Positions 1 through 59,558 of a DNA stretch of 59,558 nt are shown piece after piece. Source of the stretch: a virus. The stretch is from positions 1 to 59,558 of IMG/VR virus record IMGVR_UViG_3300045988_091217; one strand, written 5' to 3'. Positions within the stretch are counted from its first letter, which is position 1. The number at the start of each line of letters is the position of its first letter. The notes beneath the pieces were generated by a model. That model was given only the letters and a program-made list of their open reading frames with translations, did no database searches and was not told the origin of the DNA. The translations under genes and the position numbers were made by a program.

Positions 1-55
1 GTGCATTTGTTAGAATGTTAGGAAATTTCTTTATTTTCTTATATAATAAAAAAAA
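1..55. repeat. 55-bp terminal direct repeat (identical copy at 59504-59558); most likely circular-assembly overlap
   Basis: Read directly: bases 1-55 are identical to 59504-59558. Length 55 equals a common assembler k-mer size, so an overlap from a circular or permuted genome is more likely than a biological DTR. Confidence 0.85.
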
Positions 56-351
56 AGAAGAAAGGGGAAAAGGTATAACAACACTATAAGGAAATATAAT
101 ACACATTTGTATCGTCACATATAGCAACATTGGCGTTTTTTCCTTACTTCTTACAAAATCTACAAATTGTTGATTTTTATCATTGTTTTTGTTAGTTAGG
201 AAAATTTTTGGCCGTTAGAAAGTCAAAAAATGCCTTTACAAAATGACTTTTTTTTGCTTGATGAGAACGGTTATCATCTAAAAATGTTGATGACTTTATG
301 ATGAAACTATAAGTTCTGTCATGTATTTAAAACATGAAAAATGAAAACTCA

Positions 352-437
352 ATCTCAATTTTTGGAAAAATTCCATTTTGGAGATTCTTTCTAACACGAA
401 ATCTTTTGGAAATTTGGAAAATTTTGGATTGTCACGC
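352..437. repeat. cluster of at least 5 TTTGGA(A/G) motifs at about 10-20 bp spacing in an AT-rich noncoding region; candidate iterons/origin
   Basis: Seen: tttttggaaaaa, ttttggaga, ttttggaaatttggaaaattttgga. Lies just upstream of the primase-helicase gene. Confidence 0.35.
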
Positions 438-498
438 TCCGAAAATCGTGAGATTGGTCGTTAAGAGTTCTTTACATATGTAAATTGAAAAACCCAGC

Positions 499-528
499 TT
501 GACGATAAAGTCAGTTTTAACCTAGAAT
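499..528 (+). promoter_or_regulatory. candidate sigma70 promoter for the replication operon (TTGACG-18-TAGAAT)
   Basis: ttgacg ataaagtcagttttaacc tagaat, about 40 nt upstream of the ATG at 570. Confidence 0.35.
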
Positions 529-569
529 TGCATCAAACCCCTCTATTTGATAGGAAAGTGAAGGAAAAA

Positions 570-3179
570 ATGATTAAACGCTACTATAAAGACACCGCAC
601 TACCGCTTATGAAGCGCGGCTTTGAGGTCGTGCCGATTACTCAGGGTAAGAAATTCCCCGAAGGACTTGATTGGAAAAATTTACCGCAAACAGAAAAGTC
701 ATATAATGAGATGCTTAAAAAGTTCGGCGACAAGGCAGGACTTGGTGTTGTCACAAGCAACCATCTTTTGGCAATCGACATCGATGTTTTAGACCCTCAT
801 GCTGCACGCGAACTCATTCAATACGTCCGCGAAATGCTTTCAACCGACAAAATCATGGTTCGTCGCGGAAAGAAACCAAAAGCGTTGATTCCGTGTTATG
901 TACCTAATGCCATCGGTAAAATCGTTTCCTCTGTATGGTATTCTGAAAAGTATGGTCGTATGCAAATTGAGTTGTTGAACAACAGCAAGGATGGGCATCG
1001 CCAATTTGTTGCGTTTGGTGATTATCCAAACGAAGAGGGTTTGCATTACGAATGGGAGAATGATTACTCCCTGCTTGATATTGAGCGCGTTGAGGATTTA
1101 CCGACCTTCCGACCTGAAATGATTCAACCGTTGTTCCGATATTTTGATGACTTGATGTATCGGAATAAGTATGAGCGCATTGCTCTCACCAATTTGCATA
1201 ACGTCAAATTAGATGACGTTCACATTGAAGAGGATGAGGATTACGAACTCTATAATGACTCGAAGCAGGTGAAAATCTCGGACGAGCGCGTTGAGGAAAT
1301 TGTTAATTCCTTAACCGAGGGTTTCTACGACAGTTATGAAAAATGGGTAGCTATTGGTCAGGCAATTAAATTTCAAATTGATGATTCTGAAAAGGGATAT
1401 CAAATTTGGAAGGCATGGTCACGAAAAGCCACTGACCCATCTACGGGAGAACCCTATGACATCAAAGACTCAAGCCTTCGTGCGAAATGGAAGAGCTTCC
1501 GTAATGACCGTGTAAACGTGGTGACATTCGCAAGTGTTCTGTATGACTATTACTCATCTGCAAAGAATGAAAATTTCACGCAGACATTTGAGAATCTAAA
1601 GCGGATGTTCGAAGAATGCGATGATATTCGTAAATATGACGAATTGATTGTGGAGGCTTCGTATAACCGATTCACTACGGCGCAGCAGAACGCAATCGAA
1701 CACGTCATTGCCCGAACATACACCCGATTATATGGTGAGAAAATCAGTGCGAGCGCGGTTCGAAAAACACTTACTGAGGCCATTGAGCAGTTCGACACGC
1801 CCGACTATATGAAAAACTGGGTATATTTGCTCAATGGTGACAAATTCTACGATACGAAAGAAGGTCTGGCGGTTTCCCCAACATCGTTTGATACGCTGAT
1901 TTACCACTCCGTGTCGGATGCAATGAGTATGAAAATGCGTCCACAGGACTTGGCCTTACGAGCGTACAAAATACCTAAAGTAATTGACGCGGTGTATATG
2001 CCTACGATGGGCAACTTGTTCAAATTCAGTGAACGCTCTAAGTACCAATATATCAATGCTTATGACAGCAAGAATGTGCCTGAAGAGCCTTCTCGCTATT
2101 CTAAGGGTGATTTAGCAGCCATCGAATTGGTTGAAAAGCATTTTGAGCATATGATTGAAGACCCTCGTGAACGCGAAATCTTCCGTCAATGGGTTGCATA
2201 TCAGGTGCAATATACAGGTTATACTCTCGGTTGGGCTGTATTCCTCCATGGTGTCGGTGGTGACGGTAAATCGTTCTTCCATTACCTTATTTCGGCGATG
2301 ATTGGTAAGGAAAACGCGAAAATCGTATCGCAGGACGCGATGAAGTCTGGGTTTACGAAATGGGCGACCAATTTGAGCTTTGGTACAGTCGAAGAGGTAC
2401 ATTTGGCTGGTGTTAAAGGCGTTGAGATTTACGATAAATTGAAAACCATCATCGCCAGCCCGACTATCGCAATGATTGCGAAGGGCAAGGATGAAATCAA
2501 CGTACCTAATACGGCGAACTATCTGTTTTTGAGTAACCGACTGGCAGCGTTGCCGATTGATTCATCTGACCGTCGTATTTTTGCAATCTACTCGCGCTGG
2601 CAGGAGGCCAGTAAGATTGAGCAGTTCAAGAAGGAAAATCCAAAGTATTATCCTGACTTGCACAATACTTACAAAAACCACGCTGGTGCATTGCGCAAAT
2701 ACTTTCGAACCGAAGTTAAAGTTAGCGACGAGTTTTTGTCTTACTATGATGCACCGCGCACAGTTTCACGCCAGCGTTTGATTAGTGAAAATATGCCCGA
2801 ATCCATTCAGGAGTTGTTGGAGATTGTTGCCAAGAATGACGACCCCTTCTTGTGTGAAGAGTTTCTGGATGTGAAATACTTCCGCCAAATGAAACTTGCT
2901 GACAAAAACTTCAAGGACGCAAATATCCGTTGGCAGCAACACTTGATTCCACTGGGTTACGAGCTTGTCGCTAATGCTGTGCGTATTCCAGAGATTGATA
3001 AGTCGTATTTACATACGGTTTACTCGAAGAATCCGACCCGATTCAAAAACGCATCAATGAAGGTTTCTGCGGCGATACGTCAATACGTTACTGACGCATC
3101 CAATCCAGAACTTGCGTATGACAAGAAATTTGAGGATGCCGCTGAAGAAGTTGATGAGAAAGAATTGGAAGATTTATAA
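570..3179 (+). CDS. bifunctional primase-polymerase (prim-pol) / SF3 (D5-like) helicase
   Basis: N-terminal LLAIDIDVLDP prim-pol motif. Walker A GVGGDGKS in the C-terminal helicase part. ATG at 570 with an upstream GAAGGAAAAA RBS; the track ORF begins at a TTG at 528. Ends in acidic VDEKELEDL. Confidence 0.75.
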   Translation: MIKRYYKDTALPLMKRGFEVVPITQGKKFPEGLDWKNLPQTEKSYNEMLKKFGDKAGLGVVTSNHLLAIDIDVLDPHAARELIQYVREMLSTDKIMVRRGKKPKALIPCYVPNAIGKIVSSVWYSEKYGRMQIELLNNSKDGHRQFVAFGDYPNEEGLHYEWENDYSLLDIERVEDLPTFRPEMIQPLFRYFDDLMYRNKYERIALTNLHNVKLDDVHIEEDEDYELYNDSKQVKISDERVEEIVNSLTEGFYDSYEKWVAIGQAIKFQIDDSEKGYQIWKAWSRKATDPSTGEPYDIKDSSLRAKWKSFRNDRVNVVTFASVLYDYYSSAKNENFTQTFENLKRMFEECDDIRKYDELIVEASYNRFTTAQQNAIEHVIARTYTRLYGEKISASAVRKTLTEAIEQFDTPDYMKNWVYLLNGDKFYDTKEGLAVSPTSFDTLIYHSVSDAMSMKMRPQDLALRAYKIPKVIDAVYMPTMGNLFKFSERSKYQYINAYDSKNVPEEPSRYSKGDLAAIELVEKHFEHMIEDPREREIFRQWVAYQVQYTGYTLGWAVFLHGVGGDGKSFFHYLISAMIGKENAKIVSQDAMKSGFTKWATNLSFGTVEEVHLAGVKGVEIYDKLKTIIASPTIAMIAKGKDEINVPNTANYLFLSNRLAALPIDSSDRRIFAIYSRWQEASKIEQFKKENPKYYPDLHNTYKNHAGALRKYFRTEVKVSDEFLSYYDAPRTVSRQRLISENMPESIQELLEIVAKNDDPFLCEEFLDVKYFRQMKLADKNFKDANIRWQQHLIPLGYELVANAVRIPEIDKSYLHTVYSKNPTRFKNASMKVSAAIRQYVTDASNPELAYDKKFEDAAEEVDEKELEDL

Positions 3180-3188
3180 AAAAAAAGT

Positions 3189-3223
3189 GTTGCATATTGC
3201 TGTGAAACACGGTAATATGCAAC
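3189..3223. promoter_or_regulatory. perfect 10-bp inverted repeat (gttgcatatt ... aatatgcaac) containing TTGCAT-17-TAATAT; operator/promoter candidate
   Basis: Read directly from the sequence. Sits between the primase-helicase stop and the next gene. No T-run follows on the plus strand. Confidence 0.35.
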
Positions 3224-3272
3224 TTCCTAAACCAAACTTATTTTGTTAACCACCAACTAAAGGAAGTCTAAA

Positions 3273-3893
3273 ATGAAAGAAATTACTTTGACCCAACTCG
3301 CCGCCATCATGGTAAGTTTGACCGAAGCTCTCGACCGCAACACCAACGCACTCTTGTCTCAACAAGGTCAACCGATGCAGCAGGAAAAACCTGTACAAGA
3401 AGCGGTAAAAGAAGACGCTGAAGAAACCAAGGAAGCTCCTGTTGAAGCGGCTGAAGACAAGTCAGACGACAGCAATGACATCTCATTGGACGTTGTTCAA
3501 GCGGCCTTACTCGATGTGAAAGCTAAACACGGTGCTGACGCGGCTAAGGCAATTCTGAAAGAAGTTGCTGGTGTAGCCACTGTAAAACGCACCCCTGAAG
3601 ACAAATATCAAGCCGTCATTGACGCTTGCGCGGCCAAAATGGAAGAAGACGTGGTTGAGGAGAAAGAGGAAGAACCCGTTACTCCGAAACACAGCTTGGA
3701 TGACGTTAAGGCTGCTGCCAAAGAACTCGGCGCACTCGGTCGTACATGGTTGGAACGAGCCAAGCAAATCATCGCGGAAGTAGGCGGCGCAGCTAAAACA
3801 GCGGACGTTCCTGTTGAAAACTACGACAAGTTGTACGAAGCACTGGTATCCGCTAAAGAGGTTGCTGAAGCCGAAGTAGAAGCTGATTTGTAA
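3273..3893 (+). CDS. highly acidic protein with two internal ~50-aa repeats; function unknown
   Basis: AAGGAAG RBS. Many E/D/A/K residues. Repeats ISLDVVQAALLDVKAKHGADAAKAILKEVAG and HSLDDVKAAAKELGALGRTWLERAKQIIAEVGG. Ends in EAEVEADL. Confidence 0.6.
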   Translation: MKEITLTQLAAIMVSLTEALDRNTNALLSQQGQPMQQEKPVQEAVKEDAEETKEAPVEAAEDKSDDSNDISLDVVQAALLDVKAKHGADAAKAILKEVAGVATVKRTPEDKYQAVIDACAAKMEEDVVEEKEEEPVTPKHSLDDVKAAAKELGALGRTWLERAKQIIAEVGGAAKTADVPVENYDKLYEALVSAKEVAEAEVEADL

Positions 3894-3900
3894 AATTCGA

Positions 3901-3928
3901 AAAGAGCGGTTAATCCGCTCTTTTTTTT
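3901..3928 (+). terminator. rho-independent terminator
   Basis: aaaagagcgg ttaat ccgctctttttttt. Confidence 0.8.
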
Positions 3929-3942
3929 GTATGAGGTTTCGT

Positions 3943-5166
3943 ATGAAAGAAATTGAAATTAAACTCGACGGGCATTCTGTGTTCTCGCCGAGTTCGAGTG
4001 AAATGTGGCTGAATTGTTCAGGAAGCCTGCTGGCGAACTTAGCAATTCGAGCGAAAGAAGGCAGTGGTTCATCGGAGGCCGCCGCAGAAGGCACAGTTGC
4101 ACATGAGATGGCCGAAATCTGGCTACGCAGCGGTAAGCGCCCTATTGAGTATCTTGGCGATATACGAACAGTAGACGGCTTTGAGGTTGAGGTTACGGAG
4201 GAGATGCTGGACTATGTGGCCGAATACGTCAACTGGTGTAACGACCAAGAAGGTGATAAGTTCGTGGAGGTCAAGGTTGATTTCAGCCATTTAACCCCTA
4301 TTCCGAACCAAACTGGTACATCCGACCACGTTTGTTGCAGCGATGAGAAGTTGACCATCACCGACCTGAAATACGGCATGGGTGTCACGGTTGACGCTGA
4401 AAACAACACGCAGTTGCAGATATACGCGCTTGGTGTGCTACACGACTTCGGCTTCCTGTATGACTTCAAGACTGTTGAGATGCGCATTTGTCAGCCACGC
4501 CTGAATCATTTCTCGACGTGGGAAATTACTGTCGATGAACTGCTCAAGTTTGGAGAATACGTCAAGGAACGCGCGAAAGCTGCGCTTGAACCGAACGCCG
4601 AACGCGTCGTCACCGAGAAAGGCTGTCGCTGGTGTCGCGTGAAAGCTCAATGTCCTGAGCAAGCACGGTACATCGAAGAGCTAATCGGTGACAAATTTGA
4701 CGCAGAAGAACCTGTTTCAGAGCGAATTCAAAACGACACTTATCTGGCAAAATTGCCTGAAATTGACGAGTTGAGCATGGAAGATGTCGAAAAGATTTAC
4801 AGTAAAATCAAAACAGTCACATCTTTCTTCAATGAAATTGAGAAAAAACTGCTTGACTTCGCCCTGAAAGGCGGTAAAATGCACTCATACAAGTTAGTCA
4901 GCGGTAGGAAACAACGGAAGTGGGTTGACGAAACTCGCACTCTTAATTTTATCCAGCAAGATACGGTATTTGATTTGGATGAGTTCCAGCCAAGACAACT
5001 TGTTACTGTGGCGCAAGCCGAGAAACTCTGCAAACGTCACAAAATCGACTTCGAGCCGCTCCGCGCTCTGGTAGATGAATTAAGTGGAAGACCCACCATC
5101 GCGCCAGTCGAGGACAAGCGACCTGCTTTGAAAATTGTCGATATGGATTCGAAGTTCGAAGACTAA
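3943..5166 (+). CDS. Cas4/RecB-like PD-(D/E)xK nuclease with Fe-S cysteine cluster (DUF2800-like)
   Basis: ITDLKYG (D-x-K), QLQIYALG (QxxxY), an N-terminal Cys (WLNCSG) plus a C-terminal CRWCRVKAQC. The start is placed at the second ATG (3943), which has a GAGG RBS. Confidence 0.65.
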   Translation: MKEIEIKLDGHSVFSPSSSEMWLNCSGSLLANLAIRAKEGSGSSEAAAEGTVAHEMAEIWLRSGKRPIEYLGDIRTVDGFEVEVTEEMLDYVAEYVNWCNDQEGDKFVEVKVDFSHLTPIPNQTGTSDHVCCSDEKLTITDLKYGMGVTVDAENNTQLQIYALGVLHDFGFLYDFKTVEMRICQPRLNHFSTWEITVDELLKFGEYVKERAKAALEPNAERVVTEKGCRWCRVKAQCPEQARYIEELIGDKFDAEEPVSERIQNDTYLAKLPEIDELSMEDVEKIYSKIKTVTSFFNEIEKKLLDFALKGGKMHSYKLVSGRKQRKWVDETRTLNFIQQDTVFDLDEFQPRQLVTVAQAEKLCKRHKIDFEPLRALVDELSGRPTIAPVEDKRPALKIVDMDSKFED

Positions 5167-5317
5167 AGAGATGTGAGCGTCACTCTTTCAAATCAAACGC
5201 TTGACAGGTCATTAACCAGTCGTCAGTGGCCTGTCTTGAACAATGGATGTGGTCTGGTATCGTTTTCAAGCTCCTTCGATAACAGCGTCGCTTTGGCGAG
5301 CGGCCATCCGCCCTATT

Positions 5318-5394
5318 CAGAGTGTAATATCAGTTGGTAGATGGCCTGCCTTGGAAGCAGGAGGTCGTAGGTTCGAGTCCTACCACTCTGACCA
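5318..5394 (+). tRNA. tRNA-Pro (anticodon UGG), CCA encoded
   Basis: Cloverleaf drawn by hand. Acceptor cagagtg/cactctg with a C1-G72 pair and A73, typical of bacterial tRNA-Pro. D-loop agttggta. Anticodon stem cctgc/gcagg with loop cTTGGaa. T-arm gtagg ttcgagt cctac. Ends acca. Confidence 0.85.
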
Positions 5395-5464
5395 GTTATT
5401 TGCTACCGTGTGGGCGGCAAACCAAAGAAAGCCCATGTAATTTTTAATATGTTAGGAAATAAAA

Positions 5465-6078
5465 TGTCAAATATTGAGCGTAAAGTTGGTTGTTTGGTTG
5501 AGTACAAAGACGGTACAGTGATGCTGAAAAACGTGCCTACATGGTATGCACGAATTGACCATCCCCGTGCTTTTGAAGAAGGTGACAAGAAGAAATACAG
5601 TCTGACCGCCTTCTTGAACAAAGAAGAACACGCCAAAGAAATCAAAATTCTCGAAGACCTTATCCGTCAACACATGGCGAAGGACGAAGACTGGGAAGAC
5701 GTTGCAGTTAAAAACCGTTGCTTGTTAGACGGTAGCCGCGTTAAAAACCTCCCCGAAGACAGTGATATTCCAGACCACTATCGCATTCGTTTCTCCACCA
5801 ATGAACAATTTCCGCCAGCCGTGCGTAACAGCGCTGGCACTAAGCTGAACCGCCGCGTCCCTGAAGACATGGAAGAAATCGAAGAACTGAATCGCAATGG
5901 TCGTCACATGACAATTCTGTTCGACTTCTACGGTTGGAAAAGTCCGAAATTCGGTGCTGGTATGACTCTGAATCTGCAAGCAGTTCAGGTTCACAACAAG
6001 CAAACCGATTTGAAACTCGGCTCAAGCGGTGTTAACGAGGGTGACGACGCTGATTGGGATACCGAAGAAGAGTTGTAA
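5465..6078 (+). CDS. putative ssDNA-binding protein (DUF2815-like) with acidic C-terminal tail
   Basis: AGGAAATAAAATG start. Position between the nuclease and the polymerase, as in DUF2800/DUF2815 phage replication modules. Ends DADWDTEEEL. Confidence 0.45.
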
Positions 6079-6092
6079 ATCAACACCCATCA

Positions 6093-6125
6093 CCCAGCAG
6101 GTTAATTCCTGCTGGGTATTTTATT
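6093..6125 (+). terminator. rho-independent terminator
   Basis: cccagcagg ttaattc cctgctggg tattttatt. Confidence 0.75.
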
Positions 6126-6192
6126 ATCTATTGGTACTGACACACTTCCTCGATGGCTGCTGTTGTCTAACCAATCACAAAAGGAAATCATC

Positions 6193-8259
6193 ATGTTTGA
6201 CTATCGTTCAAACGTCGTAATCATGGATATTGAATGTTATCCTAACTACTTCTTGGTCGCATTCCGCGACACTTTAAACCCAGAAAAAACCAAGCATTTT
6301 GAGATGCGCAACGATTCCAATAAGCTCGATACAGCAGGTATTAAGCAATGGTTGCGTTCATCAACAGTAATTACCTTCAACGGTAATCATTATGACATGC
6401 CTCTGCTCATGTATGCGCTGGAAGGCGTTACTAATGCCGAGCTTAAAGAAGCGTCCGATTTGTTAATTGGCGCGGATTATATCGATGAGTTTGGCAAGAA
6501 GCAGAAACGCGAAGCCTTGCGCTCTTGGGAATTTATGCGCCTGTATGAGCTTGAATATCCGTCATACATGCAGCATATTGATATTTTCGAAATCCCGACT
6601 GGCACACTTAGCCTGAAAGCATACGCTGCGCGAATCGGTTGTCAGAAGCTCCAAGACCTCCCGATTGATGCTGATAAGACCCTATCTCTTATCGAGATGG
6701 ACGACATTGCAAAATACTGTGATAACGATACGGCCAACACTCTGCGCTTGTATGAGACTGTAAAGGCTCAAGTGGATTTGCGCATTGAGATTTCGAAGCA
6801 ATATAAAATCGACGTTCGCTCTAAGTCAGATGCGCAAGTTGGTGAGGCCATCTTCAAGCACGTTATCGAAAAAGACCGTGGTCGCAAAATCTACAAGCCT
6901 GAGCCGAGTTCAATTAAACGTCGCTTCAAGTACGACATTCCCGAATACATTTATTTTGAGCATCCGACGCTGCAAGACCTGCATGACTTGTTGAAGCATA
7001 CAGTGTTTGAAATCGAGCCATCTGGTCATGTTAAAATGCCGCGCGAACTCGCCTCCATGAAGATTCAGATTGGCAAAGGTCTCTACACAATGGGTATCGG
7101 CGGCCTACACTCAAACGAGAGCGGTCAAGCCATTATCGCCGCCGAAGATGAGATTATTTGTGACGCAGACGTAACATCATATTACCCATCCATCATTATT
7201 AACGGCGGCTACTATCCTGAAAACTGCGGTCTCCCATTCTTGCGAAACTATACGCGATTCCGCGATGACCGTGCGAAGTGGAAGAAACTGCCAGAGAAAC
7301 AGACCATTTGTAACACATACAAGATTGTTCTGAACGGCTCGTTCGGTAAACTGTCATCAATTTACAGCTTCCTGTACAGCCCGAAAATGATGATTCAGGT
7401 GACTATTACAGGTCAGTTGTGTCTGTTGATGCTCATCGAGCGTATCGAGAAAGCTGGGTTACGCATCGTATCGGCCAATACCGATGGTATCGTGATTTAC
7501 GGCAAGAAGGATGATTTCTGGAAAGCCGAGCGCGAGATTCACTTGTGGGAAATCGAGACTGGCTTCAACATGGAATTCACGCAATACTTGGCAATTTACA
7601 GCCAGTCTGTGAACAGCTATCTCGCGCTGAAAGCCCCAGCAAAAGGCGAAACAAAACTCAAATGGAAACGCAAAGGCGATTACGCGGAACGCGGTCTGAG
7701 CCAGTCTGGTAACGGCCAAGTCTGTATCGAGGCTGTCATGGCCTACCTTGAGCGCGGCGTTCCTATCCGTGAGACTATTGAGGGTTGTACGGATTTCCTG
7801 AAATTCACAAACTTCCAACAGGTAAAAGGCGGTGCATACAAAGACGGTCAGTATCTCGGTAAGGTTGTGCGTTGGTACTACTCAACGAAGACAGACACAA
7901 CCATCGTGAATTCGAAGGGTAATAACGTTCCGTTGACGAAGGGCGCGATGCCAGCCATGGATTTGCCTGATGAATTCCCGTCAGACATTGACTACGACTG
8001 GTATGTACGCGAAGCCTACTCCATGCTTGACCGTCTCGGCGTGCGTGGTGTGCCGAAAGAAGCGCAAGCGTTCGGTCTTGTCAAAGGCGGCGGTATCAAG
8101 TGGGGTCGTCGTGACGGCCAGCAGACATGGCATCGTATCGACCTGTCAACTAAAGACGCGTTGTGCGAAGCACGTCTTAAAGACCGCCATGACGAATGGA
8201 TTTATGCGGATGAGTTGCCAGCAGATAGTCGGGTCTGCGGTAAATGTAAGCGCAAATGA
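6193..8259 (+). CDS. DNA polymerase with N-terminal 3'-5' exonuclease; family-B-like motifs
   Basis: Exo I IMDIECYP, Exo II NGNHYDMPL, Exo III YCDNDTANT. Motif A DVTSYYPSII, motif B KIVLNGSFGK, motif C SANTDGIV. Start at the ATG at 6193 with an AAGGAAAT RBS. Confidence 0.75.
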   Translation: MFDYRSNVVIMDIECYPNYFLVAFRDTLNPEKTKHFEMRNDSNKLDTAGIKQWLRSSTVITFNGNHYDMPLLMYALEGVTNAELKEASDLLIGADYIDEFGKKQKREALRSWEFMRLYELEYPSYMQHIDIFEIPTGTLSLKAYAARIGCQKLQDLPIDADKTLSLIEMDDIAKYCDNDTANTLRLYETVKAQVDLRIEISKQYKIDVRSKSDAQVGEAIFKHVIEKDRGRKIYKPEPSSIKRRFKYDIPEYIYFEHPTLQDLHDLLKHTVFEIEPSGHVKMPRELASMKIQIGKGLYTMGIGGLHSNESGQAIIAAEDEIICDADVTSYYPSIIINGGYYPENCGLPFLRNYTRFRDDRAKWKKLPEKQTICNTYKIVLNGSFGKLSSIYSFLYSPKMMIQVTITGQLCLLMLIERIEKAGLRIVSANTDGIVIYGKKDDFWKAEREIHLWEIETGFNMEFTQYLAIYSQSVNSYLALKAPAKGETKLKWKRKGDYAERGLSQSGNGQVCIEAVMAYLERGVPIRETIEGCTDFLKFTNFQQVKGGAYKDGQYLGKVVRWYYSTKTDTTIVNSKGNNVPLTKGAMPAMDLPDEFPSDIDYDWYVREAYSMLDRLGVRGVPKEAQAFGLVKGGGIKWGRRDGQQTWHRIDLSTKDALCEARLKDRHDEWIYADELPADSRVCGKCKRK

Positions 8260-8534
8260 AATCACTGAGCCAACGCGAAAGCCGCATTGAGAAAACCAGC
8301 CGCCTGCTTGCTGAAAAGCGCGGTTGGTTTCAGGTCAAAATTGAACGCAGCAGTGTAAATGGTTTCCCCGACCGACTGTTTATTAAAAACGGGAACACCA
8401 TTTACGTTGAGTTCAAGAATGACGCTGGTAAATTGCGCCCCGAACAGGAACGAGTAATTGACACTATGCGCAAACACGGCGCAAGCGTTTACGTCATTTC
8501 GACACTGGAGGAAGCTGATGTCATATTTAGATAA
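8256..8534 (+). CDS. VRR-NUC domain nuclease
   Basis: About 90 aa, with GFPDRLFI ... YVEFKN (PD...E.K). Confidence 0.7.
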   Translation: MKSLSQRESRIEKTSRLLAEKRGWFQVKIERSSVNGFPDRLFIKNGNTIYVEFKNDAGKLRPEQERVIDTMRKHGASVYVISTLEEADVIFR

Positions 8535-10197
8535 ATTGAAATCACGTTTTGACAACGTTGAGTTGGGTGAGCATCACTTGGATGAATACCAACTCACCGC
8601 CATCGAGTTCTTGAAGACTCATCCAAGAAGCGCGTTGTTCATCGACACTGGTCTAGGCAAAACGGCAATATGCCTCAAATTGATACGAGACCTTATTGAC
8701 GACGATAAAATCAACAAAGTGCTGATTATTGCCCCTCTGAAAGTAGCTAACCAGACATGGGGTGATGAAATATCAAAATGGCATTTTTCCGCTCCGCTTT
8801 CGCATAAACTGGTGCGAGCCGAACACATTATCGAGGCGGTAAACGCATACGCGCGTAATGAGAAAACACGTCCGTTTAACGAATCTGACCTGAAGAAAAT
8901 AAGCCGAAAGGTAAATACTAGGGTTAATAAGTTTTTGAAAAATAACCCTGACGTATCAGAGTCCGACAAAAATACCCTGATTGCCAAAACACAACTCGCC
9001 GTTGAGAAAGAATATCGCAAATGGTTGACCGAGAAAGCTCGCGTTGAGGCCGCTGGTATTCAGATTCGAAAATACGAGCGCGAATGTCCTACGGTGATAC
9101 ACATCATAAATCACGAGATGGTTGAATGGCTTGTAAACGCGTGGGGTGCTAATGATTGGATTTATGATTGCGTCATTTATGATGAGAGTGACGGTATCAA
9201 GGATGCGACGACGAAGCGTTGGAAGGCACTTGATTCAATCAGGCATAAAACAACCCACTTTTACGAACTCACTGCGACACCAGCGGCTGAAAACCATCTC
9301 GGTCTGTTTGCCCAGATAAAATTGCTCGATGGGGGTAAGCGTTTAGGCCGTACCATGACTGAGTACAAAGAGCGATATTTCAACGTCAATCCTTACAATT
9401 ACAAAATCACTTTGAAAGAAGGCGCAGCGGATGCGATTGCTGATGCTATCGCCGACATCACGCTTGTGATGAAACAGGAAGACTATCTGAAGGATATTCC
9501 GCCTTATGTGGTGGAAGACGTTCTGTATGAGTTGCCTGAGAAACAAAGGGAATTGTATAATGCTATGAGCAAGACGGGTATGATTGAAGTTGATGGCCGT
9601 GAAATCATCGCCGAACAAGCAGGTTCGGTATTGCAGAAGATGATGCAAATCTGTGCAGGTTTTGTATACGAGGGTACTGAAAGCATTAGCGACTTTGGTG
9701 CTGTTGTTAAAGACAGACAAATACATTACCTACATACGGCTAAAATTGAGGCTCTGCGTGAGTTGATGAAGCGTCATCCAGACGAAAACTTCCTGATTTC
9801 ATACTACCATCAAGGCAGTCTTGCATTATTGCAAAAACACTTCCCCGAAGCCGTTAAGATGGATAGGCAAGGCACGCAAAAGGCCGCATGGAATCGTCGT
9901 GAGATTAAGATGCTGCTTATGCACCCGAAATCTGGCGCACATGGCCTGAACCTGCAAAAAGGCGGTCATATCGTAATCAACTTTGACGTATATTTCTCTT
10001 ACGGCCAGTATTACCAGTTCTTGCGTCGCCTTGCTCGACGTGGGCAGGAGAATGACAAAGTGCTTGTCTACAATCTATTGGCTGAAAGAACCTATGACGT
10101 GGTTGTTAAGAAGGCTTGTTGGGAAGGTAAACAAAACACACAAAACGTATTTTTTGAACTGATACAGAAATGCAAAAAGGCTTTAAAGCATGGCTAA
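8518..10197 (+). CDS. SNF2/DEAD-like superfamily-2 helicase
   Basis: Walker A DTGLGKTAI and DEAH-like YDESDG. Start at the ATG at 8518 with a GGAGGAAG RBS, overlapping the VRR-NUC 3' end. Confidence 0.75.
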   Translation: MSYLDKLKSRFDNVELGEHHLDEYQLTAIEFLKTHPRSALFIDTGLGKTAICLKLIRDLIDDDKINKVLIIAPLKVANQTWGDEISKWHFSAPLSHKLVRAEHIIEAVNAYARNEKTRPFNESDLKKISRKVNTRVNKFLKNNPDVSESDKNTLIAKTQLAVEKEYRKWLTEKARVEAAGIQIRKYERECPTVIHIINHEMVEWLVNAWGANDWIYDCVIYDESDGIKDATTKRWKALDSIRHKTTHFYELTATPAAENHLGLFAQIKLLDGGKRLGRTMTEYKERYFNVNPYNYKITLKEGAADAIADAIADITLVMKQEDYLKDIPPYVVEDVLYELPEKQRELYNAMSKTGMIEVDGREIIAEQAGSVLQKMMQICAGFVYEGTESISDFGAVVKDRQIHYLHTAKIEALRELMKRHPDENFLISYYHQGSLALLQKHFPEAVKMDRQGTQKAAWNRREIKMLLMHPKSGAHGLNLQKGGHIVINFDVYFSYGQYYQFLRRLARRGQENDKVLVYNLLAERTYDVVVKKACWEGKQNTQNVFFELIQKCKKALKHG

Positions 10198-10831
10198 CAT
10201 GAAAAAGGCATCGACAGCATTATTGCTGGGTAATGGAACAAATGCCACGCTGACAATAGACGATATTTTGAGTAAGGGCGTGACTATTAAACAGGCCGCC
10301 CTGATTTTTCACGTCCATAACACAGAACTCGGCAACCTTGTACGAAAGGCGAAGATTCAGCCATCTGGTACGCGCAACGGTGCTGATATTTATGCTATTC
10401 GAGATATTGCGAGCGTATGCGTTCCGCCTGTCTGGACGGACGAGGAATGGGAGGAAGTGTTTCATAAGGGGCATTTCCCCATTGCGCTTAAAAAGGACTT
10501 CTGGGCGGCGAAAAAGGCGCGTCTGAGCTATCTTATCGAGGCTGGTGAATATTGGCATACCTCCGAAGTGATTGACGCTGTATCTGAGCTTAATAAGACC
10601 TTTGCAATGGGTGTCAAACTTATTCCCGACACCATAGACCGTCTGACATCACTCACTCCTGAGCAACGAACCCTTATCGTGGAGTTACTCGACGAGGTGA
10701 TGGAAGGCGTTGCTAAATCAGTGGTTGATAAGTTCGGCGAACGTGCGCAGAAAGAGCGTGCTGCCCGTTATGAAGATTTAACAGGAGAACAAGTAAATGA
10801 CGTTGACGAGCAAGAACTCGAAGACCTTTAA
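10190..10831 (+). CDS. putative terminase small subunit / HTH DNA-binding protein (Nu1-like by position)
   Basis: Lies directly upstream of and overlapping the gpA-like TerL gene. Has an HTH-like N-terminus. The C-terminus VDEQELEDL is shared with the primase-helicase. Confidence 0.35.
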   Translation: MANMKKASTALLLGNGTNATLTIDDILSKGVTIKQAALIFHVHNTELGNLVRKAKIQPSGTRNGADIYAIRDIASVCVPPVWTDEEWEEVFHKGHFPIALKKDFWAAKKARLSYLIEAGEYWHTSEVIDAVSELNKTFAMGVKLIPDTIDRLTSLTPEQRTLIVELLDEVMEGVAKSVVDKFGERAQKERAARYEDLTGEQVNDVDEQELEDL

Positions 10832-12944
10832 ACATATCGGGCAGTACGGAAGTCTGTCCGATATGTTTGTTGAATTGGCCTCAATATTGCAACCTCCAGA
10901 ACGCCTCACTGTATCCCAGTGGGCTGAGAAATACCGTTACGTCAATAATCGTGGTTCGTATGTTGGTTATTGGAAGAACTCAACAACTCCGTACATGATT
11001 GAGCCGATGGATATGTTGAGCAGTCCTATTCATGACGGGGTTATCATGGCCGCTCCTGCGCAGTGCGGTAAGACCGATGCCCTGATTGTCAACTGGACTG
11101 GGTACTCCATACACGGAGACCCAATGGACATGCTGATTATCAACCCGACATCCGCGATGAGTCGTGACTTCTCCAAACGTCGTGTCGATAAACTGCTGCG
11201 TGACACTAAGGAATGCGGTGAGTTGCTCAACGGAGACCGTGACGCTGACAATATCAGCGACAAACATTTCCAAAACGGCGTATTCCTGTCGCTGGCTCAT
11301 CCGAGCGTATCCGAACTGGCAGGTCGTCCGATTCCGCGTGTCATGCTGACCGACTATGACCGCATGGATGACGACATCGGCGGCGACGGTTCACCTTACG
11401 ACTTGGCCGCAAAACGTACAACGACGTTCGGTTCGTATCGTATGTGCTTGGCCGAGAGCAGCCCTAGCCGACCAATCGAAGACCCTAACTGGGTTGAAGT
11501 AGCTGGCTCACACGAAGCCCCTCCGACTAAGGGTATTTTCGCGCTCTATAATCGAGGTGACAGACGCAGATGGTATTGGGCTTGCCCACACTGTTCTGAG
11601 CGTTTCGAGGGTACGTTCTCGATGCTCAAATGGGATGAGAAAGCCACGAACATGATTGACATTGCGGCTTCAACCTATCTGCAATGCCCTAAATGTTTTG
11701 GCCGAATTGAACAGTCACAACGGCACGCCATGCAGCAAACAGGCGTATGGGTTCAAGACGGAATGTATTTCAACCGACAGGGTGAATTGGTAGGCAGCCC
11801 ACGTAAAACCCGTATTGCGTCCTTCTGGCTGCGCGGCGTAGCCGCAGCATTCGTAAACTGGGGTCAACTGGTTACAATGTATCTGGCTGCTGAGGAAGAG
11901 TTTAAAACCACTGGCTCGGAAGAGGCGTTGCAGAAGTTTTACAACACCGACTTGGCTGAACCGTACATTCCGAAATCACAAGTTTCACAACGATTACCTG
12001 AACACCTGAAAGACCGCGCGATTGACATCGGAGAACGCGTTGTTCCTATCGGCGTTCGAAATTTGATTGCGTGTGTCGACGTGCAGAAGAACAGATTCGT
12101 TGTTCAAGTGCATGGCATTTCTGCTGGTGCGCCGTTCGACATTACAGTGATTGACAGGTTTGATATTCGTAAATCCGCGCGTGTTGATGCCGATGGCGAT
12201 AATTACTTCGTTCGTCCAGCGACATTCTTCGAGGACTGGTCTTTAATTGAAACTGAAGTAATGGATAGGCTGTATCCTCTGGCCGACGGTAGTGGTCGAC
12301 GCATGGGTATTACGATGACTGTTTGTGACAGTGGTGGTTATGCGCGTGAGAAGGGTGAAAGCGTTACGTCTATGGCTTACGATTTCTACCGTAGCCTGAA
12401 GAATAAGCGCAAAGCCGCTCGATTCCACTTGGTGAAAGGTGTCGTTACACCGAACTCACCACGAGCATTTATCACATATCCAGATGCGACTAAGAAGGAT
12501 GCTTTGAGTGCTGCGCGTGGTGACGTACCAGTCTTGATGCTTAACTCAAATATGTTGAAAGACACCTTGTCAAACAGACTTGATTCAACCGAAGTGGGTC
12601 ATGGTCTGATTACCTTCCCAGACTGGTTGTCTATTGAGTTCTATCAGGAGTTATGCGCCGAGATACGAAGCCCTACGAAATGGGAAAAGATTCCACATCA
12701 AAACAACGAAGCATGGGACTTGCTGTATTACTGTATTGGTGTATCAATCTCCAAACTGTTGATGATTGACCGTATTGATTGGGCTAATGCGCCGCCGCTG
12801 TTTGACGAATGGAATAAAAACCCGTTGGTTTATGCTCCAGTTGATGCGACGGACGAAACAGGAGATAATGTTGTCATTCACGATGCCCAACAATCTCATT
12901 CCGAGTTGAGTTGGGATGAAATTAACAGATTACAGGGAGCGTAG
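10797..12944 (+). CDS. terL: terminase large subunit, lambda gpA family
   Basis: Walker A AAPAQCGKTD. WACPHCSERFEGTF resembles lambda gpA VACPHCGEEQYLKF. GGAGAA RBS. Confidence 0.85.
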   Translation: MTLTSKNSKTFKHIGQYGSLSDMFVELASILQPPERLTVSQWAEKYRYVNNRGSYVGYWKNSTTPYMIEPMDMLSSPIHDGVIMAAPAQCGKTDALIVNWTGYSIHGDPMDMLIINPTSAMSRDFSKRRVDKLLRDTKECGELLNGDRDADNISDKHFQNGVFLSLAHPSVSELAGRPIPRVMLTDYDRMDDDIGGDGSPYDLAAKRTTTFGSYRMCLAESSPSRPIEDPNWVEVAGSHEAPPTKGIFALYNRGDRRRWYWACPHCSERFEGTFSMLKWDEKATNMIDIAASTYLQCPKCFGRIEQSQRHAMQQTGVWVQDGMYFNRQGELVGSPRKTRIASFWLRGVAAAFVNWGQLVTMYLAAEEEFKTTGSEEALQKFYNTDLAEPYIPKSQVSQRLPEHLKDRAIDIGERVVPIGVRNLIACVDVQKNRFVVQVHGISAGAPFDITVIDRFDIRKSARVDADGDNYFVRPATFFEDWSLIETEVMDRLYPLADGSGRRMGITMTVCDSGGYAREKGESVTSMAYDFYRSLKNKRKAARFHLVKGVVTPNSPRAFITYPDATKKDALSAARGDVPVLMLNSNMLKDTLSNRLDSTEVGHGLITFPDWLSIEFYQELCAEIRSPTKWEKIPHQNNEAWDLLYYCIGVSISKLLMIDRIDWANAPPLFDEWNKNPLVYAPVDATDETGDNVVIHDAQQSHSELSWDEINRLQGA

Positions 12945-12945
12945 T

Positions 12946-13197
12946 ATGAGTTGTAATTGCACATCATACACACCAGAGCAATTAAAAGACGCGAAAGACG
13001 CGTATTTCCGCATTGCGTCTGGCCAAAACGTAACGGTGGTGATTGACCAGAATGGTGAGCGCATCGAGTATCAAAAGGCGAATTTATCTGTATTGGCGGA
13101 TTTAATTCGTCGAATGGAGATGGAGCTACGCGCCTGCGGTATGCTTGACGGCGGACTGCATGGTCAAGGTTATCGTCCGTTGCGAGTATACTTCTAG
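12946..13197 (+). CDS. head-tail joining protein, lambda gpW-like
   Basis: Small ORF between TerL and portal with a gpW-like pattern (GERIEY ... DLIRRMEME). Start at the ATG at 12946 after a GGGAG RBS. Confidence 0.5.
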   Translation: MSCNCTSYTPEQLKDAKDAYFRIASGQNVTVVIDQNGERIEYQKANLSVLADLIRRMEMELRACGMLDGGLHGQGYRPLRVYF

Positions 13198-13205
13198 GAG
13201 ATATT

Positions 13206-14855
13206 ATGTCAGGTATTGACGGATACAAATCACACGGCGGTACGGGTGGTCTTGATGGCGCGAACCGAACCAGTCGTGAAATGGCAACGTGGGAAGCATC
13301 TCCGTTACCAATGGATGCGATGTTGCGTTTTGAAAAAGACATCATCGACGACCGCGCTCGCGACGTAGTTCTCAATGATGGTTACGCCAGTGGTGTTGTG
13401 GCCATTCATAAAGACAACATTGTCGGTTCTCAGTTTAAGTTAAACTCGCAACCTAACGTTGATGTTTTGGATGTTGATGATAATGAGTGGCTATACAACT
13501 TCCAGCGCATTGTCGAATCAAAATTCAACAACACGGCATCAAGTGCTAAACACTGGCTTGATGCCGCTGGCATTAAAGACTTTACCGCAATGGTTCGCCA
13601 AGCAGTTGGTGTGTTCTTGATACACGGCGAGGTTCTTGCCGCTGCTGAATGGATTACCGACCAAAAACGTCCATACGCTACGGCTATTCAGATGATTAGC
13701 CCGAAACGTTTGAGTAATCCAAACGGTCAGATGGATGACGCAACACTCAAAGCAGGTATTGAGCGTGATAAATATGGTCGACCTGTTGCTTATCACATCA
13801 TGGAAGCACATCCATACGATTACACTCAAACCGAGAAATTGTTTAAGTGGAAGAAAATCCCTGCTGAAACCAAGTGGGGTCGTAAGCAAATTATTCACAT
13901 CATTGACCAATTAATGCCTGAACAAGTGCGCGGTGTAAGCGAGATGGTGAGTGTATTGAAGCAAATGCGTATGACCCGTCGTTTCCAAGACGTTGAGTTG
14001 CAACAGGCCGTCTTGCAGGCAACGTATGCTGCAAGCATTGAAAGTGATTTGCCACCGCAAATGATTACTGAAATTATGGGCGGTAATCCAAACGGTGTGA
14101 GCTTTGATATTGCCGCCAAGTCAATGCTTGGCTCTATCCTGCAACACACCGCAACGCGCGATATTCAGTTGGATGGCGCACGAATCCCAGTCCTGCACCC
14201 GAATACTAAACTGAATCTGCAACAACTCGGTCAGCCAAGCGGTACTGGTTCTGAGTATGAGCAATCCTTACTGAGACATATCGCCGCTGGTCTTGGTGTC
14301 AGCTACGAGCAGTTCTCACGCGACTACACCAAAACAAACTATTCCAGCGCACGCGCGAGTATGAATGAAACATTCAAATTCATGCAGTCACGCAAAAAGG
14401 CTGTCGCGGATAAATTTGCAACTGAAGTCTACCGCTTATGGTTGGAAGAGCAAATCAATAACGGTTCTGTTCCTTTGCCGAAGGGTAAGACAGCGGCATG
14501 GATTTATGAGAATCCAGAAATCTTCGACGCTCTGGCGCAATGCTCATGGATTGGTGCGGCTCGCGGCCAAATCGATGAGATGAAGGAAACACAGGCGGCA
14601 ATTCTCAAAACCAAGTTTGGTCTGTCAACGCTCGAAATTGAAGCGGCTCGTATGGGCTACGACTGGCGTGAATTGTTGGCGCAACGTAAGCGCGAGCAGG
14701 AGGAGATTGAACGCTTGGGCATTGTCATTGACGATGGTGCGGAAAAAGCTGTTGTAAACAAAAAATCTTCAAAATCTGGGGAGTCTGTTGATTCCGAAGA
14801 TAAAAAAGGAGATAATCCCGATAACGAAAATTCGAAAGATGGCGAAAATGAGTAA
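13206..14855 (+). CDS. portal protein, lambda gpB family
   Basis: 549 aa, positioned after the W-like gene. GGAGA RBS. Confidence 0.75.
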   Translation: MSGIDGYKSHGGTGGLDGANRTSREMATWEASPLPMDAMLRFEKDIIDDRARDVVLNDGYASGVVAIHKDNIVGSQFKLNSQPNVDVLDVDDNEWLYNFQRIVESKFNNTASSAKHWLDAAGIKDFTAMVRQAVGVFLIHGEVLAAAEWITDQKRPYATAIQMISPKRLSNPNGQMDDATLKAGIERDKYGRPVAYHIMEAHPYDYTQTEKLFKWKKIPAETKWGRKQIIHIIDQLMPEQVRGVSEMVSVLKQMRMTRRFQDVELQQAVLQATYAASIESDLPPQMITEIMGGNPNGVSFDIAAKSMLGSILQHTATRDIQLDGARIPVLHPNTKLNLQQLGQPSGTGSEYEQSLLRHIAAGLGVSYEQFSRDYTKTNYSSARASMNETFKFMQSRKKAVADKFATEVYRLWLEEQINNGSVPLPKGKTAAWIYENPEIFDALAQCSWIGAARGQIDEMKETQAAILKTKFGLSTLEIEAARMGYDWRELLAQRKREQEEIERLGIVIDDGAEKAVVNKKSSKSGESVDSEDKKGDNPDNENSKDGENE

Positions 14856-16143
14856 TTCAGTACATCCTATTGTTGCGTCTCTTGCCTCACAGCAAACGTT
14901 ATATCTTGCTGTGCAGCAGGAGGCTGCTGGTAAATTTCTGACCGATTTGAACGTCAACATGACTAACCCAGTGTTGCAAACAGAAGAAGGTCGCGTCGAC
15001 ATGGTTAAACAAACCATGGCTCGAAGCATCGGTGCTTCTGCGGTGGGCGGCGTTACAATGTATGGCAGGATTGGTACAACAGCAGTAATTCCTGTATTCG
15101 GCGCATTGATAAATCGATTTAACGCGACTTTTGGTTTTATCACTGGCTACAACTATATCAAAAATGCAATCGCAACTGCGTTGGCCGATGAGTCTGTCGA
15201 TAACATTATCTTGGATATTAACTCTGGTGGCGGCGAGGTTGCTGGCTGTTTTGAAACAGTTGATTACATCAAAGCGGCACGTTCGCAAAAAGAAATTCAT
15301 GCCATCGTTGACAGTAATTGTTATTCTGCGGCATACGCGATTGCTTCAGCGTGTACGTCGATTAAGGCTACGCCGAGTAGCGGAATCGGTTCTATTGGCG
15401 TTGTCGCCATGCACGCAAGTTACGAGAAGGCACTGGAAAAGGAAGGTATTTCCGTAACATTCATCAAAGCTGGCGAACACAAAGTTGACGGCAACCCATA
15501 CGAAGAATTGACTGATTCTGTAAAAGCAGATATGCAAAAAAGAATTGACGCAACTTATAATAGCTTCGTATCATTAGTGGGTGCGAACCGTTCGCTTGCC
15601 GTCGAAGATGTAGTAAAGACGCAGGCGGCGTGTTATACTGCGCAAGATGCAAAATCGATTGGTCTCATCGACGACGTAATTAGCGTCGAAGGGGCTGTTA
15701 AGTTAATCACGGAGGGACGTATGTCTAATGAAAATACAGTTCAGGCGGTAAACGAAACCAAAACTGAACAGCAGGCTCAAACGCCTCAAGCCCCTGTTGC
15801 CCAAGCCGATGTAAATGCTGAACGCAGCCGCATTCAGAGCATTATCACCGCCGAAGCAGCCACCAAGAACAGCAAATTGGCACATCATCTGGCGTTCAAC
15901 ACCAGCATGAGTGTTGAAGATGCTATTCAGACCCTGAATGCCGCAGCGCAAGATGTTAAAGAGCAACCTGTTGCCCAGCAACCAACCGCTCAACAACCAG
16001 CCGCAGCAGTTAACCTGTTGGCCAACGCAATGGCTCAAACCAAGCAGCCTAACGTTGGTGCTGATGCAGGTGATGTGTCTGAAGCAACCAAACTAGCTGC
16101 TGACATTGATGTTGTCGCCAGCTTCCTGAAAAACGACCAATAA
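14839..16143 (+). CDS. prohead protease (S49/ClpP-like) with C-terminal scaffold, lambda gpC/Nu3-like
   Basis: DINSGGGEVAG. HKVDGNPY is identical to lambda gpC. C-terminal QADVNAERSRIQSI matches the Nu3 region of gpC. Confidence 0.85.
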   Translation: MAKMSNSVHPIVASLASQQTLYLAVQQEAAGKFLTDLNVNMTNPVLQTEEGRVDMVKQTMARSIGASAVGGVTMYGRIGTTAVIPVFGALINRFNATFGFITGYNYIKNAIATALADESVDNIILDINSGGGEVAGCFETVDYIKAARSQKEIHAIVDSNCYSAAYAIASACTSIKATPSSGIGSIGVVAMHASYEKALEKEGISVTFIKAGEHKVDGNPYEELTDSVKADMQKRIDATYNSFVSLVGANRSLAVEDVVKTQAACYTAQDAKSIGLIDDVISVEGAVKLITEGRMSNENTVQAVNETKTEQQAQTPQAPVAQADVNAERSRIQSIITAEAATKNSKLAHHLAFNTSMSVEDAIQTLNAAAQDVKEQPVAQQPTAQQPAAAVNLLANAMAQTKQPNVGADAGDVSEATKLAADIDVVASFLKNDQ

Positions 16144-16154
16144 AAGGATTTAAA

Positions 16155-16565
16155 ATGTTTGCGAAAAGTGAAAAAATTACAGCGGTTGGTGGTGAGCATA
16201 TTCCGTTGTTCGCCAAACAGACTCCGTTGCCAGTTACTGAAGTGCTTGTTGCAGAACATAACATTGAGCAATACATGCTTGTTATAGTAACTCCTGCTGG
16301 CAAAGTCAGGCAATCCTCTGCTGACTTGTTTCAGCCATTGTCTGGTGGCAATCGTCTCGGTGTCATTGCGTATCCTGCAAAAGCAAATGAGCCTGTTTCC
16401 ACATATGTGCATGGCACATTTAATATCAACGCAATTAAATACCCGAATGGTTTGTTTCAGAAGACAAATCCAACTAAACAGGAAATGCTGACTGTGTTGA
16501 AAAACATTGCTTCACCAGTAATCTTCTTCGACGATTGTGAAACAAACCCAGTACAACGTACTTAA
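16155..16565 (+). CDS. head decoration protein (lambda gpD-like by position)
   Basis: 136 aa between the protease and the capsid gene. HGTFNINAIKYPNG resembles the gpD SGTFRYEDVLWPE region. Confidence 0.5.
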   Translation: MFAKSEKITAVGGEHIPLFAKQTPLPVTEVLVAEHNIEQYMLVIVTPAGKVRQSSADLFQPLSGGNRLGVIAYPAKANEPVSTYVHGTFNINAIKYPNGLFQKTNPTKQEMLTVLKNIASPVIFFDDCETNPVQRT

Positions 16566-16577
16566 GAAAGGTTAATT

Positions 16578-17654
16578 ATGCCAAACGCTACAACCCTGAC
16601 GGAGACCCTGATTCAAGGCGGCTTGATTCGCAAGCTGGAAGCTCCGAAATCCTTCTACCGCGCACTGTTCGGTAACACCTTCTTGGCCAAATCCGACGTG
16701 ATTATCTTTGACGACGTGTTCGAAGACTATCGTGGCATCGCCAAATTCGTTGCCCCTAACGTGGTAAGTAAGGTCAACCAAAACAAAAACTTCGATGTGA
16801 AATCTTTCCGTCCTGCGTACGCTAAGGAAAAAGACTCCATCGACGCATGGGATGAACGTCTGCAACATCGCGTGGCTGGTGAACAACTGTTCGGTAGCAT
16901 GACCCCTGCTCAACGCGCAATGGCAATTCGCGCCAAACAAATGCAGATGCACCGCATCAAAATGGCTAACCTGTACGAATTGATGGCTTTCAACGCCTTC
17001 TCTCGTGGTGAATTAGCCATTAGTGGTGACGACTACCCAACCACAACCGTAAGCTACTTCCGTGACCCTGCTTTGACAATGAGTACATTGGGTGCTGACA
17101 AATGGACTGCTCCAAACGTAAACCCATTGACCATCTTGGCTAAGATGTCTGACTTGGTGTATGAAAAATCACACACTTCCGAAGTCGACACCTTGATTAT
17201 GGGTCGTGGTGCATGGGCTGCCTTCTACGCCTACTTCTCCGCCAAAGAACGCTCTCACTTACTCGACCGCAACATTCGTGGCTCTGACCTGACCATGAAT
17301 CTGTTGCACGTTGGCGATGTACGCGGTGTTGCTATGGTGGCTCGCTTCACAGCATTGAACGGCACAACCATCGAAGTGTACGTTGACAACCGCAGCTATC
17401 TCGGCGCAGACGGCTTGCCAAAACGCTATGTCGCTGACGGCGAAGTTATCGGTTTCGATAGCCGTGAATTTGCGGGTGTGATGGCCTTTGGTGCAATCAA
17501 AGACGCAGATGCTGGCTGGGTTGCAACTGAAATGCACCACAAAGAATTCCGCGTTGACGAACCGTCAACTACCTACCTGTTGACCCAATCTGCTCCGTTG
17601 CCGATTACGCTGACTCCAAACAGCGTGTTCCGCATCGCAGATGTAACTAAATAA
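16578..17654 (+). CDS. major capsid protein, lambda gpE family
   Basis: C-terminus IKDADAGW ... LTQSAPLPITL matches lambda gpE IQDADAQ ... MIQSAPLMLL. Confidence 0.9.
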   Translation: MPNATTLTETLIQGGLIRKLEAPKSFYRALFGNTFLAKSDVIIFDDVFEDYRGIAKFVAPNVVSKVNQNKNFDVKSFRPAYAKEKDSIDAWDERLQHRVAGEQLFGSMTPAQRAMAIRAKQMQMHRIKMANLYELMAFNAFSRGELAISGDDYPTTTVSYFRDPALTMSTLGADKWTAPNVNPLTILAKMSDLVYEKSHTSEVDTLIMGRGAWAAFYAYFSAKERSHLLDRNIRGSDLTMNLLHVGDVRGVAMVARFTALNGTTIEVYVDNRSYLGADGLPKRYVADGEVIGFDSREFAGVMAFGAIKDADAGWVATEMHHKEFRVDEPSTTYLLTQSAPLPITLTPNSVFRIADVTK

Positions 17655-17665
17655 GGATGCCAGAA

Positions 17666-17971
17666 ATGTCTGAAACTATCAAAATGGTTAAATTCAAAAC
17701 CAACGTGTCTTTTGTCGGCAGTGACGGCGTTCTGCACTTCGGTGGTAGCGTTGTTCAGTTGCCTCAAGAAGACTTTGACGGTCAGGTTGAAGTCTGTGAG
17801 GAGTTCGGTTTGCCAGCACCTGAGTTGATTGAAGAAATCGAAGCAGTTGTTGAAGGCGACAAAGAGCCTGAAGGTGAAAAACCTAAAGGTCGTGGTAAGA
17901 AAGCTGCTCAACCTGAAGGCGACAAAGAACCTGAAGGCGAAAAACCTGAAGGCGACGAGTCTGAACTGTAA
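17666..17971 (+). CDS. acidic repeat protein (EGDKEPEGEKP x2); possibly FI-like packaging/head accessory
   Basis: A DNA direct repeat of about 33 bp at 17858-17890 and 17918-17950. Ends DESEL. The second ATG (17666) has an AAGGA RBS. Confidence 0.5.
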   Translation: MSETIKMVKFKTNVSFVGSDGVLHFGGSVVQLPQEDFDGQVEVCEEFGLPAPELIEEIEAVVEGDKEPEGEKPKGRGKKAAQPEGDKEPEGEKPEGDESEL

Positions 17972-17984
17972 CGCTTCTTAGCAA

Positions 17985-18027
17985 ATAGGTTTCGTGTTAG
18001 AATTAACGCGAGACCTATTTTTTTTTA
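17985..18027 (+). terminator. rho-independent terminator after the head gene block
   Basis: ataggtttcg ... cgagacctat followed by ttttttttt. Confidence 0.75.
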
Positions 18028-18039
18028 TGGAATAAAGCC

Positions 18040-18705
18040 ATGAGCTACATTGATATTTATGACGATGTTCGAAAACATTGGGAAAGCGACAGCGGTGGTA
18101 CAAACGCTGCGGCCACGCAGATTTCGTTGAAGGATTTCAAACTGAGCGGCAACTCGCTTAGTGCAACAGTTGGCGGTGTGACGAAGACTGTTGATTTGAG
18201 TCCGATTATTCCGAGAATAACACCCGACTTGCATTTGAAATCAGTCACTCCGAGCGCGGATGGTAGCAAGCTGATTTTCAAAATCGGCGAAGCTGGTAAC
18301 ACAACGCACGACCAAACTGTCGAGATGAATTTCAAAGAGCAGGTCGTTAAGCTGGTTGGCACTCCAGCAGCACCATACGACGACGCAGAAATCAAACGAC
18401 GCATTGCTGCTCTTGAAGCAGCGCAACGCACTGGTGGTACAGGTGGTACAACCTTCAAGGAATTTGAGGCGAAGTATGTTCCTAGAGCGACTCTTGGCAC
18501 TTTTGAAAACAACGAGTTCGTGCCTGTTAATTTCACCAAAACGTTTTCCAAAGTACCTTTTGTACTTGTTACCATTGACCTTAAAAATGACTCGGCTTCG
18601 CGTTTTGCATATATAGCAGGTGTTACAACAACAGGGTTTAAATTTGCTACGAACTATGCGCCTGATGTTAAAGGCATTTGGTATCAAGCCTACGTCGTGG
18701 AGTAA
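18040..18705 (+). CDS. virion-associated protein with C-terminal H-type-lectin-like domain (unknown role)
   Basis: C-terminal ...TGFKFATNYAPDVKGIWYQAYVVE has an H-type lectin-like pattern. Lies between the capsid and head-tail genes. Confidence 0.35.
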   Translation: MSYIDIYDDVRKHWESDSGGTNAAATQISLKDFKLSGNSLSATVGGVTKTVDLSPIIPRITPDLHLKSVTPSADGSKLIFKIGEAGNTTHDQTVEMNFKEQVVKLVGTPAAPYDDAEIKRRIAALEAAQRTGGTGGTTFKEFEAKYVPRATLGTFENNEFVPVNFTKTFSKVPFVLVTIDLKNDSASRFAYIAGVTTTGFKFATNYAPDVKGIWYQAYVVE

Positions 18706-18708
18706 GCA

Positions 18709-19068
18709 ATGAGCTTCCTTGATATAAAACGTAAAGCACGCGCCGATTTGCATCATGAGATGGGTGTTCCGTCCAAGCATATTTCGGCAGCGAGTGGACG
18801 CGTGTCTGATTGCCGCGTGCGCGTGCATACCAAGATAAATCTAACTGGCGATATTGACTATCAAGGTTTCGCGGAATTATCTGACGGCGGTGTTCTCGTG
18901 CTGTGTACGATTCGTGAAGCCCGTGCGCTTGGATTCAGCGTCGGCGATAAAATCGTCTATGACAGCAAGGAGTATGTGCTGAACACCCGATTGGATGACG
19001 ATGGAATCTACATCGAGAAGTGGCAGGCCACGCACTTACAGCATCGGGTAAATCATGATTACGATTGA
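18709..19068 (+). CDS. head-tail joining protein (lambda FII-like)
   Basis: VGDKIVYDSKEYVLNTRLDDDGIYIE resembles FII RGDTLTIGEENFWVDRVSPDDGG. Confidence 0.45.
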   Translation: MSFLDIKRKARADLHHEMGVPSKHISAASGRVSDCRVRVHTKINLTGDIDYQGFAELSDGGVLVLCTIREARALGFSVGDKIVYDSKEYVLNTRLDDDGIYIEKWQATHLQHRVNHDYD

Positions 19069-19666
19069 CTTGGAGAATCTGGTATCGCTGGAAAAGATGT
19101 TCAAGACCTTTCCAGAAAGAACCGCAGAAGCAGCACGCTTGGCTATCAATCAGACGGCCAAGCGTGAGGCGTTATCGCGCGTTCGACAAGATATGCGTAA
19201 GCAAATCAACTGGAAAGCGTCATATCTGAATGACCCTGATAAGACAGGTGTTGCGAAATATGCAACAAAAGGCTCGCTCGTTGCGGCAATCTACGCCCGC
19301 GACCAACCAACGATGCTTAACAGGTTTCGCCCTAATCCGAACACCATGCCGTCAAAAACGACAAGTGGTGTTAAAGTAAAGGTTAAGCCGACATCCACGA
19401 AGGTGATGAAACACGCATTTGTTCGCCAGTTCAGAAAATCTGGTAATATCGGTATTCTTACGAGAACAAAAGGGGGTGGTTCAACACCTCCTAGCGGCAT
19501 TACTCACGGCGGTGGTCGATACATCAAATCTATGCGTGCATGGCTGTTGTACGCGCCATCCGTAGACCAAGTGATGTGGGATACCGCAAAACGCAATCAA
19601 GCCCGAATCGCAAAATATCTCGAAGTCGAGTTCTTGCGACAATTCAACAGATTGGAAAAATTATGA
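19055..19666 (+). CDS. tail completion protein (gpZ-like by position)
   Basis: 203 aa, in the lambda-like order between FII-like and U-like. Confidence 0.35.
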   Translation: MITIDLENLVSLEKMFKTFPERTAEAARLAINQTAKREALSRVRQDMRKQINWKASYLNDPDKTGVAKYATKGSLVAAIYARDQPTMLNRFRPNPNTMPSKTTSGVKVKVKPTSTKVMKHAFVRQFRKSGNIGILTRTKGGGSTPPSGITHGGGRYIKSMRAWLLYAPSVDQVMWDTAKRNQARIAKYLEVEFLRQFNRLEKL

Positions 19667-20166
19667 AAGAGCATATCCGTTTAACGGCACTCAAAAAATT
19701 ATGCGCCTTGCTTGAGCAGGAAACTGGTGTACGCGTCTATCGTGGTCGTCAGGTAATCGGCGCAGATGTAACTCTCCCATGTATTGTTATCAACGAGACA
19801 ATTCGCGCTGGTAACAGCAACACTGGTGCAGACGAAGGCCGAACTGTACGCAATGACCGCGTGGACTTCCTGCTGTCAGGTTATGTAGATGTTGAGAACG
19901 TTGAACACCCTATCGACGTGGCCTATGAGCAAATCGCTAAAATCGAGCAGGCATTCAATAAAATTCACGCTATTGACGGCGGTCGTTTCGGTGGTGCTAA
20001 ATACAAAGAGTGGTATAATCTCGGCGGCTTAGTGAGTAATTTTAAATACGATTCTCCTGTTTGCCATAACCCTCCTGATGAGGTACAATCGAAATCGTAT
20101 TTTTATATCTACTTTTCATTCAGCGTTGCGTATGATAATGGAAATCCGTATGCTGAACTTGATTAA
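19663..20166 (+). CDS. tail terminator protein (gpU-like by position)
   Basis: ATGA overlap with the upstream gene. Start at the internal ATG MKEHIRL. 167 aa. Confidence 0.4.
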   Translation: MKEHIRLTALKKLCALLEQETGVRVYRGRQVIGADVTLPCIVINETIRAGNSNTGADEGRTVRNDRVDFLLSGYVDVENVEHPIDVAYEQIAKIEQAFNKIHAIDGGRFGGAKYKEWYNLGGLVSNFKYDSPVCHNPPDEVQSKSYFYIYFSFSVAYDNGNPYAELD

Positions 20167-20189
20167 TCAACCAATAGGAGTATAGCAAA

Positions 20190-21044
20190 ATGGCTATTAC
20201 ACGCGGCGCGACCAAAGCCTTAGTGCTGGCAAACGGTCGAATTGAATTTAACCAATTCCCAATCGTCAACGGCGTTGAACGCCAAGCTGACGCTAAGGGC
20301 TTCCGTTACTTGGGTTCGTCCAAAGAATTGAACTTAACTCAAGAGAACGAAACTCTGGAACACAAATCTTCCGAGTGCGGCTTCAACACAACCGACGAAG
20401 AAATCATCATCTCTTCCAAGTTGACTGGTAGCTTCACACTGGACAACATCAACACCGAAAACTTGGCAATGTTCTTCGCTGGTGAAGTTAACGCTCAAAC
20501 CCAAGTTGCCGCTACTGGCAAAAAAGACACACTGAAGGTTTACCCTTCTCTGGGCTACCGCTTGGGTACAAGCAAAGAAAACCCGAACGGCGTGTTTGCC
20601 GCTACCATCACCAAAATCGAAGTGTTTGCTGATGAAGCCAAAGCCAAAGCTGGTACTCCAGTAGCAGCAACTCTGGTGGAAGGTGTGGACTACGAATACA
20701 CTCCTGAAACTGGCTTCTTGATGATTGGCGATACCGCCAGCACCGACAAAATTAAGGCCGAAGGCTCTTGGGTTGTTGTGACTTACGACCTGAAAAAAGC
20801 GGCTCGTGATGTCATCATTTCCAAAGGTCAATCTATCGTTGGTGAATTCCTGTTCCGCGGCTGTAACGCGAAAGGTGAAAACCGTCAATATTGGATGCCG
20901 AAAGTGCGTTTGTCACCTAACGGCGATTTCGCATTGAAAGGCGGTGAAGAATGGTCTAGCATGGCTTTCAACATTACCGCTCTGGAATCCGAAGGCGCAG
21001 GCTCTATGCTGTACATCAACGGTCAACCAACAACCTTGGTATAA
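20190..21044 (+). CDS. major tail (tube) protein
   Basis: Position before the G/GT chaperones. AGGAG RBS. A strong terminator follows. Confidence 0.55.
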   Translation: MAITRGATKALVLANGRIEFNQFPIVNGVERQADAKGFRYLGSSKELNLTQENETLEHKSSECGFNTTDEEIIISSKLTGSFTLDNINTENLAMFFAGEVNAQTQVAATGKKDTLKVYPSLGYRLGTSKENPNGVFAATITKIEVFADEAKAKAGTPVAATLVEGVDYEYTPETGFLMIGDTASTDKIKAEGSWVVVTYDLKKAARDVIISKGQSIVGEFLFRGCNAKGENRQYWMPKVRLSPNGDFALKGGEEWSSMAFNITALESEGAGSMLYINGQPTTLV

Positions 21045-21063
21045 GCATTAATGTTGCATGAAA

Positions 21064-21103
21064 CATGGCGAAGTGGTATAGTCCGCTTTGCCATGTTTTT
21101 TTT
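21064..21103 (+). terminator. rho-independent terminator after the major tail gene
   Basis: catggcgaag ... ctttgccatg followed by tttttttt. Confidence 0.7.
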
Positions 21104-21118
21104 ATGAGGTAAATTACA

Positions 21119-21574
21119 ATGAAAATGAATCTTACGGGATTGATTTCCCCGACAAAGGAAGTTCACGGCGTAACCGTCCGTGGTTTGAATTTTGCTGATT
21201 TGTCTGCCCAATGGCAGTCTAACGGCGTGCGCTTGATGGAGGCGTTTGACGAAGTGATGGCTAAATCCAAAGGCTCTGACGACCTGATGGATGTTGCCAA
21301 CAGCATTATCAAATATGCTCCTGATTTGGCTCGTGCTGCGTTTCTGTCGGCCATTAATGACAAGGGTGAAAAACACCCCGTCGGCGATGAAGAACTCACT
21401 GCTGCGCAAATCTGGGATACTCGCATGGGTATTGGTAAGCAGATGGATATTGTCATCGCCATCATCGATTTGACGATGAATGAATCCGACAATTTAAAAA
21501 AAAGACTGCTGGCAGCACTGGACAAACCAACTATTCAGAAAATGCTGGCGGAGAAGGCGACTTCGGAGAAGTAG
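21119..21574 (+). CDS. tail assembly chaperone (gpG-like)
   Basis: 151 aa directly upstream of the tape measure gene. Confidence 0.6.
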   Translation: MKMNLTGLISPTKEVHGVTVRGLNFADLSAQWQSNGVRLMEAFDEVMAKSKGSDDLMDVANSIIKYAPDLARAAFLSAINDKGEKHPVGDEELTAAQIWDTRMGIGKQMDIVIAIIDLTMNESDNLKKRLLAALDKPTIQKMLAEKATSEK

Positions 21575-21858
21575 ACCCTTATCATCCGTTCGAATCCTTC
21601 ATGCTAAGTCTAAGGCGAGATGTGAGTATCTGTTTAGCAAACGGACACTCGCAGGCTCGCCTTTATTCGCTTATAATGTTACGCAATGAGGCGGAGTTAA
21701 TACGCGAACGCCGTCGTCAGGATTTTGTTTTATACGGAACTCTGACAAAAATGATTTTTGACGCAAGCAATACTGATATTAAGCAGGATGCGTTAAAAGA
21801 GTTGAACGCAGCATTACGAGATATGCTCAATCATATAGGAACTGGTCATTATGGCTGA
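21119..21858 (+). CDS. GT-like frameshift fusion product (tail assembly chaperone), via -1 shift at about 21500
   Basis: The frame relationship (frame 2 to frame 1) fits -1 slippage. The downstream frame ends 5 nt after the tape measure ATG. Confidence 0.5.
21496..21503 (+). other. poly-A slippery site for a programmed -1 ribosomal frameshift (G to GT)
   Basis: The A8 run tta_aaa_aaa_aga lies in the gpG-like frame. The -1 frame is open from 21484 (after a TGA at 21481) through 21858. Confidence 0.6.
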
Positions 21859-24800
21859 AAATCGCTCAGTTGAATTAGAAATCCGCGCACAGGATTACAG
21901 TGGTAAAACCATCAACGACGTGCGCAAGAACATTAAGGGTCTGAAAGACGACCTGAACGAACAGGCAAAGTCGGCTGCAAAGGGTAAGGCCGACTTTAAA
22001 GCCTATGAAGCCAGTCTGAAAGGATTGGCTTCTGCTGCGACTAAACTTACCGAGTTACAAACAATGCTTGGTAAGTTGTCTAAACTCGCCGATAACGTGG
22101 CATCAAGTGCTGAACGCGCTAAAGATGCAAGCGACGCGTATGATGACTTCGCCAACAAAATCAGCGCACTCGGCGTGCCAACCAAAGCGCAGGCCGATAA
22201 ATTAGCGCGATTGGAAGCTAATCAACTCAAGGCTGCTGAAGCCGCTAAGAAACAGGCCGATGCTTATGAGCGTCAACGCCTTGAGGCTGAAGCGCATGGC
22301 TTGGCAACCAACAACATCCAACGCAGCCAAGAGGCTCTGACTAAGACCTACGAGCGCACGCTGCAAACAATCATCGACATGCGCAACGCGCAGGCCGCTC
22401 TGCAACGCCAAAATGAAATCACTTCACGCGCAGGCGACCGACGCAAAGAGTTGCAAGAGCAGATTCGTTTGCAACAAGAATCTCTGAAGTTGGCGCAACA
22501 ACAAGCAGCCGCCGAAGCAGCACGTCGACGCAATATTCAAAGTCAACGCAATCAGATAAACGCTCAACGCGTATCTATCGCGCAGCAAATTGCTGAAGCC
22601 AAAGCAGCGCAACAGGATTCCGTTTCAAAGACAGTCAGCGATGCACTGAATCCATCACGCAGCCATAAAAACGCGATGGCTGACATCACTACGTCTGTAC
22701 GCAACGCAAGCACCGCAATGCGCAAATCTACGACAGACGTTAAAGCTCTGAGCGATGCAATGGATAAACTCCGCGCGGCTCAGGAAAAACTCAAAGTCGT
22801 GGCTGGCAATATTGATTTATATCGCAAACAATCTGCTGAGTTGGCAAAACTCCGTGCTGCGTATGAATCAACCCGTAACGAACACGCCAAACTCAACGCG
22901 CGTGTGGGCAGTGGTAATGCAACGTCTCAAGAAATCGCAAGACTACGCCAGTTGGTAGCCCAATTAAACCAATCTGGTGCGGCCTTCGCGCGTCAAAAAG
23001 TTGCGGTTGAACAAACTGCACGCATTCTTGGTGAGGCTGGCGTTAACGTCGATAAACTCGCCAAAGCAGAACAACGTCTGGCCGCAAATGCAGCCCGTAC
23101 CGCCGCTGCGTCAAAAACCCTCGACGTTAAGATTAAAGAACTGTCTAAATCAACAGACTCGACAGCGGAAGCGTTTGACCGCTGGTTGAAAGGCAAGCAA
23201 GGCATTCTCGTATTCTTGCAACAGGCACGCGGCAAAGTCTTGGCTCTGAGTGCTGCACTGGGCGGCTTGTATCTGGCTCTCGATAAAGTAGTCAAAGACG
23301 GTCAGGAAGGCGTTACGCTGAAGATTCGTGCCGAAGTGTTGGCCGACAACTGGGATACAACCGCAGGTGAATTGGAGAAGTATTTCCGCGATACCGCAGA
23401 ACGCATGGGTTTGGAACTGGGTACGATTATTCAGGATTCGGCTAAACTGTTTGTGGCTGGTAAAGAGGCCAAACTTGACTCCAATACCGTGAAATACATC
23501 TTCGAACAGTTCTCTGGCTTCGGTCAGTTGATGGGCGCGGATTCCGAAACTCAATCTGGTATTTACAAAGCCCTTGAGCAAATGCTGTCTAAAACGACTG
23601 TTCAGGCTGAGGAGCTGAAAGGTCAGTTAGCCGACCGCTTGCCTGCTGCAACCAACCTGTTTGCTAAAGCATTGGGTGTGACAAACGCCGAACTCATGAC
23701 AATGATGAAAGACGGTAAAGTTCTTGCCGCCGACGTATTGCCTAAAGTGGCCGCGCTGATTGAAGAAACCTACGGCTCAAACATTGAGAAGACTCAGAAA
23801 TCTCTCGTGGCCGAACAGTCACGCCTGAACAATGCGTTTAAAGACTGGATGCGCATCATCGCCGATGCAGGTGTCATGGAGAACTTCACTACTCTTCTGC
23901 GTGAAGTGCGTGACTTCTTCCGCTCTGACGAAGCGAAGCAGTGGGCTGAAGCAATCGCAAAGGCGTTGAATGTAGCTATTGATGCGCTGCGTTGGGCGGT
24001 TAAACACGCCAACGAATTGGTTATCGCCTTCGGTGCGTTGCTGACAATCGGCGCGGCTCAAATGTTTGTAGCACTCGCCGCAACAATGCGCACGTTCGGA
24101 CTGGGTTTGAAAGCTGCTGGTACGGCTATTACAAACTTCGCCGTTAAGATGGGTTTGATTGCCAAAGTGGCACCTTCTGTTGGTACTGGCTTGGGCGGTG
24201 CTGCTGCTGCTGGTGGTCGATTGGGATTGCTCGTTGCCCCAATCTCACGCCTGATTGGTGTACTGACTTCTGCTGCTAAGATTGCCGTCGGACTGTATAA
24301 GTCATTTATCATATTCGAGGTCGTCAGCGCAATCTTCGAAGGCATCGTGCGCGGTATTAACCGATTGAGCGGTGAATCTGAAGACGCTGTATCTGGTATG
24401 CAGATGCTGTCTGACGTGCTATGGTTGATTTCAGAAGCGTTCGGCGTTATTTCCGAAGCCATCGGCGTATTGGTTAAAGGTATTGCTGATTTCGTTGCCG
24501 ATGCGGTTGAGTTGATTGGCTCATTCTTCGTAGATACAACCAAAGAATCCAACAAGAGTGCTAAAGAGTTTGAAAGCGGTTGGACTAGCGCAATTCGCTT
24601 TGTTGCTCGACTGATTGACGCATTGACCGCTACTTTTAAGTCAACATTCCTTTATCTGGGTGGCCTCGCCGATTACGTTGTTAAGAAATTCAAGGGTATT
24701 GAAGCAAGTCTCCCAGATGCCGACCAAATCAACTTGGACGTGTCGCTGGAGGTTAATGAGAATGGTGTTGAAGCCAAACTCAATAAACGCTTGGAGGAGA

Positions 24801-27370
24801 TGCGTAAAAACATCGCCGACACTGACAACGACATCACTCAAAAAACTGCGCTTGAAGCGGCAAACCGAGCCGCTAATGATGCTGCTAAAAAGGCTGAAGA
24901 AGCGAAGGCTCTCGACGAGAAGGTCAACAAGGCTCGCGAGAAGGCTGAACAGGCTCGCCAACGCGCAGAAGAAGCCGCGCTGAAACGCCTTGAGAAAGAA
25001 TTGTCTTACGAGAAGATGATTCAAAAACTCATCGATTACCGCGAAGGCCGTTTGAAAGATGACCCGATGAAGGGTTACAACAATCTCGGCGATTGGTACT
25101 TGGGTGAGCGTCAGAAGGTTAAATCGAAATACGCGGCAAACGACCCGTATGAGAATTACTCTTCAGGTGGTTCGAACGGCACGTCTTCCTACGCTGTTGA
25201 TAAACGCGCTGCTGCCGCTGCTGACTTGGCAACCAAGAAAGCTGCTGCTGACTTTACAGGTCAATGCGCGACTTACGTCAAACGTGCGCTGGCTGCTGTC
25301 GATTCTCAAGCTGCTCCGTATATCAAAGGCAATGGTAATCTGACCGCTAAGAACTTGCTGAAATACGGTAAAGGTTGGCAACAAGTACCTTATTCAGCGA
25401 ATTATGTTCCACAAAAAGGCGACGTGGTTAGCTGGGGTGCTATCAAGGGTCATCCATACGGTCATACTGCTATCCACAACGGTAAAGAGTGGGTGTCTGA
25501 TACCAAACAAGGCCGATATGGTATTGATGCCAAAACAGGCGCGTCTTCGCGTGCTTACTTGGCAGAAATGGCTCGTAATCCGAACTACAAGCCAACGATT
25601 GTGCGTTTGAGCGGTGGTAACTCCGTAACGATTACAGGCTCTACTGGTTCAGTCAGTCACAACACTGCGGCTGACAGTAAAGTGCTTGATTTCTACAAAG
25701 CCCAAGAGGAACGCTGGAAAAAAGACAAAGCCTTAACCAAACAGCAGAAAGATGACGATTCAGCATTCGACAAAGCCGAATCTTTAGTTGAGAAAGTGAC
25801 TGAAGAAGCTCGTGAAGCAATCCGCGAGATGTATAAGGCAATGGGTGTGAACGGCGTTGAGGGTTTGATTAACCGCGACCCATCAACCATGTCTGTTGAC
25901 TTGTCTGGTTCTACGCTGAACGAGATTATCGACGGCTTCAAGAACATCATTCAACCTGACAATGACAAACAGGTTAAGCAGATGCTTGAGGTTCTTACTC
26001 TGGAATATGCCCAAAGCACGAACGTTAGCCGTAAAGAAGCTCTCGCTTGGTCTAAACAGCTTGAACCGCAACTGGCTAAGTACGCTGAATTGCAAGCGCA
26101 GAAAGCTCTCGGGGAACAAGTCGATGCCTTCCTCGATTCACTTGAGAAGAAACGCAACGATATTGAGAAAGAACGCGCCAACAGCGCAGAATATCTCGGC
26201 AGTGCGGTATCGCGTGGTGTGATTACTATTGAAGAGGCTCAGGCTAAGATGTCTGAAAGCACTCTGAAATATGTTGAACGCATGACGGATGCCATTAAAA
26301 AGCTCGACGAGATAATCAATAGCGAAGCGTTCGCCAAACTGTCACCAGAACAACAAACTGCGATTCTGAATCAGCGTGAGCGACTTGGTGCGGAGCAATC
26401 GGATTATCAATCTAATCCACGCCGTCAGGCCGCGAACTTTGCCGTTGACTCAATGGCAAAACGCCTTGATGACTTCTTGCAACGCAAACGTCAGTTCGAA
26501 GAATTGCAGGAACAACTCGTCGTAAGCGGTCAGCAATCCATCACTAAGATGGAAGAGAATGTTCAAGCATACTTGAACAACATCGCTCCGCAGATGAAAG
26601 AGTTGGTTGCAGACGCTCAAAAAATCATGTCTTCTTTTGGTGATTCGGCAGCGTATGCGAACCTCACAAATCTTGTGACAAAGATGAAGGATGTTCGTAC
26701 CGAAACGACCCATAGTAAGGGTGAAGTCGAGTTGATGAATGCTGCGTATGGCGTGCTTAATGACGGAGCAATGACTGCGTTTGAAGGTATTGCCAGTGGC
26801 CTTGCTGGTATTGCAACTGGGGCTATGAGCAGTCGCGAAGCGTTTGCAAACTTGGGTCAGGCGGTGGCTCAATGGGCAGCAGAGGCTTTACGTCACATGG
26901 CGAAAGTGATTATCCAGCAACTTATCAGTCTTGCAATTCAGAAAGCCCTTCAGTCGTATTTCGGCGGTGGTGCTGATGTGCAGATGCCAGACACATCGAG
27001 CTTCGCTCAATACGCAGCCCTGTTCCATACAGGCGGTGTTGTTGGTCGCGGTAAGGCTGGTGGCAAACGGGTGAATCCGCTTGTTTTCAACGGTGCTGTA
27101 CGTTATCATAGTGGTGGTATCGCAGGACTTGCACCAAACGAAGTTCCTGCTGTTTTACAGAAAGGTGAGGAGGTAATCACTAAAAATGACCCTCGTCATA
27201 GAGATAACGCAAATTCTTCATCATCGAACCAGCAGCAGTTGACTGTTATTAACACCTTCGACCCAGTAGAGGCCATGAACCTTGCTCTGGCATCAAGCAG
27301 CGGTAGGAAAGTTCTTATCAAGGCAATGGGTCGAGAGCAACGTGCGGTTAAACGAATTGGTGGGGCTTAG
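21851..27370 (+). CDS. tail tape measure protein with embedded CHAP-like peptidase domain
   Basis: 1839 aa, Ala/Gln-rich coiled-coil. TGQCATYVKRA ... GHPYGHTAIHNG is a CHAP-like Cys/His pair, at about nt 25240-25510. Confidence 0.85.
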   Translation: MAENRSVELEIRAQDYSGKTINDVRKNIKGLKDDLNEQAKSAAKGKADFKAYEASLKGLASAATKLTELQTMLGKLSKLADNVASSAERAKDASDAYDDFANKISALGVPTKAQADKLARLEANQLKAAEAAKKQADAYERQRLEAEAHGLATNNIQRSQEALTKTYERTLQTIIDMRNAQAALQRQNEITSRAGDRRKELQEQIRLQQESLKLAQQQAAAEAARRRNIQSQRNQINAQRVSIAQQIAEAKAAQQDSVSKTVSDALNPSRSHKNAMADITTSVRNASTAMRKSTTDVKALSDAMDKLRAAQEKLKVVAGNIDLYRKQSAELAKLRAAYESTRNEHAKLNARVGSGNATSQEIARLRQLVAQLNQSGAAFARQKVAVEQTARILGEAGVNVDKLAKAEQRLAANAARTAAASKTLDVKIKELSKSTDSTAEAFDRWLKGKQGILVFLQQARGKVLALSAALGGLYLALDKVVKDGQEGVTLKIRAEVLADNWDTTAGELEKYFRDTAERMGLELGTIIQDSAKLFVAGKEAKLDSNTVKYIFEQFSGFGQLMGADSETQSGIYKALEQMLSKTTVQAEELKGQLADRLPAATNLFAKALGVTNAELMTMMKDGKVLAADVLPKVAALIEETYGSNIEKTQKSLVAEQSRLNNAFKDWMRIIADAGVMENFTTLLREVRDFFRSDEAKQWAEAIAKALNVAIDALRWAVKHANELVIAFGALLTIGAAQMFVALAATMRTFGLGLKAAGTAITNFAVKMGLIAKVAPSVGTGLGGAAAAGGRLGLLVAPISRLIGVLTSAAKIAVGLYKSFIIFEVVSAIFEGIVRGINRLSGESEDAVSGMQMLSDVLWLISEAFGVISEAIGVLVKGIADFVADAVELIGSFFVDTTKESNKSAKEFESGWTSAIRFVARLIDALTATFKSTFLYLGGLADYVVKKFKGIEASLPDADQINLDVSLEVNENGVEAKLNKRLEEMRKNIADTDNDITQKTALEAANRAANDAAKKAEEAKALDEKVNKAREKAEQARQRAEEAALKRLEKELSYEKMIQKLIDYREGRLKDDPMKGYNNLGDWYLGERQKVKSKYAANDPYENYSSGGSNGTSSYAVDKRAAAAADLATKKAAADFTGQCATYVKRALAAVDSQAAPYIKGNGNLTAKNLLKYGKGWQQVPYSANYVPQKGDVVSWGAIKGHPYGHTAIHNGKEWVSDTKQGRYGIDAKTGASSRAYLAEMARNPNYKPTIVRLSGGNSVTITGSTGSVSHNTAADSKVLDFYKAQEERWKKDKALTKQQKDDDSAFDKAESLVEKVTEEAREAIREMYKAMGVNGVEGLINRDPSTMSVDLSGSTLNEIIDGFKNIIQPDNDKQVKQMLEVLTLEYAQSTNVSRKEALAWSKQLEPQLAKYAELQAQKALGEQVDAFLDSLEKKRNDIEKERANSAEYLGSAVSRGVITIEEAQAKMSESTLKYVERMTDAIKKLDEIINSEAFAKLSPEQQTAILNQRERLGAEQSDYQSNPRRQAANFAVDSMAKRLDDFLQRKRQFEELQEQLVVSGQQSITKMEENVQAYLNNIAPQMKELVADAQKIMSSFGDSAAYANLTNLVTKMKDVRTETTHSKGEVELMNAAYGVLNDGAMTAFEGIASGLAGIATGAMSSREAFANLGQAVAQWAAEALRHMAKVIIQQLISLAIQKALQSYFGGGADVQMPDTSSFAQYAALFHTGGVVGRGKAGGKRVNPLVFNGAVRYHSGGIAGLAPNEVPAVLQKGEEVITKNDPRHRDNANSSSSNQQQLTVINTFDPVEAMNLALASSSGRKVLIKAMGREQRAVKRIGGA

Positions 27371-27385
27371 TAGAAAGGAAAAGTA

Positions 27386-28513
27386 ATGGCTGTTGAAATA
27401 GGAACAGCCTCCAATGCAAGGGATTTGGTGTCGAAGCTCGAAAAGTTTCTGACAACAAATCCCGAATTGGTTCAAGCCAACCAAGCATGGGAGGTCATTA
27501 AGGACAGCGACGGTGGTGATGAGCTTGTCCATTTGCCCACTTATCCTAAAGAGGCTGCTGATGGCTCTTTAGGATGGACGGCGCGTCGTCGCTTTGTTGG
27601 TCACGGTCTTGATGGTGAGGATACTATTGTTGTTCCGATGGCCTTATACATAAATACACAATATTCAATAACTTCCTTATGCGCAATTCATGCGGTGGCG
27701 AGTAACAAGAACATAGACTTTACTGAGCATTTCTATGTGGGGTGGGGTAGTTATCGTAGTGAGCCATTTCTAGTATCTATCCCGTTAGCAAATGAAGCAA
27801 TCCCGTATTGGTTCGTGGCAAACGGGCGACGGTTTATAATTGTGGCTAAGGTCGGTGGTTATTATATGTCTATGTATTGCGGTTTTATGCTGCAATTTGG
27901 AACGGATTTAGAAAACCCATCCCCAATGTATATAGGTGGTAGTTGCAATGACCATCGCGCCCTAATCCCGCTTAATGATGAGCAGTTACCGAGTGAATAT
28001 AAAAAGAATCTCGCAATCCACCCTTATGGGGGGTTTCATGACCCAGTTATTACACATTGGCCTAAAGGCGCAGTCTACTATACCGAATCTACTTCTTGTC
28101 TATGTAACGCACCTGATGGCAAAGTCGTAGTATTTCACAATGGCGCACTTTTTAGCCGATTCAACACAAAATACCGACTCGCAACAGGTGCGTTACTTCC
28201 ATACCGTTACGTTACAGGTAATACCACTAATACTCTCGCTGAGGTAACACCAACAGGAGATAATGATGCGCCTCCGTATGGTGTTGCTGTGAATGGAGAT
28301 TATGTTCTCCTTCCCATAGAGTTATTTGCTGAGATTGATGGTGATACTAACAGAGCGATTGGTACAACTCTTGGTTGGTTACAGGGTGCCTATTTTGTCA
28401 GCGGAGTAAATAACACTCCAGAGAAGGAGTTACTTATTGATAATAAACGCTATTTGTGTTTCCCTTCGATGCGAAATACAACTCGTAGCTGGTTTGCGCT
28501 ACTAATGGAGTGA
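27386..28513 (+). CDS. tail-associated protein of unknown function
   Basis: Position after the tape measure gene. Confidence 0.45.
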   Translation: MAVEIGTASNARDLVSKLEKFLTTNPELVQANQAWEVIKDSDGGDELVHLPTYPKEAADGSLGWTARRRFVGHGLDGEDTIVVPMALYINTQYSITSLCAIHAVASNKNIDFTEHFYVGWGSYRSEPFLVSIPLANEAIPYWFVANGRRFIIVAKVGGYYMSMYCGFMLQFGTDLENPSPMYIGGSCNDHRALIPLNDEQLPSEYKKNLAIHPYGGFHDPVITHWPKGAVYYTESTSCLCNAPDGKVVVFHNGALFSRFNTKYRLATGALLPYRYVTGNTTNTLAEVTPTGDNDAPPYGVAVNGDYVLLPIELFAEIDGDTNRAIGTTLGWLQGAYFVSGVNNTPEKELLIDNKRYLCFPSMRNTTRSWFALLME

Positions 28514-28516
28514 ATC

Positions 28517-29665
28517 ATGGCATTTATAAAACATGAAGGTGCTATTAACAGCATGGATGATTTCTTAGTAGAAATCAAAAAGTATTTGATAAAGAGTGGT
28601 ATGTTTAATAATGCGGTTGACTTTGAGACCTTAGATATAGATAAAAGCGACCTTCGTCACGCTGGATTTTCAATCAAACATAAAGAGGGAAAGTGGTTTA
28701 ATTTTGGAAGACAGTTATATCCACGCTCCGCTGGCGATAACGTGCTTTCAATATCAATTTCACGCAGTGGAAAACCATCGGCATCCTTTCACCCTTACTA
28801 CGACAGGATGATTATTCCATATCATCCAGCATCAACTGAATGCGGTAAGTATTTATTTCCGTTAGTAAATTTGTATGTTACAACAACAAAAACCTTTGTA
28901 GCATTTTCTGCGGAAATAAAGAAAGGTCAGTTCGTGCATTTTATTGTTGGTAGACATCTTTCGTACGGTGGTATTAGTGGGTTTGACAAAGATATTGGTG
29001 GGGAGTTTGTATATATAACTTATATGCCTGATGGAAATGAGTTTGGTGTTAATGTAAGCTCACGATTTCTCGGCGAATCTTATTTACATGGACGTGGTTA
29101 TACACTTCGACCAAAATACTACCGCATGGCTCGCACGGTGCTTTATGATGGAGTGCCATCTCAAGGGCGAGAGTATCGTTACACTTACGACAGATGGTAT
29201 CGTGAATATGAGAATCTTTTACCAAGCTGGGTCATTTACTATGATTTGGCAGTTCCTCTTAATGTAAGGATTAAGAATGGTCTGATTGAGATGTATGAAG
29301 TTCAACCTGTTAATATTTATGATGGCTCGTCGAAATATAATAAGAGAACTCCTATGAACCCACATCATCTTCGACTTAACGTATCAACCGTTGCGCAAAC
29401 AGCGTCTCGTGACGATGAGCAAATTGACCCTGATAGAGCGTATAGCGCGGCTAAATCAGCACTCGAAGACTGGTCAATACCCAATATCATAAAAGATGCT
29501 GAAGTGTTTTATAATAACGAAATGTGTACTCTTTCCATCGAAGACATAGAACCTGCCGCACAAATCGGAGACTGGGTGTTTTTCCCCCTTGTCACCAAAA
29601 AGACAGATGATGTGTTTAAGAATCTATGGAGTTCACACATTGGCATTGGTTTCAAATTTAAATAG
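28517..29665 (+). CDS. tail-module protein of unknown function; strongly AT-rich (about 30 percent GC), likely horizontally acquired
   Basis: GGAG RBS. Local GC is far below the flanking genes (about 47 percent). Confidence 0.5.
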   Translation: MAFIKHEGAINSMDDFLVEIKKYLIKSGMFNNAVDFETLDIDKSDLRHAGFSIKHKEGKWFNFGRQLYPRSAGDNVLSISISRSGKPSASFHPYYDRMIIPYHPASTECGKYLFPLVNLYVTTTKTFVAFSAEIKKGQFVHFIVGRHLSYGGISGFDKDIGGEFVYITYMPDGNEFGVNVSSRFLGESYLHGRGYTLRPKYYRMARTVLYDGVPSQGREYRYTYDRWYREYENLLPSWVIYYDLAVPLNVRIKNGLIEMYEVQPVNIYDGSSKYNKRTPMNPHHLRLNVSTVAQTASRDDEQIDPDRAYSAAKSALEDWSIPNIIKDAEVFYNNEMCTLSIEDIEPAAQIGDWVFFPLVTKKTDDVFKNLWSSHIGIGFKFK

Positions 29666-29673
29666 GACTCAAT

Positions 29674-31257
29674 ATGGCTCAAGTAAATAACGCGGTTATG
29701 CTGCGAACCGATATGGATTTATGGCATCACCGCATTATATCTGGGATTGGTGAGGTTTCTGACGTAAATCTAGGTTTTATCACAAGCGATACAACCACTG
29801 AGTTGCAAGTCTATAACTCACACTTGGTGGAACAAAAACTCGTCAAAGTTGACCTGATTAACTTAGAGGGTATCTCGGTAGCGGAAGCTACTGGGAGGCC
29901 TCCTATAAATTTAGCTCCCTTACGGACTAAAAAGATTATACTTGACGTTTCGCTTTATGGCTCATCAAAGATTGATGGCAAAGCCATTCTGCGTTTTGAA
30001 AACGGCCAAACAGTTACGATTAATTTAAAAGGCTCGCGAGGTTTAATCTGGAACGTTGAACCTAACTGGGATGAGCCTTTGCGTGAAAAGTTCTCTTACA
30101 AAACAGACGTGATTGTTAGTTATAACAAAAACGAACAGCGTAGGGGTTTCATGAGCCAACCCAGACGCGGTTTCTCCTATACAGCAACACCATCTCACGC
30201 GTTATTGAGTACGATGCGTAATGTTTTGTATGCAATGCACAATAGACCAATTTTATGCCCAATTTGGTGGCAACCAATACGTCTTAGAGAAACCTGCCTG
30301 AAGGGTGATTCTCGACTCAAATGCGTAGATTTGAGCGGCGTTGATACACTCCAGCCAAATTCCATGTTGATACTGTGGAACAATCCGTTTGACTATGAAT
30401 TATGTGTGGTTGGTCGTGTCGAAGGTAACGATATAGTGCTGCAAAGCTCAGTGGCGAGAACGTTCTACTCAACAGCCTCCTGTTATCCGTCAGTCGATAT
30501 TCGATTTGACCCGACAATCACATCAACCAGCATGACATCCGCCGTGTCATTTATGGATGTATCCGCCGACCTTATTGGTAAAATGAATTCAATCGGTAGA
30601 CTGGTTGGTGACGAAGCTGGTCTTGAGAAGCTGAACGGCGTTGAAGTTTTGGGTAAACGCCCTAATTGGTCTGAAGAAATCGTTGAACGCTTTCAATCGG
30701 ACGTTACTATCGTTGATTACGGCTTTGGCTCGAAAGCATGGTTCAATCGAGGTTCAACAAGTATGGCTTCCCGTGAGTTGACGTTTGTGTCAAAGAGTAG
30801 GGTTGAGACTGCATGGTGGCGAAGGTTTATTCAGCGTCAGAAAGGCCAGTTGAAATCATTCTACGTCCCAACCGATACAAAAGACCTTATCGTGGCGAAT
30901 GACATCACCGCAACGGTAAACAGTCTTGTTCCTGTCCCAAAAGCTATCGTTGTTGAAGACCATCGCGTGACGGCCATGTTGAGAAATTCGGATAACAGAA
31001 AGTTCTTGAGAATTCGTTCAAAAGGTAAATCCTACTTCTTCACCATCGAGCGTGTTGAGAAATTTGGCGACAACGCAAGAATCTATGTGATGGAAGACAT
31101 CATGACCTCAATTAATAAAGAGGATGTAACCTCCGCTTGTTTTGTCCAACGAATGCGTCTTGCATCCGATGATGTTGAGATTGAACATGTATCGTCTACC
31201 GTTGCGAAAATAAAATTAACCCTCCAACAAGTAAAGGAAATTCAAAATGCAAAATAA
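29674..31257 (+). CDS. distal tail protein (Dit/DUF2460-like by position)
   Basis: 527 aa, preceding a BR0599/DUF2163-like gene. Confidence 0.35.
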   Translation: MAQVNNAVMLRTDMDLWHHRIISGIGEVSDVNLGFITSDTTTELQVYNSHLVEQKLVKVDLINLEGISVAEATGRPPINLAPLRTKKIILDVSLYGSSKIDGKAILRFENGQTVTINLKGSRGLIWNVEPNWDEPLREKFSYKTDVIVSYNKNEQRRGFMSQPRRGFSYTATPSHALLSTMRNVLYAMHNRPILCPIWWQPIRLRETCLKGDSRLKCVDLSGVDTLQPNSMLILWNNPFDYELCVVGRVEGNDIVLQSSVARTFYSTASCYPSVDIRFDPTITSTSMTSAVSFMDVSADLIGKMNSIGRLVGDEAGLEKLNGVEVLGKRPNWSEEIVERFQSDVTIVDYGFGSKAWFNRGSTSMASRELTFVSKSRVETAWWRRFIQRQKGQLKSFYVPTDTKDLIVANDITATVNSLVPVPKAIVVEDHRVTAMLRNSDNRKFLRIRSKGKSYFFTIERVEKFGDNARIYVMEDIMTSINKEDVTSACFVQRMRLASDDVEIEHVSSTVAKIKLTLQQVKEIQNAK

Positions 31258-32083
31258 TTATCATAGTTATGAAACATCCGCTGAGAGCGGTACTCCTGTC
31301 GAACTCTATGACATCGCCTTCACGGGCGGTGTCTGGACGTTCACAACCGACACTGAAGACGTTACGTTTGAGGGTAAGGTGTACAAATCAGTTCCGATTA
31401 AACGCGGTGAGATTGAGGATACTGGGGACACGACAAAGGCCAACTTGGAAATACGAACAGGCCGTAATACGTCGCTGGGTGATGTGTTCAAGGTCACTCC
31501 GCCAAGTGAATCAGTGACGGTCACAATCCGCCAGTATCACGCTGAACTTGGATTTATTGCGCCAGATTTGATGACTGTGGTAGTATGGAAGGGTCGAATC
31601 ACCAATGTAGCATGGGAAAATGACGAGATTGTGTTGATTGGTGAAAGCATCTTCTCGTCATTGATGCGCATTGGCGTAACTCGAAAATTCAGCCGCAGCT
31701 GCTCCCATGCTCTGTATGGTAAAAACTGCGGTGTAAGAAAGGAAGAGTTTTCAGTCACTGAAGTTGCCAGAAGTGTTGTTGGTACAGTCATCACGTTCAA
31801 AAGCGGTAAACCTGATAACTGGTTTGCAGGTGGCTATGTGCAATATAAGAACAGTGAGACAGGTGTGTTGGAACGCCGCCATGTCATTGAATCAACTGGT
31901 TCAACAATCACCTTGAGCATTCCTCCATTGGGGCTTGTTTCGGGCAAGACAGAGGTCACAGCCTTTGCTGGTTGCGACCACGCACATACAACGTGTAAGG
32001 CCAAGTTCAACAATATTATCAACTATGGCGGTCAGCCGTTTATTCCGATTCAAAACCCTTTCCAATACTCAAACATTTACTAA
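31247..32083 (+). CDS. tail hub/baseplate protein (DUF2163 / phage BR0599-like)
   Basis: C-terminus FAGCDHAHTTCKAKFNNIINYGGQPFIP resembles the BR0599 C-terminal motif. AAGGAAATTCAAAATG start. Confidence 0.4.
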   Translation: MQNNYHSYETSAESGTPVELYDIAFTGGVWTFTTDTEDVTFEGKVYKSVPIKRGEIEDTGDTTKANLEIRTGRNTSLGDVFKVTPPSESVTVTIRQYHAELGFIAPDLMTVVVWKGRITNVAWENDEIVLIGESIFSSLMRIGVTRKFSRSCSHALYGKNCGVRKEEFSVTEVARSVVGTVITFKSGKPDNWFAGGYVQYKNSETGVLERRHVIESTGSTITLSIPPLGLVSGKTEVTAFAGCDHAHTTCKAKFNNIINYGGQPFIPIQNPFQYSNIY

Positions 32084-32093
32084 AGGACTTTAA

Positions 32094-32324
32094 ATGCCAT
32101 ATCAATTTATTTACGCGCTGGTGATGATGGTTATTTCGATGGCCATTAGTTATTACTCCGCCAAACGGATGAATAAGGGTAATAACGGCGCATCACCAGC
32201 CAACCCAGACATACCGACCGCCGAAGAGGGTGCGAACATTCCCGTCGTCTTCGGGACGGTACTCATTAAGAATCCGCAAGTAACCGATTATTTTGACCCT
32301 AAAACAGAGGAAATTAAATCATGA
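32094..32324 (+). CDS. small tail-associated protein with N-terminal TM helix
   Basis: 76 aa, AAGGA RBS. Confidence 0.4.
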   Translation: MPYQFIYALVMMVISMAISYYSAKRMNKGNNGASPANPDIPTAEEGANIPVVFGTVLIKNPQVTDYFDPKTEEIKS

Positions 32325-32524
32325 CTATTGTTAAGATTGACGACGTATTGGTGTGTGGTACATGCCATACGGGTGCTAAATATCTCGCCGACCAATACGG
32401 TGTTGATTGGTGGGACTTTCTCCAAAACGGAATTGATGCCTCCAAGCTCGAACATATCGACGACATTAATGTGAAAAACGCTATTGCCGCCGCCAAACAA
32501 CGTGAAATGAAAGAAGGTAAATAA
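32321..32524 (+). CDS. small protein, unknown
   Basis: 67 aa, coupled to its neighbours. Confidence 0.4.
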   Translation: MTIVKIDDVLVCGTCHTGAKYLADQYGVDWWDFLQNGIDASKLEHIDDINVKNAIAAAKQREMKEGK

Positions 32525-35500
32525 TGGGACGCAAAGCAAAAGCCCAGACGATAGGTTACAAATACTCTCTTGGTATGGTGATGACAATCTGTCACGCCCC
32601 TATTGATTTTGTAACAGAACTCATTTTTGGCGAGAAGTCTGCTTGGCAGGGTCAATCTAAAGACAGTCGACTCTATATCAACGAGCATGAGCTTTTTGGT
32701 GGGGATAAAAAGGAAGGTGGTGTTGCTGGTTCGGTAAATATTCATTCGGGTAAACCCGACCAGCAAGTAGACCCATATATCGAGCATTTCCGAGGGGAGA
32801 CCTCCGCACAACGAGGTCTACTCACTATGGTATTTGGCGACGAAGGCTATGTGCCAGATAGCGACTATCGGACTATTGATTGGGATAAAAGTACAATCAG
32901 CGAGAAGATGTATCAGGGAATCAGTAAATCAATCGCTGAACATCTTAAGCGAATCACTAAAGGCGGTAACTATCGTCCAGATGATTCGGCTAGGGTCAAC
33001 CAAGCCCTGCAAGCATTAAAGATTATCGCTGGCAAAGAAAATAGCGAACTCACAGATGCTCTGCTGCTTGCTTATCTTAAAGAAATCTCAGCAGGTAACC
33101 GTACTGGTTACGCATTTGAGGACACTGGTAAAGACGGTAGAAACTGGAACAGACCAGAGCGTAGATTGGGTGCAATTCCTCAGTTGAGGGAGAAATACAA
33201 GACCAACCGCGGTGTTGCTATGGCGTACACCAAAGCTATTTTTATTGATAGTGTCGCAGGCTTGTATGAGCATGGCAGTTGGCGTGAAAACGGTGAACAC
33301 ACTGTTCGATTCCCAGCGGATGAGTTCTTTGGACAAGAAGTTCGTGTAAAACTCAAAACCATGCCTGAATATACCAGACCGTTCTATTGGGGAACTAGCC
33401 CTTATTTCAAATCCACATGGGTTCGTGTGCAAGCAATCAACAGTGGCTGGACTCACGGTCTTTGGTATCCTGAAAAAGCTACAATCGATGGCGGTTTCGT
33501 TGAATATTCCAAAGGTGGCAAAAAAGCAACCTTCCCTGTTCTGGATATGAACCCTGCTCATATCCTATACAAAACATTAACCAATGACGACTGGGGTATG
33601 GGTTATCACCCTTCGGATATTGACGAAGAGAGTTTCCGCAAAGCTGCTGACAAGCTGTATGATGAGAAGTTCGGGATGTCGATTATTTGGGATAGCGCGA
33701 AAACAATCGAAGATTTCAATGGTGAAATCTTGGATACTATTGACGGCGTTATCCGCGTCAACGTAATCACTGGCCGATTTGAATTGTTGCTCATTCGAAA
33801 CGACTATGCAATAAGCGAGCTTCCTGTATTGGACGAAAGCTCCATCGTGGAAATAAGCCGCTTCGAACGCTCCTCTTGGGGTGATGGCGCAAATGAAATT
33901 GTACTCACATACAAAGACCGTAATGAATCCGACGTTGTTCTTGTGAAACAGAACTTAGCCGCGATTGAAATCCAACGTGGCGTAATTTCAGCATCGCAAA
34001 CTTACAAGGGCGTGCATACCAAGCATATTGCCGAGTTGATTGCTGAGCGTGAGTTGAAATTGACAAGTTCTTCAATCGCGAAAATGTCGATTAAGATTAA
34101 CCGTCTGAACTACCTGCTCCAAAACGGCGATGTGTTCGTCCTGAAGTGGAAGAATTTGGGCATTAAGTCGATGGTTTGTCGAGTAGGCTCAATCGTCCGT
34201 GGTGAGTTCGACGACGGCATTATTGAGGTTGAGGCTGTTGAAGATATATTCGGTATCACCAAGTCTTCGTATGAAGTTATTGGTGACGATGTTTCACCCG
34301 AAGAAGATTTGAACCGAGTTGTTCTTACCGCCGAACCAATCAAGACAATGCGCGTTATGGAAGCGTCGTATCATGACTTGCAAACCGTAACGCCTGCCGA
34401 GAATCTCAACAGCGTTATTCGACTGGTTGACGGCGGCTCAACATACCCACTGATACTGGCAGAGAAACCATCATTGGCAACAATGAACTATGACCTGTTT
34501 GCGTCTAATGGCGGCAGTGCTTTAAAAAAGGTGGCGGATGACGTTTCTTTTAATCCCACTTTCAGACTAGCGCAAGACGTTGAGCCTACTTTTGAAACCT
34601 TCAGGGTAGATGACTTTAACGGTCAACCTCCTGTTGTTACTGAAGACATGTATATCGTAGTCAATGACGAGTGTATGAGTATTGACGCTATCGAAGATGA
34701 CGGTACGATTCGGGTTAAACGCGGTATTCTTGACACCCTACCAGCGTTCCACGTCTACGGTGATATTGGCTATATTGTGACGGTGAGCAATGTTTCCGAC
34801 CCGAACAACTACGCAGTCGGTTCAACACTGTCATATAAAACGGTAGCGCAGTCGGTAAGCAATTCGACAAGCCTTGATGATTCTAAGGAAGTAACTGCTG
34901 ACCTGATTGGCCGCGCCGCCCGACCTGCACCAGTGAACTCCGTAACAATCAACGAGAATTATTTCCCTGAGCAGGTAAGCCGAAGTAAGCCGATTGAGCT
35001 TTCATGGAATACACGAAATCGCAAACAGATGATTCCTCAAAACGTGTATTGGGGTAGTGGTTCAGTCACTCCAGAGGAAGGACAAACAACCAGCATTAAG
35101 CTGTTCAACCCTAATATCGAAGGCGATGAAGGCTTGATTCAGGAGGTTAAAAACACCGAAGAAACAAGTCACACATTTATCGCGCCTAAGGGTGAGGTTA
35201 AATTGGAACTTGGCGCATCCGTCCCCGATTTGGTATATCACTATGACTTGTCGAAAAAACCGCTTGTACCGCGCGTGGGTTCTAATACCCAACCAGCAGT
35301 TGTTCATGGCACTGGTGAGGTTGACGGTGCTGTCAAAGGCACAAAAGTGCCAGAGTTAGGTGCAGACCACTGGATTGATTTACCATACGACAATGCGCTG
35401 AATAGCAATACATTCACTGCAATCGCCCGTTTGAAATTCGGCTCAAACAACATCCCTATCTTCACCATCGGGGAAGTTGAGAGTACCACTAAAACGTTGG

Positions 35501-36402
35501 GTTATCAACGGTTTGCCTTTGCAGTGTACGATGGCAAACTGGTATTCTGGGTTGGTGATGAGTCGCCTGTTTATTTCAGCAAGGAATTTGACATAAGCAG
35601 TCACATTGACGATAAATTCCATGATGTAGCGGTGGCTGTCGATATGGTTGAGTATCGTGTTGAAATGTTTGTCGACGGCGAAAGTGTTGCAGTTGCGGAG
35701 AATCCTGTTAAATTCCCATACGACCCTGATGGTGTTGAGAATTTATTCAGTATCACCGACGCGATTCACAACACGATTGATGAAACAGACACCATCTACG
35801 GTGTACAATCAGCACAACTGGTATCGGACTTCATCGAAGTTTTACCTAACACGGCGTATGCGCTTAAATCCGAGATTAATGCCGAACATGAAGACGGTTA
35901 TCTGTTCTACGCAATCTACGACGCAGATAAAACACTCATCGATGAGGTTGTTGCTGTTGAGGACGGTTCGTCAAATTCAGAGGGTTTAATCGAACGGTCA
36001 GCGTCATTCACGACACCAGAAAATGCAAAATACATCAAAGTTGGTTCGAGTTATTTGCAAAATGGTAACGGTCGATTGATGTTTGCCAAGTCGAATGATA
36101 TGCCTGACTATAACCTAAAAGCTGGTGATAAGTGGTTGTATGAATTGCCTGCGACTGGAAAGGCTCACTTGGGTGTTCGTCGTCACTTGGGCGATACCGA
36201 ATATACCGACAGTGACACGGTAATAAATGACTTCCTGCTGTACGGCAAAGTGCTTGAAGCAACTGAGATAAAGGCTATTTCAGAAGCATTCATCCAACGC
36301 CACTGGCCAGAGGTTGTCGGTATTGAGATTGAAACCGAACGGAACAACTTAACATCTTGGCAAAAGTTTAGATGGATTGTTGAAACCGCGCTTTTTGACT
36401 AA
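32524..36402 (+). CDS. host specificity / central tail fiber protein (gpJ-like / GTA host-specificity-like) with C-terminal lectin-like (ConA/LamG-like) region
   Basis: 1292 aa. MGRKAKAQ N-terminus. Size and position match a host-specificity protein. Confidence 0.55.
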   Translation: MGRKAKAQTIGYKYSLGMVMTICHAPIDFVTELIFGEKSAWQGQSKDSRLYINEHELFGGDKKEGGVAGSVNIHSGKPDQQVDPYIEHFRGETSAQRGLLTMVFGDEGYVPDSDYRTIDWDKSTISEKMYQGISKSIAEHLKRITKGGNYRPDDSARVNQALQALKIIAGKENSELTDALLLAYLKEISAGNRTGYAFEDTGKDGRNWNRPERRLGAIPQLREKYKTNRGVAMAYTKAIFIDSVAGLYEHGSWRENGEHTVRFPADEFFGQEVRVKLKTMPEYTRPFYWGTSPYFKSTWVRVQAINSGWTHGLWYPEKATIDGGFVEYSKGGKKATFPVLDMNPAHILYKTLTNDDWGMGYHPSDIDEESFRKAADKLYDEKFGMSIIWDSAKTIEDFNGEILDTIDGVIRVNVITGRFELLLIRNDYAISELPVLDESSIVEISRFERSSWGDGANEIVLTYKDRNESDVVLVKQNLAAIEIQRGVISASQTYKGVHTKHIAELIAERELKLTSSSIAKMSIKINRLNYLLQNGDVFVLKWKNLGIKSMVCRVGSIVRGEFDDGIIEVEAVEDIFGITKSSYEVIGDDVSPEEDLNRVVLTAEPIKTMRVMEASYHDLQTVTPAENLNSVIRLVDGGSTYPLILAEKPSLATMNYDLFASNGGSALKKVADDVSFNPTFRLAQDVEPTFETFRVDDFNGQPPVVTEDMYIVVNDECMSIDAIEDDGTIRVKRGILDTLPAFHVYGDIGYIVTVSNVSDPNNYAVGSTLSYKTVAQSVSNSTSLDDSKEVTADLIGRAARPAPVNSVTINENYFPEQVSRSKPIELSWNTRNRKQMIPQNVYWGSGSVTPEEGQTTSIKLFNPNIEGDEGLIQEVKNTEETSHTFIAPKGEVKLELGASVPDLVYHYDLSKKPLVPRVGSNTQPAVVHGTGEVDGAVKGTKVPELGADHWIDLPYDNALNSNTFTAIARLKFGSNNIPIFTIGEVESTTKTLGYQRFAFAVYDGKLVFWVGDESPVYFSKEFDISSHIDDKFHDVAVAVDMVEYRVEMFVDGESVAVAENPVKFPYDPDGVENLFSITDAIHNTIDETDTIYGVQSAQLVSDFIEVLPNTAYALKSEINAEHEDGYLFYAIYDADKTLIDEVVAVEDGSSNSEGLIERSASFTTPENAKYIKVGSSYLQNGNGRLMFAKSNDMPDYNLKAGDKWLYELPATGKAHLGVRRHLGDTEYTDSDTVINDFLLYGKVLEATEIKAISEAFIQRHWPEVVGIEIETERNNLTSWQKFRWIVETALFD

Positions 36403-36413
36403 AACTAGAACGA

Positions 36414-36459
36414 AACATCTAACCTGTGCTATCATAGTTCGGGTTAGATGTTTTTTTTT
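36414..36459 (+). terminator. rho-independent terminator after the tail fiber gene
   Basis: aacatctaacc ... gggttagatgtt followed by ttttttttc. Confidence 0.75.
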
Positions 36460-36477
36460 CATTAAGGAACTAAATCA

Positions 36478-36894
36478 ATGAAATCTATAAAACAATGGGT
36501 TGTTGTACACTTTGCAACCGAACTCAAAATATTCACAATTTTCATCATGCTCGTAACATTGGGTGTTATGTTGTATGACCGACACATCAATGACACGGTG
36601 ATGCCAAACTTTTACCAAGTGAGCAAGGATGACTGGTGGTTCTGGTTCATAGCGAACCTTTCAGGTGTTATTGTTAATATAACCCTGCTAATAAATACCA
36701 AGTGCATTAAATGCAGATTGCTTAGTGATTTAATGTTACAATTATCGGGGTTTCTGATATTACTAATGGGCTGGGCATTTCTCGCAGTGTACCCACCCCT
36801 GAATGGGTTCATGGTTGCCTATCCTATCTGGGGTATCCTGATTATTGTTGCAGGTCGTCACATGGGGAAACGTAACCGTCAACAATTAGGATAA
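36478..36894 (+). CDS. membrane protein (about 4 TM); holin candidate
   Basis: Hydrophobic segments. Lies next to the lysis genes. Confidence 0.35.
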   Translation: MKSIKQWVVVHFATELKIFTIFIMLVTLGVMLYDRHINDTVMPNFYQVSKDDWWFWFIANLSGVIVNITLLINTKCIKCRLLSDLMLQLSGFLILLMGWAFLAVYPPLNGFMVAYPIWGILIIVAGRHMGKRNRQQLG

Positions 36895-36898
36895 TAAA

Positions 36899-37255
36899 AT
36901 GTGGAACGACATACTCAGCTTAAATACAATAGTAGGCATGGGGGCAGCAGCAATCGCCGTACTTTTAGGGGTTTCCATTAAAGAAGTCGGGTATCGAGTT
37001 TATATCTTGGTGCTTATCAGCGCGGTTCTCAGCACCGCCGCTGTGATTGAGACTTGGATGGGAAATAGCACAGTAATGAAATCAGCAACAGTTGGATGGG
37101 TTATCGGCTATATCGCGGACGACGTTCTTCTGACAATTAATGCCTTGTTGCCTGATTTTGTAAAAGACCTAGTTGATACCATTACCAACGGCATTAAACG
37201 CAAGCTGGGAAAATGGTTTGGTGTTGACGAAAATGACAAAGACGGATACAATTAA
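36899..37255 (+). CDS. membrane protein (2-3 TM); holin/antiholin candidate
   Basis: Hydrophobic segments. Confidence 0.35.
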   Translation: MWNDILSLNTIVGMGAAAIAVLLGVSIKEVGYRVYILVLISAVLSTAAVIETWMGNSTVMKSATVGWVIGYIADDVLLTINALLPDFVKDLVDTITNGIKRKLGKWFGVDENDKDGYN

Positions 37256-37297
37256 ATATACCTAAAGACGGTATATTTTCCTTTGTTTGAGTGGGTT

Positions 37298-37338
37298 AAA
37301 CCCCTCCGATTTAAAAGTCGGAGGGGTTATTTTTATTT
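37298..37338. terminator. bidirectional terminator between convergent blocks
   Basis: aaacccctccga ... tcggaggggtt followed by atttttattt. Lies between gene ends at 37255 (+) and 37333 (-). Confidence 0.7.
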
Positions 37339-37638
37339 GTCGCCAGCGGCAACAGCAGCTTCAATTTTCGGAGCAAACATACTGGAGACAGTGCATTTGA
37401 TGCGTGGACAATCCTTGCGGTCAACAATATCGCCAGTTTGCGGATTAATGCCCTTGCCGCCTTTTCGCATGGTTGCTTTCATGCGGCAAATATCACCAAT
37501 CAGCACGGTCTTACCAGTCAACAGGGCTTCATCCAAAGTCTTGACGAAACTGTTGTATTGGGCGGTAGCTTCGGCCTTGCTCACATTGCCGTTCTTCATC
37601 AACATAGCGATGAAGTTTTCTTTATTTACGTTCTTCAT
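37333..37638 (-). CDS. HU/IHF-family DNA-binding protein
   Basis: GKGINPQTGDIVDRKDCPRIKCTVSSMFAPK matches the HU arm region (R.GRNP.TG..I.I.A...P.F). AAGGA RBS. Confidence 0.6.
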   Translation of the reverse strand: MKNVNKENFIAMLMKNGNVSKAEATAQYNSFVKTLDEALLTGKTVLIGDICRMKATMRKGGKGINPQTGDIVDRKDCPRIKCTVSSMFAPKIEAAVAAGDK

Positions 37639-37927
37639 TTAGTTTATCCTTAAGTGTGTTGTAAACATTAACAAGTGCGTCTTTCGACGCGGAACACCCA
37701 TTATACTTGGTAATGGTGTCAAATTGCCATAAATAATTAGCTTTTGCGCTCAAATCTGTAATTTCTTCTAGTTTAGCGCACGGAGCAGCCAAATTACTTG
37801 GTAACGGCGGAAGTGTTAGGTGTGAGATAACGGCTTCGGATTTTGTCATTGAGCAGGCCGATGCCAGTAAGCTCGTGGCAATTACCATTAACATAAACAC
37901 CCGTTGTGAGCAATTTTGCAACTTCAT
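37622..37927 (-). CDS. o-spanin (Rz1-like outer-membrane lipoprotein)
   Basis: Signal peptide plus lipobox LLASAC, proline-rich LPPLPSNLAAP. Overlaps the 3' part of the i-spanin gene out of frame. Confidence 0.6.
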   Translation of the reverse strand: MKLQNCSQRVFMLMVIATSLLASACSMTKSEAVISHLTLPPLPSNLAAPCAKLEEITDLSAKANYLWQFDTITKYNGCSASKDALVNVYNTLKDKLNEERK

Positions 37928-38186
37928 TTCGCTGTATCCTTTCTTCACTGATTGATTGCATGATGTATTCGTTGTGCTTGTCAAACTCGACGCTCAGTTG
38001 CGCTGAGACCTGCTCAGAGAGCTTTTTGGTGTCGGACAATACCTTTGCCATAGCATCGGCCTTACCCTTCGTATACGACGCTTCTACGAGCCTTTCTACG
38101 CGATATTTCTCAATCACGCCACCGATACACAGAACAAGGATGACCGCGAGGACGATTCCGATAGGTTTTGTGAGGTATTTCATCAT
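37794..38186 (-). CDS. i-spanin (Rz-like)
   Basis: N-terminal TM IGIVLAVILVLCIGGVI followed by a coiled-coil. ATGA overlap with the endolysin stop. Confidence 0.6.
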   Translation of the reverse strand: MMKYLTKPIGIVLAVILVLCIGGVIEKYRVERLVEASYTKGKADAMAKVLSDTKKLSEQVSAQLSVEFDKHNEYIMQSISEERIQRNEVAKLLTTGVYVNGNCHELTGIGLLNDKIRSRYLTPNTSAVTK

Positions 38187-38947
38187 TTCATTGCCTCCGC
38201 CAATTTAACGTGATAATGGTTCTTCTCATATCCTGCACCGTTATATGCACGGGCAAACGAGCGGCACTTCTCTGGGTCGGTAGAGAGCATGTTGTAGGCA
38301 GGCAGAATCTTGGCCACGTTCAGGATGTAATTCACCAGCAGTTCGTATTGAGCCATCTCGCTACGGCTACACGCGTGCAACATCTCGATTGGATGGTTGT
38401 AGCCGCATTGCGCATAGTATTCGCCCATGACTTGAAACTTACCAATGGATACACTCATCAACGCAGCTAGTGGGTCTTTGCCGATTGCCAGTGAAAGTTT
38501 CTCCCAACTGTCGTTGATGCCGTTGTTGTTCGCATCCATGGTGTAGTCACCAGCCAGAGGGTTGGCGTACCACGCCTTCACGCGGTTGGCCGCATTGCGA
38601 ACATGTTTCCAGAACTTATGGCGTTCGTAGAGGATTTTCGGCAAGCCGCTGTTAAACCAACCACTACCAGCACTTTCAACTTTGGCAATAGCCTTAATGC
38701 GCTTGTCATTTACGTCACCGAGACGGCGAACCAATGACTTCATTTCGTCTTCAGTGATTGCTTTTGCGTTACGGCAGGTCATGGCTGAAATGAATTCGGC
38801 GCGTGAGGATGTTCCCCAGACACCATCGACCTCCAGATTAGTGCCGCAGTTCACGTTCAACCATGCCTGAATCCACGCAACATCCATATCGCGTGCCATC
38901 GCGCGTTGGTTAACGCTCAACAGCGGCGTTTTGTAAGTATTATCCAT
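38183..38947 (-). CDS. endolysin: N-terminal peptidoglycan-binding domain plus muramidase-like catalytic domain (DUF3380-like)
   Basis: PG_binding_1-like WIQAWLNVNCGTNLEVDGVWGTSSRAEF. Lies upstream of the spanins. Confidence 0.6.
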   Translation of the reverse strand: MDNTYKTPLLSVNQRAMARDMDVAWIQAWLNVNCGTNLEVDGVWGTSSRAEFISAMTCRNAKAITEDEMKSLVRRLGDVNDKRIKAIAKVESAGSGWFNSGLPKILYERHKFWKHVRNAANRVKAWYANPLAGDYTMDANNNGINDSWEKLSLAIGKDPLAALMSVSIGKFQVMGEYYAQCGYNHPIEMLHACSRSEMAQYELLVNYILNVAKILPAYNMLSTDPEKCRSFARAYNGAGYEKNHYHVKLAEAMK

Positions 38948-38957
38948 ATTGAGTATC

Positions 38958-38999
38958 CTTTTATAAAAGAACCCTCAGTTTACCGCGAAACTGAGGGTT
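38958..38999 (-). terminator. rho-independent terminator between nrdB and the lysis genes
   Basis: Minus strand: aaaccctcag tttcgcggtaaa ctgagggtt cttttat. Confidence 0.6.
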
Positions 39000-39005
39000 T
39001 ATCAA

Positions 39006-40118
39006 TTACAGGTCGAAATCAGCCAAGTCTTTGCTATCTACGGACGCGTCGACTTGCCCAATCAGGTACGATGAGATTTCAACCTCCTGCGGCGCAACCT
39101 GCACGTTGTCGGATGACAGCCATGCGTTAATCCATGAGATTGGATTCTGCGTTGATTTCGGGAACAGCATATCAAGGCCGATAGCACGCATGCGCTGGTT
39201 GGTGATGAATTCAACGTAATTGTTCAGGATGTCTTTATTCAGACCCAGCATAGAGCCGTCTTTGAACAAATAGTCAGCCCATTCTTTTTCCTGTTCGACG
39301 GCGGTTTCAAAGATTTTCACGATTTCGTCTTTGTTTTCAATCCAGATTTCCGCCATTTCAGGGTCATCTTCGCCAGTTCGCCAGTAGTTGAGGATGGTCT
39401 GAGTAACAGACAGGTGTAACGCCTCGTCACGGGCAATGAGCTTGATAATCTTAGCGTTACCCTCCATCAACTCGCGCTCGGCGAAAGCAAACGAGCAGGC
39501 AAACGAAACGTAGAAGCGGATGGCTTCCAACACGTTCACGCAGACCATACACAGCATCAAACGGCGTTTGAGTTCTTTGCGGTCATACTCCATGCCCATG
39601 TGCATACGCATTGAGTATTGAATCAGGTCATCATAGTAATCGCCGATGGCCGTTGCGCGGCGCATAATTGCATCGTTGACCATGATGTCATCCAACACTG
39701 TTGATGGGTTTGGATACACGTTTCGGATGATGTGTGTGTAGCTGCGAGAGTGGATGCCTTCGAAAAATTGCCATGCGTTGATAAACTCTTCGATTTCAGG
39801 TAGCGAGGTCAAAGGCAGGAAGGCTACCGACGGACTGCGGCCTTGAATCGAATCGAGAAGGGTTTGGTATTTCAGGTTACTGGTGAAGATATGCTTCTCG
39901 GCATCGCTGAGTTTGCCAAAGTCAATACGGTCGCGCGACAAGTCAATTTCGTCAGGTCGCCAGAAGAAGCTGATTTGTTTTTCATACATCTTGTCGAAAA
40001 ACTCATACTTCTGTTTGTCATAACGCTGTACGTTGATGTTGTTGCCGAGAAACATCGGCTCGGTTGTAGCGTCGTTTACCATTTTCGGGAAAATGGAGTA
40101 TTGGTTATTGGAATTCAC
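39006..40118 (-). CDS. nrdB: class Ia ribonucleotide reductase beta subunit
   Basis: [31 protein letters not shown] and [24 protein letters not shown] are near-identical to E. coli NrdB over long stretches. No nrdA is present in the window. Confidence 0.9.
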
Positions 40119-40311
40119 GGGAAAGACCTTTCTTTTTATTACGAAGGCGTTGTTTGCGTTTCATGGCCATGTTGTACGCCCGTTGGCAATCATGGCATCG
40201 GTAAAGGTATTGAATACCGCTCGCATAGTTTTCATTTCTGCGGTATGGGAAATTATCTTTGTTGAGTGGGTATTCAACACCGCAATTCTTGCATACACGG
40301 AATTTATCCAT
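40105..40311 (-). CDS. small zinc-ribbon protein
   Basis: CKNCG ... CHDCQ. Confidence 0.45.
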
Positions 40312-40528
40312 TTTGATATTCCTTTTTAATCACGGCCTCCCCATGCTCGTTGAAGATGATGTATGCGAGGCGTGCGAGCGGATTCTCGCGTTGGAGCTTA
40401 CCGCATTCACGACGTGCATTCTTTTCAATTTCAGGCAAGCCTTTATGATTTGCCACTGGTGTCGTGTGCGTTTCAACATACGCCTGCGCGTTGTTGTCGT
40501 ATTCCATAAAGCAGATTTTGCGTTTCAT
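40304..40528 (-). CDS. hypothetical protein
   Basis: AAGGAAAA RBS formed by the last codons of the upstream gene. Confidence 0.4.
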   Translation of the reverse strand: MKRKICFMEYDNNAQAYVETHTTPVANHKGLPEIEKNARRECGKLQRENPLARLAYIIFNEHGEAVIKKEYQNG

Positions 40529-41011
40529 TTAATTTTCCTTTTGTTCATCAAGTAGTGTTAGAACGTAGGTGATTACCTCATTAATGCGCTTACTTGCTTC
40601 CCAGTCGGAGCGTTTGGCTGCGTCATGCAGTTCTGGGGTCAAGACTTCGGGGATAAGCGCAGAAAGGTCAACCACAATATCTTCCCCATCATAATCACTG
40701 TCGTTTGCCAACAACGCCTCGACGGTAATTGATACAAGGTGTCCTTCTTTGCTAAAGTAGTACAGATAACCGCTATGAGATAAATCAATATCATGCTTAT
40801 TAAGCTGGTCAACTGCCAGACTCATGCGTTCGATGCGAAGCGACATCTCGTCGATATAAGCCTCAGTGCATTCAGCATCACAACGCAGTAAGTTATCAAT
40901 AATAAATGCAGGACTTGCACCCAATTCAAACAGAATCATGCGGAGATTATCAATGCCTCGCACAATCGCATATAACTTTCTGTGTTGCTCTTCTTTTTTG
41001 TCAATATTCAT
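40529..41011 (-). CDS. acidic ~160-aa protein, paralog of 41714-42193; function unknown
   Basis: Shared blocks HSGYLYYFSKEGH/HEGHLYFFNEDEG, LLANDSDYDGE/LLSDDTIYDGE, YVLTLLDEQKEN/YVFNHMLESDED. Confidence 0.55.
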   Translation of the reverse strand: MNIDKKEEQHRKLYAIVRGIDNLRMILFELGASPAFIIDNLLRCDAECTEAYIDEMSLRIERMSLAVDQLNKHDIDLSHSGYLYYFSKEGHLVSITVEALLANDSDYDGEDIVVDLSALIPEVLTPELHDAAKRSDWEASKRINEVITYVLTLLDEQKEN

Positions 41012-41014
41012 AAT

Positions 41015-41269
41015 TTAATACTCCTTAAACACATCATAATCTTTTGCTTCTACCACTTTCGATGGTCGGTCAATATATCGTACCCGACCTCCTCTGGTAT
41101 GAGCATACCGTTCACCGAACACAAGCAGTTTAATCTTGCCCGACTTGGTATAACCGAGATGATTGCAATACATCAAATAGCTAATCTTTGAGTTACGATT
41201 CAACGAATGCGTGCATCGCAGAAGGTACTTACCGTCCCAATAGGCTGGTTGTTCTTTACAGATTCTCAT
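41015..41269 (-). CDS. Cys/His-rich small protein, unknown
   Basis: ATGA coupled to the upstream gene. Start placed at the internal ATG MRICKEQ. Confidence 0.4.
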   Translation of the reverse strand: MRICKEQPAYWDGKYLLRCTHSLNRNSKISYLMYCNHLGYTKSGKIKLLVFGERYAHTRGGRVRYIDRPSKVVEAKDYDVFKEY

Positions 41270-41700
41270 GGCAACCCCAGTGCTTTCTTTGTAGCTTTTG
41301 TAATTCTGTCTGGCAATTCCCACTCAATCGAATCCACGACAAATCCCAACTGGCTATGGGTATAGCCCCACGTTGTAAAGCCATCTCTATCGAGCAATTT
41401 AATTAACCGTTTTTGGTTGTATTTGTAGCCGTCCCAGATGCTGATTTCGCGCGTACTACCGCATCGTTCAACGACCTCAGCACGTTTGCCGCCTTCAACA
41501 CGTTCACCACCTTGATATGGGTCAATATCAGCACTCCAGTCAATATTCAACGACATACAGCAATCATTCGCGGCATCTTTGATAATTTCAATCAACTGCG
41601 CGTAAAGAGCTTCAGTTTCACGTTTACAGGCATCTGCGAACAACTGCTGCGCAATTTCGCAATTTGTTGGTTGTTTGTTAGCATTTGCGTTATTCATCAT
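41266..41700 (-). CDS. hypothetical protein
   Basis: 144 aa, AGAGGGTG RBS. Confidence 0.4.
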   Translation of the reverse strand: MMNNANANKQPTNCEIAQQLFADACKRETEALYAQLIEIIKDAANDCCMSLNIDWSADIDPYQGGERVEGGKRAEVVERCGSTREISIWDGYKYNQKRLIKLLDRDGFTTWGYTHSQLGFVVDSIEWELPDRITKATKKALGLP

Positions 41701-41713
41701 TCACACCCTCTTT

Positions 41714-42193
41714 CTAGTCTTCGTCTGATTCAAGCATGTGGTTAAACACATAATTAATGGACTCTGATAGCTGATAAATAGCATCCGTGTTTTTGTTTTC
41801 AATACACTCATCAAGAAGCGGCTTCAACAACTTCGGCACAATTTCTTCAACGGTCAGCACGAAGGCTTCCCCGTCATATATTGTGTCATCACTGAGCAAC
41901 TCCTCAATAGTACCCCACGAAACACCTTCGTCTTCGTTAAAGAAGTAGAGGTGTCCCTCATGGGTTATTTTGCCACCAATATCCTTCAAATGACTCAACA
42001 TGGCAGAAACGCGCTTGTAGTGGTCAAGCCTGTTGAGTACATCATCATAAACGTCGTTTAACGATTTCGTATGTAGGATTTTATGAATAAAGACACCAGT
42101 CGCACCCGTGTCAATCAGGTTGTCTGTCAAACAATACTGTTCACGATTTGCTCTAAGCAACATCTCGCGCAGTTCTTCATCGGTATACGCCAT
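41714..42193 (-). CDS. acidic ~160-aa protein, paralog of 40529-41011
   Basis: See the paralog entry. Expressed from cassette copy 1. Confidence 0.55.
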   Translation of the reverse strand: MAYTDEELREMLLRANREQYCLTDNLIDTGATGVFIHKILHTKSLNDVYDDVLNRLDHYKRVSAMLSHLKDIGGKITHEGHLYFFNEDEGVSWGTIEELLSDDTIYDGEAFVLTVEEIVPKLLKPLLDECIENKNTDAIYQLSESINYVFNHMLESDED

Positions 42194-42305
42194 TTCAATT
42201 TCCTTCGTTTGTGGTTAGTTGGTGATTGAATAGTAGCAACCCTTATAAGTATTGTCAAGCAATTAAAAAGCACTTAACCGTAAAATACAGCTAAGTGCTT
42301 CATTT
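42194..42305 (-). promoter_or_regulatory. terminator-promoter-leader cassette, copy 1
   Basis: On the minus strand: hairpin aagcacttaac/ctaagtgctt plus ttttaatt, then TTGACA-17-TACTAT, then the leader ACGAAGGAAATTGAAATG. Confidence 0.6.
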
Positions 42306-42319
42306 ATTACAAAATTAAA

Positions 42320-43597
42320 TTACTGACGGATTTTCTTTTCGCTAACAACCACTGGCTCACGAACGACAACAGTTTCTTTGACAATCACCTGCTGTGGTGC
42401 GACAACTGGTTTCGGTTTTGCGCCGAAGAAGTATGCGGCACTCAAGCCGACACCAATGTTCTTGCGAGTATCAGCGGATACGCCGCCTTTGAAGCCCCAT
42501 TTGCCGTTTTCGGTAATATGTGACGCACCGATAGCGATAGCGGCTTCGTTTTTAAACGAACCTGCGCCGACAGTGATTGCGCTTTGACCCGCTTCGTAAG
42601 GCTGCATCATCGTGCCGATGGCGATAGCACCAGCGATACCAGCGTTGCTGTCGCGTCGGTTTTTGTTGATGTCGTTACGGATTGCATCGAAATTGCCTTC
42701 AACCAGCTTGTTCAGTTCGGTGATTTTGTTACGCAAGTCACGGTCACGCAGTTTCAATTCATAAATTTGCGACTCCTGCGTTTCCATCCAACCAGAGTAT
42801 TGCTGCACCGTATGATACACATTCGTGATTTGTTCGCTGTGATAATTCAGCTTAGCTACGTTGGCACTCACTTGCGTCGCGACGGCATGGAGTTGCGAGC
42901 CGTTCACCGCGTCGGTCGATGTCTTGCTAACATTGCCAGCGGCCACGTTTTGCAACTGGCGTTCGAAGCCCTTAGAGCCGATAGACACGACGGATGTTGG
43001 ACGATGACCTGCATAGTTGCCATACGTCACGCCGTCAACCGTTGTGTTAACAACGCCTTTGAAGTCGCTGGTTGTTGAGTTGAAGCCGATGGCAACACCA
43101 CTGTAATGCTCCGTCTTGGCGTTTGTACCGACAGCCGTGCTGAAACGGGCTTCAGTCGTAGCACCACTGCCAACAGCCGTAGATTGGTCGCCGCGAGCCA
43201 TTGAAGACTGACCCAGAGCCGTGCTTTGGCCGCCAATGGCGTTGGCGTGTAGACCTAATGCGGAGGAGCTATTGCCGATTGTTGTGGTATGTGCGCCCAC
43301 AGCGGTCGAGGCTGAGCCTTCAGCTAAAGTGCCTTTACCTAATGCCGTCGTGGAGTAACCCTTAGCCCACGACGCGCTGCCGAACGCCTGTGACGTAACG
43401 CCGCTGGCCTTCGCATGTGCGCCGACAGCAGTGGAGAGGTTTGCATAGGCATGTGAGTTCATACCCACTGCGGTTGCACCCGCGCCTTCAGCGGTGACGT
43501 AGTTACCAATAGCAACCGCGCTGCGACCGACTTCAGCCATAGATAATTGGGACGACGCTACGAGTGTAACGCATAATGCAATGAGAGTTTTCTTCAT
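42320..43597 (-). CDS. YadA-like trimeric-autotransporter-type adhesin (Hep_Hag repeats, coiled-coil, YadA-like beta-anchor) with signal peptide
   Basis: MKKTLIALCVTLVASSQLSMA. Repeated GATAVG/STAVGAHA/STALGKGT units. Anchor SAITVGAGSF ... NIGVGLSAAYFF, followed by a 35-aa K/P/V-rich extension. Start at the internal ATG (43597). Confidence 0.65.
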   Translation of the reverse strand: MKKTLIALCVTLVASSQLSMAEVGRSAVAIGNYVTAEGAGATAVGMNSHAYANLSTAVGAHAKASGVTSQAFGSASWAKGYSTTALGKGTLAEGSASTAVGAHTTTIGNSSSALGLHANAIGGQSTALGQSSMARGDQSTAVGSGATTEARFSTAVGTNAKTEHYSGVAIGFNSTTSDFKGVVNTTVDGVTYGNYAGHRPTSVVSIGSKGFERQLQNVAAGNVSKTSTDAVNGSQLHAVATQVSANVAKLNYHSEQITNVYHTVQQYSGWMETQESQIYELKLRDRDLRNKITELNKLVEGNFDAIRNDINKNRRDSNAGIAGAIAIGTMMQPYEAGQSAITVGAGSFKNEAAIAIGASHITENGKWGFKGGVSADTRKNIGVGLSAAYFFGAKPKPVVAPQQVIVKETVVVREPVVVSEKKIRQ

Positions 43598-43619
43598 GGT
43601 AGAACCTTTCTTTGGTAAG

Positions 43620-43808
43620 TTAAATATCGTCTTCGTCACGATGCTTAAAGCGCATCTCAACTTGACGCTGGGTTCGGCGAGCAATCACCGATTTGGGTAG
43701 CGGTTTCGGGTAAGAAAAACCGCCGTGCATGACAGCATTACGTCTGTCAAAATTACTGCGAAAGACCTTAATGTCATTCCGCGATAAACGCTTCATCGTT
43801 GTAGCCAT
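43620..43808 (-). CDS. small basic protein, unknown
   Basis: 62 aa, R/K-rich. Confidence 0.3.
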   Translation of the reverse strand: MATTMKRLSRNDIKVFRSNFDRRNAVMHGGFSYPKPLPKSVIARRTQRQVEMRFKHRDEDDI

Positions 43809-43809
43809 A

Positions 43810-44382
43810 TTATTCCTGTTCAGCTAAGTATTTAGTAACATGGGTAATATACTCGATTTGACGAATACAGTCTTCATAGGCGTTATGCGTTGTAGCAGAC
43901 ACTGACCGCTGTAAGCGAGGGAACATCTCGCCGATTGTTCGGAGTGAGCGGCAATCACGCACTTCCCAGAAGTTAATGAGTGTTGCTTTTGGGTCAACCA
44001 AACGATTAAAGGCGTTATTCAGGACGTCAGTATCGAACGTACCAGTGTTCCATACAAGCAAGCCTCCATCATTACGGGCAGCATCAAACAACTCCTTCAT
44101 ACGCCGCAGTGTGTCAACCAATGCTTGCTTCTCGGTAGGGTTGAGTAACTTGGCGAGATAGCCGCGATTGGTTTTGTACCACCAAGCAAGTGTGTCAGTG
44201 CTAGTGTGTGAACGTGGTTGCTCATCCAATCCATGTCTTACATGGAAGCTCTTAGAGTTGTATACCGTACCAGTTACGGGGTGAAAGCAAGCCAATGCCG
44301 TTTCCAAGATATGCGCATTTGATTGAGATGACAGTGTTTCCAAGTCAACCATGAAATGCTGTTTTGTGAGAATAGCTTTCAT
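43810..44382 (-). CDS. DEDDh 3'-5' exonuclease (DnaQ-like)
   Basis: FMVDLETLS (Exo I) and HNAYEDCIRQ (Exo III). Confidence 0.6.
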   Translation of the reverse strand: MKAILTKQHFMVDLETLSSQSNAHILETALACFHPVTGTVYNSKSFHVRHGLDEQPRSHTSTDTLAWWYKTNRGYLAKLLNPTEKQALVDTLRRMKELFDAARNDGGLLVWNTGTFDTDVLNNAFNRLVDPKATLINFWEVRDCRSLRTIGEMFPRLQRSVSATTHNAYEDCIRQIEYITHVTKYLAEQE

Positions 44383-44383
44383 T

Positions 44384-44737
44384 TCAATTTCTTTCTTTGA
44401 GTTTAGATTTGCATGTTTCCAACATTCCGATTAACGTGTCGAGTTCCTCTTCGGCTAAGTCGGCAAACGCAAAAGCAGTTTCAGTACCGTATCCAGTGAT
44501 AGGATGACAAACATCTTCGCGTGTATGTTCGATGCTGATACGAACCAATCCGTGTTCGCTTGGAGGAGACGCAATCTCTACGCGCAAACTGCTTTGATGT
44601 GTTGCGGTCACGCCGTCACGATTAGTGCCATGCCAGAACATAACTTCCATTTCGTCTTTGTATTTCATATCACATACCCACATCGAATTTCTTGAATTTG
44701 TCTTTAAACTCACGCATCGGGCGTGTGTAGACGACAC
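44384..44737 (-). CDS. hypothetical protein
   Basis: ORF on the minus strand within the operon. Confidence 0.35.
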   Translation of the reverse strand: MSSTHARCVSLKTNSRNSMWVCDMKYKDEMEVMFWHGTNRDGVTATHQSSLRVEIASPPSEHGLVRISIEHTREDVCHPITGYGTETAFAFADLAEEELDTLIGMLETCKSKLKERN

Positions 44738-44933
44738 CTGTTGATTCAGAGCGATATACTGCTTGCTCCAAGCCAGATACTTCCGAACGGGCGGTCAGGA
44801 GCAGTCGGTACAGGCCGCCTTTGCAGTATTCGTAGAGTTCGAAATCGTGTTTGCTTTTACCAAACAACGGTGAGCTTTTCACTTTACACTTAGCTGGAAT
44901 GCAGAGCATCCCTTTCAATGCTTTCATAACCAT
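44670..44933 (-). CDS. hypothetical protein with cassette-type leader
   Basis: Start at ATG 44933, preceded by AACAAAGGAAATTGAAAATG. Confidence 0.4.
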   Translation of the reverse strand: MVMKALKGMLCIPAKCKVKSSPLFGKSKHDFELYEYCKGGLYRLLLTARSEVSGLEQAVYRSESTGVVYTRPMREFKDKFKKFDVGM

Positions 44934-44955
44934 TTTCAATTTCCTTTGTTTGTTG

Positions 44956-45333
44956 TTAATCGTGTTCAATGGTGTAACCGTTGTTAAGGAAGTCGTAGTT
45001 AACTAATACTTCTCGAATCATTTCTTGCAAAATCTTCTCCTCTTCGAGAGACATTTCATCATTGCGGAAGTAATAATCTAAGTCTTCAGGTGAATCCTCT
45101 AACTCAAGACTTTCAATGTTATATTTCCGACCTCCCATCGGAGGGTTTATTGTGCTAAAAGGGGAGGTTACACTCACTTCACAGTCCGCGCTGTACCAAG
45201 TTAAGGTTACAGCACATCCCCGTCGTTCAACACCAGTATTCTCGTCCTTGAAATATACATCTGGGTCGATGTATACCGTGCATACAGGGCTTGTGTTCTT
45301 TACCATTGCCTTGAGTTGGTTAAATTTTGCCAT
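44956..45333 (-). CDS. hypothetical acidic protein
   Basis: Start at ATG 45333 with leader AAGGAAATTGAAAATG. Expressed from cassette copy 2. Confidence 0.45.
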   Translation of the reverse strand: MAKFNQLKAMVKNTSPVCTVYIDPDVYFKDENTGVERRGCAVTLTWYSADCEVSVTSPFSTINPPMGGRKYNIESLELEDSPEDLDYYFRNDEMSLEEEKILQEMIREVLVNYDFLNNGYTIEHD

Positions 45334-45446
45334 TTTCAATTTCCTTCGTTTGTTGTCGGTTGATGAGTGAATACTATACATCCCTATAAGTATTGCCAAG
45401 CAATTAAAAAGCACTTAGCCGCAAAATAGAGCTAAGTGCTTCATTT
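45334..45446 (-). promoter_or_regulatory. terminator-promoter-leader cassette, copy 2
   Basis: Hairpin aagcacttagc/gctaagtgctt plus T-run, then TTGGCA-17-TAGTAT, then the leader. Confidence 0.6.
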
Positions 45447-45460
45447 AATAGGGTATTAAG

Positions 45461-47137
45461 TTACAAATAATTTATTGTAAGAACCCTGTTTCGTTGAATA
45501 ACCGTATTCGCCGACACGCTGTTATCAAGCCAGTTGGCACGAACTTGGTTAATCAGAGACTGCGTATAGATGTCGTTGTCGGTAAAGCTGATTTGCGCAG
45601 CGGGATTGCCGACGTAGAATCGTGATGTCGGACGGCCGAAATCAGCAGGCAAGTGCAACTGGTTATTACGGAAGAACAGTTTATCGGCAGCTTTCAACGA
45701 TGTTGCTTTAGTCACTGTATTTTTCGAAGTAACCTTAGCGATGTTGTTTTCGATGATGACGCTATGGTCATTTGCCGCATTGCTGTTCTCTTCGACGTAG
45801 AAAGGCACGCCGTCGCAGTATTCACATCCCAGTTCATTATCGGAGAATGTGAAGTCACCCAAGCCGTATTTGACAACAGGGGCTTTGGCAAACGCCGACA
45901 GGAAGGATGTTAGTCTACCATTACCTGTGATGCGGTTGCGTCGAATCTTAACGACAGGCTTGGCTTCTTGGTCGTTGTTGCGATATTCGATACACCAGTA
46001 AGAACCGCGCTGAATAGTGTCGATTTTATTCATGCCTTCAATGGTGTTGTCTTCGATAATGACTTCTGGATTAACCTGTGTAACCCAAGTTTGCCATGGC
46101 TGTTGCTTAATCTCAATGCGGATACCACTCTCGCGATAATAGTCCATATTCAAGTCAAGCTGCGCGCCTTCAGCAACGTTTTCATCGCGCTCCAGAACAA
46201 ACGTGCCGTCAAAGTGAATGCTGTTACGCACGAATCGAATGTATGCCACTGGGTATTGGCGATTCTCGTAGGCGAAACCATGCAGGCGGTTGTCGAGGAT
46301 GTTGTTCTCTTCGGCGATGAAGTCAACTGCATCATGGGAATCAAGACCCTTGCGGTAGTTGCGCTCAAGTTTGTTACCCTTAATCATGCTGTTCAAGCCG
46401 AAGTTGAGCGAGCCTGATAGAGCGGTAATACCATAGCCAGTGCCGCCGTTGGCCTCATGGCCGTTGTGATGGCAATAGTTGTTGAATGCTTGGAAGTCTT
46501 TCTGCCAAGCATACGCGATGCCAGCCACGCGGTTGTGATGCGAATGGCATTCGATGGCTCGATTACCACTGGCCTTAATAGTCGCCTCACGCAACTGGTC
46601 GAGGGTAATAGTGCCTTTCTTAAACTGCTCACCCAGAGCGACAACCTCACCGTTGTGGGAGGTAAAGAAGATACCGATGCGGTTAGAGCCTTTCGATTCT
46701 ACGCGCTGAACCAGACCGTTGGTAGTATCGACCATCATGATATTCATAACAGAACCGCGATAAGTCTCGCCTTTCCAGTGGAAAGTGCCTTTGTACTCGA
46801 TGCTGAAATCTTCCAGCGTTACGTCGGGAAGGCTGTCGACGATGACACCGCACCACTTACGCGCGTCTGTTTTGTTCGTGTTCGCGTCCCAGTTTTCAGG
46901 CTGCTCCCAGCTATAAACGATATTGGTTTTGCCCATACCAGCACCCTTGATACCACGAATACCAGTATGGCGTTCGTCCATACGGATTTGCTCATCCAGT
47001 GTGTATGTGCCTTCACCGAACTCAATGAAGGTCTTTGTTGCTGCGGCGCATTCAATCGCCGTCTTAATCGCCTGACTGTCGCTCATGCCGAGTGCTTTGA
47101 GCAGGTCGACTTTTACATATCCGATTTCACAAGACAT
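45461..47137 (-). CDS. right-handed beta-helix (pectate-lyase-fold) protein; polysaccharide depolymerase/tailspike-like
   Basis: N-terminal IKTAIECAAATKTFIEFGEGTYTL. Repeated xxDNxI rungs (IEDNTIEG, IENNIAKV, FTDNDIY, FSDNELG). Start at ATG 47137 with a CAGGAG RBS. Confidence 0.6.
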   Translation of the reverse strand: MSCEIGYVKVDLLKALGMSDSQAIKTAIECAAATKTFIEFGEGTYTLDEQIRMDERHTGIRGIKGAGMGKTNIVYSWEQPENWDANTNKTDARKWCGVIVDSLPDVTLEDFSIEYKGTFHWKGETYRGSVMNIMMVDTTNGLVQRVESKGSNRIGIFFTSHNGEVVALGEQFKKGTITLDQLREATIKASGNRAIECHSHHNRVAGIAYAWQKDFQAFNNYCHHNGHEANGGTGYGITALSGSLNFGLNSMIKGNKLERNYRKGLDSHDAVDFIAEENNILDNRLHGFAYENRQYPVAYIRFVRNSIHFDGTFVLERDENVAEGAQLDLNMDYYRESGIRIEIKQQPWQTWVTQVNPEVIIEDNTIEGMNKIDTIQRGSYWCIEYRNNDQEAKPVVKIRRNRITGNGRLTSFLSAFAKAPVVKYGLGDFTFSDNELGCEYCDGVPFYVEENSNAANDHSVIIENNIAKVTSKNTVTKATSLKAADKLFFRNNQLHLPADFGRPTSRFYVGNPAAQISFTDNDIYTQSLINQVRANWLDNSVSANTVIQRNRVLTINYL

Positions 47138-47160
47138 GTTCAACTCCTGTGTTGATAACA

Positions 47161-47197
47161 AAAAAAAACAACTCACAGTTTACACTATGAGTTGTTT
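47161..47197 (-). terminator. rho-independent terminator upstream of the beta-helix gene
   Basis: Minus strand: aacaactcatag ... ctgtgagttgtt followed by tttttttt. Confidence 0.65.
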
Positions 47198-47202
47198 TAA
47201 CA

Positions 47203-47577
47203 CTAGGCTTGAGTCTGTGAGGCGTATACCTGCAACACGCACGACAGGTCTTCTTTAGACACGCCATGCTTCTCAGCGGCGGCGTTCAGGTCTACAAGGG
47301 CTTCTGTAATCAGCACGACCAATGCGTCGTCAGTCAAGTCTTTAACCTTCTCCGATACGTTGGCACATTTGCGGATTTTGCCGATACCAATCAGATGATT
47401 CTTGAGTTTAACCGCATCGGTGAGCAACAGGCGCACTTGGTCGATATGGGTGTTCGGCACAACCAATACAGTCTGGCTGTCTTTCGGGTTTGAACCTACG
47501 CGCAGCGTAGTTGCACTGTCGTCAACGATGGCGTGATATTGGCCGTAAGACAGGGTTTTCGCTTGAGTACAAGTCAT
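47203..47577 (-). CDS. hypothetical protein
   Basis: 124 aa. TAATG overlap with the dut stop. Confidence 0.4.
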   Translation of the reverse strand: MTCTQAKTLSYGQYHAIVDDSATTLRVGSNPKDSQTVLVVPNTHIDQVRLLLTDAVKLKNHLIGIGKIRKCANVSEKVKDLTDDALVVLITEALVDLNAAAEKHGVSKEDLSCVLQVYASQTQA

Positions 47578-48020
47578 TATTTCACCCCTGTGCTACCGAA
47601 GCCGCCTTCACCGCGTTCAGTGTTGGATAATTCGTCGGCTTCTTCGAAAGATACCTGCTCAACAGGGATAATCATTGCTTGAGCAATGCGCTCACCGACA
47701 CAAGGCATACCGTGAATATCAGTGCTAGACTTGCGCAGTTTGACGCACACTTCGCCGCGATAATCAGCATCGATAACGCCTGTGCTGTTCGCCAGTGTAA
47801 TGCCATACTTGAAGCCGTGACCGCTGCGGCTGTAAACCATCATCACATGGCCTTCAGGCACTTCAAACTGCAAACCTGTACCGTAGGTTACAGTGCGTTC
47901 ACCGTTGTCGTCAGTCGTGTCGATAATGTTTGCCGCATACAGGTCAAAACATGCCGCGCCCTTGCTACCATATACAGGCACTTTCGCTTCTGCATCAATC
48001 TTCTTAATCTTAACATTCAT
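47577..48020 (-). CDS. dut: dUTP pyrophosphatase
   Basis: GVIDADYRGE and RGEGGFGSTG motifs. Start at MNVKIK with a GGAGA RBS. Confidence 0.85.
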   Translation of the reverse strand: MNVKIKKIDAEAKVPVYGSKGAACFDLYAANIIDTTDDNGERTVTYGTGLQFEVPEGHVMMVYSRSGHGFKYGITLANSTGVIDADYRGEVCVKLRKSSTDIHGMPCVGERIAQAMIIPVEQVSFEEADELSNTERGEGGFGSTGVK

Positions 48021-48366
48021 TGTCGTCTCCATATAAACCCGTCAGGGGTTGTTTTAAAAATCTGTCGACTAAAGCCATGCCGATTTTAGTCTTAATGTAA
48101 CGGCGGCACAACTCTTTGAAGTAGGTACGCTGCATACGGAATTGGCCTGTTACTGGTGCAAAGATAACACCTTCTTCACCCAGATTATCGAGTTTCACAC
48201 GCTCGCCGAAACTGAGGCATCTGAGGTCAACGACCTCGCCTTCGATGAATGTGAGCAGCAGATATTCCTCGAATTCCATTTGGCGTTTGCTGGTGTCGTT
48301 GATAACCCCGAACAATTCGTCGTTGAACTGCCGACGGGCGCAACCGCAGTCATTAGTGGATTCCAT
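48010..48366 (-). CDS. hypothetical protein
   Basis: Start at ATG 48366 after an AAGGAG RBS. Confidence 0.4.
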   Translation of the reverse strand: MESTNDCGCARRQFNDELFGVINDTSKRQMEFEEYLLLTFIEGEVVDLRCLSFGERVKLDNLGEEGVIFAPVTGQFRMQRTYFKELCRRYIKTKIGMALVDRFLKQPLTGLYGDDNEC

Positions 48367-48655
48367 CCCATCGACTCCTTTCCCAGTCACAAGTCAGACT
48401 GGTTTGCTTAACATGTTCGTACTGCGACTTCAAACCGAGACAATGCACAACGCGATTCGTATCATACATCACTTCGTATTCGACCAGACGGTATGCTGTA
48501 TTTGGAACACCACCTGCCGAGACAACCTTGACTTTTTGGTCGGCTTTTTGTACAGGCGCATCGCTGTCATGTGTCTGACTGTTCGGATGGCAGGCCGTAG
48601 TCGCAAACGTGACGTACAGCACACACGCCAGTAATTTTAAACTTTTACTCATCAT
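48353..48655 (-). CDS. putative lipoprotein
   Basis: MMSKSLKLLACVLYVTFATTAC is a signal peptide plus lipobox-like Cys. Its start overlaps the thyX-like stop. Confidence 0.45.
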   Translation of the reverse strand: MMSKSLKLLACVLYVTFATTACHPNSQTHDSDAPVQKADQKVKVVSAGGVPNTAYRLVEYEVMYDTNRVVHCLGLKSQYEHVKQTSLTCDWERSRWDGIH

Positions 48656-49463
48656 ATAACCCTTCGTCTTCCAGAATAGCGCGGTATGGCTTCCAGTTGC
48701 GGAAATTACGGTTCTCATTGCGATACTTTTCACCGTCGTTGAACATGGCCTGATGGTCGAAGGGTGACATGTGACCTGCTTCAATCAGACGGTCGGCTAG
48801 TGCGAAGTCTTCATCAATGGAAGGCGTTTGTTTGTTGTGATTCAGGTAGGAAACACGGGCGCAGCGTGCCGCTGAAATTTTCGCCCGTTGAGCATACGTC
48901 CATCGTAAGCAATCGTTTTCCTCTTCGCGCAGATAGGGGAGATGGAAAATTCGTTCAACAGGAACGGATTCGTCCATTGCCTTCTTAATCGCTTTTGCCA
49001 GTGCTTGAATTTCAGGCTGCGCGTCGTCAGCAATGCGCAGTTTGAAGAAGTTATCCCACTCGGTTGCAGTGATAATGGTTTCCGCCCACATGAATGGTTC
49101 AAGGATGCGGTTGACAACCTGCTTATGCACGCCGATTTCGGCGAGTTCTTGAGCAATGTTAGCGGCAGTGTCAGCGGCTTCCATCCAGACAGTCTTGGCT
49201 GCTGCGATACGCGCGTCATCCATCTCGGTTTCAGCCACCATACCTGCTTGGTTCTGACCCCAATGTACGGGAACGACTGGTTCGTTGCGAATCATCTCAA
49301 TCAGCTTTGCTGTTGGAACGGCACGGCTGGACGCTGTACTGCGGCTGAAGACGCGATGGGTATTCAGTTGGGGCAGGATAAAGCGTGGATATTTCACCTG
49401 CACAGAGGTGATACGATGACGACCGTCCGCGATGCTGTCGGCGATTACTTGGCATTCAATCAT
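48645..49463 (-). CDS. ThyX-like (Thy1 family) flavin-dependent thymidylate synthase homolog, divergent
   Basis: RHRITS and NTHRVFSRSTASSRA resemble the ThyX RHRxxxxxxxSxRY signature. PFMWAETIITATEWDNFFKLR resembles the ThyX central block. A GHMSPFDH block lies near the C-terminus rather than the N-terminus. Confidence 0.5.
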   Translation of the reverse strand: MIECQVIADSIADGRHRITSVQVKYPRFILPQLNTHRVFSRSTASSRAVPTAKLIEMIRNEPVVPVHWGQNQAGMVAETEMDDARIAAAKTVWMEAADTAANIAQELAEIGVHKQVVNRILEPFMWAETIITATEWDNFFKLRIADDAQPEIQALAKAIKKAMDESVPVERIFHLPYLREEENDCLRWTYAQRAKISAARCARVSYLNHNKQTPSIDEDFALADRLIEAGHMSPFDHQAMFNDGEKYRNENRNFRNWKPYRAILEDEGLYDE

Positions 49464-49677
49464 TTTTAGTTTCCTTTTCTTTAGGGGCTACTTTTGTGTA
49501 CAAGAGATGTGAGTGTACGATGAGACACGCCAGCATAAAGAAGAGCGACACGAGATACACGATAATATCGCTAATGCCTTTAGCGGCGAACAGTTTGTTC
49601 AGCAGTTGTGCATCAACGTAGAAGAGCAGCAAAAATACTGCGATGTTTTTGATGATAAAGAGTGCATTTACTTTCAT
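49456..49677 (-). CDS. small two-TM membrane protein
   Basis: Hydrophobic 73-aa ORF. Confidence 0.4.
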   Translation of the reverse strand: MKVNALFIIKNIAVFLLLFYVDAQLLNKLFAAKGISDIIVYLVSLFFMLACLIVHSHLLYTKVAPKEKETKND

Positions 49678-49678
49678 T

Positions 49679-49930
49679 TTATTTTACCTTTCGGATGATG
49701 AGTTTTGAGAATTTGTCGTCGATTTCAGCGAAGCCGACAACGTAATTAATATTGTACCAACTCTTAATAGCGTCAGCGATGACATCGTCGCTATCTTTAA
49801 CGGGGTCAATGGGTATATCGGAACAGGCCATAAAATCATAATTTCTGGCCAATTCGTTGACCTTATCATGGATGTCTTCGGTTGGAAACACTGCGTTGTT
49901 GAGCAGTAGCATGACCTCATATTCATTCAT
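49679..49930 (-). CDS. hypothetical acidic protein
   Basis: Expressed from cassette copy 3. Confidence 0.4.
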   Translation of the reverse strand: MNEYEVMLLLNNAVFPTEDIHDKVNELARNYDFMACSDIPIDPVKDSDDVIADAIKSWYNINYVVGFAEIDDKFSKLIIRKVK

Positions 49931-50045
49931 TCAATCTTTTCCTTTGTTTGTTGTTAGTTGGTGATTAAATAATACTGATGCTATTAAGTATTGTCAAGCA
50001 ATTAAAAAGCACTTAGCCGTAAAATAGAGCTAAGTGCTTCATTTA
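49931..50045 (-). promoter_or_regulatory. terminator-promoter-leader cassette, copy 3
   Basis: Hairpin aagcacttagc/gctaagtgctt plus T-run, then TTGACA-17-TATTAT. Confidence 0.6.
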
Positions 50046-50053
50046 TCAGAGTA

Positions 50054-50755
50054 TTAAATTTTGCCGAAATCGACGTGTTTTTGCAGTTTCCGTTCCAATT
50101 CTGAAATATCCTGCGTGTTGTAGACAATCAGATAGTCATGCCACTGTCCGCCGCTGATTTTAACTGTTCCAGACTGACCGTCATCATTATCGTCAATAAT
50201 CAGTTCTGCGAACTCTTCACTGCTATGACTATTGACGGATGGAACATCGCGGTAAATACCAATTAGCAGGTCACAGATAGCAGCCTCATTTTCAAAGCGA
50301 ACGTCTGGGATAATGACATCCTTATATGAATTTTGCATAAGACGAACAAAGAAATCGTCCTTACAAAAGCGGAAATATTCAGTGCCGAGTAACTGCATAA
50401 ATTTGCGCGGTGATAACTGTTCGTATGGAGCAGGATATTCACCATGCTCCGCGTCGATAAATACATGGTAGATGTAGTCGTAAAAGATTTTCTCATCTTT
50501 GGTGATGGCCTGAACTTCTTCAGTCTTCAAGAACGGAATCAACCAGCCTTCGCGCAGTTTGTCAAAACCTTCAACACCAAAGGGCATTGGTGTTTCTTTC
50601 TTATCGCGCTCCAAGCAATCATCGCCGAAGACGAACTTGGCTGCTTCATGTAAAGGCCGTGCAAAAGATACAATCGGCATGTTTTTGAGTTTGCTTAAAA
50701 TTTGAGCAGCTGTGTCTTTACCCACGCCTGCTTTACCAACTAAACCGATAATCAT
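50054..50755 (-). CDS. deoxynucleoside monophosphate kinase (T4 gp1-like P-loop kinase)
   Basis: P-loop IGLVGKAGVGKDT. AAGGAAAA RBS. Confidence 0.55.
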   Translation of the reverse strand: MIIGLVGKAGVGKDTAAQILSKLKNMPIVSFARPLHEAAKFVFGDDCLERDKKETPMPFGVEGFDKLREGWLIPFLKTEEVQAITKDEKIFYDYIYHVFIDAEHGEYPAPYEQLSPRKFMQLLGTEYFRFCKDDFFVRLMQNSYKDVIIPDVRFENEAAICDLLIGIYRDVPSVNSHSSEEFAELIIDDNDDGQSGTVKISGGQWHDYLIVYNTQDISELERKLQKHVDFGKI

Positions 50756-50826
50756 GATATTTTCCTTATGCTAAGTGTTTGTATTAAACCGCTCAGTCTT
50801 TTAAAACCGAGCGGTTGATTCGGGAT

Positions 50827-50973
50827 TTAGATTTTGCAAGCACCGCCCGCGCAACCATCATCCTCTGCTGTTTCGGGGTCAAAACCACCTTCAACAACTA
50901 CGCCTTCGACGGCATCCAGCGCGTCGAGGTTATCCATATCGAACATATCGTCGTTCTTTTGTTCAGTAGACAT
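50827..50973 (-). CDS. 48-aa highly acidic peptide ending GCAGGACKI, TAATG-coupled to the upstream gene
   Basis: Hand translation: MSTEQKNDDMFDMDNLDALDAVEGVVVEGGFDPETAEDDGCAGGACKI. Missed by the 60-aa ORF cutoff. Confidence 0.4.
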   Translation of the reverse strand: MSTEQKNDDMFDMDNLDALDAVEGVVVEGGFDPETAEDDGCAGGACKI

Positions 50974-51806
50974 TACAAGTCCTCCAATTCATCATCTGAA
51001 ACATTATTGCCTGCAACGACCACTTCCTCTTCAGGTTGAGGAGGTACGTCGTTCACAAAGCCCTTAGCCGCATTATACGCTAACCACGCAATCAGTGGGG
51101 CTTGTTCGAACACATATTCTGCGCCGAAACGTGTCGTATACTCCATAGCGGCTTTGTAGTCGCTATGCTCGGTCACAACGTCGTCCGTTGCGTTATACAT
51201 CCAGATAACCTGTTTCACGCCTTGCCATACATTGATTGACGGCATTCCGTAATTGGTGAAATGCGTCGGCTTTGGCGGCTCGGCTGCTGAACCGCGATAA
51301 TCCGAACCAGCATCACTCATATACGCAAGTGCAGATACAAGGCCAATTTGATACTGGTCTTCGGACGGCTCGAAATCTGGGTCGTCTTGCTGATTGACGA
51401 CAAAAACCTTTTGAGATTTGCTATCCCAGAAGAATTTAACCGATTCCAGTTCAAAGCCGAACCATTTTTCAATGAGCATTTGCCATGTATCAGACGTGCT
51501 TTTGGAGGCAGCGGAATCACCAGCAAAACACTCTTCTTCCTTGATGGAATTCTTGATGTCATGCAACGAGTAGATACGCACGCCTTTACCGCCGTACACG
51601 CTGTCTGCGTTGGTGTAAAAGGCAACATTCATACCAGTAATCAGCGCAGAATTCAACGCGCTAGTGTGTTCCAGTGGGAACTCTGGAATGAATACGCTTT
51701 CGCCTTTGCCTAAGCGTTTATCCTGAAGCTGCTGGGCGATATTGGCAATGGCCGACGTTGTTAACGGATAAGCCACGCCGCTGTCATAGGGTAAATGTAA
51801 TGACAT
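50973..51806 (-). CDS. hypothetical protein ending in acidic ...SDDELEDL
   Basis: 277 aa. The C-terminal motif is shared with the primase-helicase and the 10190 protein. Confidence 0.45.
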   Translation of the reverse strand: MSLHLPYDSGVAYPLTTSAIANIAQQLQDKRLGKGESVFIPEFPLEHTSALNSALITGMNVAFYTNADSVYGGKGVRIYSLHDIKNSIKEEECFAGDSAASKSTSDTWQMLIEKWFGFELESVKFFWDSKSQKVFVVNQQDDPDFEPSEDQYQIGLVSALAYMSDAGSDYRGSAAEPPKPTHFTNYGMPSINVWQGVKQVIWMYNATDDVVTEHSDYKAAMEYTTRFGAEYVFEQAPLIAWLAYNAAKGFVNDVPPQPEEEVVVAGNNVSDDELEDL

Positions 51807-51810
51807 AGTA

Positions 51811-52707
51811 TTAACCTTTCGCTTCTTTAAGCAGCTTCAGAATATCAATACATATCTGCGTATCAATAAACCACTTACCGCGTTTATCGTCAACGGTTTT
51901 ATCAGCAGTCGTAGCCTTCGCAGGTTCAGGTTTAATCTGAGACACGACGGCCTTGTCGTTGATGACACATGTACAACTGCCAACCAAGTCAAACATTGCC
52001 GAGCGAACCCGATTGTTAGGATTCTTCATGATGGCAATACGGGCTTCGGAAAGCTCATAATCACCGCTGTATCGCACACGCATGCCAGTAACACTGTCTT
52101 CATACGCAACCATACCAGCAACGCCACCGTAATCTACACTGCTTACCTGTTCCCATAACCATGAAGACATGCCTTCCGTGTTAAACGGACGTACGGAGAA
52201 ATCGCTCAATGTGAGCAGCAACTGACCGACCACATGGTCTGCAATCTTCTGCGAAGACGTACCAATTAGAACATAACCTTCGTCAATCAGGAACAGAACA
52301 GGTACGACGGTTGTCTTGATAGGCGCAGTCGGAAGTTTTGCCATGAGATAGTCTTCCTTCCATTCCTGACGCAGTTTGCGAGGAGCGTTTTCGTTACCAG
52401 TGTCAAGGCAATACTCTTTCTCTTTTTCCTTGACGTAATCGCGCACAGATGTCGCAGGAATTACGCGTTCGCGGATAACGACATGGAGTTCGGCCTTCTT
52501 GTAGTCTCCACCGATTACAGGAAAGTCGTCTTCGGCTTCGCCGAATACAACCACGCCGTCTTCAACTTCGTCGGGATACAGACATGGATGTGGCGCAATA
52601 TAAGTTACGGTTGAAGCCAAACCTTGAGGCTCAATCGGTTTGAGATTTGCCTTCAGACCGCCGAACACAACGTCGCTTGTGAGTTGATAGGGGGTAAATG
52701 CTTTCAT
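51811..52707 (-). CDS. RdgC-like recombination-associated protein
   Basis: About 300 aa. N-terminal MKAFTPYQL resembles RdgC MAFTP. Start at ATG 52707 with an AAGGAG RBS. Confidence 0.4.
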   Translation of the reverse strand: MKAFTPYQLTSDVVFGGLKANLKPIEPQGLASTVTYIAPHPCLYPDEVEDGVVVFGEAEDDFPVIGGDYKKAELHVVIRERVIPATSVRDYVKEKEKEYCLDTGNENAPRKLRQEWKEDYLMAKLPTAPIKTTVVPVLFLIDEGYVLIGTSSQKIADHVVGQLLLTLSDFSVRPFNTEGMSSWLWEQVSSVDYGGVAGMVAYEDSVTGMRVRYSGDYELSEARIAIMKNPNNRVRSAMFDLVGSCTCVINDKAVVSQIKPEPAKATTADKTVDDKRGKWFIDTQICIDILKLLKEAKG

Positions 52708-52717
52708 GGCTTGCTCC

Positions 52718-53179
52718 TTAAAGCTCAATGGTTACAGAGTTGACGCGTTTCCATACCGTTTCGTCGAAGAATGGTTGGAAGCATGTTTGGAATGTGCCGA
52801 CATAGAGTGGGTATTGACCGATTTCAAATTCAACGGTTGCTTCTTTGACAATCGTGCCACAAGTCGGGTTGATGGCCAACACAATCACACCAGTCACTTT
52901 ATTTTCAAACAAAGCAGGGTATTTGTTGACATCGGCTTCTTCAATCATCTCATCCACGCTGTTGGTTTCGAACTCGCGGACTGCTTCAATGCCTTTTTCG
53001 GTGAGGCCGTAGTGGGTTGAATTGCCGAAGTCTTGGGTGATTTTCAACAGACGTTGCTCCAACAGACGCATCATTTGAAGGAACTGAGTTTCTGGAAGGG
53101 TTACGTCGACGATGATGCGTTTGTTTGGGTCATCAACCAACGGTTTCAGCAGTTCGTAATCTTGTTTATTGATAGCCAT
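52718..53179 (-). CDS. hypothetical protein
   Basis: AGGAGAAATCC RBS. Confidence 0.4.
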   Translation of the reverse strand: MAINKQDYELLKPLVDDPNKRIIVDVTLPETQFLQMMRLLEQRLLKITQDFGNSTHYGLTEKGIEAVREFETNSVDEMIEEADVNKYPALFENKVTGVIVLAINPTCGTIVKEATVEFEIGQYPLYVGTFQTCFQPFFDETVWKRVNSVTIEL

Positions 53180-54035
53180 GGATTTCTCCTAATTGTTTAA
53201 GGGGTTTGAGGATAATACGCCGAATTCCTACTAATTCGAGCGTTGTTTTACAGTGGTAGCATACTTCTTTTGCCCCGTATACTTCCATCCAACTGTTTTC
53301 AAAATCAGGCTCGTATACGCGTGCCTTATACTTCAGAAGAGCGGCCAGTTCTGCATGGGATGGCTGCTGGCATTGCTCAACACACTTTTCGTAACCTTGA
53401 TTAATGCTTTGCCCTTTGCGTGGGCAGATGTGTTGTGCCGGTTGCTTCTTGATACCGTTTGTGCCTAAGAACACACCGTGAGGAGTATGCAGCGCAGCAA
53501 TGATTGTTTTGTCATAGCATGGATGCAAGCCATCCTTTTGGTGAATATCCTGCATAATCAAAAAGGTTCGTTTTCTGAAAGAGTCCGCTCTTTCTTGGAG
53601 ACGAGCTTCCTTTTTTGCAAGCGGCGTTGTTATTGCTTTGACTAAATCGTCAATCAAATCAGTGTTGTTGGGGTATAAGGATTCGTCCAATTTATTTTGC
53701 GGTTTGCCTACCGTTTTAGCGTACCCATTAGGCTGCGTTTCACCCGATTTATTTTGCGGTTTGCCTAGCATTTTCGCATTTAAGTTTGCCATTTCGATGC
53801 GATATTCGGCTTCCTTGCAAATTGTTTCAGCAAACTCACGCGGTTCGTGAATAATATCAATAGGCAGCATCATCAAGATTTCATCAACACCAGCACCATT
53901 CTGCGCCGCTACAATAAATCGGTCGTAGGCTGCGTTGCCGATTGCTCGGATATTAGCCGCCTGCTGTATCATTCGTTTAGCCGCGTCGATGTTATCAACC
54001 ATGATTGCGGCAACATTAATACCTTCGATAGCCAT
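53166..54035 (-). CDS. two-domain protein: N-terminal unknown domain (with internal GKPQNK tandem repeat) fused to C-terminal CMP/dCMP deaminase zinc-binding domain
   Basis: SHAELAALL ... CYHCKTTLELVGIRRI is an HAE/PCxxC-type pattern. A 21-bp exact direct repeat lies at about 53700-53790. Confidence 0.55.
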   Translation of the reverse strand: MAIEGINVAAIMVDNIDAAKRMIQQAANIRAIGNAAYDRFIVAAQNGAGVDEILMMLPIDIIHEPREFAETICKEAEYRIEMANLNAKMLGKPQNKSGETQPNGYAKTVGKPQNKLDESLYPNNTDLIDDLVKAITTPLAKKEARLQERADSFRKRTFLIMQDIHQKDGLHPCYDKTIIAALHTPHGVFLGTNGIKKQPAQHICPRKGQSINQGYEKCVEQCQQPSHAELAALLKYKARVYEPDFENSWMEVYGAKEVCYHCKTTLELVGIRRIILKPLKQLGEIHGYQ

Positions 54036-54037
54036 TA

Positions 54038-54394
54038 TCAACCCTTCCATTCAACAGCGGTTGTTACGCAGAAGACAACGAATGCGTTTCGGTTTGCGTC
54101 GAAAATATCGTATACGGCAACGGTGAAATCGCGCTTGTAAACATCACTGCGCAGCTGTTTGAAGTAGTTTGCAACCTGACTGCGCATAGAGCTTTTCAGT
54201 TTACGCAGCTTTTCTTCAGTTGCTTCATCCACATGCAGATAGCGCGTTACCGTGTAGGTCTGACCAACCTCCAATCGCCACAATTCCCATTCAGTCGTGC
54301 CGAGTTTCGGGGTGCGAAATACGTCTTTCTTTGTAGTGTAACTACCGCGCTTCGCGCCTTTCTTCACGCCGCGATTTTCTGTTTTCTGTTCCAT
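54038..54394 (-). CDS. first gene of leftward operon; basic N-terminus, unknown
   Basis: AAAAGGATTTACAG ATG RBS. Confidence 0.45.
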   Translation of the reverse strand: MEQKTENRGVKKGAKRGSYTTKKDVFRTPKLGTTEWELWRLEVGQTYTVTRYLHVDEATEEKLRKLKSSMRSQVANYFKQLRSDVYKRDFTVAVYDIFDANRNAFVVFCVTTAVEWKG

Positions 54395-54427
54395 CTGTAA
54401 ATCCTTTTGTTTCTAGTAAGTGTTCAC

Positions 54428-54456
54428 ATTATTGAGTGTCGTGTAAGGATTGTCAA
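54428..54456 (-). promoter_or_regulatory. leftward promoter (TTGACA-17-AATAAT on minus strand)
   Basis: Minus strand: ttgaca atccttacacgacactc aataat. Confidence 0.45.
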
Positions 54457-54554
54457 GATTTAAATTTCAATTATTGCAAATATCGTTGTTTTAATTCGAA
54501 ATTAATTTGTTTTAAAGGCGATTTACTCGTATTGAATTGTGCCGCATTTATAAT

Positions 54555-54654
54555 TTTATATCGGAAGACGGCCTGTCTAGGGGCTAAAATTTTATATCGG
54601 GAGACAGCCTGTCTAGGGGTGAAAATTCTATATCGGGGGAGAGCCTGTCTAGGG
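54555..54654. promoter_or_regulatory. three tandem ~36-bp repeats, each carrying palindrome AGACAG-C-CTGTCT (plus a half-site near 54667-54690); operator/iteron array
   Basis: ttttatatcggaagacggcctgtctagggg / ttttatatcgggagacagcctgtctagggg / ttctatatcgggggagagcctgtctagggg. Confidence 0.55.
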
Positions 54655-54780
54655 GTGAATTCGCTGGTGTCTTGTCTAGTAAAATCGGGCGGTTGGTCTG
54701 TTGAACAATCAGCGGTGAAAACGAATCCGCGGCAAAAGTAATGACAAATGACTGATAATTAAAAGCTATAAACTGATAGC

Positions 54781-54802
54781 AATAATTAATCGATTAATTA
54801 TT
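54781..54802. promoter_or_regulatory. 22-bp perfect AT-rich palindrome (aataattaatcgattaattatt) abutting a TTGACA
   Basis: Read directly from the sequence. Confidence 0.4.
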
Positions 54803-54950
54803 GACAAATTCTTTTTGTTGTACTATTTACGCGCGTTCATTAATAGGCGATTTTCACCGAAAATCGCTATCTGATTTAAATAATTTTTAAATTAATTTCT
54901 TTTATATTCAAGGATTTAGGCTTAAATCTCAAATATTTTTAAAATAAGAC

Positions 54951-54978
54951 TTGTCAAAATTTTAAAAAGGCTTATAAT
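54951..54978 (+). promoter_or_regulatory. strong sigma70-like promoter P-early-1 (TTGTCA-16-TATAAT)
   Basis: cttgtcaaaattttaaaaaggcttataat. Near-identical copy at 56594. Confidence 0.6.
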
Positions 54979-55019
54979 GTGAAACATCAAAAGCAAACGC
55001 GAAACGAAAGGATTCAAAA

Positions 55020-55364
55020 ATGCGTGAATTTGTATTAAATATCGGCCTGAAAACTAGTCCACATATGACGAAAGACGGCAAAATGGAAGATTTAAAAGTC
55101 CGTGATATTTTGGCGGTTTTACCTGTATTCAATCTTGATTTTGATATGGCGAAAATTGCCCAATCAGAAACAGAAAAGACTTTGATTCTGAAAGGCGTAT
55201 CAAATGCTGAATATATCGATTTTGAAAAGTCTGTTAAAGGCTTATCTGATACCCTAAAACAAGATTGTATCGCGGCCTATTTTCCCTTGTCTGATAGCGG
55301 TGTGTTGATTGGGAGCAATTCCGACGATTGGGGAATGTTTGATAAACGCTATTTTATCCAATAA
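55020..55364 (+). CDS. early-region protein, unknown
   Basis: AT-rich ORF with a GAAAGGA RBS. Confidence 0.45.
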   Translation: MREFVLNIGLKTSPHMTKDGKMEDLKVRDILAVLPVFNLDFDMAKIAQSETEKTLILKGVSNAEYIDFEKSVKGLSDTLKQDCIAAYFPLSDSGVLIGSNSDDWGMFDKRYFIQ

Positions 55365-55375
55365 AAGGTAAAGCC

Positions 55376-55657
55376 ATGAACAGCTTTAAACACTATGATG
55401 AATTGTTTGCTAGCGTAAACGAAGCCAGGGCAATCCCAGTATACAAACGCCACGATAACCTGTCGGAATACTTGGAAGGCGGATTGATGGAAGTATGCAA
55501 ACCGACGGCCAAGGACTTGGAGTATTACCCATCAACCAATCCCCAAACCATTCAAAATCATCTAAATAATGCCGTTTACGTCAAAGCAACGGCAAAGGGA
55601 AAAGAAGTCATTATGACTGAATTGTATAAAGTCTATGACTTGAAACCGACTATCTAA
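55376..55657 (+). CDS. early-region protein, unknown
   Basis: AAAAGG RBS. Confidence 0.45.
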   Translation: MNSFKHYDELFASVNEARAIPVYKRHDNLSEYLEGGLMEVCKPTAKDLEYYPSTNPQTIQNHLNNAVYVKATAKGKEVIMTELYKVYDLKPTI

Positions 55658-55675
55658 CAGAAAGGAAAAATTAAA

Positions 55676-56143
55676 ATGTATGCACTTATCCAAACAACAA
55701 GCCAAGCCGTATTTAAAGACGTATCGGGCGCATTGGTCGACGTGAAAACAATCGGCAAATTAAACGGCATTACGCCCGTTTTTGAAATGCTGATTGATTT
55801 GAGTCTGAAAAATATCGACCTGAAGGTATTGAAAGAAAATCCTGATTGTTTGGTAAAACTGGACGGCGAAATGTATCCCGATAATTGGAAGACGGCGCAA
55901 AAACTTACTTTGCAAAACAATTCAGCAAGTGGCGGTGTTCAAACTTCATCAATGGGTGATTTTTATCCAATTATCCCTTTACGCCGTGGCAATGTTGACT
56001 ATTACACATGGGGAAACTATGAAATTGAAGCGGATAGCGTGCAATATTATAGTCTGTTCGAAATTCGTAACCTGCTACGAATCGGCGATTTTAAAACCGC
56101 CGAAAGTCGCTTTTTGTCTAAATTTTGGAAGAAGGTAAAATAA
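55676..56143 (+). CDS. early-region protein, unknown
   Basis: AAAGGAAAAATTAAAATG. Confidence 0.45.
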   Translation: MYALIQTTSQAVFKDVSGALVDVKTIGKLNGITPVFEMLIDLSLKNIDLKVLKENPDCLVKLDGEMYPDNWKTAQKLTLQNNSASGGVQTSSMGDFYPIIPLRRGNVDYYTWGNYEIEADSVQYYSLFEIRNLLRIGDFKTAESRFLSKFWKKVK

Positions 56144-56144
56144 A

Positions 56145-56564
56145 ATGGCTATCGACTACAAATTACCCGAAAAACCATTTCCTTTTATGTTTCAGCTTGA
56201 ACAGGCTTTTTACTCAAAACGAAATATTATCTGTCATAAAAGCCGTGAAAATACGCTTGCAACATTTAGGGAATATAGCTATTTGCAAGAAGTAGCACCC
56301 GATGAAAACGCCGTTTCATGGTTTGAGAAATTAGGGCGCGGTAAGTATTTATCCGACAGGTTTAAAGCCGCTAATAATGCCATTGATACCGATATTGATA
56401 ATTATGTATTTTTTGAAATTACGGAATCAGGCAAAACGGCGGTTTATTACAACAAAAGATTAAAAGATAGAGATAAAGAACATAGCGTAAAAACCTATGA
56501 CAAAGTAAGCGAATTAGCTGAAGAAATTCAAGAATTAATTTATAGTAAATTCAACATGTTATAA
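56145..56564 (+). CDS. early-region protein, unknown
   Basis: AAGAAGG RBS. Confidence 0.45.
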   Translation: MAIDYKLPEKPFPFMFQLEQAFYSKRNIICHKSRENTLATFREYSYLQEVAPDENAVSWFEKLGRGKYLSDRFKAANNAIDTDIDNYVFFEITESGKTAVYYNKRLKDRDKEHSVKTYDKVSELAEEIQELIYSKFNML

Positions 56565-56593
56565 TTAAATCTCAAATATTTTAATTATAATAC

Positions 56594-56621
56594 TTGTCAA
56601 GTTTTTAAAAAGGCGTATAAT
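56594..56621 (+). promoter_or_regulatory. strong sigma70-like promoter P-early-2 (TTGTCA-16-TATAAT), duplicate of 54951
   Basis: cttgtcaagtttttaaaaaggcgtataat. The upstream aaatctcaaatatttta is also shared. Confidence 0.6.
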
Positions 56622-56662
56622 ACAACTTATCGAAACAAACCAAACAAACAAAAGGAAACATC

Positions 56663-57046
56663 ATGATTATCAACGAATACATGGCCGCTGAATTGCAAGA
56701 AATGCTGAACAAAATCATTACTGCTAACGACGGCGCAAAAATCGAAGCCATCGAAGCAATGATTGCTGAATTGACTGAAATTAAAGAGGTTACCAAAACT
56801 GAAGAAGAAATTATCGAAGCGCAAACCGAATTAGAAAACCTTGAAAAAGTTTCTATCGGTGACGTTCCAGACGAAGAGTTTGAAGAGTTTGTAAAAACAC
56901 ATAAAGCCGCTGTTTCAGCCGCAAAACAAAAACTCTTGACTTTACGTGTAGCAATGTTTGACAAAGGTATTCCGCCATTTGCGATTAATCCAAACGTCTG
57001 GAGCATGGAAGCAGTTAGCAAAAAATGCAACCATCACTATTTATAA
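56663..57046 (+). CDS. early acidic protein (E/D-rich N-terminal 80 aa), unknown
   Basis: AAAAGGAAACATC ATG. Confidence 0.45.
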   Translation: MIINEYMAAELQEMLNKIITANDGAKIEAIEAMIAELTEIKEVTKTEEEIIEAQTELENLEKVSIGDVPDEEFEEFVKTHKAAVSAAKQKLLTLRVAMFDKGIPPFAINPNVWSMEAVSKKCNHHYL

Positions 57047-57101
57047 TTTAACCCATCAACAGACTGTAAACAGTCTATAAACAACGTAAAGGAAATTAAA
57101 A

Positions 57102-57671
57102 ATGAAACAATCCAACATTTCAAAAATCGCCGCCCTTCGTAAAGCTATTACACGCTTCGCATATACTAAAGAGGGAGCAATCCAACATGCTAAAGACTAT
57201 TTAGGCAAAGAGTTAAAATTTGAATCTGAAGAGATTGTAAACAAACGCGGCCATGTGGCTATCTTGTTTACAATCTATGACGATAACGACGAATACCGCC
57301 AATTTTCAGCGGAAATTTGCGCCGATAAAGAAGAGTTTGCTTTTAAAGGCATTGGATTGGAAGAAAATATCTACTGTTGTAATAGCCGATTAGCAGCCGC
57401 CATGAATAGAAAATCACAAATTGGAAGTAAATCGGCATGGATTGTCAACTATTACCATGACAACGGCGGCTTTTATGAAGTGTTGGTTTCATATTCTACC
57501 GTTATAGCCGCATGGAAGGTTGACACCAATATCATCTATTTGCAACGACACGCCCGTGATTATTCCAATACGACACGCCGTCATCTTTCAGACTTTGAAG
57601 CGCATGTTAGCCGTGTTTTGGGAGTGAGCAATAAAACCGCCGTTTTGAAATGGGCATGTTTTGAAGGTTAA
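57102..57671 (+). CDS. early-region protein, unknown
   Basis: GTAAAGGAAATTAAAAATG. Confidence 0.45.
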   Translation: MKQSNISKIAALRKAITRFAYTKEGAIQHAKDYLGKELKFESEEIVNKRGHVAILFTIYDDNDEYRQFSAEICADKEEFAFKGIGLEENIYCCNSRLAAAMNRKSQIGSKSAWIVNYYHDNGGFYEVLVSYSTVIAAWKVDTNIIYLQRHARDYSNTTRRHLSDFEAHVSRVLGVSNKTAVLKWACFEG

Positions 57672-57687
57672 GAAAGGGGATTTTAAA

Positions 57688-58068
57688 ATGACAGCAACTA
57701 TTAAATATAAGGCGGAAATCGATTCCATCCTTAGCAGTAATCGCGAATTAATCTCAACCTTTTACATGCGCCTTGTTTTAGGATATGAAGACAAGAAAGA
57801 ATCACGGCTTTATATTGATTTAACTTCTTTGGAGTTATTCTTTGTAACATCACCCATTTCGTCCAACAAGACAAAAGGTGCAAACAGTCCGTCTTGGTAT
57901 CAATTAGACTATAACAACGGGAAAGGGATTGGTTTATCAAAACAGGAAGAAAAAGTATTTCTGAATGCACCCAATGCTCTGCTATCTGGTTTAAATACTT
58001 ATCTGGTATCTTATTTGACACCAAGACTTGATGAAGCCTTAGAACAAAGAACAAAAAGGATTAAGTAA
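57688..58068 (+). CDS. early-region protein, unknown
   Basis: Start at the ATG at 57688 after AAAGGGGA. The track ORF begins at an upstream alternative start. Confidence 0.4.
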   Translation: MTATIKYKAEIDSILSSNRELISTFYMRLVLGYEDKKESRLYIDLTSLELFFVTSPISSNKTKGANSPSWYQLDYNNGKGIGLSKQEEKVFLNAPNALLSGLNTYLVSYLTPRLDEALEQRTKRIK

Positions 58069-58069
58069 A

Positions 58070-58219
58070 ATGCAAAAGATTCTTTATATTATCGCGCTTG
58101 GCCTGTTTTTCGGCGGTATGCAATCGGGCAATTTTATCGCCTTTATTATGGCTGCATTAGCGGCTTATGTGTTGATAGAGGCCGCCGAATCAATGACAAT
58201 CGAAGAAAAGGAAGATTGA
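58070..58219 (+). CDS. 49-aa single-TM membrane peptide
   Basis: Hand translation: MQKILYIIALGLFFGGMQSGNFIAFIMAALAAYVLIEAAESMTIEEKED. AAAAAGGA RBS. Confidence 0.4.
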   Translation: MQKILYIIALGLFFGGMQSGNFIAFIMAALAAYVLIEAAESMTIEEKED

Positions 58220-58221
58220 CA

Positions 58222-58458
58222 ATGGAATATAAAAGATTAGAGGTTGTATCCGTCGACGGTTCGATGTACAGTCAAGATGCGGCGCATGAAATAAATTGTT
58301 TAGCTTGTTCCAATGGTTTCACATACGCCGCAAATGAAGACGAATTATACACTTATCAAGCATTCTTTGAACGTGAAATAAACTCATGTATCCAGTCCAT
58401 CAAAGACGGCCTGAAACTGGAAATAACAACCGTTGACGAAAGCGACGTTGTACAATAA
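58222..58458 (+). CDS. early-region protein, unknown
   Basis: ATG at 58222 after an AAGGAAG RBS. Confidence 0.4.
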   Translation: MEYKRLEVVSVDGSMYSQDAAHEINCLACSNGFTYAANEDELYTYQAFFEREINSCIQSIKDGLKLEITTVDESDVVQ

Positions 58459-58462
58459 GAAA

Positions 58463-58498
58463 CAACCCGCCTGATACTAATCGGGCGGTTTTCTTTTG
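58463..58498 (+). terminator. rho-independent terminator ending the early block
   Basis: acccgcc tgatactaa tcgggcgg followed by ttttctttt. Confidence 0.65.
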
Positions 58499-58610
58499 GC
58501 CGCTTACTTTTCGTGGTTTTCTTTTGGCTACTTGCTTTGCTGATTGCATATTAGGCCGCCGCCTGATTCCGTCTTAACAATCCTTACACGCATAAACCAT
58601 GCGCTTTCAA

Positions 58611-58637
58611 TCCGCCGTCATTAGGCGGTTTTCTTTT
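58611..58637 (+). terminator. second terminator-like hairpin (ccgcc gtcatta ggcgg tttt) with the same GGTTTTCTTTTGGC tail
   Basis: Read directly. The 14-mer GGTTTTCTTTTGGC occurs 3 times (58487, 58516, 58627). Confidence 0.45.
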
Positions 58638-59503
58638 GGCTGTTGTAAGTGTTAAGTTATAAAATCAAATAACCTTACATTTCAAATAGTCTATTTCAAT
58701 CAGTCTTTTATGCGCTTTTCGTGTTATCCGATACGTTCACAATTCACATTTATTTAAAAATAAATCAATCGCTTTGAGTTAAAAGCCGCCGCCGTTGCAA
58801 GCGGATAGCGGCGAAAAGGTATGACGGCAAATGTAAAGATAAGGCCGTCTTTACAATGTGGCTTTCGAAAAGGTACTTCCTACGAGCGGAGAGCGGTCAG
58901 TGCGGGCGCAGAACCCCCGATTCCGAGAATGCGCCGATTTTGCATATTCGGTAGTCCTTGATTTTTAACGAAATTTTTATGCGTTTTAAAAATAAGCGGA
59001 TGATTAAAAAAATTTAGTTTGTAAATTTCCTTATAAATCAATTATTTATTCGCCGATTTGTGCAAATGTCAATTTTTTGAGCTATAAATTGTTGATTTTT
59101 ATAGATTTTTCTAAAATACGGAGAATCTTGCCAATTTTCTGAATTTTCAGTTTCTCAATTTCGCGCGTAGAGCGTCTCAGATTGAATTTTGACCTTTGGG
59201 TAGGGGTAGGTATAGGAGAGGGTATAAAAATCGCTCTGAGGGTGCTTTTTGGGGCAGGAATCGATATTTTGGTGTTTTTGAGGGTCTGTACCAACCGTTT
59301 GGGAGGTGATTTCGCTGTCAGACTGATTGTGAAATAATGTGAATTTTTGTGTTATTTGTGTTAGTTCCAACTGGCCAAGTGCCAAAAATCGGTCATTTTT
59401 GGTGTTTTCCTTAAAAATCAACGATGTAGCTTATTTTGTAAGGCTGTTAGGACTTGTTAGGAAGCCTCCTTACAGATTTTCTCCAATAATTCCAGTAACT
59501 TAA

Positions 59504-59558
59504 GTGCATTTGTTAGAATGTTAGGAAATTTCTTTATTTTCTTATATAATAAAAAAAA
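59504..59558. repeat. second copy of the 55-bp terminal repeat
   Basis: Identical to 1-55. Confidence 0.85.

Follow-up and report, generated by a model that had tools for sequence, protein, structure and literature searches.

A putative terminator-promoter-leader cassette repeated three times at sites of small-gene turnover in a siphovirus-type phage

The leftward nucleotide-metabolism operon of the uncultivated phage IMGVR_UViG_3300045988_091217 contains three copies of an intergenic unit of about 125 bp. The window analyzed was positions 1-59,558 of the record (59,558 nt). A repeat search of the window yields one repeat family with three copies of 131 nt on the minus strand (42193-42323, 45334-45464 and 49932-50062), whose identities to the reference copy are 84% and 81%; these match the three near-identical elements reported in an earlier note on this DNA. 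The 30-mer AAGTGCTTTTTAATTGCTTGRCAATACTTA occurs three times, against zero expected from 100 shuffles. Cassette A (42194-42323) lies between the gene for a YadA-type trimeric autotransporter adhesin with head, stalk and anchor domains (42320-43597) and ORF159 (41714-42193). Cassette B (45334-45464) separates the gene of a 558-aa protein that weakly matches a right-handed beta-helix (45461-47137) from ORF125 (44956-45333), and cassette C (49931-50062) separates the dNMP kinase gene (50054-50755; phrog_139, E 6e-38) from ORF83 (49679-49930), all on the minus strand. The adhesin, beta-helix and kinase genes, which the note had named, are the last genes of the units ending at each cassette; these units are multi-gene and consist mostly of core nucleotide-metabolism genes. 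Every cassette begins at or just past the stop codon of its upstream gene. As the shared sequence is intergenic, the genes to either side are mutually unrelated and three different small ORFs follow, the repeat does not reflect paralogy of coding sequences, an alternative that the note itself had raised. None of the genes downstream of the cassettes has a significant Pfam or PHROG match (E <= 0.001).

The genome is of the siphovirus type, with a lambda-family terminase and portal, the portal being 52% identical to those of Casjensviridae such as Klebsiella phage Soft. About 22 related, non-redundant metagenomic phage genomes of ~60 kb have the cassette in the same three places, behind the same upstream genes, and provide 46 distinct copies for comparison. 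Searches of other phage groups, cultured phage records and 185,579 bacterial species genomes did not find the cassette. A core of ~60 nt is almost invariant across genomes, and conservation falls sharply directly past the ATG. In one relative the flanks are 72-81% identical and the downstream ORF has 51% protein identity, with the cassette almost unchanged. The copies always point in the direction of transcription and occupy precisely the interval between the stop codon of one gene and the start codon of the next.

Read on the minus strand, all three copies contain the hairpin AAGCACTTAGC..GCTAAGTGCTT followed by TTTTTAATTGC. The predicted arms are at 42286-42300 and 42268-42282 in cassette A, 45431-45441 and 45409-45419 in B, and 50029-50039 and 50007-50017 in C; the T-runs occupy 42259-42267 (a T-run/AT-rich tract), 45400-45408 and 49998-50006, respectively. 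The stems comprise 13-16 bp, with a minimum free energy (MFE) of -17.6 to -23.7 kcal/mol (z from -4.1 to -6.7). In the alignment of cassette copies, read as minus-sense RNA, pairing is kept in 96.9% of the cells. All five stem pairs that vary on one side still pair through G.U, and one pair has changed from G-C to A-U. The G.U-preserving changes maintain pairing on the minus-sense RNA only, and of 28 copies, 27 fold more stably as the sense than as the antisense RNA (mean -19.4 versus -14.6 kcal/mol). The loop and inner stem have been inverted twice independently, with the outer stem retained. The T-run has a length of 5 in 41 of the 46 distinct copies and of only 4 in three; two basal A-U pairs take up part of it, so that UUUAAUU remains after the stem. 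A generic terminator scan of the window did not list these hairpins.

An ordinary intrinsic terminator (47165-47198, minus strand; 15-bp stem and T9), 2 kb away and before the beta-helix gene, serves as an internal control. The beta-helix gene sits between this terminator and cassette B and has no sigma-70-like promoter of its own. At the same divergence, the control stem shifts by compensatory substitutions among the relatives, whereas the cassette stem is conserved in sequence as well as in structure and its loop is nearly invariant. This difference indicates a constraint beyond simple termination, for which gene conversion, a dual role as an upstream element of the promoter, or a binding factor are candidates.

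The T-run is followed by a predicted promoter consisting of TTGACA (TTGGCA in cassette B), 17 nt, and TACTAT, TAGTAT or TATTAT. The -35 and -10 boxes are at 42253-42258 and 42230-42235 in A (TACTAT), 45394-45399 and 45371-45376 in B (TAGTAT), and 49992-49997 and 49969-49974 in C (TATTAT). Within the minus-strand block, the best minus-strand sigma-70 matches of the promoter scan are the three cassettes and a site at 54456. The -35 box is TTGACA in 45 of the 46 distinct copies, cassette B being the sole exception, and its flanks (AATTGC, and ATACTTA after the box) are invariant. The spacer measures 17 nt in every copy, while its 3' half occurs in 25 different sequences; variation in the -10 box is confined to position 3, or position 4 in TATGAT. 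The site at 54428-54456 (minus strand) is the predicted first promoter of the block, TTGACAATCCTTA..AATAAT. It has no hairpin and possesses the extended -35 of the cassettes, TTGACAATNCTTA, and an AAACAAAAGGA leader.

The leaders, predicted at ~42194-42223, ~45334-45364 and ~49931-49962, are CA-rich and read ..CAACAAAC(G/A)AAGGAA.. before the ATG of the next gene (42191-42193, 45331-45333 and 49928-49930, respectively). Their MFE of -0.6 to -1.3 kcal/mol corresponds to less structure than in most shuffles. The terminator, promoter and leader that had been read from the three copies hold as predictions and are strengthened by the comparative data, namely the 17-nt spacing, the -35 and -10 boxes, the G.U changes in the stem and the unstructured leader. 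A fourth, leader-only copy had been said to drive a gene. This 27-nt copy, CAACAAACAAAGGAAATTGAAAATG (44930-44956, minus strand; 96% identical to 45330-45356), is real and precedes ORF87 (44670-44933), but it has neither hairpin nor promoter; it could drive translation, not transcription. The start context thought to recur at 31247 and 57102 does exist (AAGGAAATTNAAAATG at 31234-31249 and 57089-57104). However, AAGGA is the general Shine-Dalgarno motif of this phage (24 of 66 gene starts) and the sequence upstream is unrelated, so these sites are ordinary ribosome-binding sites and not copies of the cassette.

The element is thus reused three times, as had been noticed, and its copies also exchange sequence. 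The 3' part of cassette C, AATCACCAACTAA, is of the type otherwise found at position A, which makes cassette C chimeric. Two genomes carry C-type copies at position B, and cassettes B and C of IMGVR_UViG_3300008565_000041 do not differ over ~120 nt, sharing even a unique spacer and a 4-T run. The copies group mainly by position (identity 0.904 versus 0.86), and homogenization is therefore occasional.

The sites downstream of cassettes B and C are the most polymorphic of the block. At position B the relatives carry either ORF125 or the unrelated ORF115, with or without ORF55, in all four combinations; the leader-only copy forms the right-hand junction of this replaceable module and the insertion point of ORF55. 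In some relatives ORF125 is absent altogether. There is a precise fusion of the cassette to ORF87, and other fusions run into the 3' part of that gene. At position C most relatives have an extra ORF of 130-132 aa between the leader and ORF83, which others lack. No indel is found directly downstream of cassette A, where the relatives carry homologous but strongly diverged versions of ORF159; a paralogue of this gene, ORF160, lies at 40529-41011. The variable part is the small ORFs 3' of the cassette, not the adhesin, beta-helix and kinase genes upstream. The evidence for preferential crossover at the cassette is indirect. In this highly mosaic block, pairwise distances across cassettes give a mean rho of 0.32 (n=6) versus 0.47 elsewhere (n=43), a discordance that does not clearly exceed that of the rest of the block. 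Indels also occur at ~8 sites in the block that have no cassette, so that selection for expression alone might account for the junctions at the ATG; we infer that homology in the cassette, rather than such selection alone, causes them.

By combining these data, it is possible to describe how the cassette would work. It is probably a composite of terminator, promoter and translation leader that divides the ~16-kb operon into units and marks the hot spots at which small genes turn over. The RNA hairpin of 13-16 bp together with UUUUUAAUU would act as a Rho-independent terminator and end the incoming transcript just past the upstream stop codon. The same T/A-rich tract may also provide a sigma-70-type promoter (TTGACA, 17 nt, TAnTAT) with its AT-rich upstream region. 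A new transcript would then begin ~7 nt past the -10 box (at ~42223, ~45364 and ~49962), about 30 nt ahead of the next ATG, and the structure-free leader with its AAGGA Shine-Dalgarno sequence would allow the first gene to be translated efficiently. Together with the hairpin-less promoter at 54456-54428, the three cassettes would cut the leftward metabolic block, presumably an early one, into four separately initiated units. As ~120 nt are repeated, the copies might recombine with one another and with those of co-infecting relatives, and gene conversion would keep them nearly identical. Small genes of unassigned function would be gained, lost and swapped at the leader, which would serve as their fixed left-hand joint.

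The palindrome might instead be mainly a DNA operator, at which a dimeric phage or host regulator binds AAGCACTTAGC-N11-GCTAAGTGCTT and co-switches the three promoters, termination being incidental. The near invariance of arms and loop beside a drifting ordinary terminator and the fixed -35 flanks would fit an operator, as would the palindrome center (alignment column 47), which lies ~61 nt before the predicted start (column 108), the position of a class-I activator. We nevertheless consider an operator unlikely, as the one-sided substitutions are all transitions that keep G.U on one RNA strand and would break DNA symmetry, both inversions of the center are tolerated, and in every copy the hairpin stands directly past a stop codon with a T-run behind it. 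Moreover, the 54456 promoter has the extended -35 but no palindrome, and a search of the whole genome found no paired half-sites elsewhere. Slightly less likely still is a functional promoter and leader with a hairpin that stabilizes RNA 3' ends or is processed by RNase III/E on a read-through transcript. The strand-specific pairing, the short, interrupted U-tract (4 U in some copies) and the silence of the generic scan agree with this possibility, but a stem of such length and stability directly ahead of 4-7 U is the canonical form of an intrinsic terminator, and the T-run length is conserved.

The earlier note had called the cassette a portable expression module, typical of independently acquired moron genes; on this reading the cassettes would have arrived with the adhesin, beta-helix protein and kinase. 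The adhesin gene is unusual for a phage and has a local GC content of up to 55% compared with 45% for the genome, and the beta-helix gene is bracketed by terminators. These genes lie upstream of the cassettes, however, and would receive from them a terminator, not a promoter; the dNMP kinase, furthermore, belongs to the core nucleotide-metabolism set. Because all relatives share positions and upstream genes, and the element is absent from the other phages and bacteria searched, the moron reading is unsupported and very improbable. Least credible is a selfish or neutral dispersed repeat, MITE-like or a remnant of duplication, with no regulatory role. The copies do exchange sequence and the central palindrome inverts, but the -35 and -10 boxes, their exact spacing, the T-run and the Shine-Dalgarno sequence are kept while a 10-nt stretch varies freely, the orientation and the three intergenic positions are fixed, and the three copies have no target-site duplications or terminal inverted repeats.

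The composite cassette resembles the promoter-early stem-loops (PeSLs) of the T4-like myoviruses RB49/phi1, T4/PST and KVP40/nt-1, for which the same architecture and behavior have been demonstrated experimentally (Arbiol et al. 2010, PMC2839356; Comeau et al. 2014, PMC4122927). Both have an AT-rich tract, a sigma-70-like -35/N17/-10 promoter, a stem-loop with G-T pairs and a Shine-Dalgarno sequence at the 3' end. Both occur in several copies oriented like the genes, adjoin small function-unassigned ORFs that differ between close relatives, and show indels or replacements joined at the element as well as chimeric copies. In contrast to PeSLs, which are dense across hyperplastic regions and have mainly a promoter consensus and stem type in common, the cassette occupies three fixed positions in a siphovirus-type genome of ~59.5 kb, its copies are far more alike, and its leader belongs to the repeat and also stands alone. 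The two have no sequence homology, and PeSLs have known promoter/terminator activity and mini-circles, whereas the cassette is known from its sequence. Given the resemblance, it represents an already known type of element in well-conserved form rather than a novel type, and is probably the functional equivalent of PeSLs in a lambda-like siphovirus.

Lambdoid morons consist of a promoter, a gene and a terminator and are inserted between two genes that are neighbors in related phages. The present units are likewise transcriptionally autonomous by prediction, bounded by promoter and terminator, and include an accessory, possibly host-derived adhesin. They differ in that they comprise several genes and are conserved throughout the relatives; what is repeated is the regulatory joint, whose promoter the variable genes use instead of bringing their own. 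Moron accretion is, according to the PeSL authors, independent of conserved flanking sequences. The cassette is also a short conserved intergenic sequence at module borders and a possible homologous crossover point between unrelated genes. In lambdoid phages, such boundary or linker sequences have been proposed to mediate modular exchange (modular theory; HK620/lambdoid comparisons), but the present linker comprises an entire terminator-promoter-leader and recurs within one genome. Ordinary tandem terminator-promoter junctions within bacterial and phage operons are normally unique sequences. The cassette shares with them an intrinsic terminator followed by a re-initiating sigma-70 promoter and a T-tract doubling as AT-rich upstream region; it differs from them in that almost the same ~125 nt serve at three places and have been retained throughout the phage clade.

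By its sequence, the intergenic cassette repeated on the minus strand of the window is an element of a known type, similar to the promoter-early stem-loops (PeSLs) of T4-like phages, and its interpretation as a regulatory element, with predicted termination of one transcript and initiation of the next, is well supported by sequence comparison. Three copies of 131 nt, A (42193-42323), B (45334-45464) and C (49932-50062), are 81-84% identical, and a 30-nt core of the cassette occurs three times in the window, where none would be expected by chance. The earlier note had reported three near-identical elements here, and both the elements and their coordinates are confirmed. Each copy is oriented in the sense of the genes and extends from the stop codon of an upstream gene, at or just past it (42320-42322 in A, 45461-45463 in B and 50054-50056 in C), to the ATG of an unrelated downstream gene (42191-42193, 45331-45333 and 49928-49930, respectively). 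Paralogous coding sequence, the other source of similarity that had been considered, is excluded because the copies run from stop codon to ATG between unrelated genes. The sequence AAGGAA stands 5-9 nt ahead of the ATG in all copies, and the predicted 5' leaders are nearly free of structure (-0.6 to -1.3 kcal/mol, weaker than most shuffled sequences). The fourth, leader-only copy is present as claimed and comprises 27 nt at 44930-44956. The like start contexts pointed out at 31247 and 57102 do exist, but they are merely the usual AAGGA ribosome-binding site of this phage, which precedes 24 of its 66 starts. A search of 41500-50500 with the Rfam covariance models gave zero matches at E <= 1.

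The putative promoter has been analyzed in an alignment of 28 copies and in 46 distinct copies overall. It reads TTGACA-17-TAnTAT and is preceded by TTTTTAATT. The -35 hexamer is TTGACA in 45 of the 46 distinct copies, the sole exception being TTGGCA in copy B of the window. The spacer is 17 nt long in all 46, while its ten 3' nucleotides occur in 25 versions. The -10 hexamer is TA-N-TAT (or TATGAT), its variation being confined to the positions known to matter least. Purifying selection on a functional sigma-70 promoter would be expected to leave such a pattern of conservation. In a consensus scan of the minus-strand gene block, the best matches on the minus strand are the three cassettes and a site at 54456-54428, which has the extended -35 sequence TTGACAATNCTTA and a similar leader in common with the cassettes and has no hairpin. 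The PmSL variant, in which the promoter is a MotA-dependent middle promoter of T4, is defined by a TGCTT Mot box that precedes the -10 by about 12 nt (PMC4122927, PMC2839356). TGCTT is present in the cassette (AATTGCTTGACA), but it lies 21 nt before the -10 in the alignment of the cassette copies (A2), and this assignment has been rejected.

The hairpin has a minimum free energy of -17.6 to -23.7 kcal/mol (z -4.1 to -6.7) and is directly followed by a T-run, which is five nucleotides long in 41 of 46 copies. In 24 distinct rows of the alignment, 96.9% of the stem cells are paired. Where one side of the stem has changed, in five cases, pairing is always retained through G.U, and one pair has changed from G-C to A-U. 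The minus-sense RNA is more stable than that of the opposite strand in 27 of 28 copies, because the G.U pairs turn into A.C mismatches on the other strand; this favors a structure formed in RNA of the transcribed sense over a symmetric DNA site. The cassette thus has the features by which an intrinsic terminator is recognized, namely a G+C-containing stem-loop and then a U-tract, on the transcribed strand and 3' of a stop codon. A simple consensus scan for terminators does not list the cassette hairpins, because the basal A-U pairs consume part of the T-run. This miss is treated as technical and is kept as a caveat. Comparative sequence, through the promoter spacing, the -35 hexamer and the pairing of the stem, supports the terminator-promoter-leader anatomy that had been proposed.

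The hairpin arm resembles the AAGTGC.. of DNA uptake sequences, but the uptake sequences of Neisseria and Pasteurellaceae are not enriched. Single copies of the arm, AAGCACTTAGC, with one mismatch are found outside the cassettes at five places (20292, 36245, 50770, 51058 and 57009), against about 1.1 expected; operator half-sites elsewhere in the window are represented by single one-mismatch matches only, none of which are paired. Two relatives, L059 (copy A, 1397-1413) and L039 (copy B, 3072-3088), carry the loop and the inner part of the stem in the opposite orientation to every other copy, with the outer part of the stem retained.

PeSLs are composites of about 100 bp, consisting of a stop codon, an AT-rich tract, a sigma-70 promoter, a stem-loop with G-T pairs and a Shine-Dalgarno sequence with ATG. 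Their neighbors are variable orphan ORFs, they undergo recombination among themselves, and both their promoter and their terminator activity have been shown experimentally (PMC2839356, PMC4122927). The cassette is likewise intergenic from stop to start and oriented in gene sense, with a predicted sigma-70 promoter, a stable stem-loop and a Shine-Dalgarno sequence and start codon at its 3' end. It also adjoins small orphan ORFs whose insertion, deletion or replacement distinguishes close relatives, the junctions falling within the element or at its edge; directly after copy A there is only a divergent gene. The two differ in other respects. PeSLs are numerous and lie in the hyperplastic regions of T4-like myoviruses, whereas the cassette has three copies at fixed positions, in a small (about 59.5 kb) lambda-like siphovirus with a lambda-type terminase and portal, the portal being Casjensviridae-like. 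The cassette copies are also much more identical in sequence, and the leader belongs to the repeat. The literature searched deals with PeSLs almost exclusively in T4-like or other large myoviruses.

About 55 loci with the cassette were obtained by pattern scans of IMG/VR and metagenome assemblies. These come from about 22 non-redundant contigs of about 56-61 kb, which are collinear with the window and 70-95% identical to it. By a profile of the cassette, all of the approximately 22 relatives carry it at the same three positions: C after the kinase gene, B after the beta-helix gene and A after the adhesin gene. It was not found in other viral contigs, and one further metagenome match (L042), which has neither hairpin nor cassette, is due to chance. 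The first 50 kb of the 57.8-kb record of Klebsiella phage Soft, which is among the nearest cultured phages by its portal, contain no equivalent repeated cassette. The cassette core was not found in 185,579 bacterial and archaeal species genomes, and the cassette is therefore neither host-derived nor a prophage element.

Conservation among the relatives drops steeply directly past each ATG, and neither Pfam nor PHROG has a significant match (E <= 0.001) to the gene that comes first after each cassette. At position C, most relatives have an extra ORF of 130-132 aa between the leader and the homologue of ORF83; this extra ORF is missing from the window and from two others. Position B is occupied by ORF125 or an unrelated ORF115, with or without a 55-aa ORF, and all four combinations are seen, each module being preceded by the leader CAACAAAC(G/A)AAGGAA. 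Cassette B is joined straight to ORF87 in one genome and to the 3' part of ORF87 in others. Within the block, indel polymorphism is highest at positions B and C and at the leader-only copy. About eight cassette-free sites have indels as well. Among the differences of this kind, the exonuclease gene (43808-44392) is missing in one relative, ORF144 (41269-41713) is missing from many, and the window has 299 nt at 48367-48667 that are missing from five loci. At position A, the gene directly downstream is homologous in the relatives but highly divergent, and it belongs to a small paralogous family. ORF159 (41714-42193) and ORF160 (40529-41011), both on the minus strand, are paralogues with 29% identity (E 6e-15). 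The relatives carry one or two further copies of this family in a 444-894-nt insert at window position 40524/40528, and the window has no such insert.

The constraint on the cassette goes beyond its structure. In the ordinary terminator at 47198-47165, compensatory substitutions have changed the stem between relatives that keep the stem, loop, T-run and -35 flanks of the cassette nearly identical. The cassette is near-unchanged even in IMGVR_UViG_3300008346_000005, where the flanks are 72-81% identical and the downstream ORF has 51% protein identity. Exchange between the copies is part of the explanation, and chimeric and converted copies were found. Two genomes have a C-type copy at position B, copy C of the window has an A-type 3' part, and B and C of IMGVR_UViG_3300008565_000041 are identical over about 120 nt, a stretch that takes in a spacer seen in no other copy and the loss of one T. 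The copies group chiefly by position (0.904 versus 0.86 identity), so that conversion is only occasional. A leader-to-leader fusion was found as well. In a rank test of pairwise distances, rho is 0.32 across the cassettes and 0.47 elsewhere; phylogenetic discordance across the cassettes is not clearly in excess, the whole block being mosaic. A search for ORF125 in other contexts found none, and homologues of ORF130 were all located after cassette C in members of this phage clade; these searches give no evidence of modules moving between positions or phage groups, and an identical module at two positions or in another phage group was never seen. That the cassette serves as a recombination joint is therefore plausible, not proven.

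A more far-reaching possibility is that the cassette is a sequence-specific site of recombination or exchange, a phage analogue of the integron attachment site for small orphan genes, recognized by a phage-encoded protein or a structure-specific nuclease. Such a site would explain why the hairpin is conserved in sequence next to a drifting terminator, the inversion of its center on at least two occasions, and the two copies identical over 120 nt in one genome. We consider an exchange site of this kind unlikely, and prefer to regard the cassette as a PeSL-like element, a predicted terminator and promoter.

The description of the neighboring genes as morons has to be abandoned. The term moron denotes a gene that carries its own promoter and terminator and, lying between genes that are otherwise adjacent, is present in some relatives and absent from others. 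This does not describe the adhesin, beta-helix and kinase genes: these genes and the three cassettes keep their places in all relatives that have coverage, the cassettes come after the genes, and the units are multi-gene. The consensus scan found no sigma-70-like promoter directly upstream of the beta-helix or adhesin gene. The 558-aa beta-helix gene (within 45461-47198, minus strand) has the ordinary terminator upstream and cassette B downstream, and its product has no close homologue among cultured phages. The adhesin (42320-43597, minus strand) is a complete YadA-type trimeric autotransporter, with head, stalk and membrane-anchor domains above the Pfam cut-offs, situated in a metabolic operon; cultured phages contain no close homologue of it, and a search of bacterial species genomes found none. 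The G+C content is 55% at the center of the adhesin gene versus 45% for the genome, 48-51% in the beta-helix gene and 40-43% in the small downstream ORFs. The raised value in the adhesin suggests an old foreign origin of that gene, unrelated to the repeat.

If the assignment of the cassette is true, terminator-promoter cassettes of the PeSL type extend beyond the T4-like myoviruses, and they organize transcription and the turnover of orphan genes in a lineage of small lambda-like siphoviruses from metagenomes, some of which bear sample numbers in the style of the Human Microbiome Project. The cassette would be a compact and strongly constrained natural part, combining a predicted terminator, a strong promoter and an unstructured leader in about 125 nt, and its approximately 22 natural variants represent a ready mutational scan of tolerated promoter positions. 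It also marks the location of the fastest-changing genes of the clade, which are candidates for host-takeover or anti-defense functions.

The window (45% G+C) has an exact 55-nt repeat at its ends, 1-55 and 59504-59558, and because of these identical ends it is taken to be a complete phage genome that is either terminally redundant or was assembled as a circle. Its genes include a lambda-type large terminase, a portal, a major capsid protein, a primase/helicase-like protein and enzymes of nucleotide metabolism, and a tRNA-Pro (TGG) gene lies at 5318-5394 on the plus strand. The portal is 52% identical to those of siphoviruses of about 58-60 kb, such as Klebsiella phage Soft (Casjensviridae). 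A megablast search of cultured phage records with 41000-51000 gave zero matches, and thus no close relative at the DNA level. All genes across 37794-54394 are on the minus strand. This block encodes dCMP-deaminase-like and RdgC-like proteins, dNMP kinase, thymidylate synthase, dUTPase, an exonuclease and the ribonucleotide reductase (RNR) small subunit, then endolysin and spanin, together with the beta-helix protein, the trimeric autotransporter and many small unannotated ORFs. A further hairpin with a T-run (38957-39012, minus strand) lies between the RNR small-subunit and endolysin genes, so that the lysis genes, too, come after a terminator and have no obvious sigma-70 promoter.

Three tandem 36-bp repeats (..CCCCTAGACAGGCYGTCTYCCGATATARAATTTT..) at 54549-54656, in the divergent control region that separates the minus- and plus-strand blocks, could be iterons or operator sites. 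A second, unrelated promoter cassette is repeated on the plus strand at 54890-54978 and 56533-56621, with 80% identity over 89 nt. It has no hairpin and consists of an AT-rich tract, TTGTCA-16-TATAAT and a CA-rich AAAGGA leader, and it precedes the genes that start at 55020 and 56663.

Follow-up and report, generated by a model that had tools for sequence, protein, structure and literature searches.

The window, a 59,558-nucleotide stretch of viral DNA, carries on its minus strand a gene for a YadA-like adhesin whose product runs on past the last strand of its predicted membrane barrel. What does such a protein do for a phage, and what is the extra C-terminal segment for? The gene, the parts of its product and the elements around it are as follows.

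42320–43597, minus: trimeric-autotransporter-adhesin gene, 425 amino acids plus stop
43605–43613, minus: Shine-Dalgarno-like AAAGAAAGG, 7 nt before the ATG at 43597 (read from the sequence)
43535–43597, minus: signal peptide, residues 1–21, MKKTLIALCVTLVASSQLSMA, cleaved before EV (by inspection; no lipobox)
42998–43534, minus: YadA-like head of left-handed beta-roll repeats, residues ~22–200 (PF05658, AF2, UspA1 match)
42608–42997, minus: neck and coiled-coil stalk, residues ~201–330 (PF05662, AF2 helix)
42425–42607, minus: YadA-type anchor, pore helix and four beta-strands, residues 331–391, ending ...GVGLSAAYFF (PF03895, AtaA match)
42323–42424, minus: conserved C-terminal tail, predicted periplasmic, residues 392–425 (GAKPKPVVAPQQVIVKETVVVREPVVVSEKKIRQ; homologue alignment, dN/dS)
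42267–42301, minus: intrinsic-terminator-like hairpin, 16-bp stem and then a T-run, 19 nt past the stop codon
42193–42323, minus: 131-nt repeat unit D1 (hairpin, promoter and RBS)
45334–45464, minus: upstream D1 copy, with promoter-like TTGGCA-17-TAGTAT at 45399–45371

A YadA-type adhesin gene in a lytic-type phage

We found that three Pfam models of trimeric autotransporter adhesins (TAAs) all scored above threshold: YadA_head/Hep_Hag (PF05658) in six stretches with 47.7 bits against a cut-off of 25, YadA_stalk (PF05662) at residues 214–248 with 39.6 bits against 28.4, and YadA_anchor (PF03895) at residues 331–389 with 48.2 bits against 22.7. Among NCBIfam models, regions of EmaA, Ata and YadA were matched, and none reached its full-length cut-off. 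By inspection, the signal peptide is of the Sec type, with a basic n-region (MKK), an 11-residue hydrophobic core and an S-M-A cleavage site followed by E, and it is conserved across homologues (dN/dS 0.13). The corresponding values for the head and the anchor are 0.076 and 0.018, and the neck and stalk vary in length among homologues.

The AF2 monomer has a beta-roll head at residues 30–170 (pLDDT 77–89) and a helix at residues 256–328, followed by four strands at residues 339–384 that were modelled at low confidence. In Foldseek, the best PDB matches of this model were the membrane anchors of Hia, AtaA and YadA (TM-scores to target 0.51–0.70) together with the UspA1 head; there was no significant phage-fibre match, and tailspikes matched at E > 2. 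The best PDB sequence match of the anchor was the AtaA transmembrane domain (9vnj_A, E 2e-6), in which D3601 aligns with E363. This acidic residue, which contacts TpgA in AtaA, is present here and variable in distant family members. A Neisseria mucosa TAA is 34% identical to the phage adhesin over residues 71–389 (E 7e-43). From the signal peptide, the Pfam domains, the anchor fold and the position of the gene, we conclude that this is a true trimeric autotransporter of the YadA type, as opposed to a fibre of the virion. The original prediction had proposed the cleavable signal peptide, the head repeats, the stalk, the four-strand anchor ending ...GVGLSAAYFF and the absence of a virion role, all of which held; the fibre fold that it had named as the alternative to a barrel did not emerge from the AF2 monomer or from Foldseek.

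The gene sits within a block of minus-strand genes for replication and nucleotide metabolism, opposite in strand to the terminase-to-tail genes. The genome encodes a polymerase, primase, helicase, RNR, ThyA, dUTPase and dNMP kinase, as virulent phages typically do. In the ORFs that we scanned, non-exhaustively for small repressor-like ones, there was no integrase. Because only 22 nt separate the stop codon of an upstream 62-amino-acid ORF from the start of the adhesin gene, the two are probably co-transcribed. Their operon, which probably starts at the D1 copy at 45334–45464, contains small ORFs, an exonuclease gene (43810–44382), the 62-amino-acid ORF and the adhesin gene, which is the last of its six genes. 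The hairpin beyond the adhesin gene (fold −23.7 kcal/mol, z = −6.9) is conserved in three copies, as part of a terminator–promoter unit, D1, that occurs three times in the window (the others at 45334–45464 and 49932–50062); the copy next to the adhesin gene has the promoter TTGACA-17-TACTAT at 42258–42230 on the minus strand. D1 marks an operon boundary. A terminator does follow the gene, as had been predicted, but it is a repeated boundary element and not one private to an adhesin cassette. Nor could we uphold the assignment of the gene to an accessory block, since it closes a six-gene operon and has a syntenic counterpart in each of the 10 related ~60-kb phages that cover the site.

A protein 100% identical to this one (P0001) is present on ~60-kb metagenomic contigs. 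Beyond this family, the adhesin gene was found in at least five other unrelated phage types, among them myo-, jumbo, T4-like and podo-like phages, where it lies among small non-structural genes; the tail-bearing homologue on an N4/T7-like contig is consistent with an earlier report (PMC10654107). The contigs that bear homologues are all phage-sized or larger phage genomes, and in seven homologue neighbourhoods of ±10 kb we saw no bacterial flanks. When the window was compared with ±10 kb of two other phage types, the adhesin was the sole gene in common, and no co-transferred partner gene was found. Among the TAA-carrying phages, GC content varies between 33% and 50%. Against cultured phages, a megablast search with 7 kb around the gene gave no match, and tblastn gave distant matches only, to TAAs of other phages or prophages; the literature yielded no cultured phage of this type. 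We describe the phage as a lytic-type phage from human metagenomes and infer its host genus. The phage loci are essentially devoid of Neisseria DUS and Pasteurellaceae USS, whereas control loci contain 11–25 per 17 kb.

The C-terminal tail and its counterpart in Neisseria lipoproteins

The tail follows directly after ...SAAYFF and comprises G392–Q425; an extension after the last strand had been predicted and exists, but it is 34 residues long and not 35. Its motif, E-[VI]3-R-E-[VP]-x5-9-[KR]-I-R-[QG]-COOH, is kept in 120 of the 120 homologues listed, at identities down to 44%, with a fixed C terminus, a total length of 34–38 residues and a V/R/E composition that looks strand-like by inspection. 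E408, R413, E414, I423 and R424 are invariant across homologues, and the dN/dS of the tail (0.092 at dS 0.51) is comparable to that of the head. By contrast with the phage adhesin, which does not stop at the terminal aromatic of the last barrel strand, related bacterial TAAs end at the barrel (GYQW-stop, GFHF-stop or similar) in all 20 cases with a readable C terminus among 23 loci inspected. Ending at the last strand is typical of TAAs and not obligatory. About 12% of TAAs have extensions, and 47 of 323 Neisseria TAAs, as well as 43 Haemophilus TAAs, have a periplasmic extension of any kind (preprint 10.64898/2026.01.22.700529), so the description of the tail as atypical was apt. Because the tail is kept in every homologue listed, has a low dN/dS and is absent from the 20 readable bacterial TAAs, we judge it to be functional and not noise, as far as sequence comparison can tell.

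In AF2 monomers of both the adhesin and the Neisseria lipoprotein described below, the tail is disordered (pLDDT about 30–40), and the models are uninformative on its structure. It has no detectable similarity to known peptidoglycan-binding domains, and a Pfam search with the whole protein gave only the three YadA domains as significant. We discarded a covalent, Lpp-like attachment by a C-terminal lysine because no lysine is conserved near the C terminus (the lipoprotein tails end in A-A-R-I-R-Q). Descent of the tail from OmpA_C, as a leftover of its linker or first strand, was also considered, and no similarity was visible in alignments with OmpA_C-type homologues.

A HMMER search of 1.84 billion representatives placed the tail motif in two contexts only, the phage family and a TpgA-like lipoprotein of Neisseria. 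A profile built from phage tails alone retrieved fragments ending ...VVREVIIREVAPAPA.RIRQ and a stop. This profile, of the tail plus the last strand, did not recover the phage family itself and so was unsuited to a census; its four matches were the lead to the lipoprotein. In N. mucosa and N. weixii, the intact tail-type genes encode lipoproteins immediately downstream of the TAA, and this TAA is the closest bacterial one to the phage adhesin. The domain of the tail-type lipoprotein is BamE (PF04355, 65 bits), its best NCBIfam match is TpgA and its best PDB match is TpgA 9vnj_B (E 3.7e-15). When 20,356 ORFs were searched with the phage-only tail HMM, 16 tail-type lipoproteins came out on top (best E 9e-7) and everything else had E >= 0.9. 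Their tails read EVVREVVVREV.

In TpgA, the N-terminal domain attaches to the AtaA barrel from the periplasmic side, at 3:3, and peptidoglycan is bound by the OmpA_C domain (PMC12523085). The tail-type Neisseria lipoproteins are without OmpA_C (PF00691), and homologues at 60–75% identity have OmpA_C where the tail-type ones have the motif. The motif thus appears to sit in place of the peptidoglycan-binding domain, an argument from position only. In Pfam searches, the phage protein itself gave no BamE-like region and no OmpA_C match, and the 59,558-nt window holds no BamE-like or TpgA-like gene and no second tail motif. At the level of sequence, the tail is a conserved module common to the phage adhesin and a TAA-associated lipoprotein.

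Such sharing with a TAA-associated lipoprotein was not part of the original prediction.

Proposed role and competing explanations

On balance, we think it probable that the protein is an outer-membrane adhesin made in lytic infection and that its fused periplasmic tail takes over the envelope-coupling or stabilizing role of the helper. During lytic growth, a host-type (sigma-70-like) promoter would drive synthesis of a small, complete trimeric autotransporter adhesin in the cell that the phage has infected. If the protein behaves like others of its family, Sec would export it and BAM would insert it as a 12-stranded trimeric barrel, so that its YadA-like head and short stalk face outward from the cell surface. 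Because the four-strand topology leaves the C terminus in the periplasm, three 34-residue tails would hang there under the barrel. We read the protein as a fusion of adhesin and helper tail because our searches met the motif elsewhere only on TAA-adjacent, TpgA-like lipoproteins; such a fusion would be self-sufficient, with its anchor coupled or stabilized in the envelope, through the cell wall or a wall-associated partner, without a host helper. Periplasmic domains are reported to stabilize the TAAs of Veillonella (10.64898/2026.01.22.700529). The benefit to the phage would be an altered surface of the infected cell, most likely adhesion or aggregation that holds this cell beside fresh hosts.

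One possible alternative, to which we give an appreciable but clearly smaller chance, is that the tail is a periplasmic trimerization or stability clamp and not a tether, comparable to the short domains that Veillonella TAAs have in the periplasm. In both of its contexts three copies would be gathered on a three-fold axis (three tails under the barrel; three lipoproteins at 3:3), the AtaA–TpgA complex being A3B3 (PMC12523085), and the tail is short and has no recognizable peptidoglycan-binding fold. The short domains of V. parvula are needed for TAA stability and apparently do not bind peptidoglycan, and the few proteobacterial extensions are classed there as coiled-coil type (10.64898/2026.01.22.700529). 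However, the proline-flanked, V/I-rich (V-V-R-E-V)n looks strand-like and not heptad-like by inspection, the motif takes the position of a peptidoglycan-binding domain in the lipoprotein, and the strictly conserved [KR]IR[QG]-COOH end suggests partner recognition, unlike the final residues of the Veillonella short domains, which are poorly conserved (10.64898/2026.01.22.700529). It seems very improbable that the tail instead mimics a TonB box and engages TonB in the periplasm, either to energize the adhesin or to occupy TonB. KETVVVRE in the window's tail resembles, by inspection, the TonB-box consensus E-T-x-V-V, and a predicted extended strand would suit beta-augmentation, but the threonine is missing in most family members and in all lipoprotein tails (EVVREVVVREV), and the conserved C-terminal IRQ has no TonB-box counterpart.

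Other alternatives concern the adhesin as a whole. We consider it rather unlikely that it serves mainly in superinfection exclusion or receptor masking, keeping other phages, or progeny, from adsorbing to an infected cell or to cell debris. Phage-encoded envelope proteins such as T5 Llp and Cor block receptors and give a precedent, and the predicted surface exposure, the place in the minus-strand replication and nucleotide-metabolism block and the host-type promoter would fit. Yet at least six unrelated phage types keep the protein, which makes one common receptor unlikely, and selection on the head is strongly purifying (dN/dS 0.076), with nothing to indicate an arms race; neither point is decisive. 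A lysogenic-conversion factor, expressed from a prophage for serum resistance or adhesion to host tissue, was close to what the original prediction had suggested, and we now regard it as improbable. Prophage-encoded TAAs reportedly exist as the Eib proteins of E. coli, from work by Sandt and Hill in 2000–2001, and would be a model for it. The YadA-anchor genes of N4-like phages have likewise been interpreted as virulence AMGs (PMC10654107). Against this, the ORFs scanned include no integrase or lysogeny module and the phage has a full replication and nucleotide-metabolism set, the homologue contigs are all phage genomes with no bacterial flank in the seven contexts, and the other carriers are T4-like, jumbo and N4/T7-like phages. 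A moron would have a temperate carrier and variable presence, whereas here the scanned ORFs gave no integrase and all 10 relatives have the gene in synteny. We find it hardly credible that TAA-like repeats have been reused here in a virion fibre or receptor-binding protein: phrog_17426, which has a similar C-terminal region, is labelled 'tail/adhesin' (E 4.8e-10), but the signal peptide and complete YadA anchor, the position among replication and nucleotide-metabolism genes on the strand opposite to the structural module, the non-structural neighbours in other phages and the lack of a significant fibre match in Foldseek all argue against it.

Building on our preferred reading of an adhesin fused to a helper tail, we tentatively propose a broader one, which we hold with less than even confidence. 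The tail may be a previously unrecognized short periplasmic coupling module of TAAs (a wall tether, a partner tether or a three-fold clamp) that can reside on a helper lipoprotein or on the adhesin itself. The self-sufficient adhesin-plus-tail gene may have been exchanged among several unrelated virulent phages from human metagenomes, making infected cells sticky so that, in a biofilm, the burst stays near new hosts.

In a 2026 survey of TAAs, periplasmic extensions proved rare in Proteobacteria and their origin was left open; its supplement lists no sequences of those in Neisseria or Haemophilus (10.64898/2026.01.22.700529). The present case offers a concrete, testable origin and role for one proteobacterial extension. 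It also supports, by the logic of natural domain fusions, the idea that the anchor of an adhesin must be coupled on its periplasmic side, because the motif was otherwise found only on the helper lipoprotein beside the nearest bacterial TAA, where it sits in place of the peptidoglycan-binding domain, and it singles out a peptide of ~25 residues as a candidate for wall or partner binding. The adhesin is retained in synteny in a lytic-type family and apparently exchanged among at least six unrelated phage types, which suggests that remodelling of the infected-cell surface matters in lytic infection of human-associated communities and not only in lysogeny.

Relation to known systems

The phage adhesin resembles YadA-, Hia- and AtaA-type TAAs (type Vc secretion) in its signal peptide, head repeats, neck and stalk, and four-strand anchor. 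It differs from them in the conserved 34-residue tail past the terminal aromatic of the barrel, and in that its gene is on virulent-type phages and not on a bacterial chromosome. The Eib proteins of E. coli prophages and the YadA_anchor 'AMGs' of N4-like phages are also encoded by TAA genes carried on phage genomes. Eib proteins belong to temperate phages and are not known to run on past the barrel. The report on N4-like phages gave the Pfam domain only, with no tail, link to TpgA or spread across phages (PMC10654107).

TpgA (TAA- and peptidoglycan-associated protein A) of Acinetobacter sp. Tol 5 (PDB 9vnj) connects the anchor of a TAA with the cell wall (PMC12523085), and its 'BamE-only' homologues in Neisseria share the motif of the phage tail. 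The phage protein has no BamE-like domain, and the part in common is the C-terminal motif of the Neisseria subtype only, canonical TpgA having OmpA_C instead. In Terrabacteria TAAs, the predicted periplasmic domains after the anchor matter for the stability of the adhesin or its binding to the wall (PMC5491611; 10.64898/2026.01.22.700529). These proteins, with the SLH or coiled-coil domains of Veillonella and the OmpA extension of Streptobacillus, resemble the phage adhesin in having extra, predicted periplasmic sequence after the YadA anchor. By contrast with their SLH, OmpA or long coiled-coil domains, the phage tail is a strand-like V/R/E motif of 34–38 residues on a TAA of proteobacterial type.

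The adhesin gene and its genomic setting

The window represents a siphovirus-type phage genome. Its plus strand encodes a primase, exonuclease, DNA polymerase, helicase and large terminase, together with portal, protease, major capsid, tape measure and tail proteins, and a minus-strand block encodes an endolysin, RNR small subunit, exonuclease, dUTPase, thymidylate synthase and dNMP kinase. The terminase is 51–58% identical to those of ~58–61-kb phages of Pseudomonas, Serratia, Pectobacterium, Aeromonas and Klebsiella; no cultured phage matched the window at the nucleotide level. No integrase was found among the window ORFs scanned, and this virulent-type genome speaks against the lysogenic-conversion-like role that had been predicted for the adhesin.

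Features of the window
42320–43597, minus: adhesin ORF, 425 codons plus stop
42193–42323, 45334–45464 and 49932–50062, minus: three copies of a 131-nt repeat unit
45461–47176, minus: 571-aa protein; PF13229 right-handed beta-helix, 23.4 bits, weak and under the cut-off
40529–41011 and 41714–42193, minus: paralogue pair of 160 and 159 aa, function unassigned
21851–27370: tape measure, 1839 aa, with an endolysin-like segment (phrog_8781) at residues 1159–1229
5318–5394: tRNA-Pro (TGG), between the exonuclease and polymerase genes
54549–54656: three tandem 36-nt repeats, TATAATTTTATATCGGAAGACGGCCTGTCTAGGGGC-like
54890–54978 and 56533–56621: two 89-nt repeats with promoter-like TTGTCAA...TATAAT

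The adhesin ORF starts at an ATG at 43597, which AAAGAAAGG precedes by 7 nt; a 62-aa ORF upstream stops 22 nt before this ATG. The 131-nt unit consists of a 16-bp hairpin with a T-run (−23.7 kcal/mol, z = −6.9), then TTGACA-17-TACTAT, then an RBS, and seems to delimit operons of the non-structural block. Its placement makes the adhesin the last gene of an operon starting at the 45.4-kb copy. The terminator hairpin originally assigned to the adhesin is thus real, but it belongs to a general operon-boundary element present in three copies and is not private to this gene. Copies of the unit are 81–84% identical to the reference copy, with the promoter form TTGACA-17-TA(C/G)TAT, and a shorter 27-nt repeat of the RBS region occurs five times in the window. 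One of the paralogues lies directly downstream of the adhesin's terminator–promoter unit; the pair shares 29% identity over 100 residues (E 6e-15) and had no PHROG match at E ≤ 0.001. The 571-aa protein is 85–98% conserved in the phage family and is encoded next to the adhesin operon, on its upstream side, among the non-structural genes; it is possibly a depolymerase-like enzyme that is not part of the tail module. The 36-nt and 89-nt repeats fall within an AT-rich stretch from 54 to 58 kb (GC 35–39%) that may be an early-promoter or origin region.

The protein shows every sequence hallmark of a trimeric autotransporter adhesin (TAA). By inspection, its N-terminus, MKKTLIALCVTLVASSQLSMA followed by EV, resembles an ordinary Sec signal peptide and not a lipobox, in agreement with the original prediction. 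The Hep_Hag repeats, stalk and YadA-like anchor proposed there were all recovered by Pfam above curated thresholds:

Pfam domains of the adhesin
YadA_head/Hep_Hag, six stretches: 47.7 bits
YadA_stalk, residues 214–248: 39.6 bits
YadA_anchor, residues 331–389: 48.2 bits

NCBIfam gave partial matches to EmaA, Ata, YadA and BimA, none reaching full-length cut-offs. An AlphaFold2 monomer (19 homologues; low overall confidence, mean pLDDT 57) contained a confident beta-roll head at residues 30–170 (pLDDT 77–89), a long helix at 256–328 and four strands at 339–384. The highest-ranking PDB structures in Foldseek were the membrane anchors of Hia, AtaA and YadA together with the head of UspA1, confirming the predicted four-strand anchor ending ...GVGLSAAYFF; phage tailspikes appeared only at E > 2, which argues against a phage-fibre fold. 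The adhesin reads as a cell-surface TAA and no virion part, as had been proposed.

A C-terminal tail shared with a Neisseria lipoprotein

The ...GVGLSAAYFF end of the anchor is followed by GAKPKPVVAPQQVIVKETVVVREPVVVSEKKIRQ, a tail of 34 residues, one fewer than the predicted 35. A protein search with the adhesin found 939 relatives at E ≤ 1e-10; among the 120 listed, the tail was present in 120/120, on phage-like contigs wherever context or source name was available. Its consensus is a P/K/A-rich linker, [VI][VI][KR]E-[VI]3-RE-[VP], 5–9 variable residues and [KR]IR[QG] at the extreme C-terminus, with E408, R413, E414, I423 and R424 invariant down to 44–47% identity. In codon alignments covering 11 sequences from the 60-kb phage family, dN/dS was 0.092 for the tail (dS 0.51), 0.076 for the head, 0.15 for the stalk and 0.018 for the anchor; the tail is under selection. 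The closest bacterial TAAs come from Neisseria (32–40% identity), followed by Aggregatibacter, Veillonella, Burkholderia and others. Of 23 such loci inspected, all 20 with a readable C-terminus stop at the barrel (GYQW, GFHF or GYSF before the stop codon), so the tail is indeed atypical for autotransporters. This agrees with a 2026 survey that found periplasmic extensions in ~12% of TAAs, nearly all outside Proteobacteria, with 47/323 in Neisseria and 43/406 in Haemophilus, and left their origin open (10.64898/2026.01.22.700529).

A profile of the phage tails plus last strand, insensitive enough to miss the phage family itself, gave four matches. Three were short ORFs ending ...PEGCGPKK.P.VVREVIIREVAPAPA.RIRQ, pieces of one gene split by masked N-runs just downstream of a short TAA. 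On two metagenomic contigs (L085 2068–2401 and L087 2554–3025) such runs split the gene into two called ORFs, which accounts for the orphan 34–66-aa database 'proteins' P0122–P0125. Intact copies are present in two Neisseria species:

Intact tail-type lipoprotein genes
L003 (N. mucosa locus) 8980–9447: 155 aa
L002 (N. weixii locus) 9088–9549: 153 aa

Both are lipoproteins (MKLS...LAAC) encoded directly after a TAA gene, and this TAA is the best bacterial relative of the phage adhesin (34% identity, E 7e-43, residues 71–389). Pfam assigns the lipoprotein body to the BamE fold (PF04355, 65 bits); the top match in NCBIfam is TpgA, and that among solved structures is the TpgA N-domain (9vnj_B, E 3.7e-15). 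TpgA, a helper protein of Acinetobacter, attaches through its N-domain to the AtaA barrel from the periplasmic side, forming an A3B3 complex, and binds peptidoglycan with a C-terminal OmpA_C domain; ~91% of TpgA-like genes are found downstream of one for a TAA (PMC12523085). Lipoprotein homologues at 60–75% identity (Pasteurellaceae PlpD, Uruburuella, N. montereyensis) carry OmpA_C after a conserved cysteine; in the 151–159-aa Neisseria forms the tail follows there instead. The lipoprotein motif therefore occupies the usual place of the wall-binding domain.

Two controls support the link between phage tail and lipoprotein. Searched against 20,356 sequences, namely 119 TpgA-like proteins and the six-frame ORFs of 80 bacterial TAA loci, an HMM built from phage tails only put 16 tail-type lipoproteins at the top (best E 9e-7); every other sequence had E of 0.9 or more. 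When 1.84 billion representative proteins were scanned exhaustively with a tail profile in HMMER, five matches passed E ≤ 1e-3, two phage-TAA representatives and three fragments of the Neisseria lipoprotein. As this profile contained lipoprotein tails, the scan supports restriction of the motif and does not count as a separate discovery of the link. In these searches the motif was confined to two contexts, both linked to TAAs, which complement each other: in Neisseria the helper has the tail and the TAA lacks it, whereas the phage TAA has the tail and no helper gene was found in the window.

Directly downstream of the N. mucosa cassette, a 559-aa ORF (L003 9736–11415) resembles, by inspection, type IV pilus assembly ATPases of the PilF/PilB type, so that two adhesion systems appear adjacent. 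Pasteurellaceae PlpD-type OmpA_C homologues (P0141, P0159, P0187 and P0238) have a further short extension past OmpA_C, ending ...GPAPLY(R/Q)K, which is unrelated to the Neisseria/phage tail (alignment A5).

Spread among phages and possible function

In relatives of the window drawn from IMG/VR by way of the nearby exonuclease (67–81% identity), the adhesin was at the same position in 10/10 loci covering the site (76–98% identity), which does not fit its predicted accessory status; some small genes beside it are variably present. Distant tail-bearing homologues (44–60% identity) are carried by several further kinds of phage: a 155-kb myovirus (sheath), jumbo contigs of 205 kb and 234 kb, a T4-like phage (Gp5_OB, T4 baseplate, topoisomerase II) and a 63-kb contig with a T7/N4-type RNA polymerase and DNA_pol_A. 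In the two carriers checked in full, the adhesin was the only gene common to the window and ±10 kb of the homologue, indicating that the adhesin gene is transferred alone, with no phage-encoded partner for the tail.

By analogy with type Vc secretion, the adhesin would be exported via Sec and assembled by BAM into a 12-stranded trimeric barrel; four strands per monomer would leave the C-terminus periplasmic, with three tails under the barrel. The best reading is that the phage adhesin is a fusion that gives it the helper's periplasmic function directly. The tail might couple the anchor to the wall or a wall-associated partner, or it might clamp and stabilize the trimer. The clamp is a serious rival, as short periplasmic domains stabilize Veillonella TAAs. 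The tail was disordered in AlphaFold2 monomers of both adhesin and lipoprotein. We favour coupling because the tail replaces a domain in the lipoprotein and its fixed, charged C-terminus resembles a recognition element. AtaA D3601, which contacts TpgA, aligns with adhesin E363, a position that varies in distant family members; this would be compatible with reduced helper dependence without proving it.

The closest TAA and the lipoprotein motif suggest a possible Neisseria host, but the phage loci lack uptake sequences and the carriers vary in GC from 33% to 50%. Because the genome is of virulent type and the gene, one of the non-structural block, is transcribed from a host-type promoter, the adhesin would appear on infected cells. 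Receptor-specific exclusion would fit less well as its benefit to the phage than a general role in adhesion or aggregation, since the head is strongly conserved and the carriers are unlikely to share one receptor.

The TAA family and phage-borne TAAs are already known, and YadA-anchor genes in N4-like phages have been noted as putative virulence AMGs, with neither the tail nor a helper link described in that report (PMC10654107). What is new is the conserved tail motif, common to a TpgA-like helper in which it replaces OmpA_C, and a self-contained adhesin spread across unrelated lytic-type phages.
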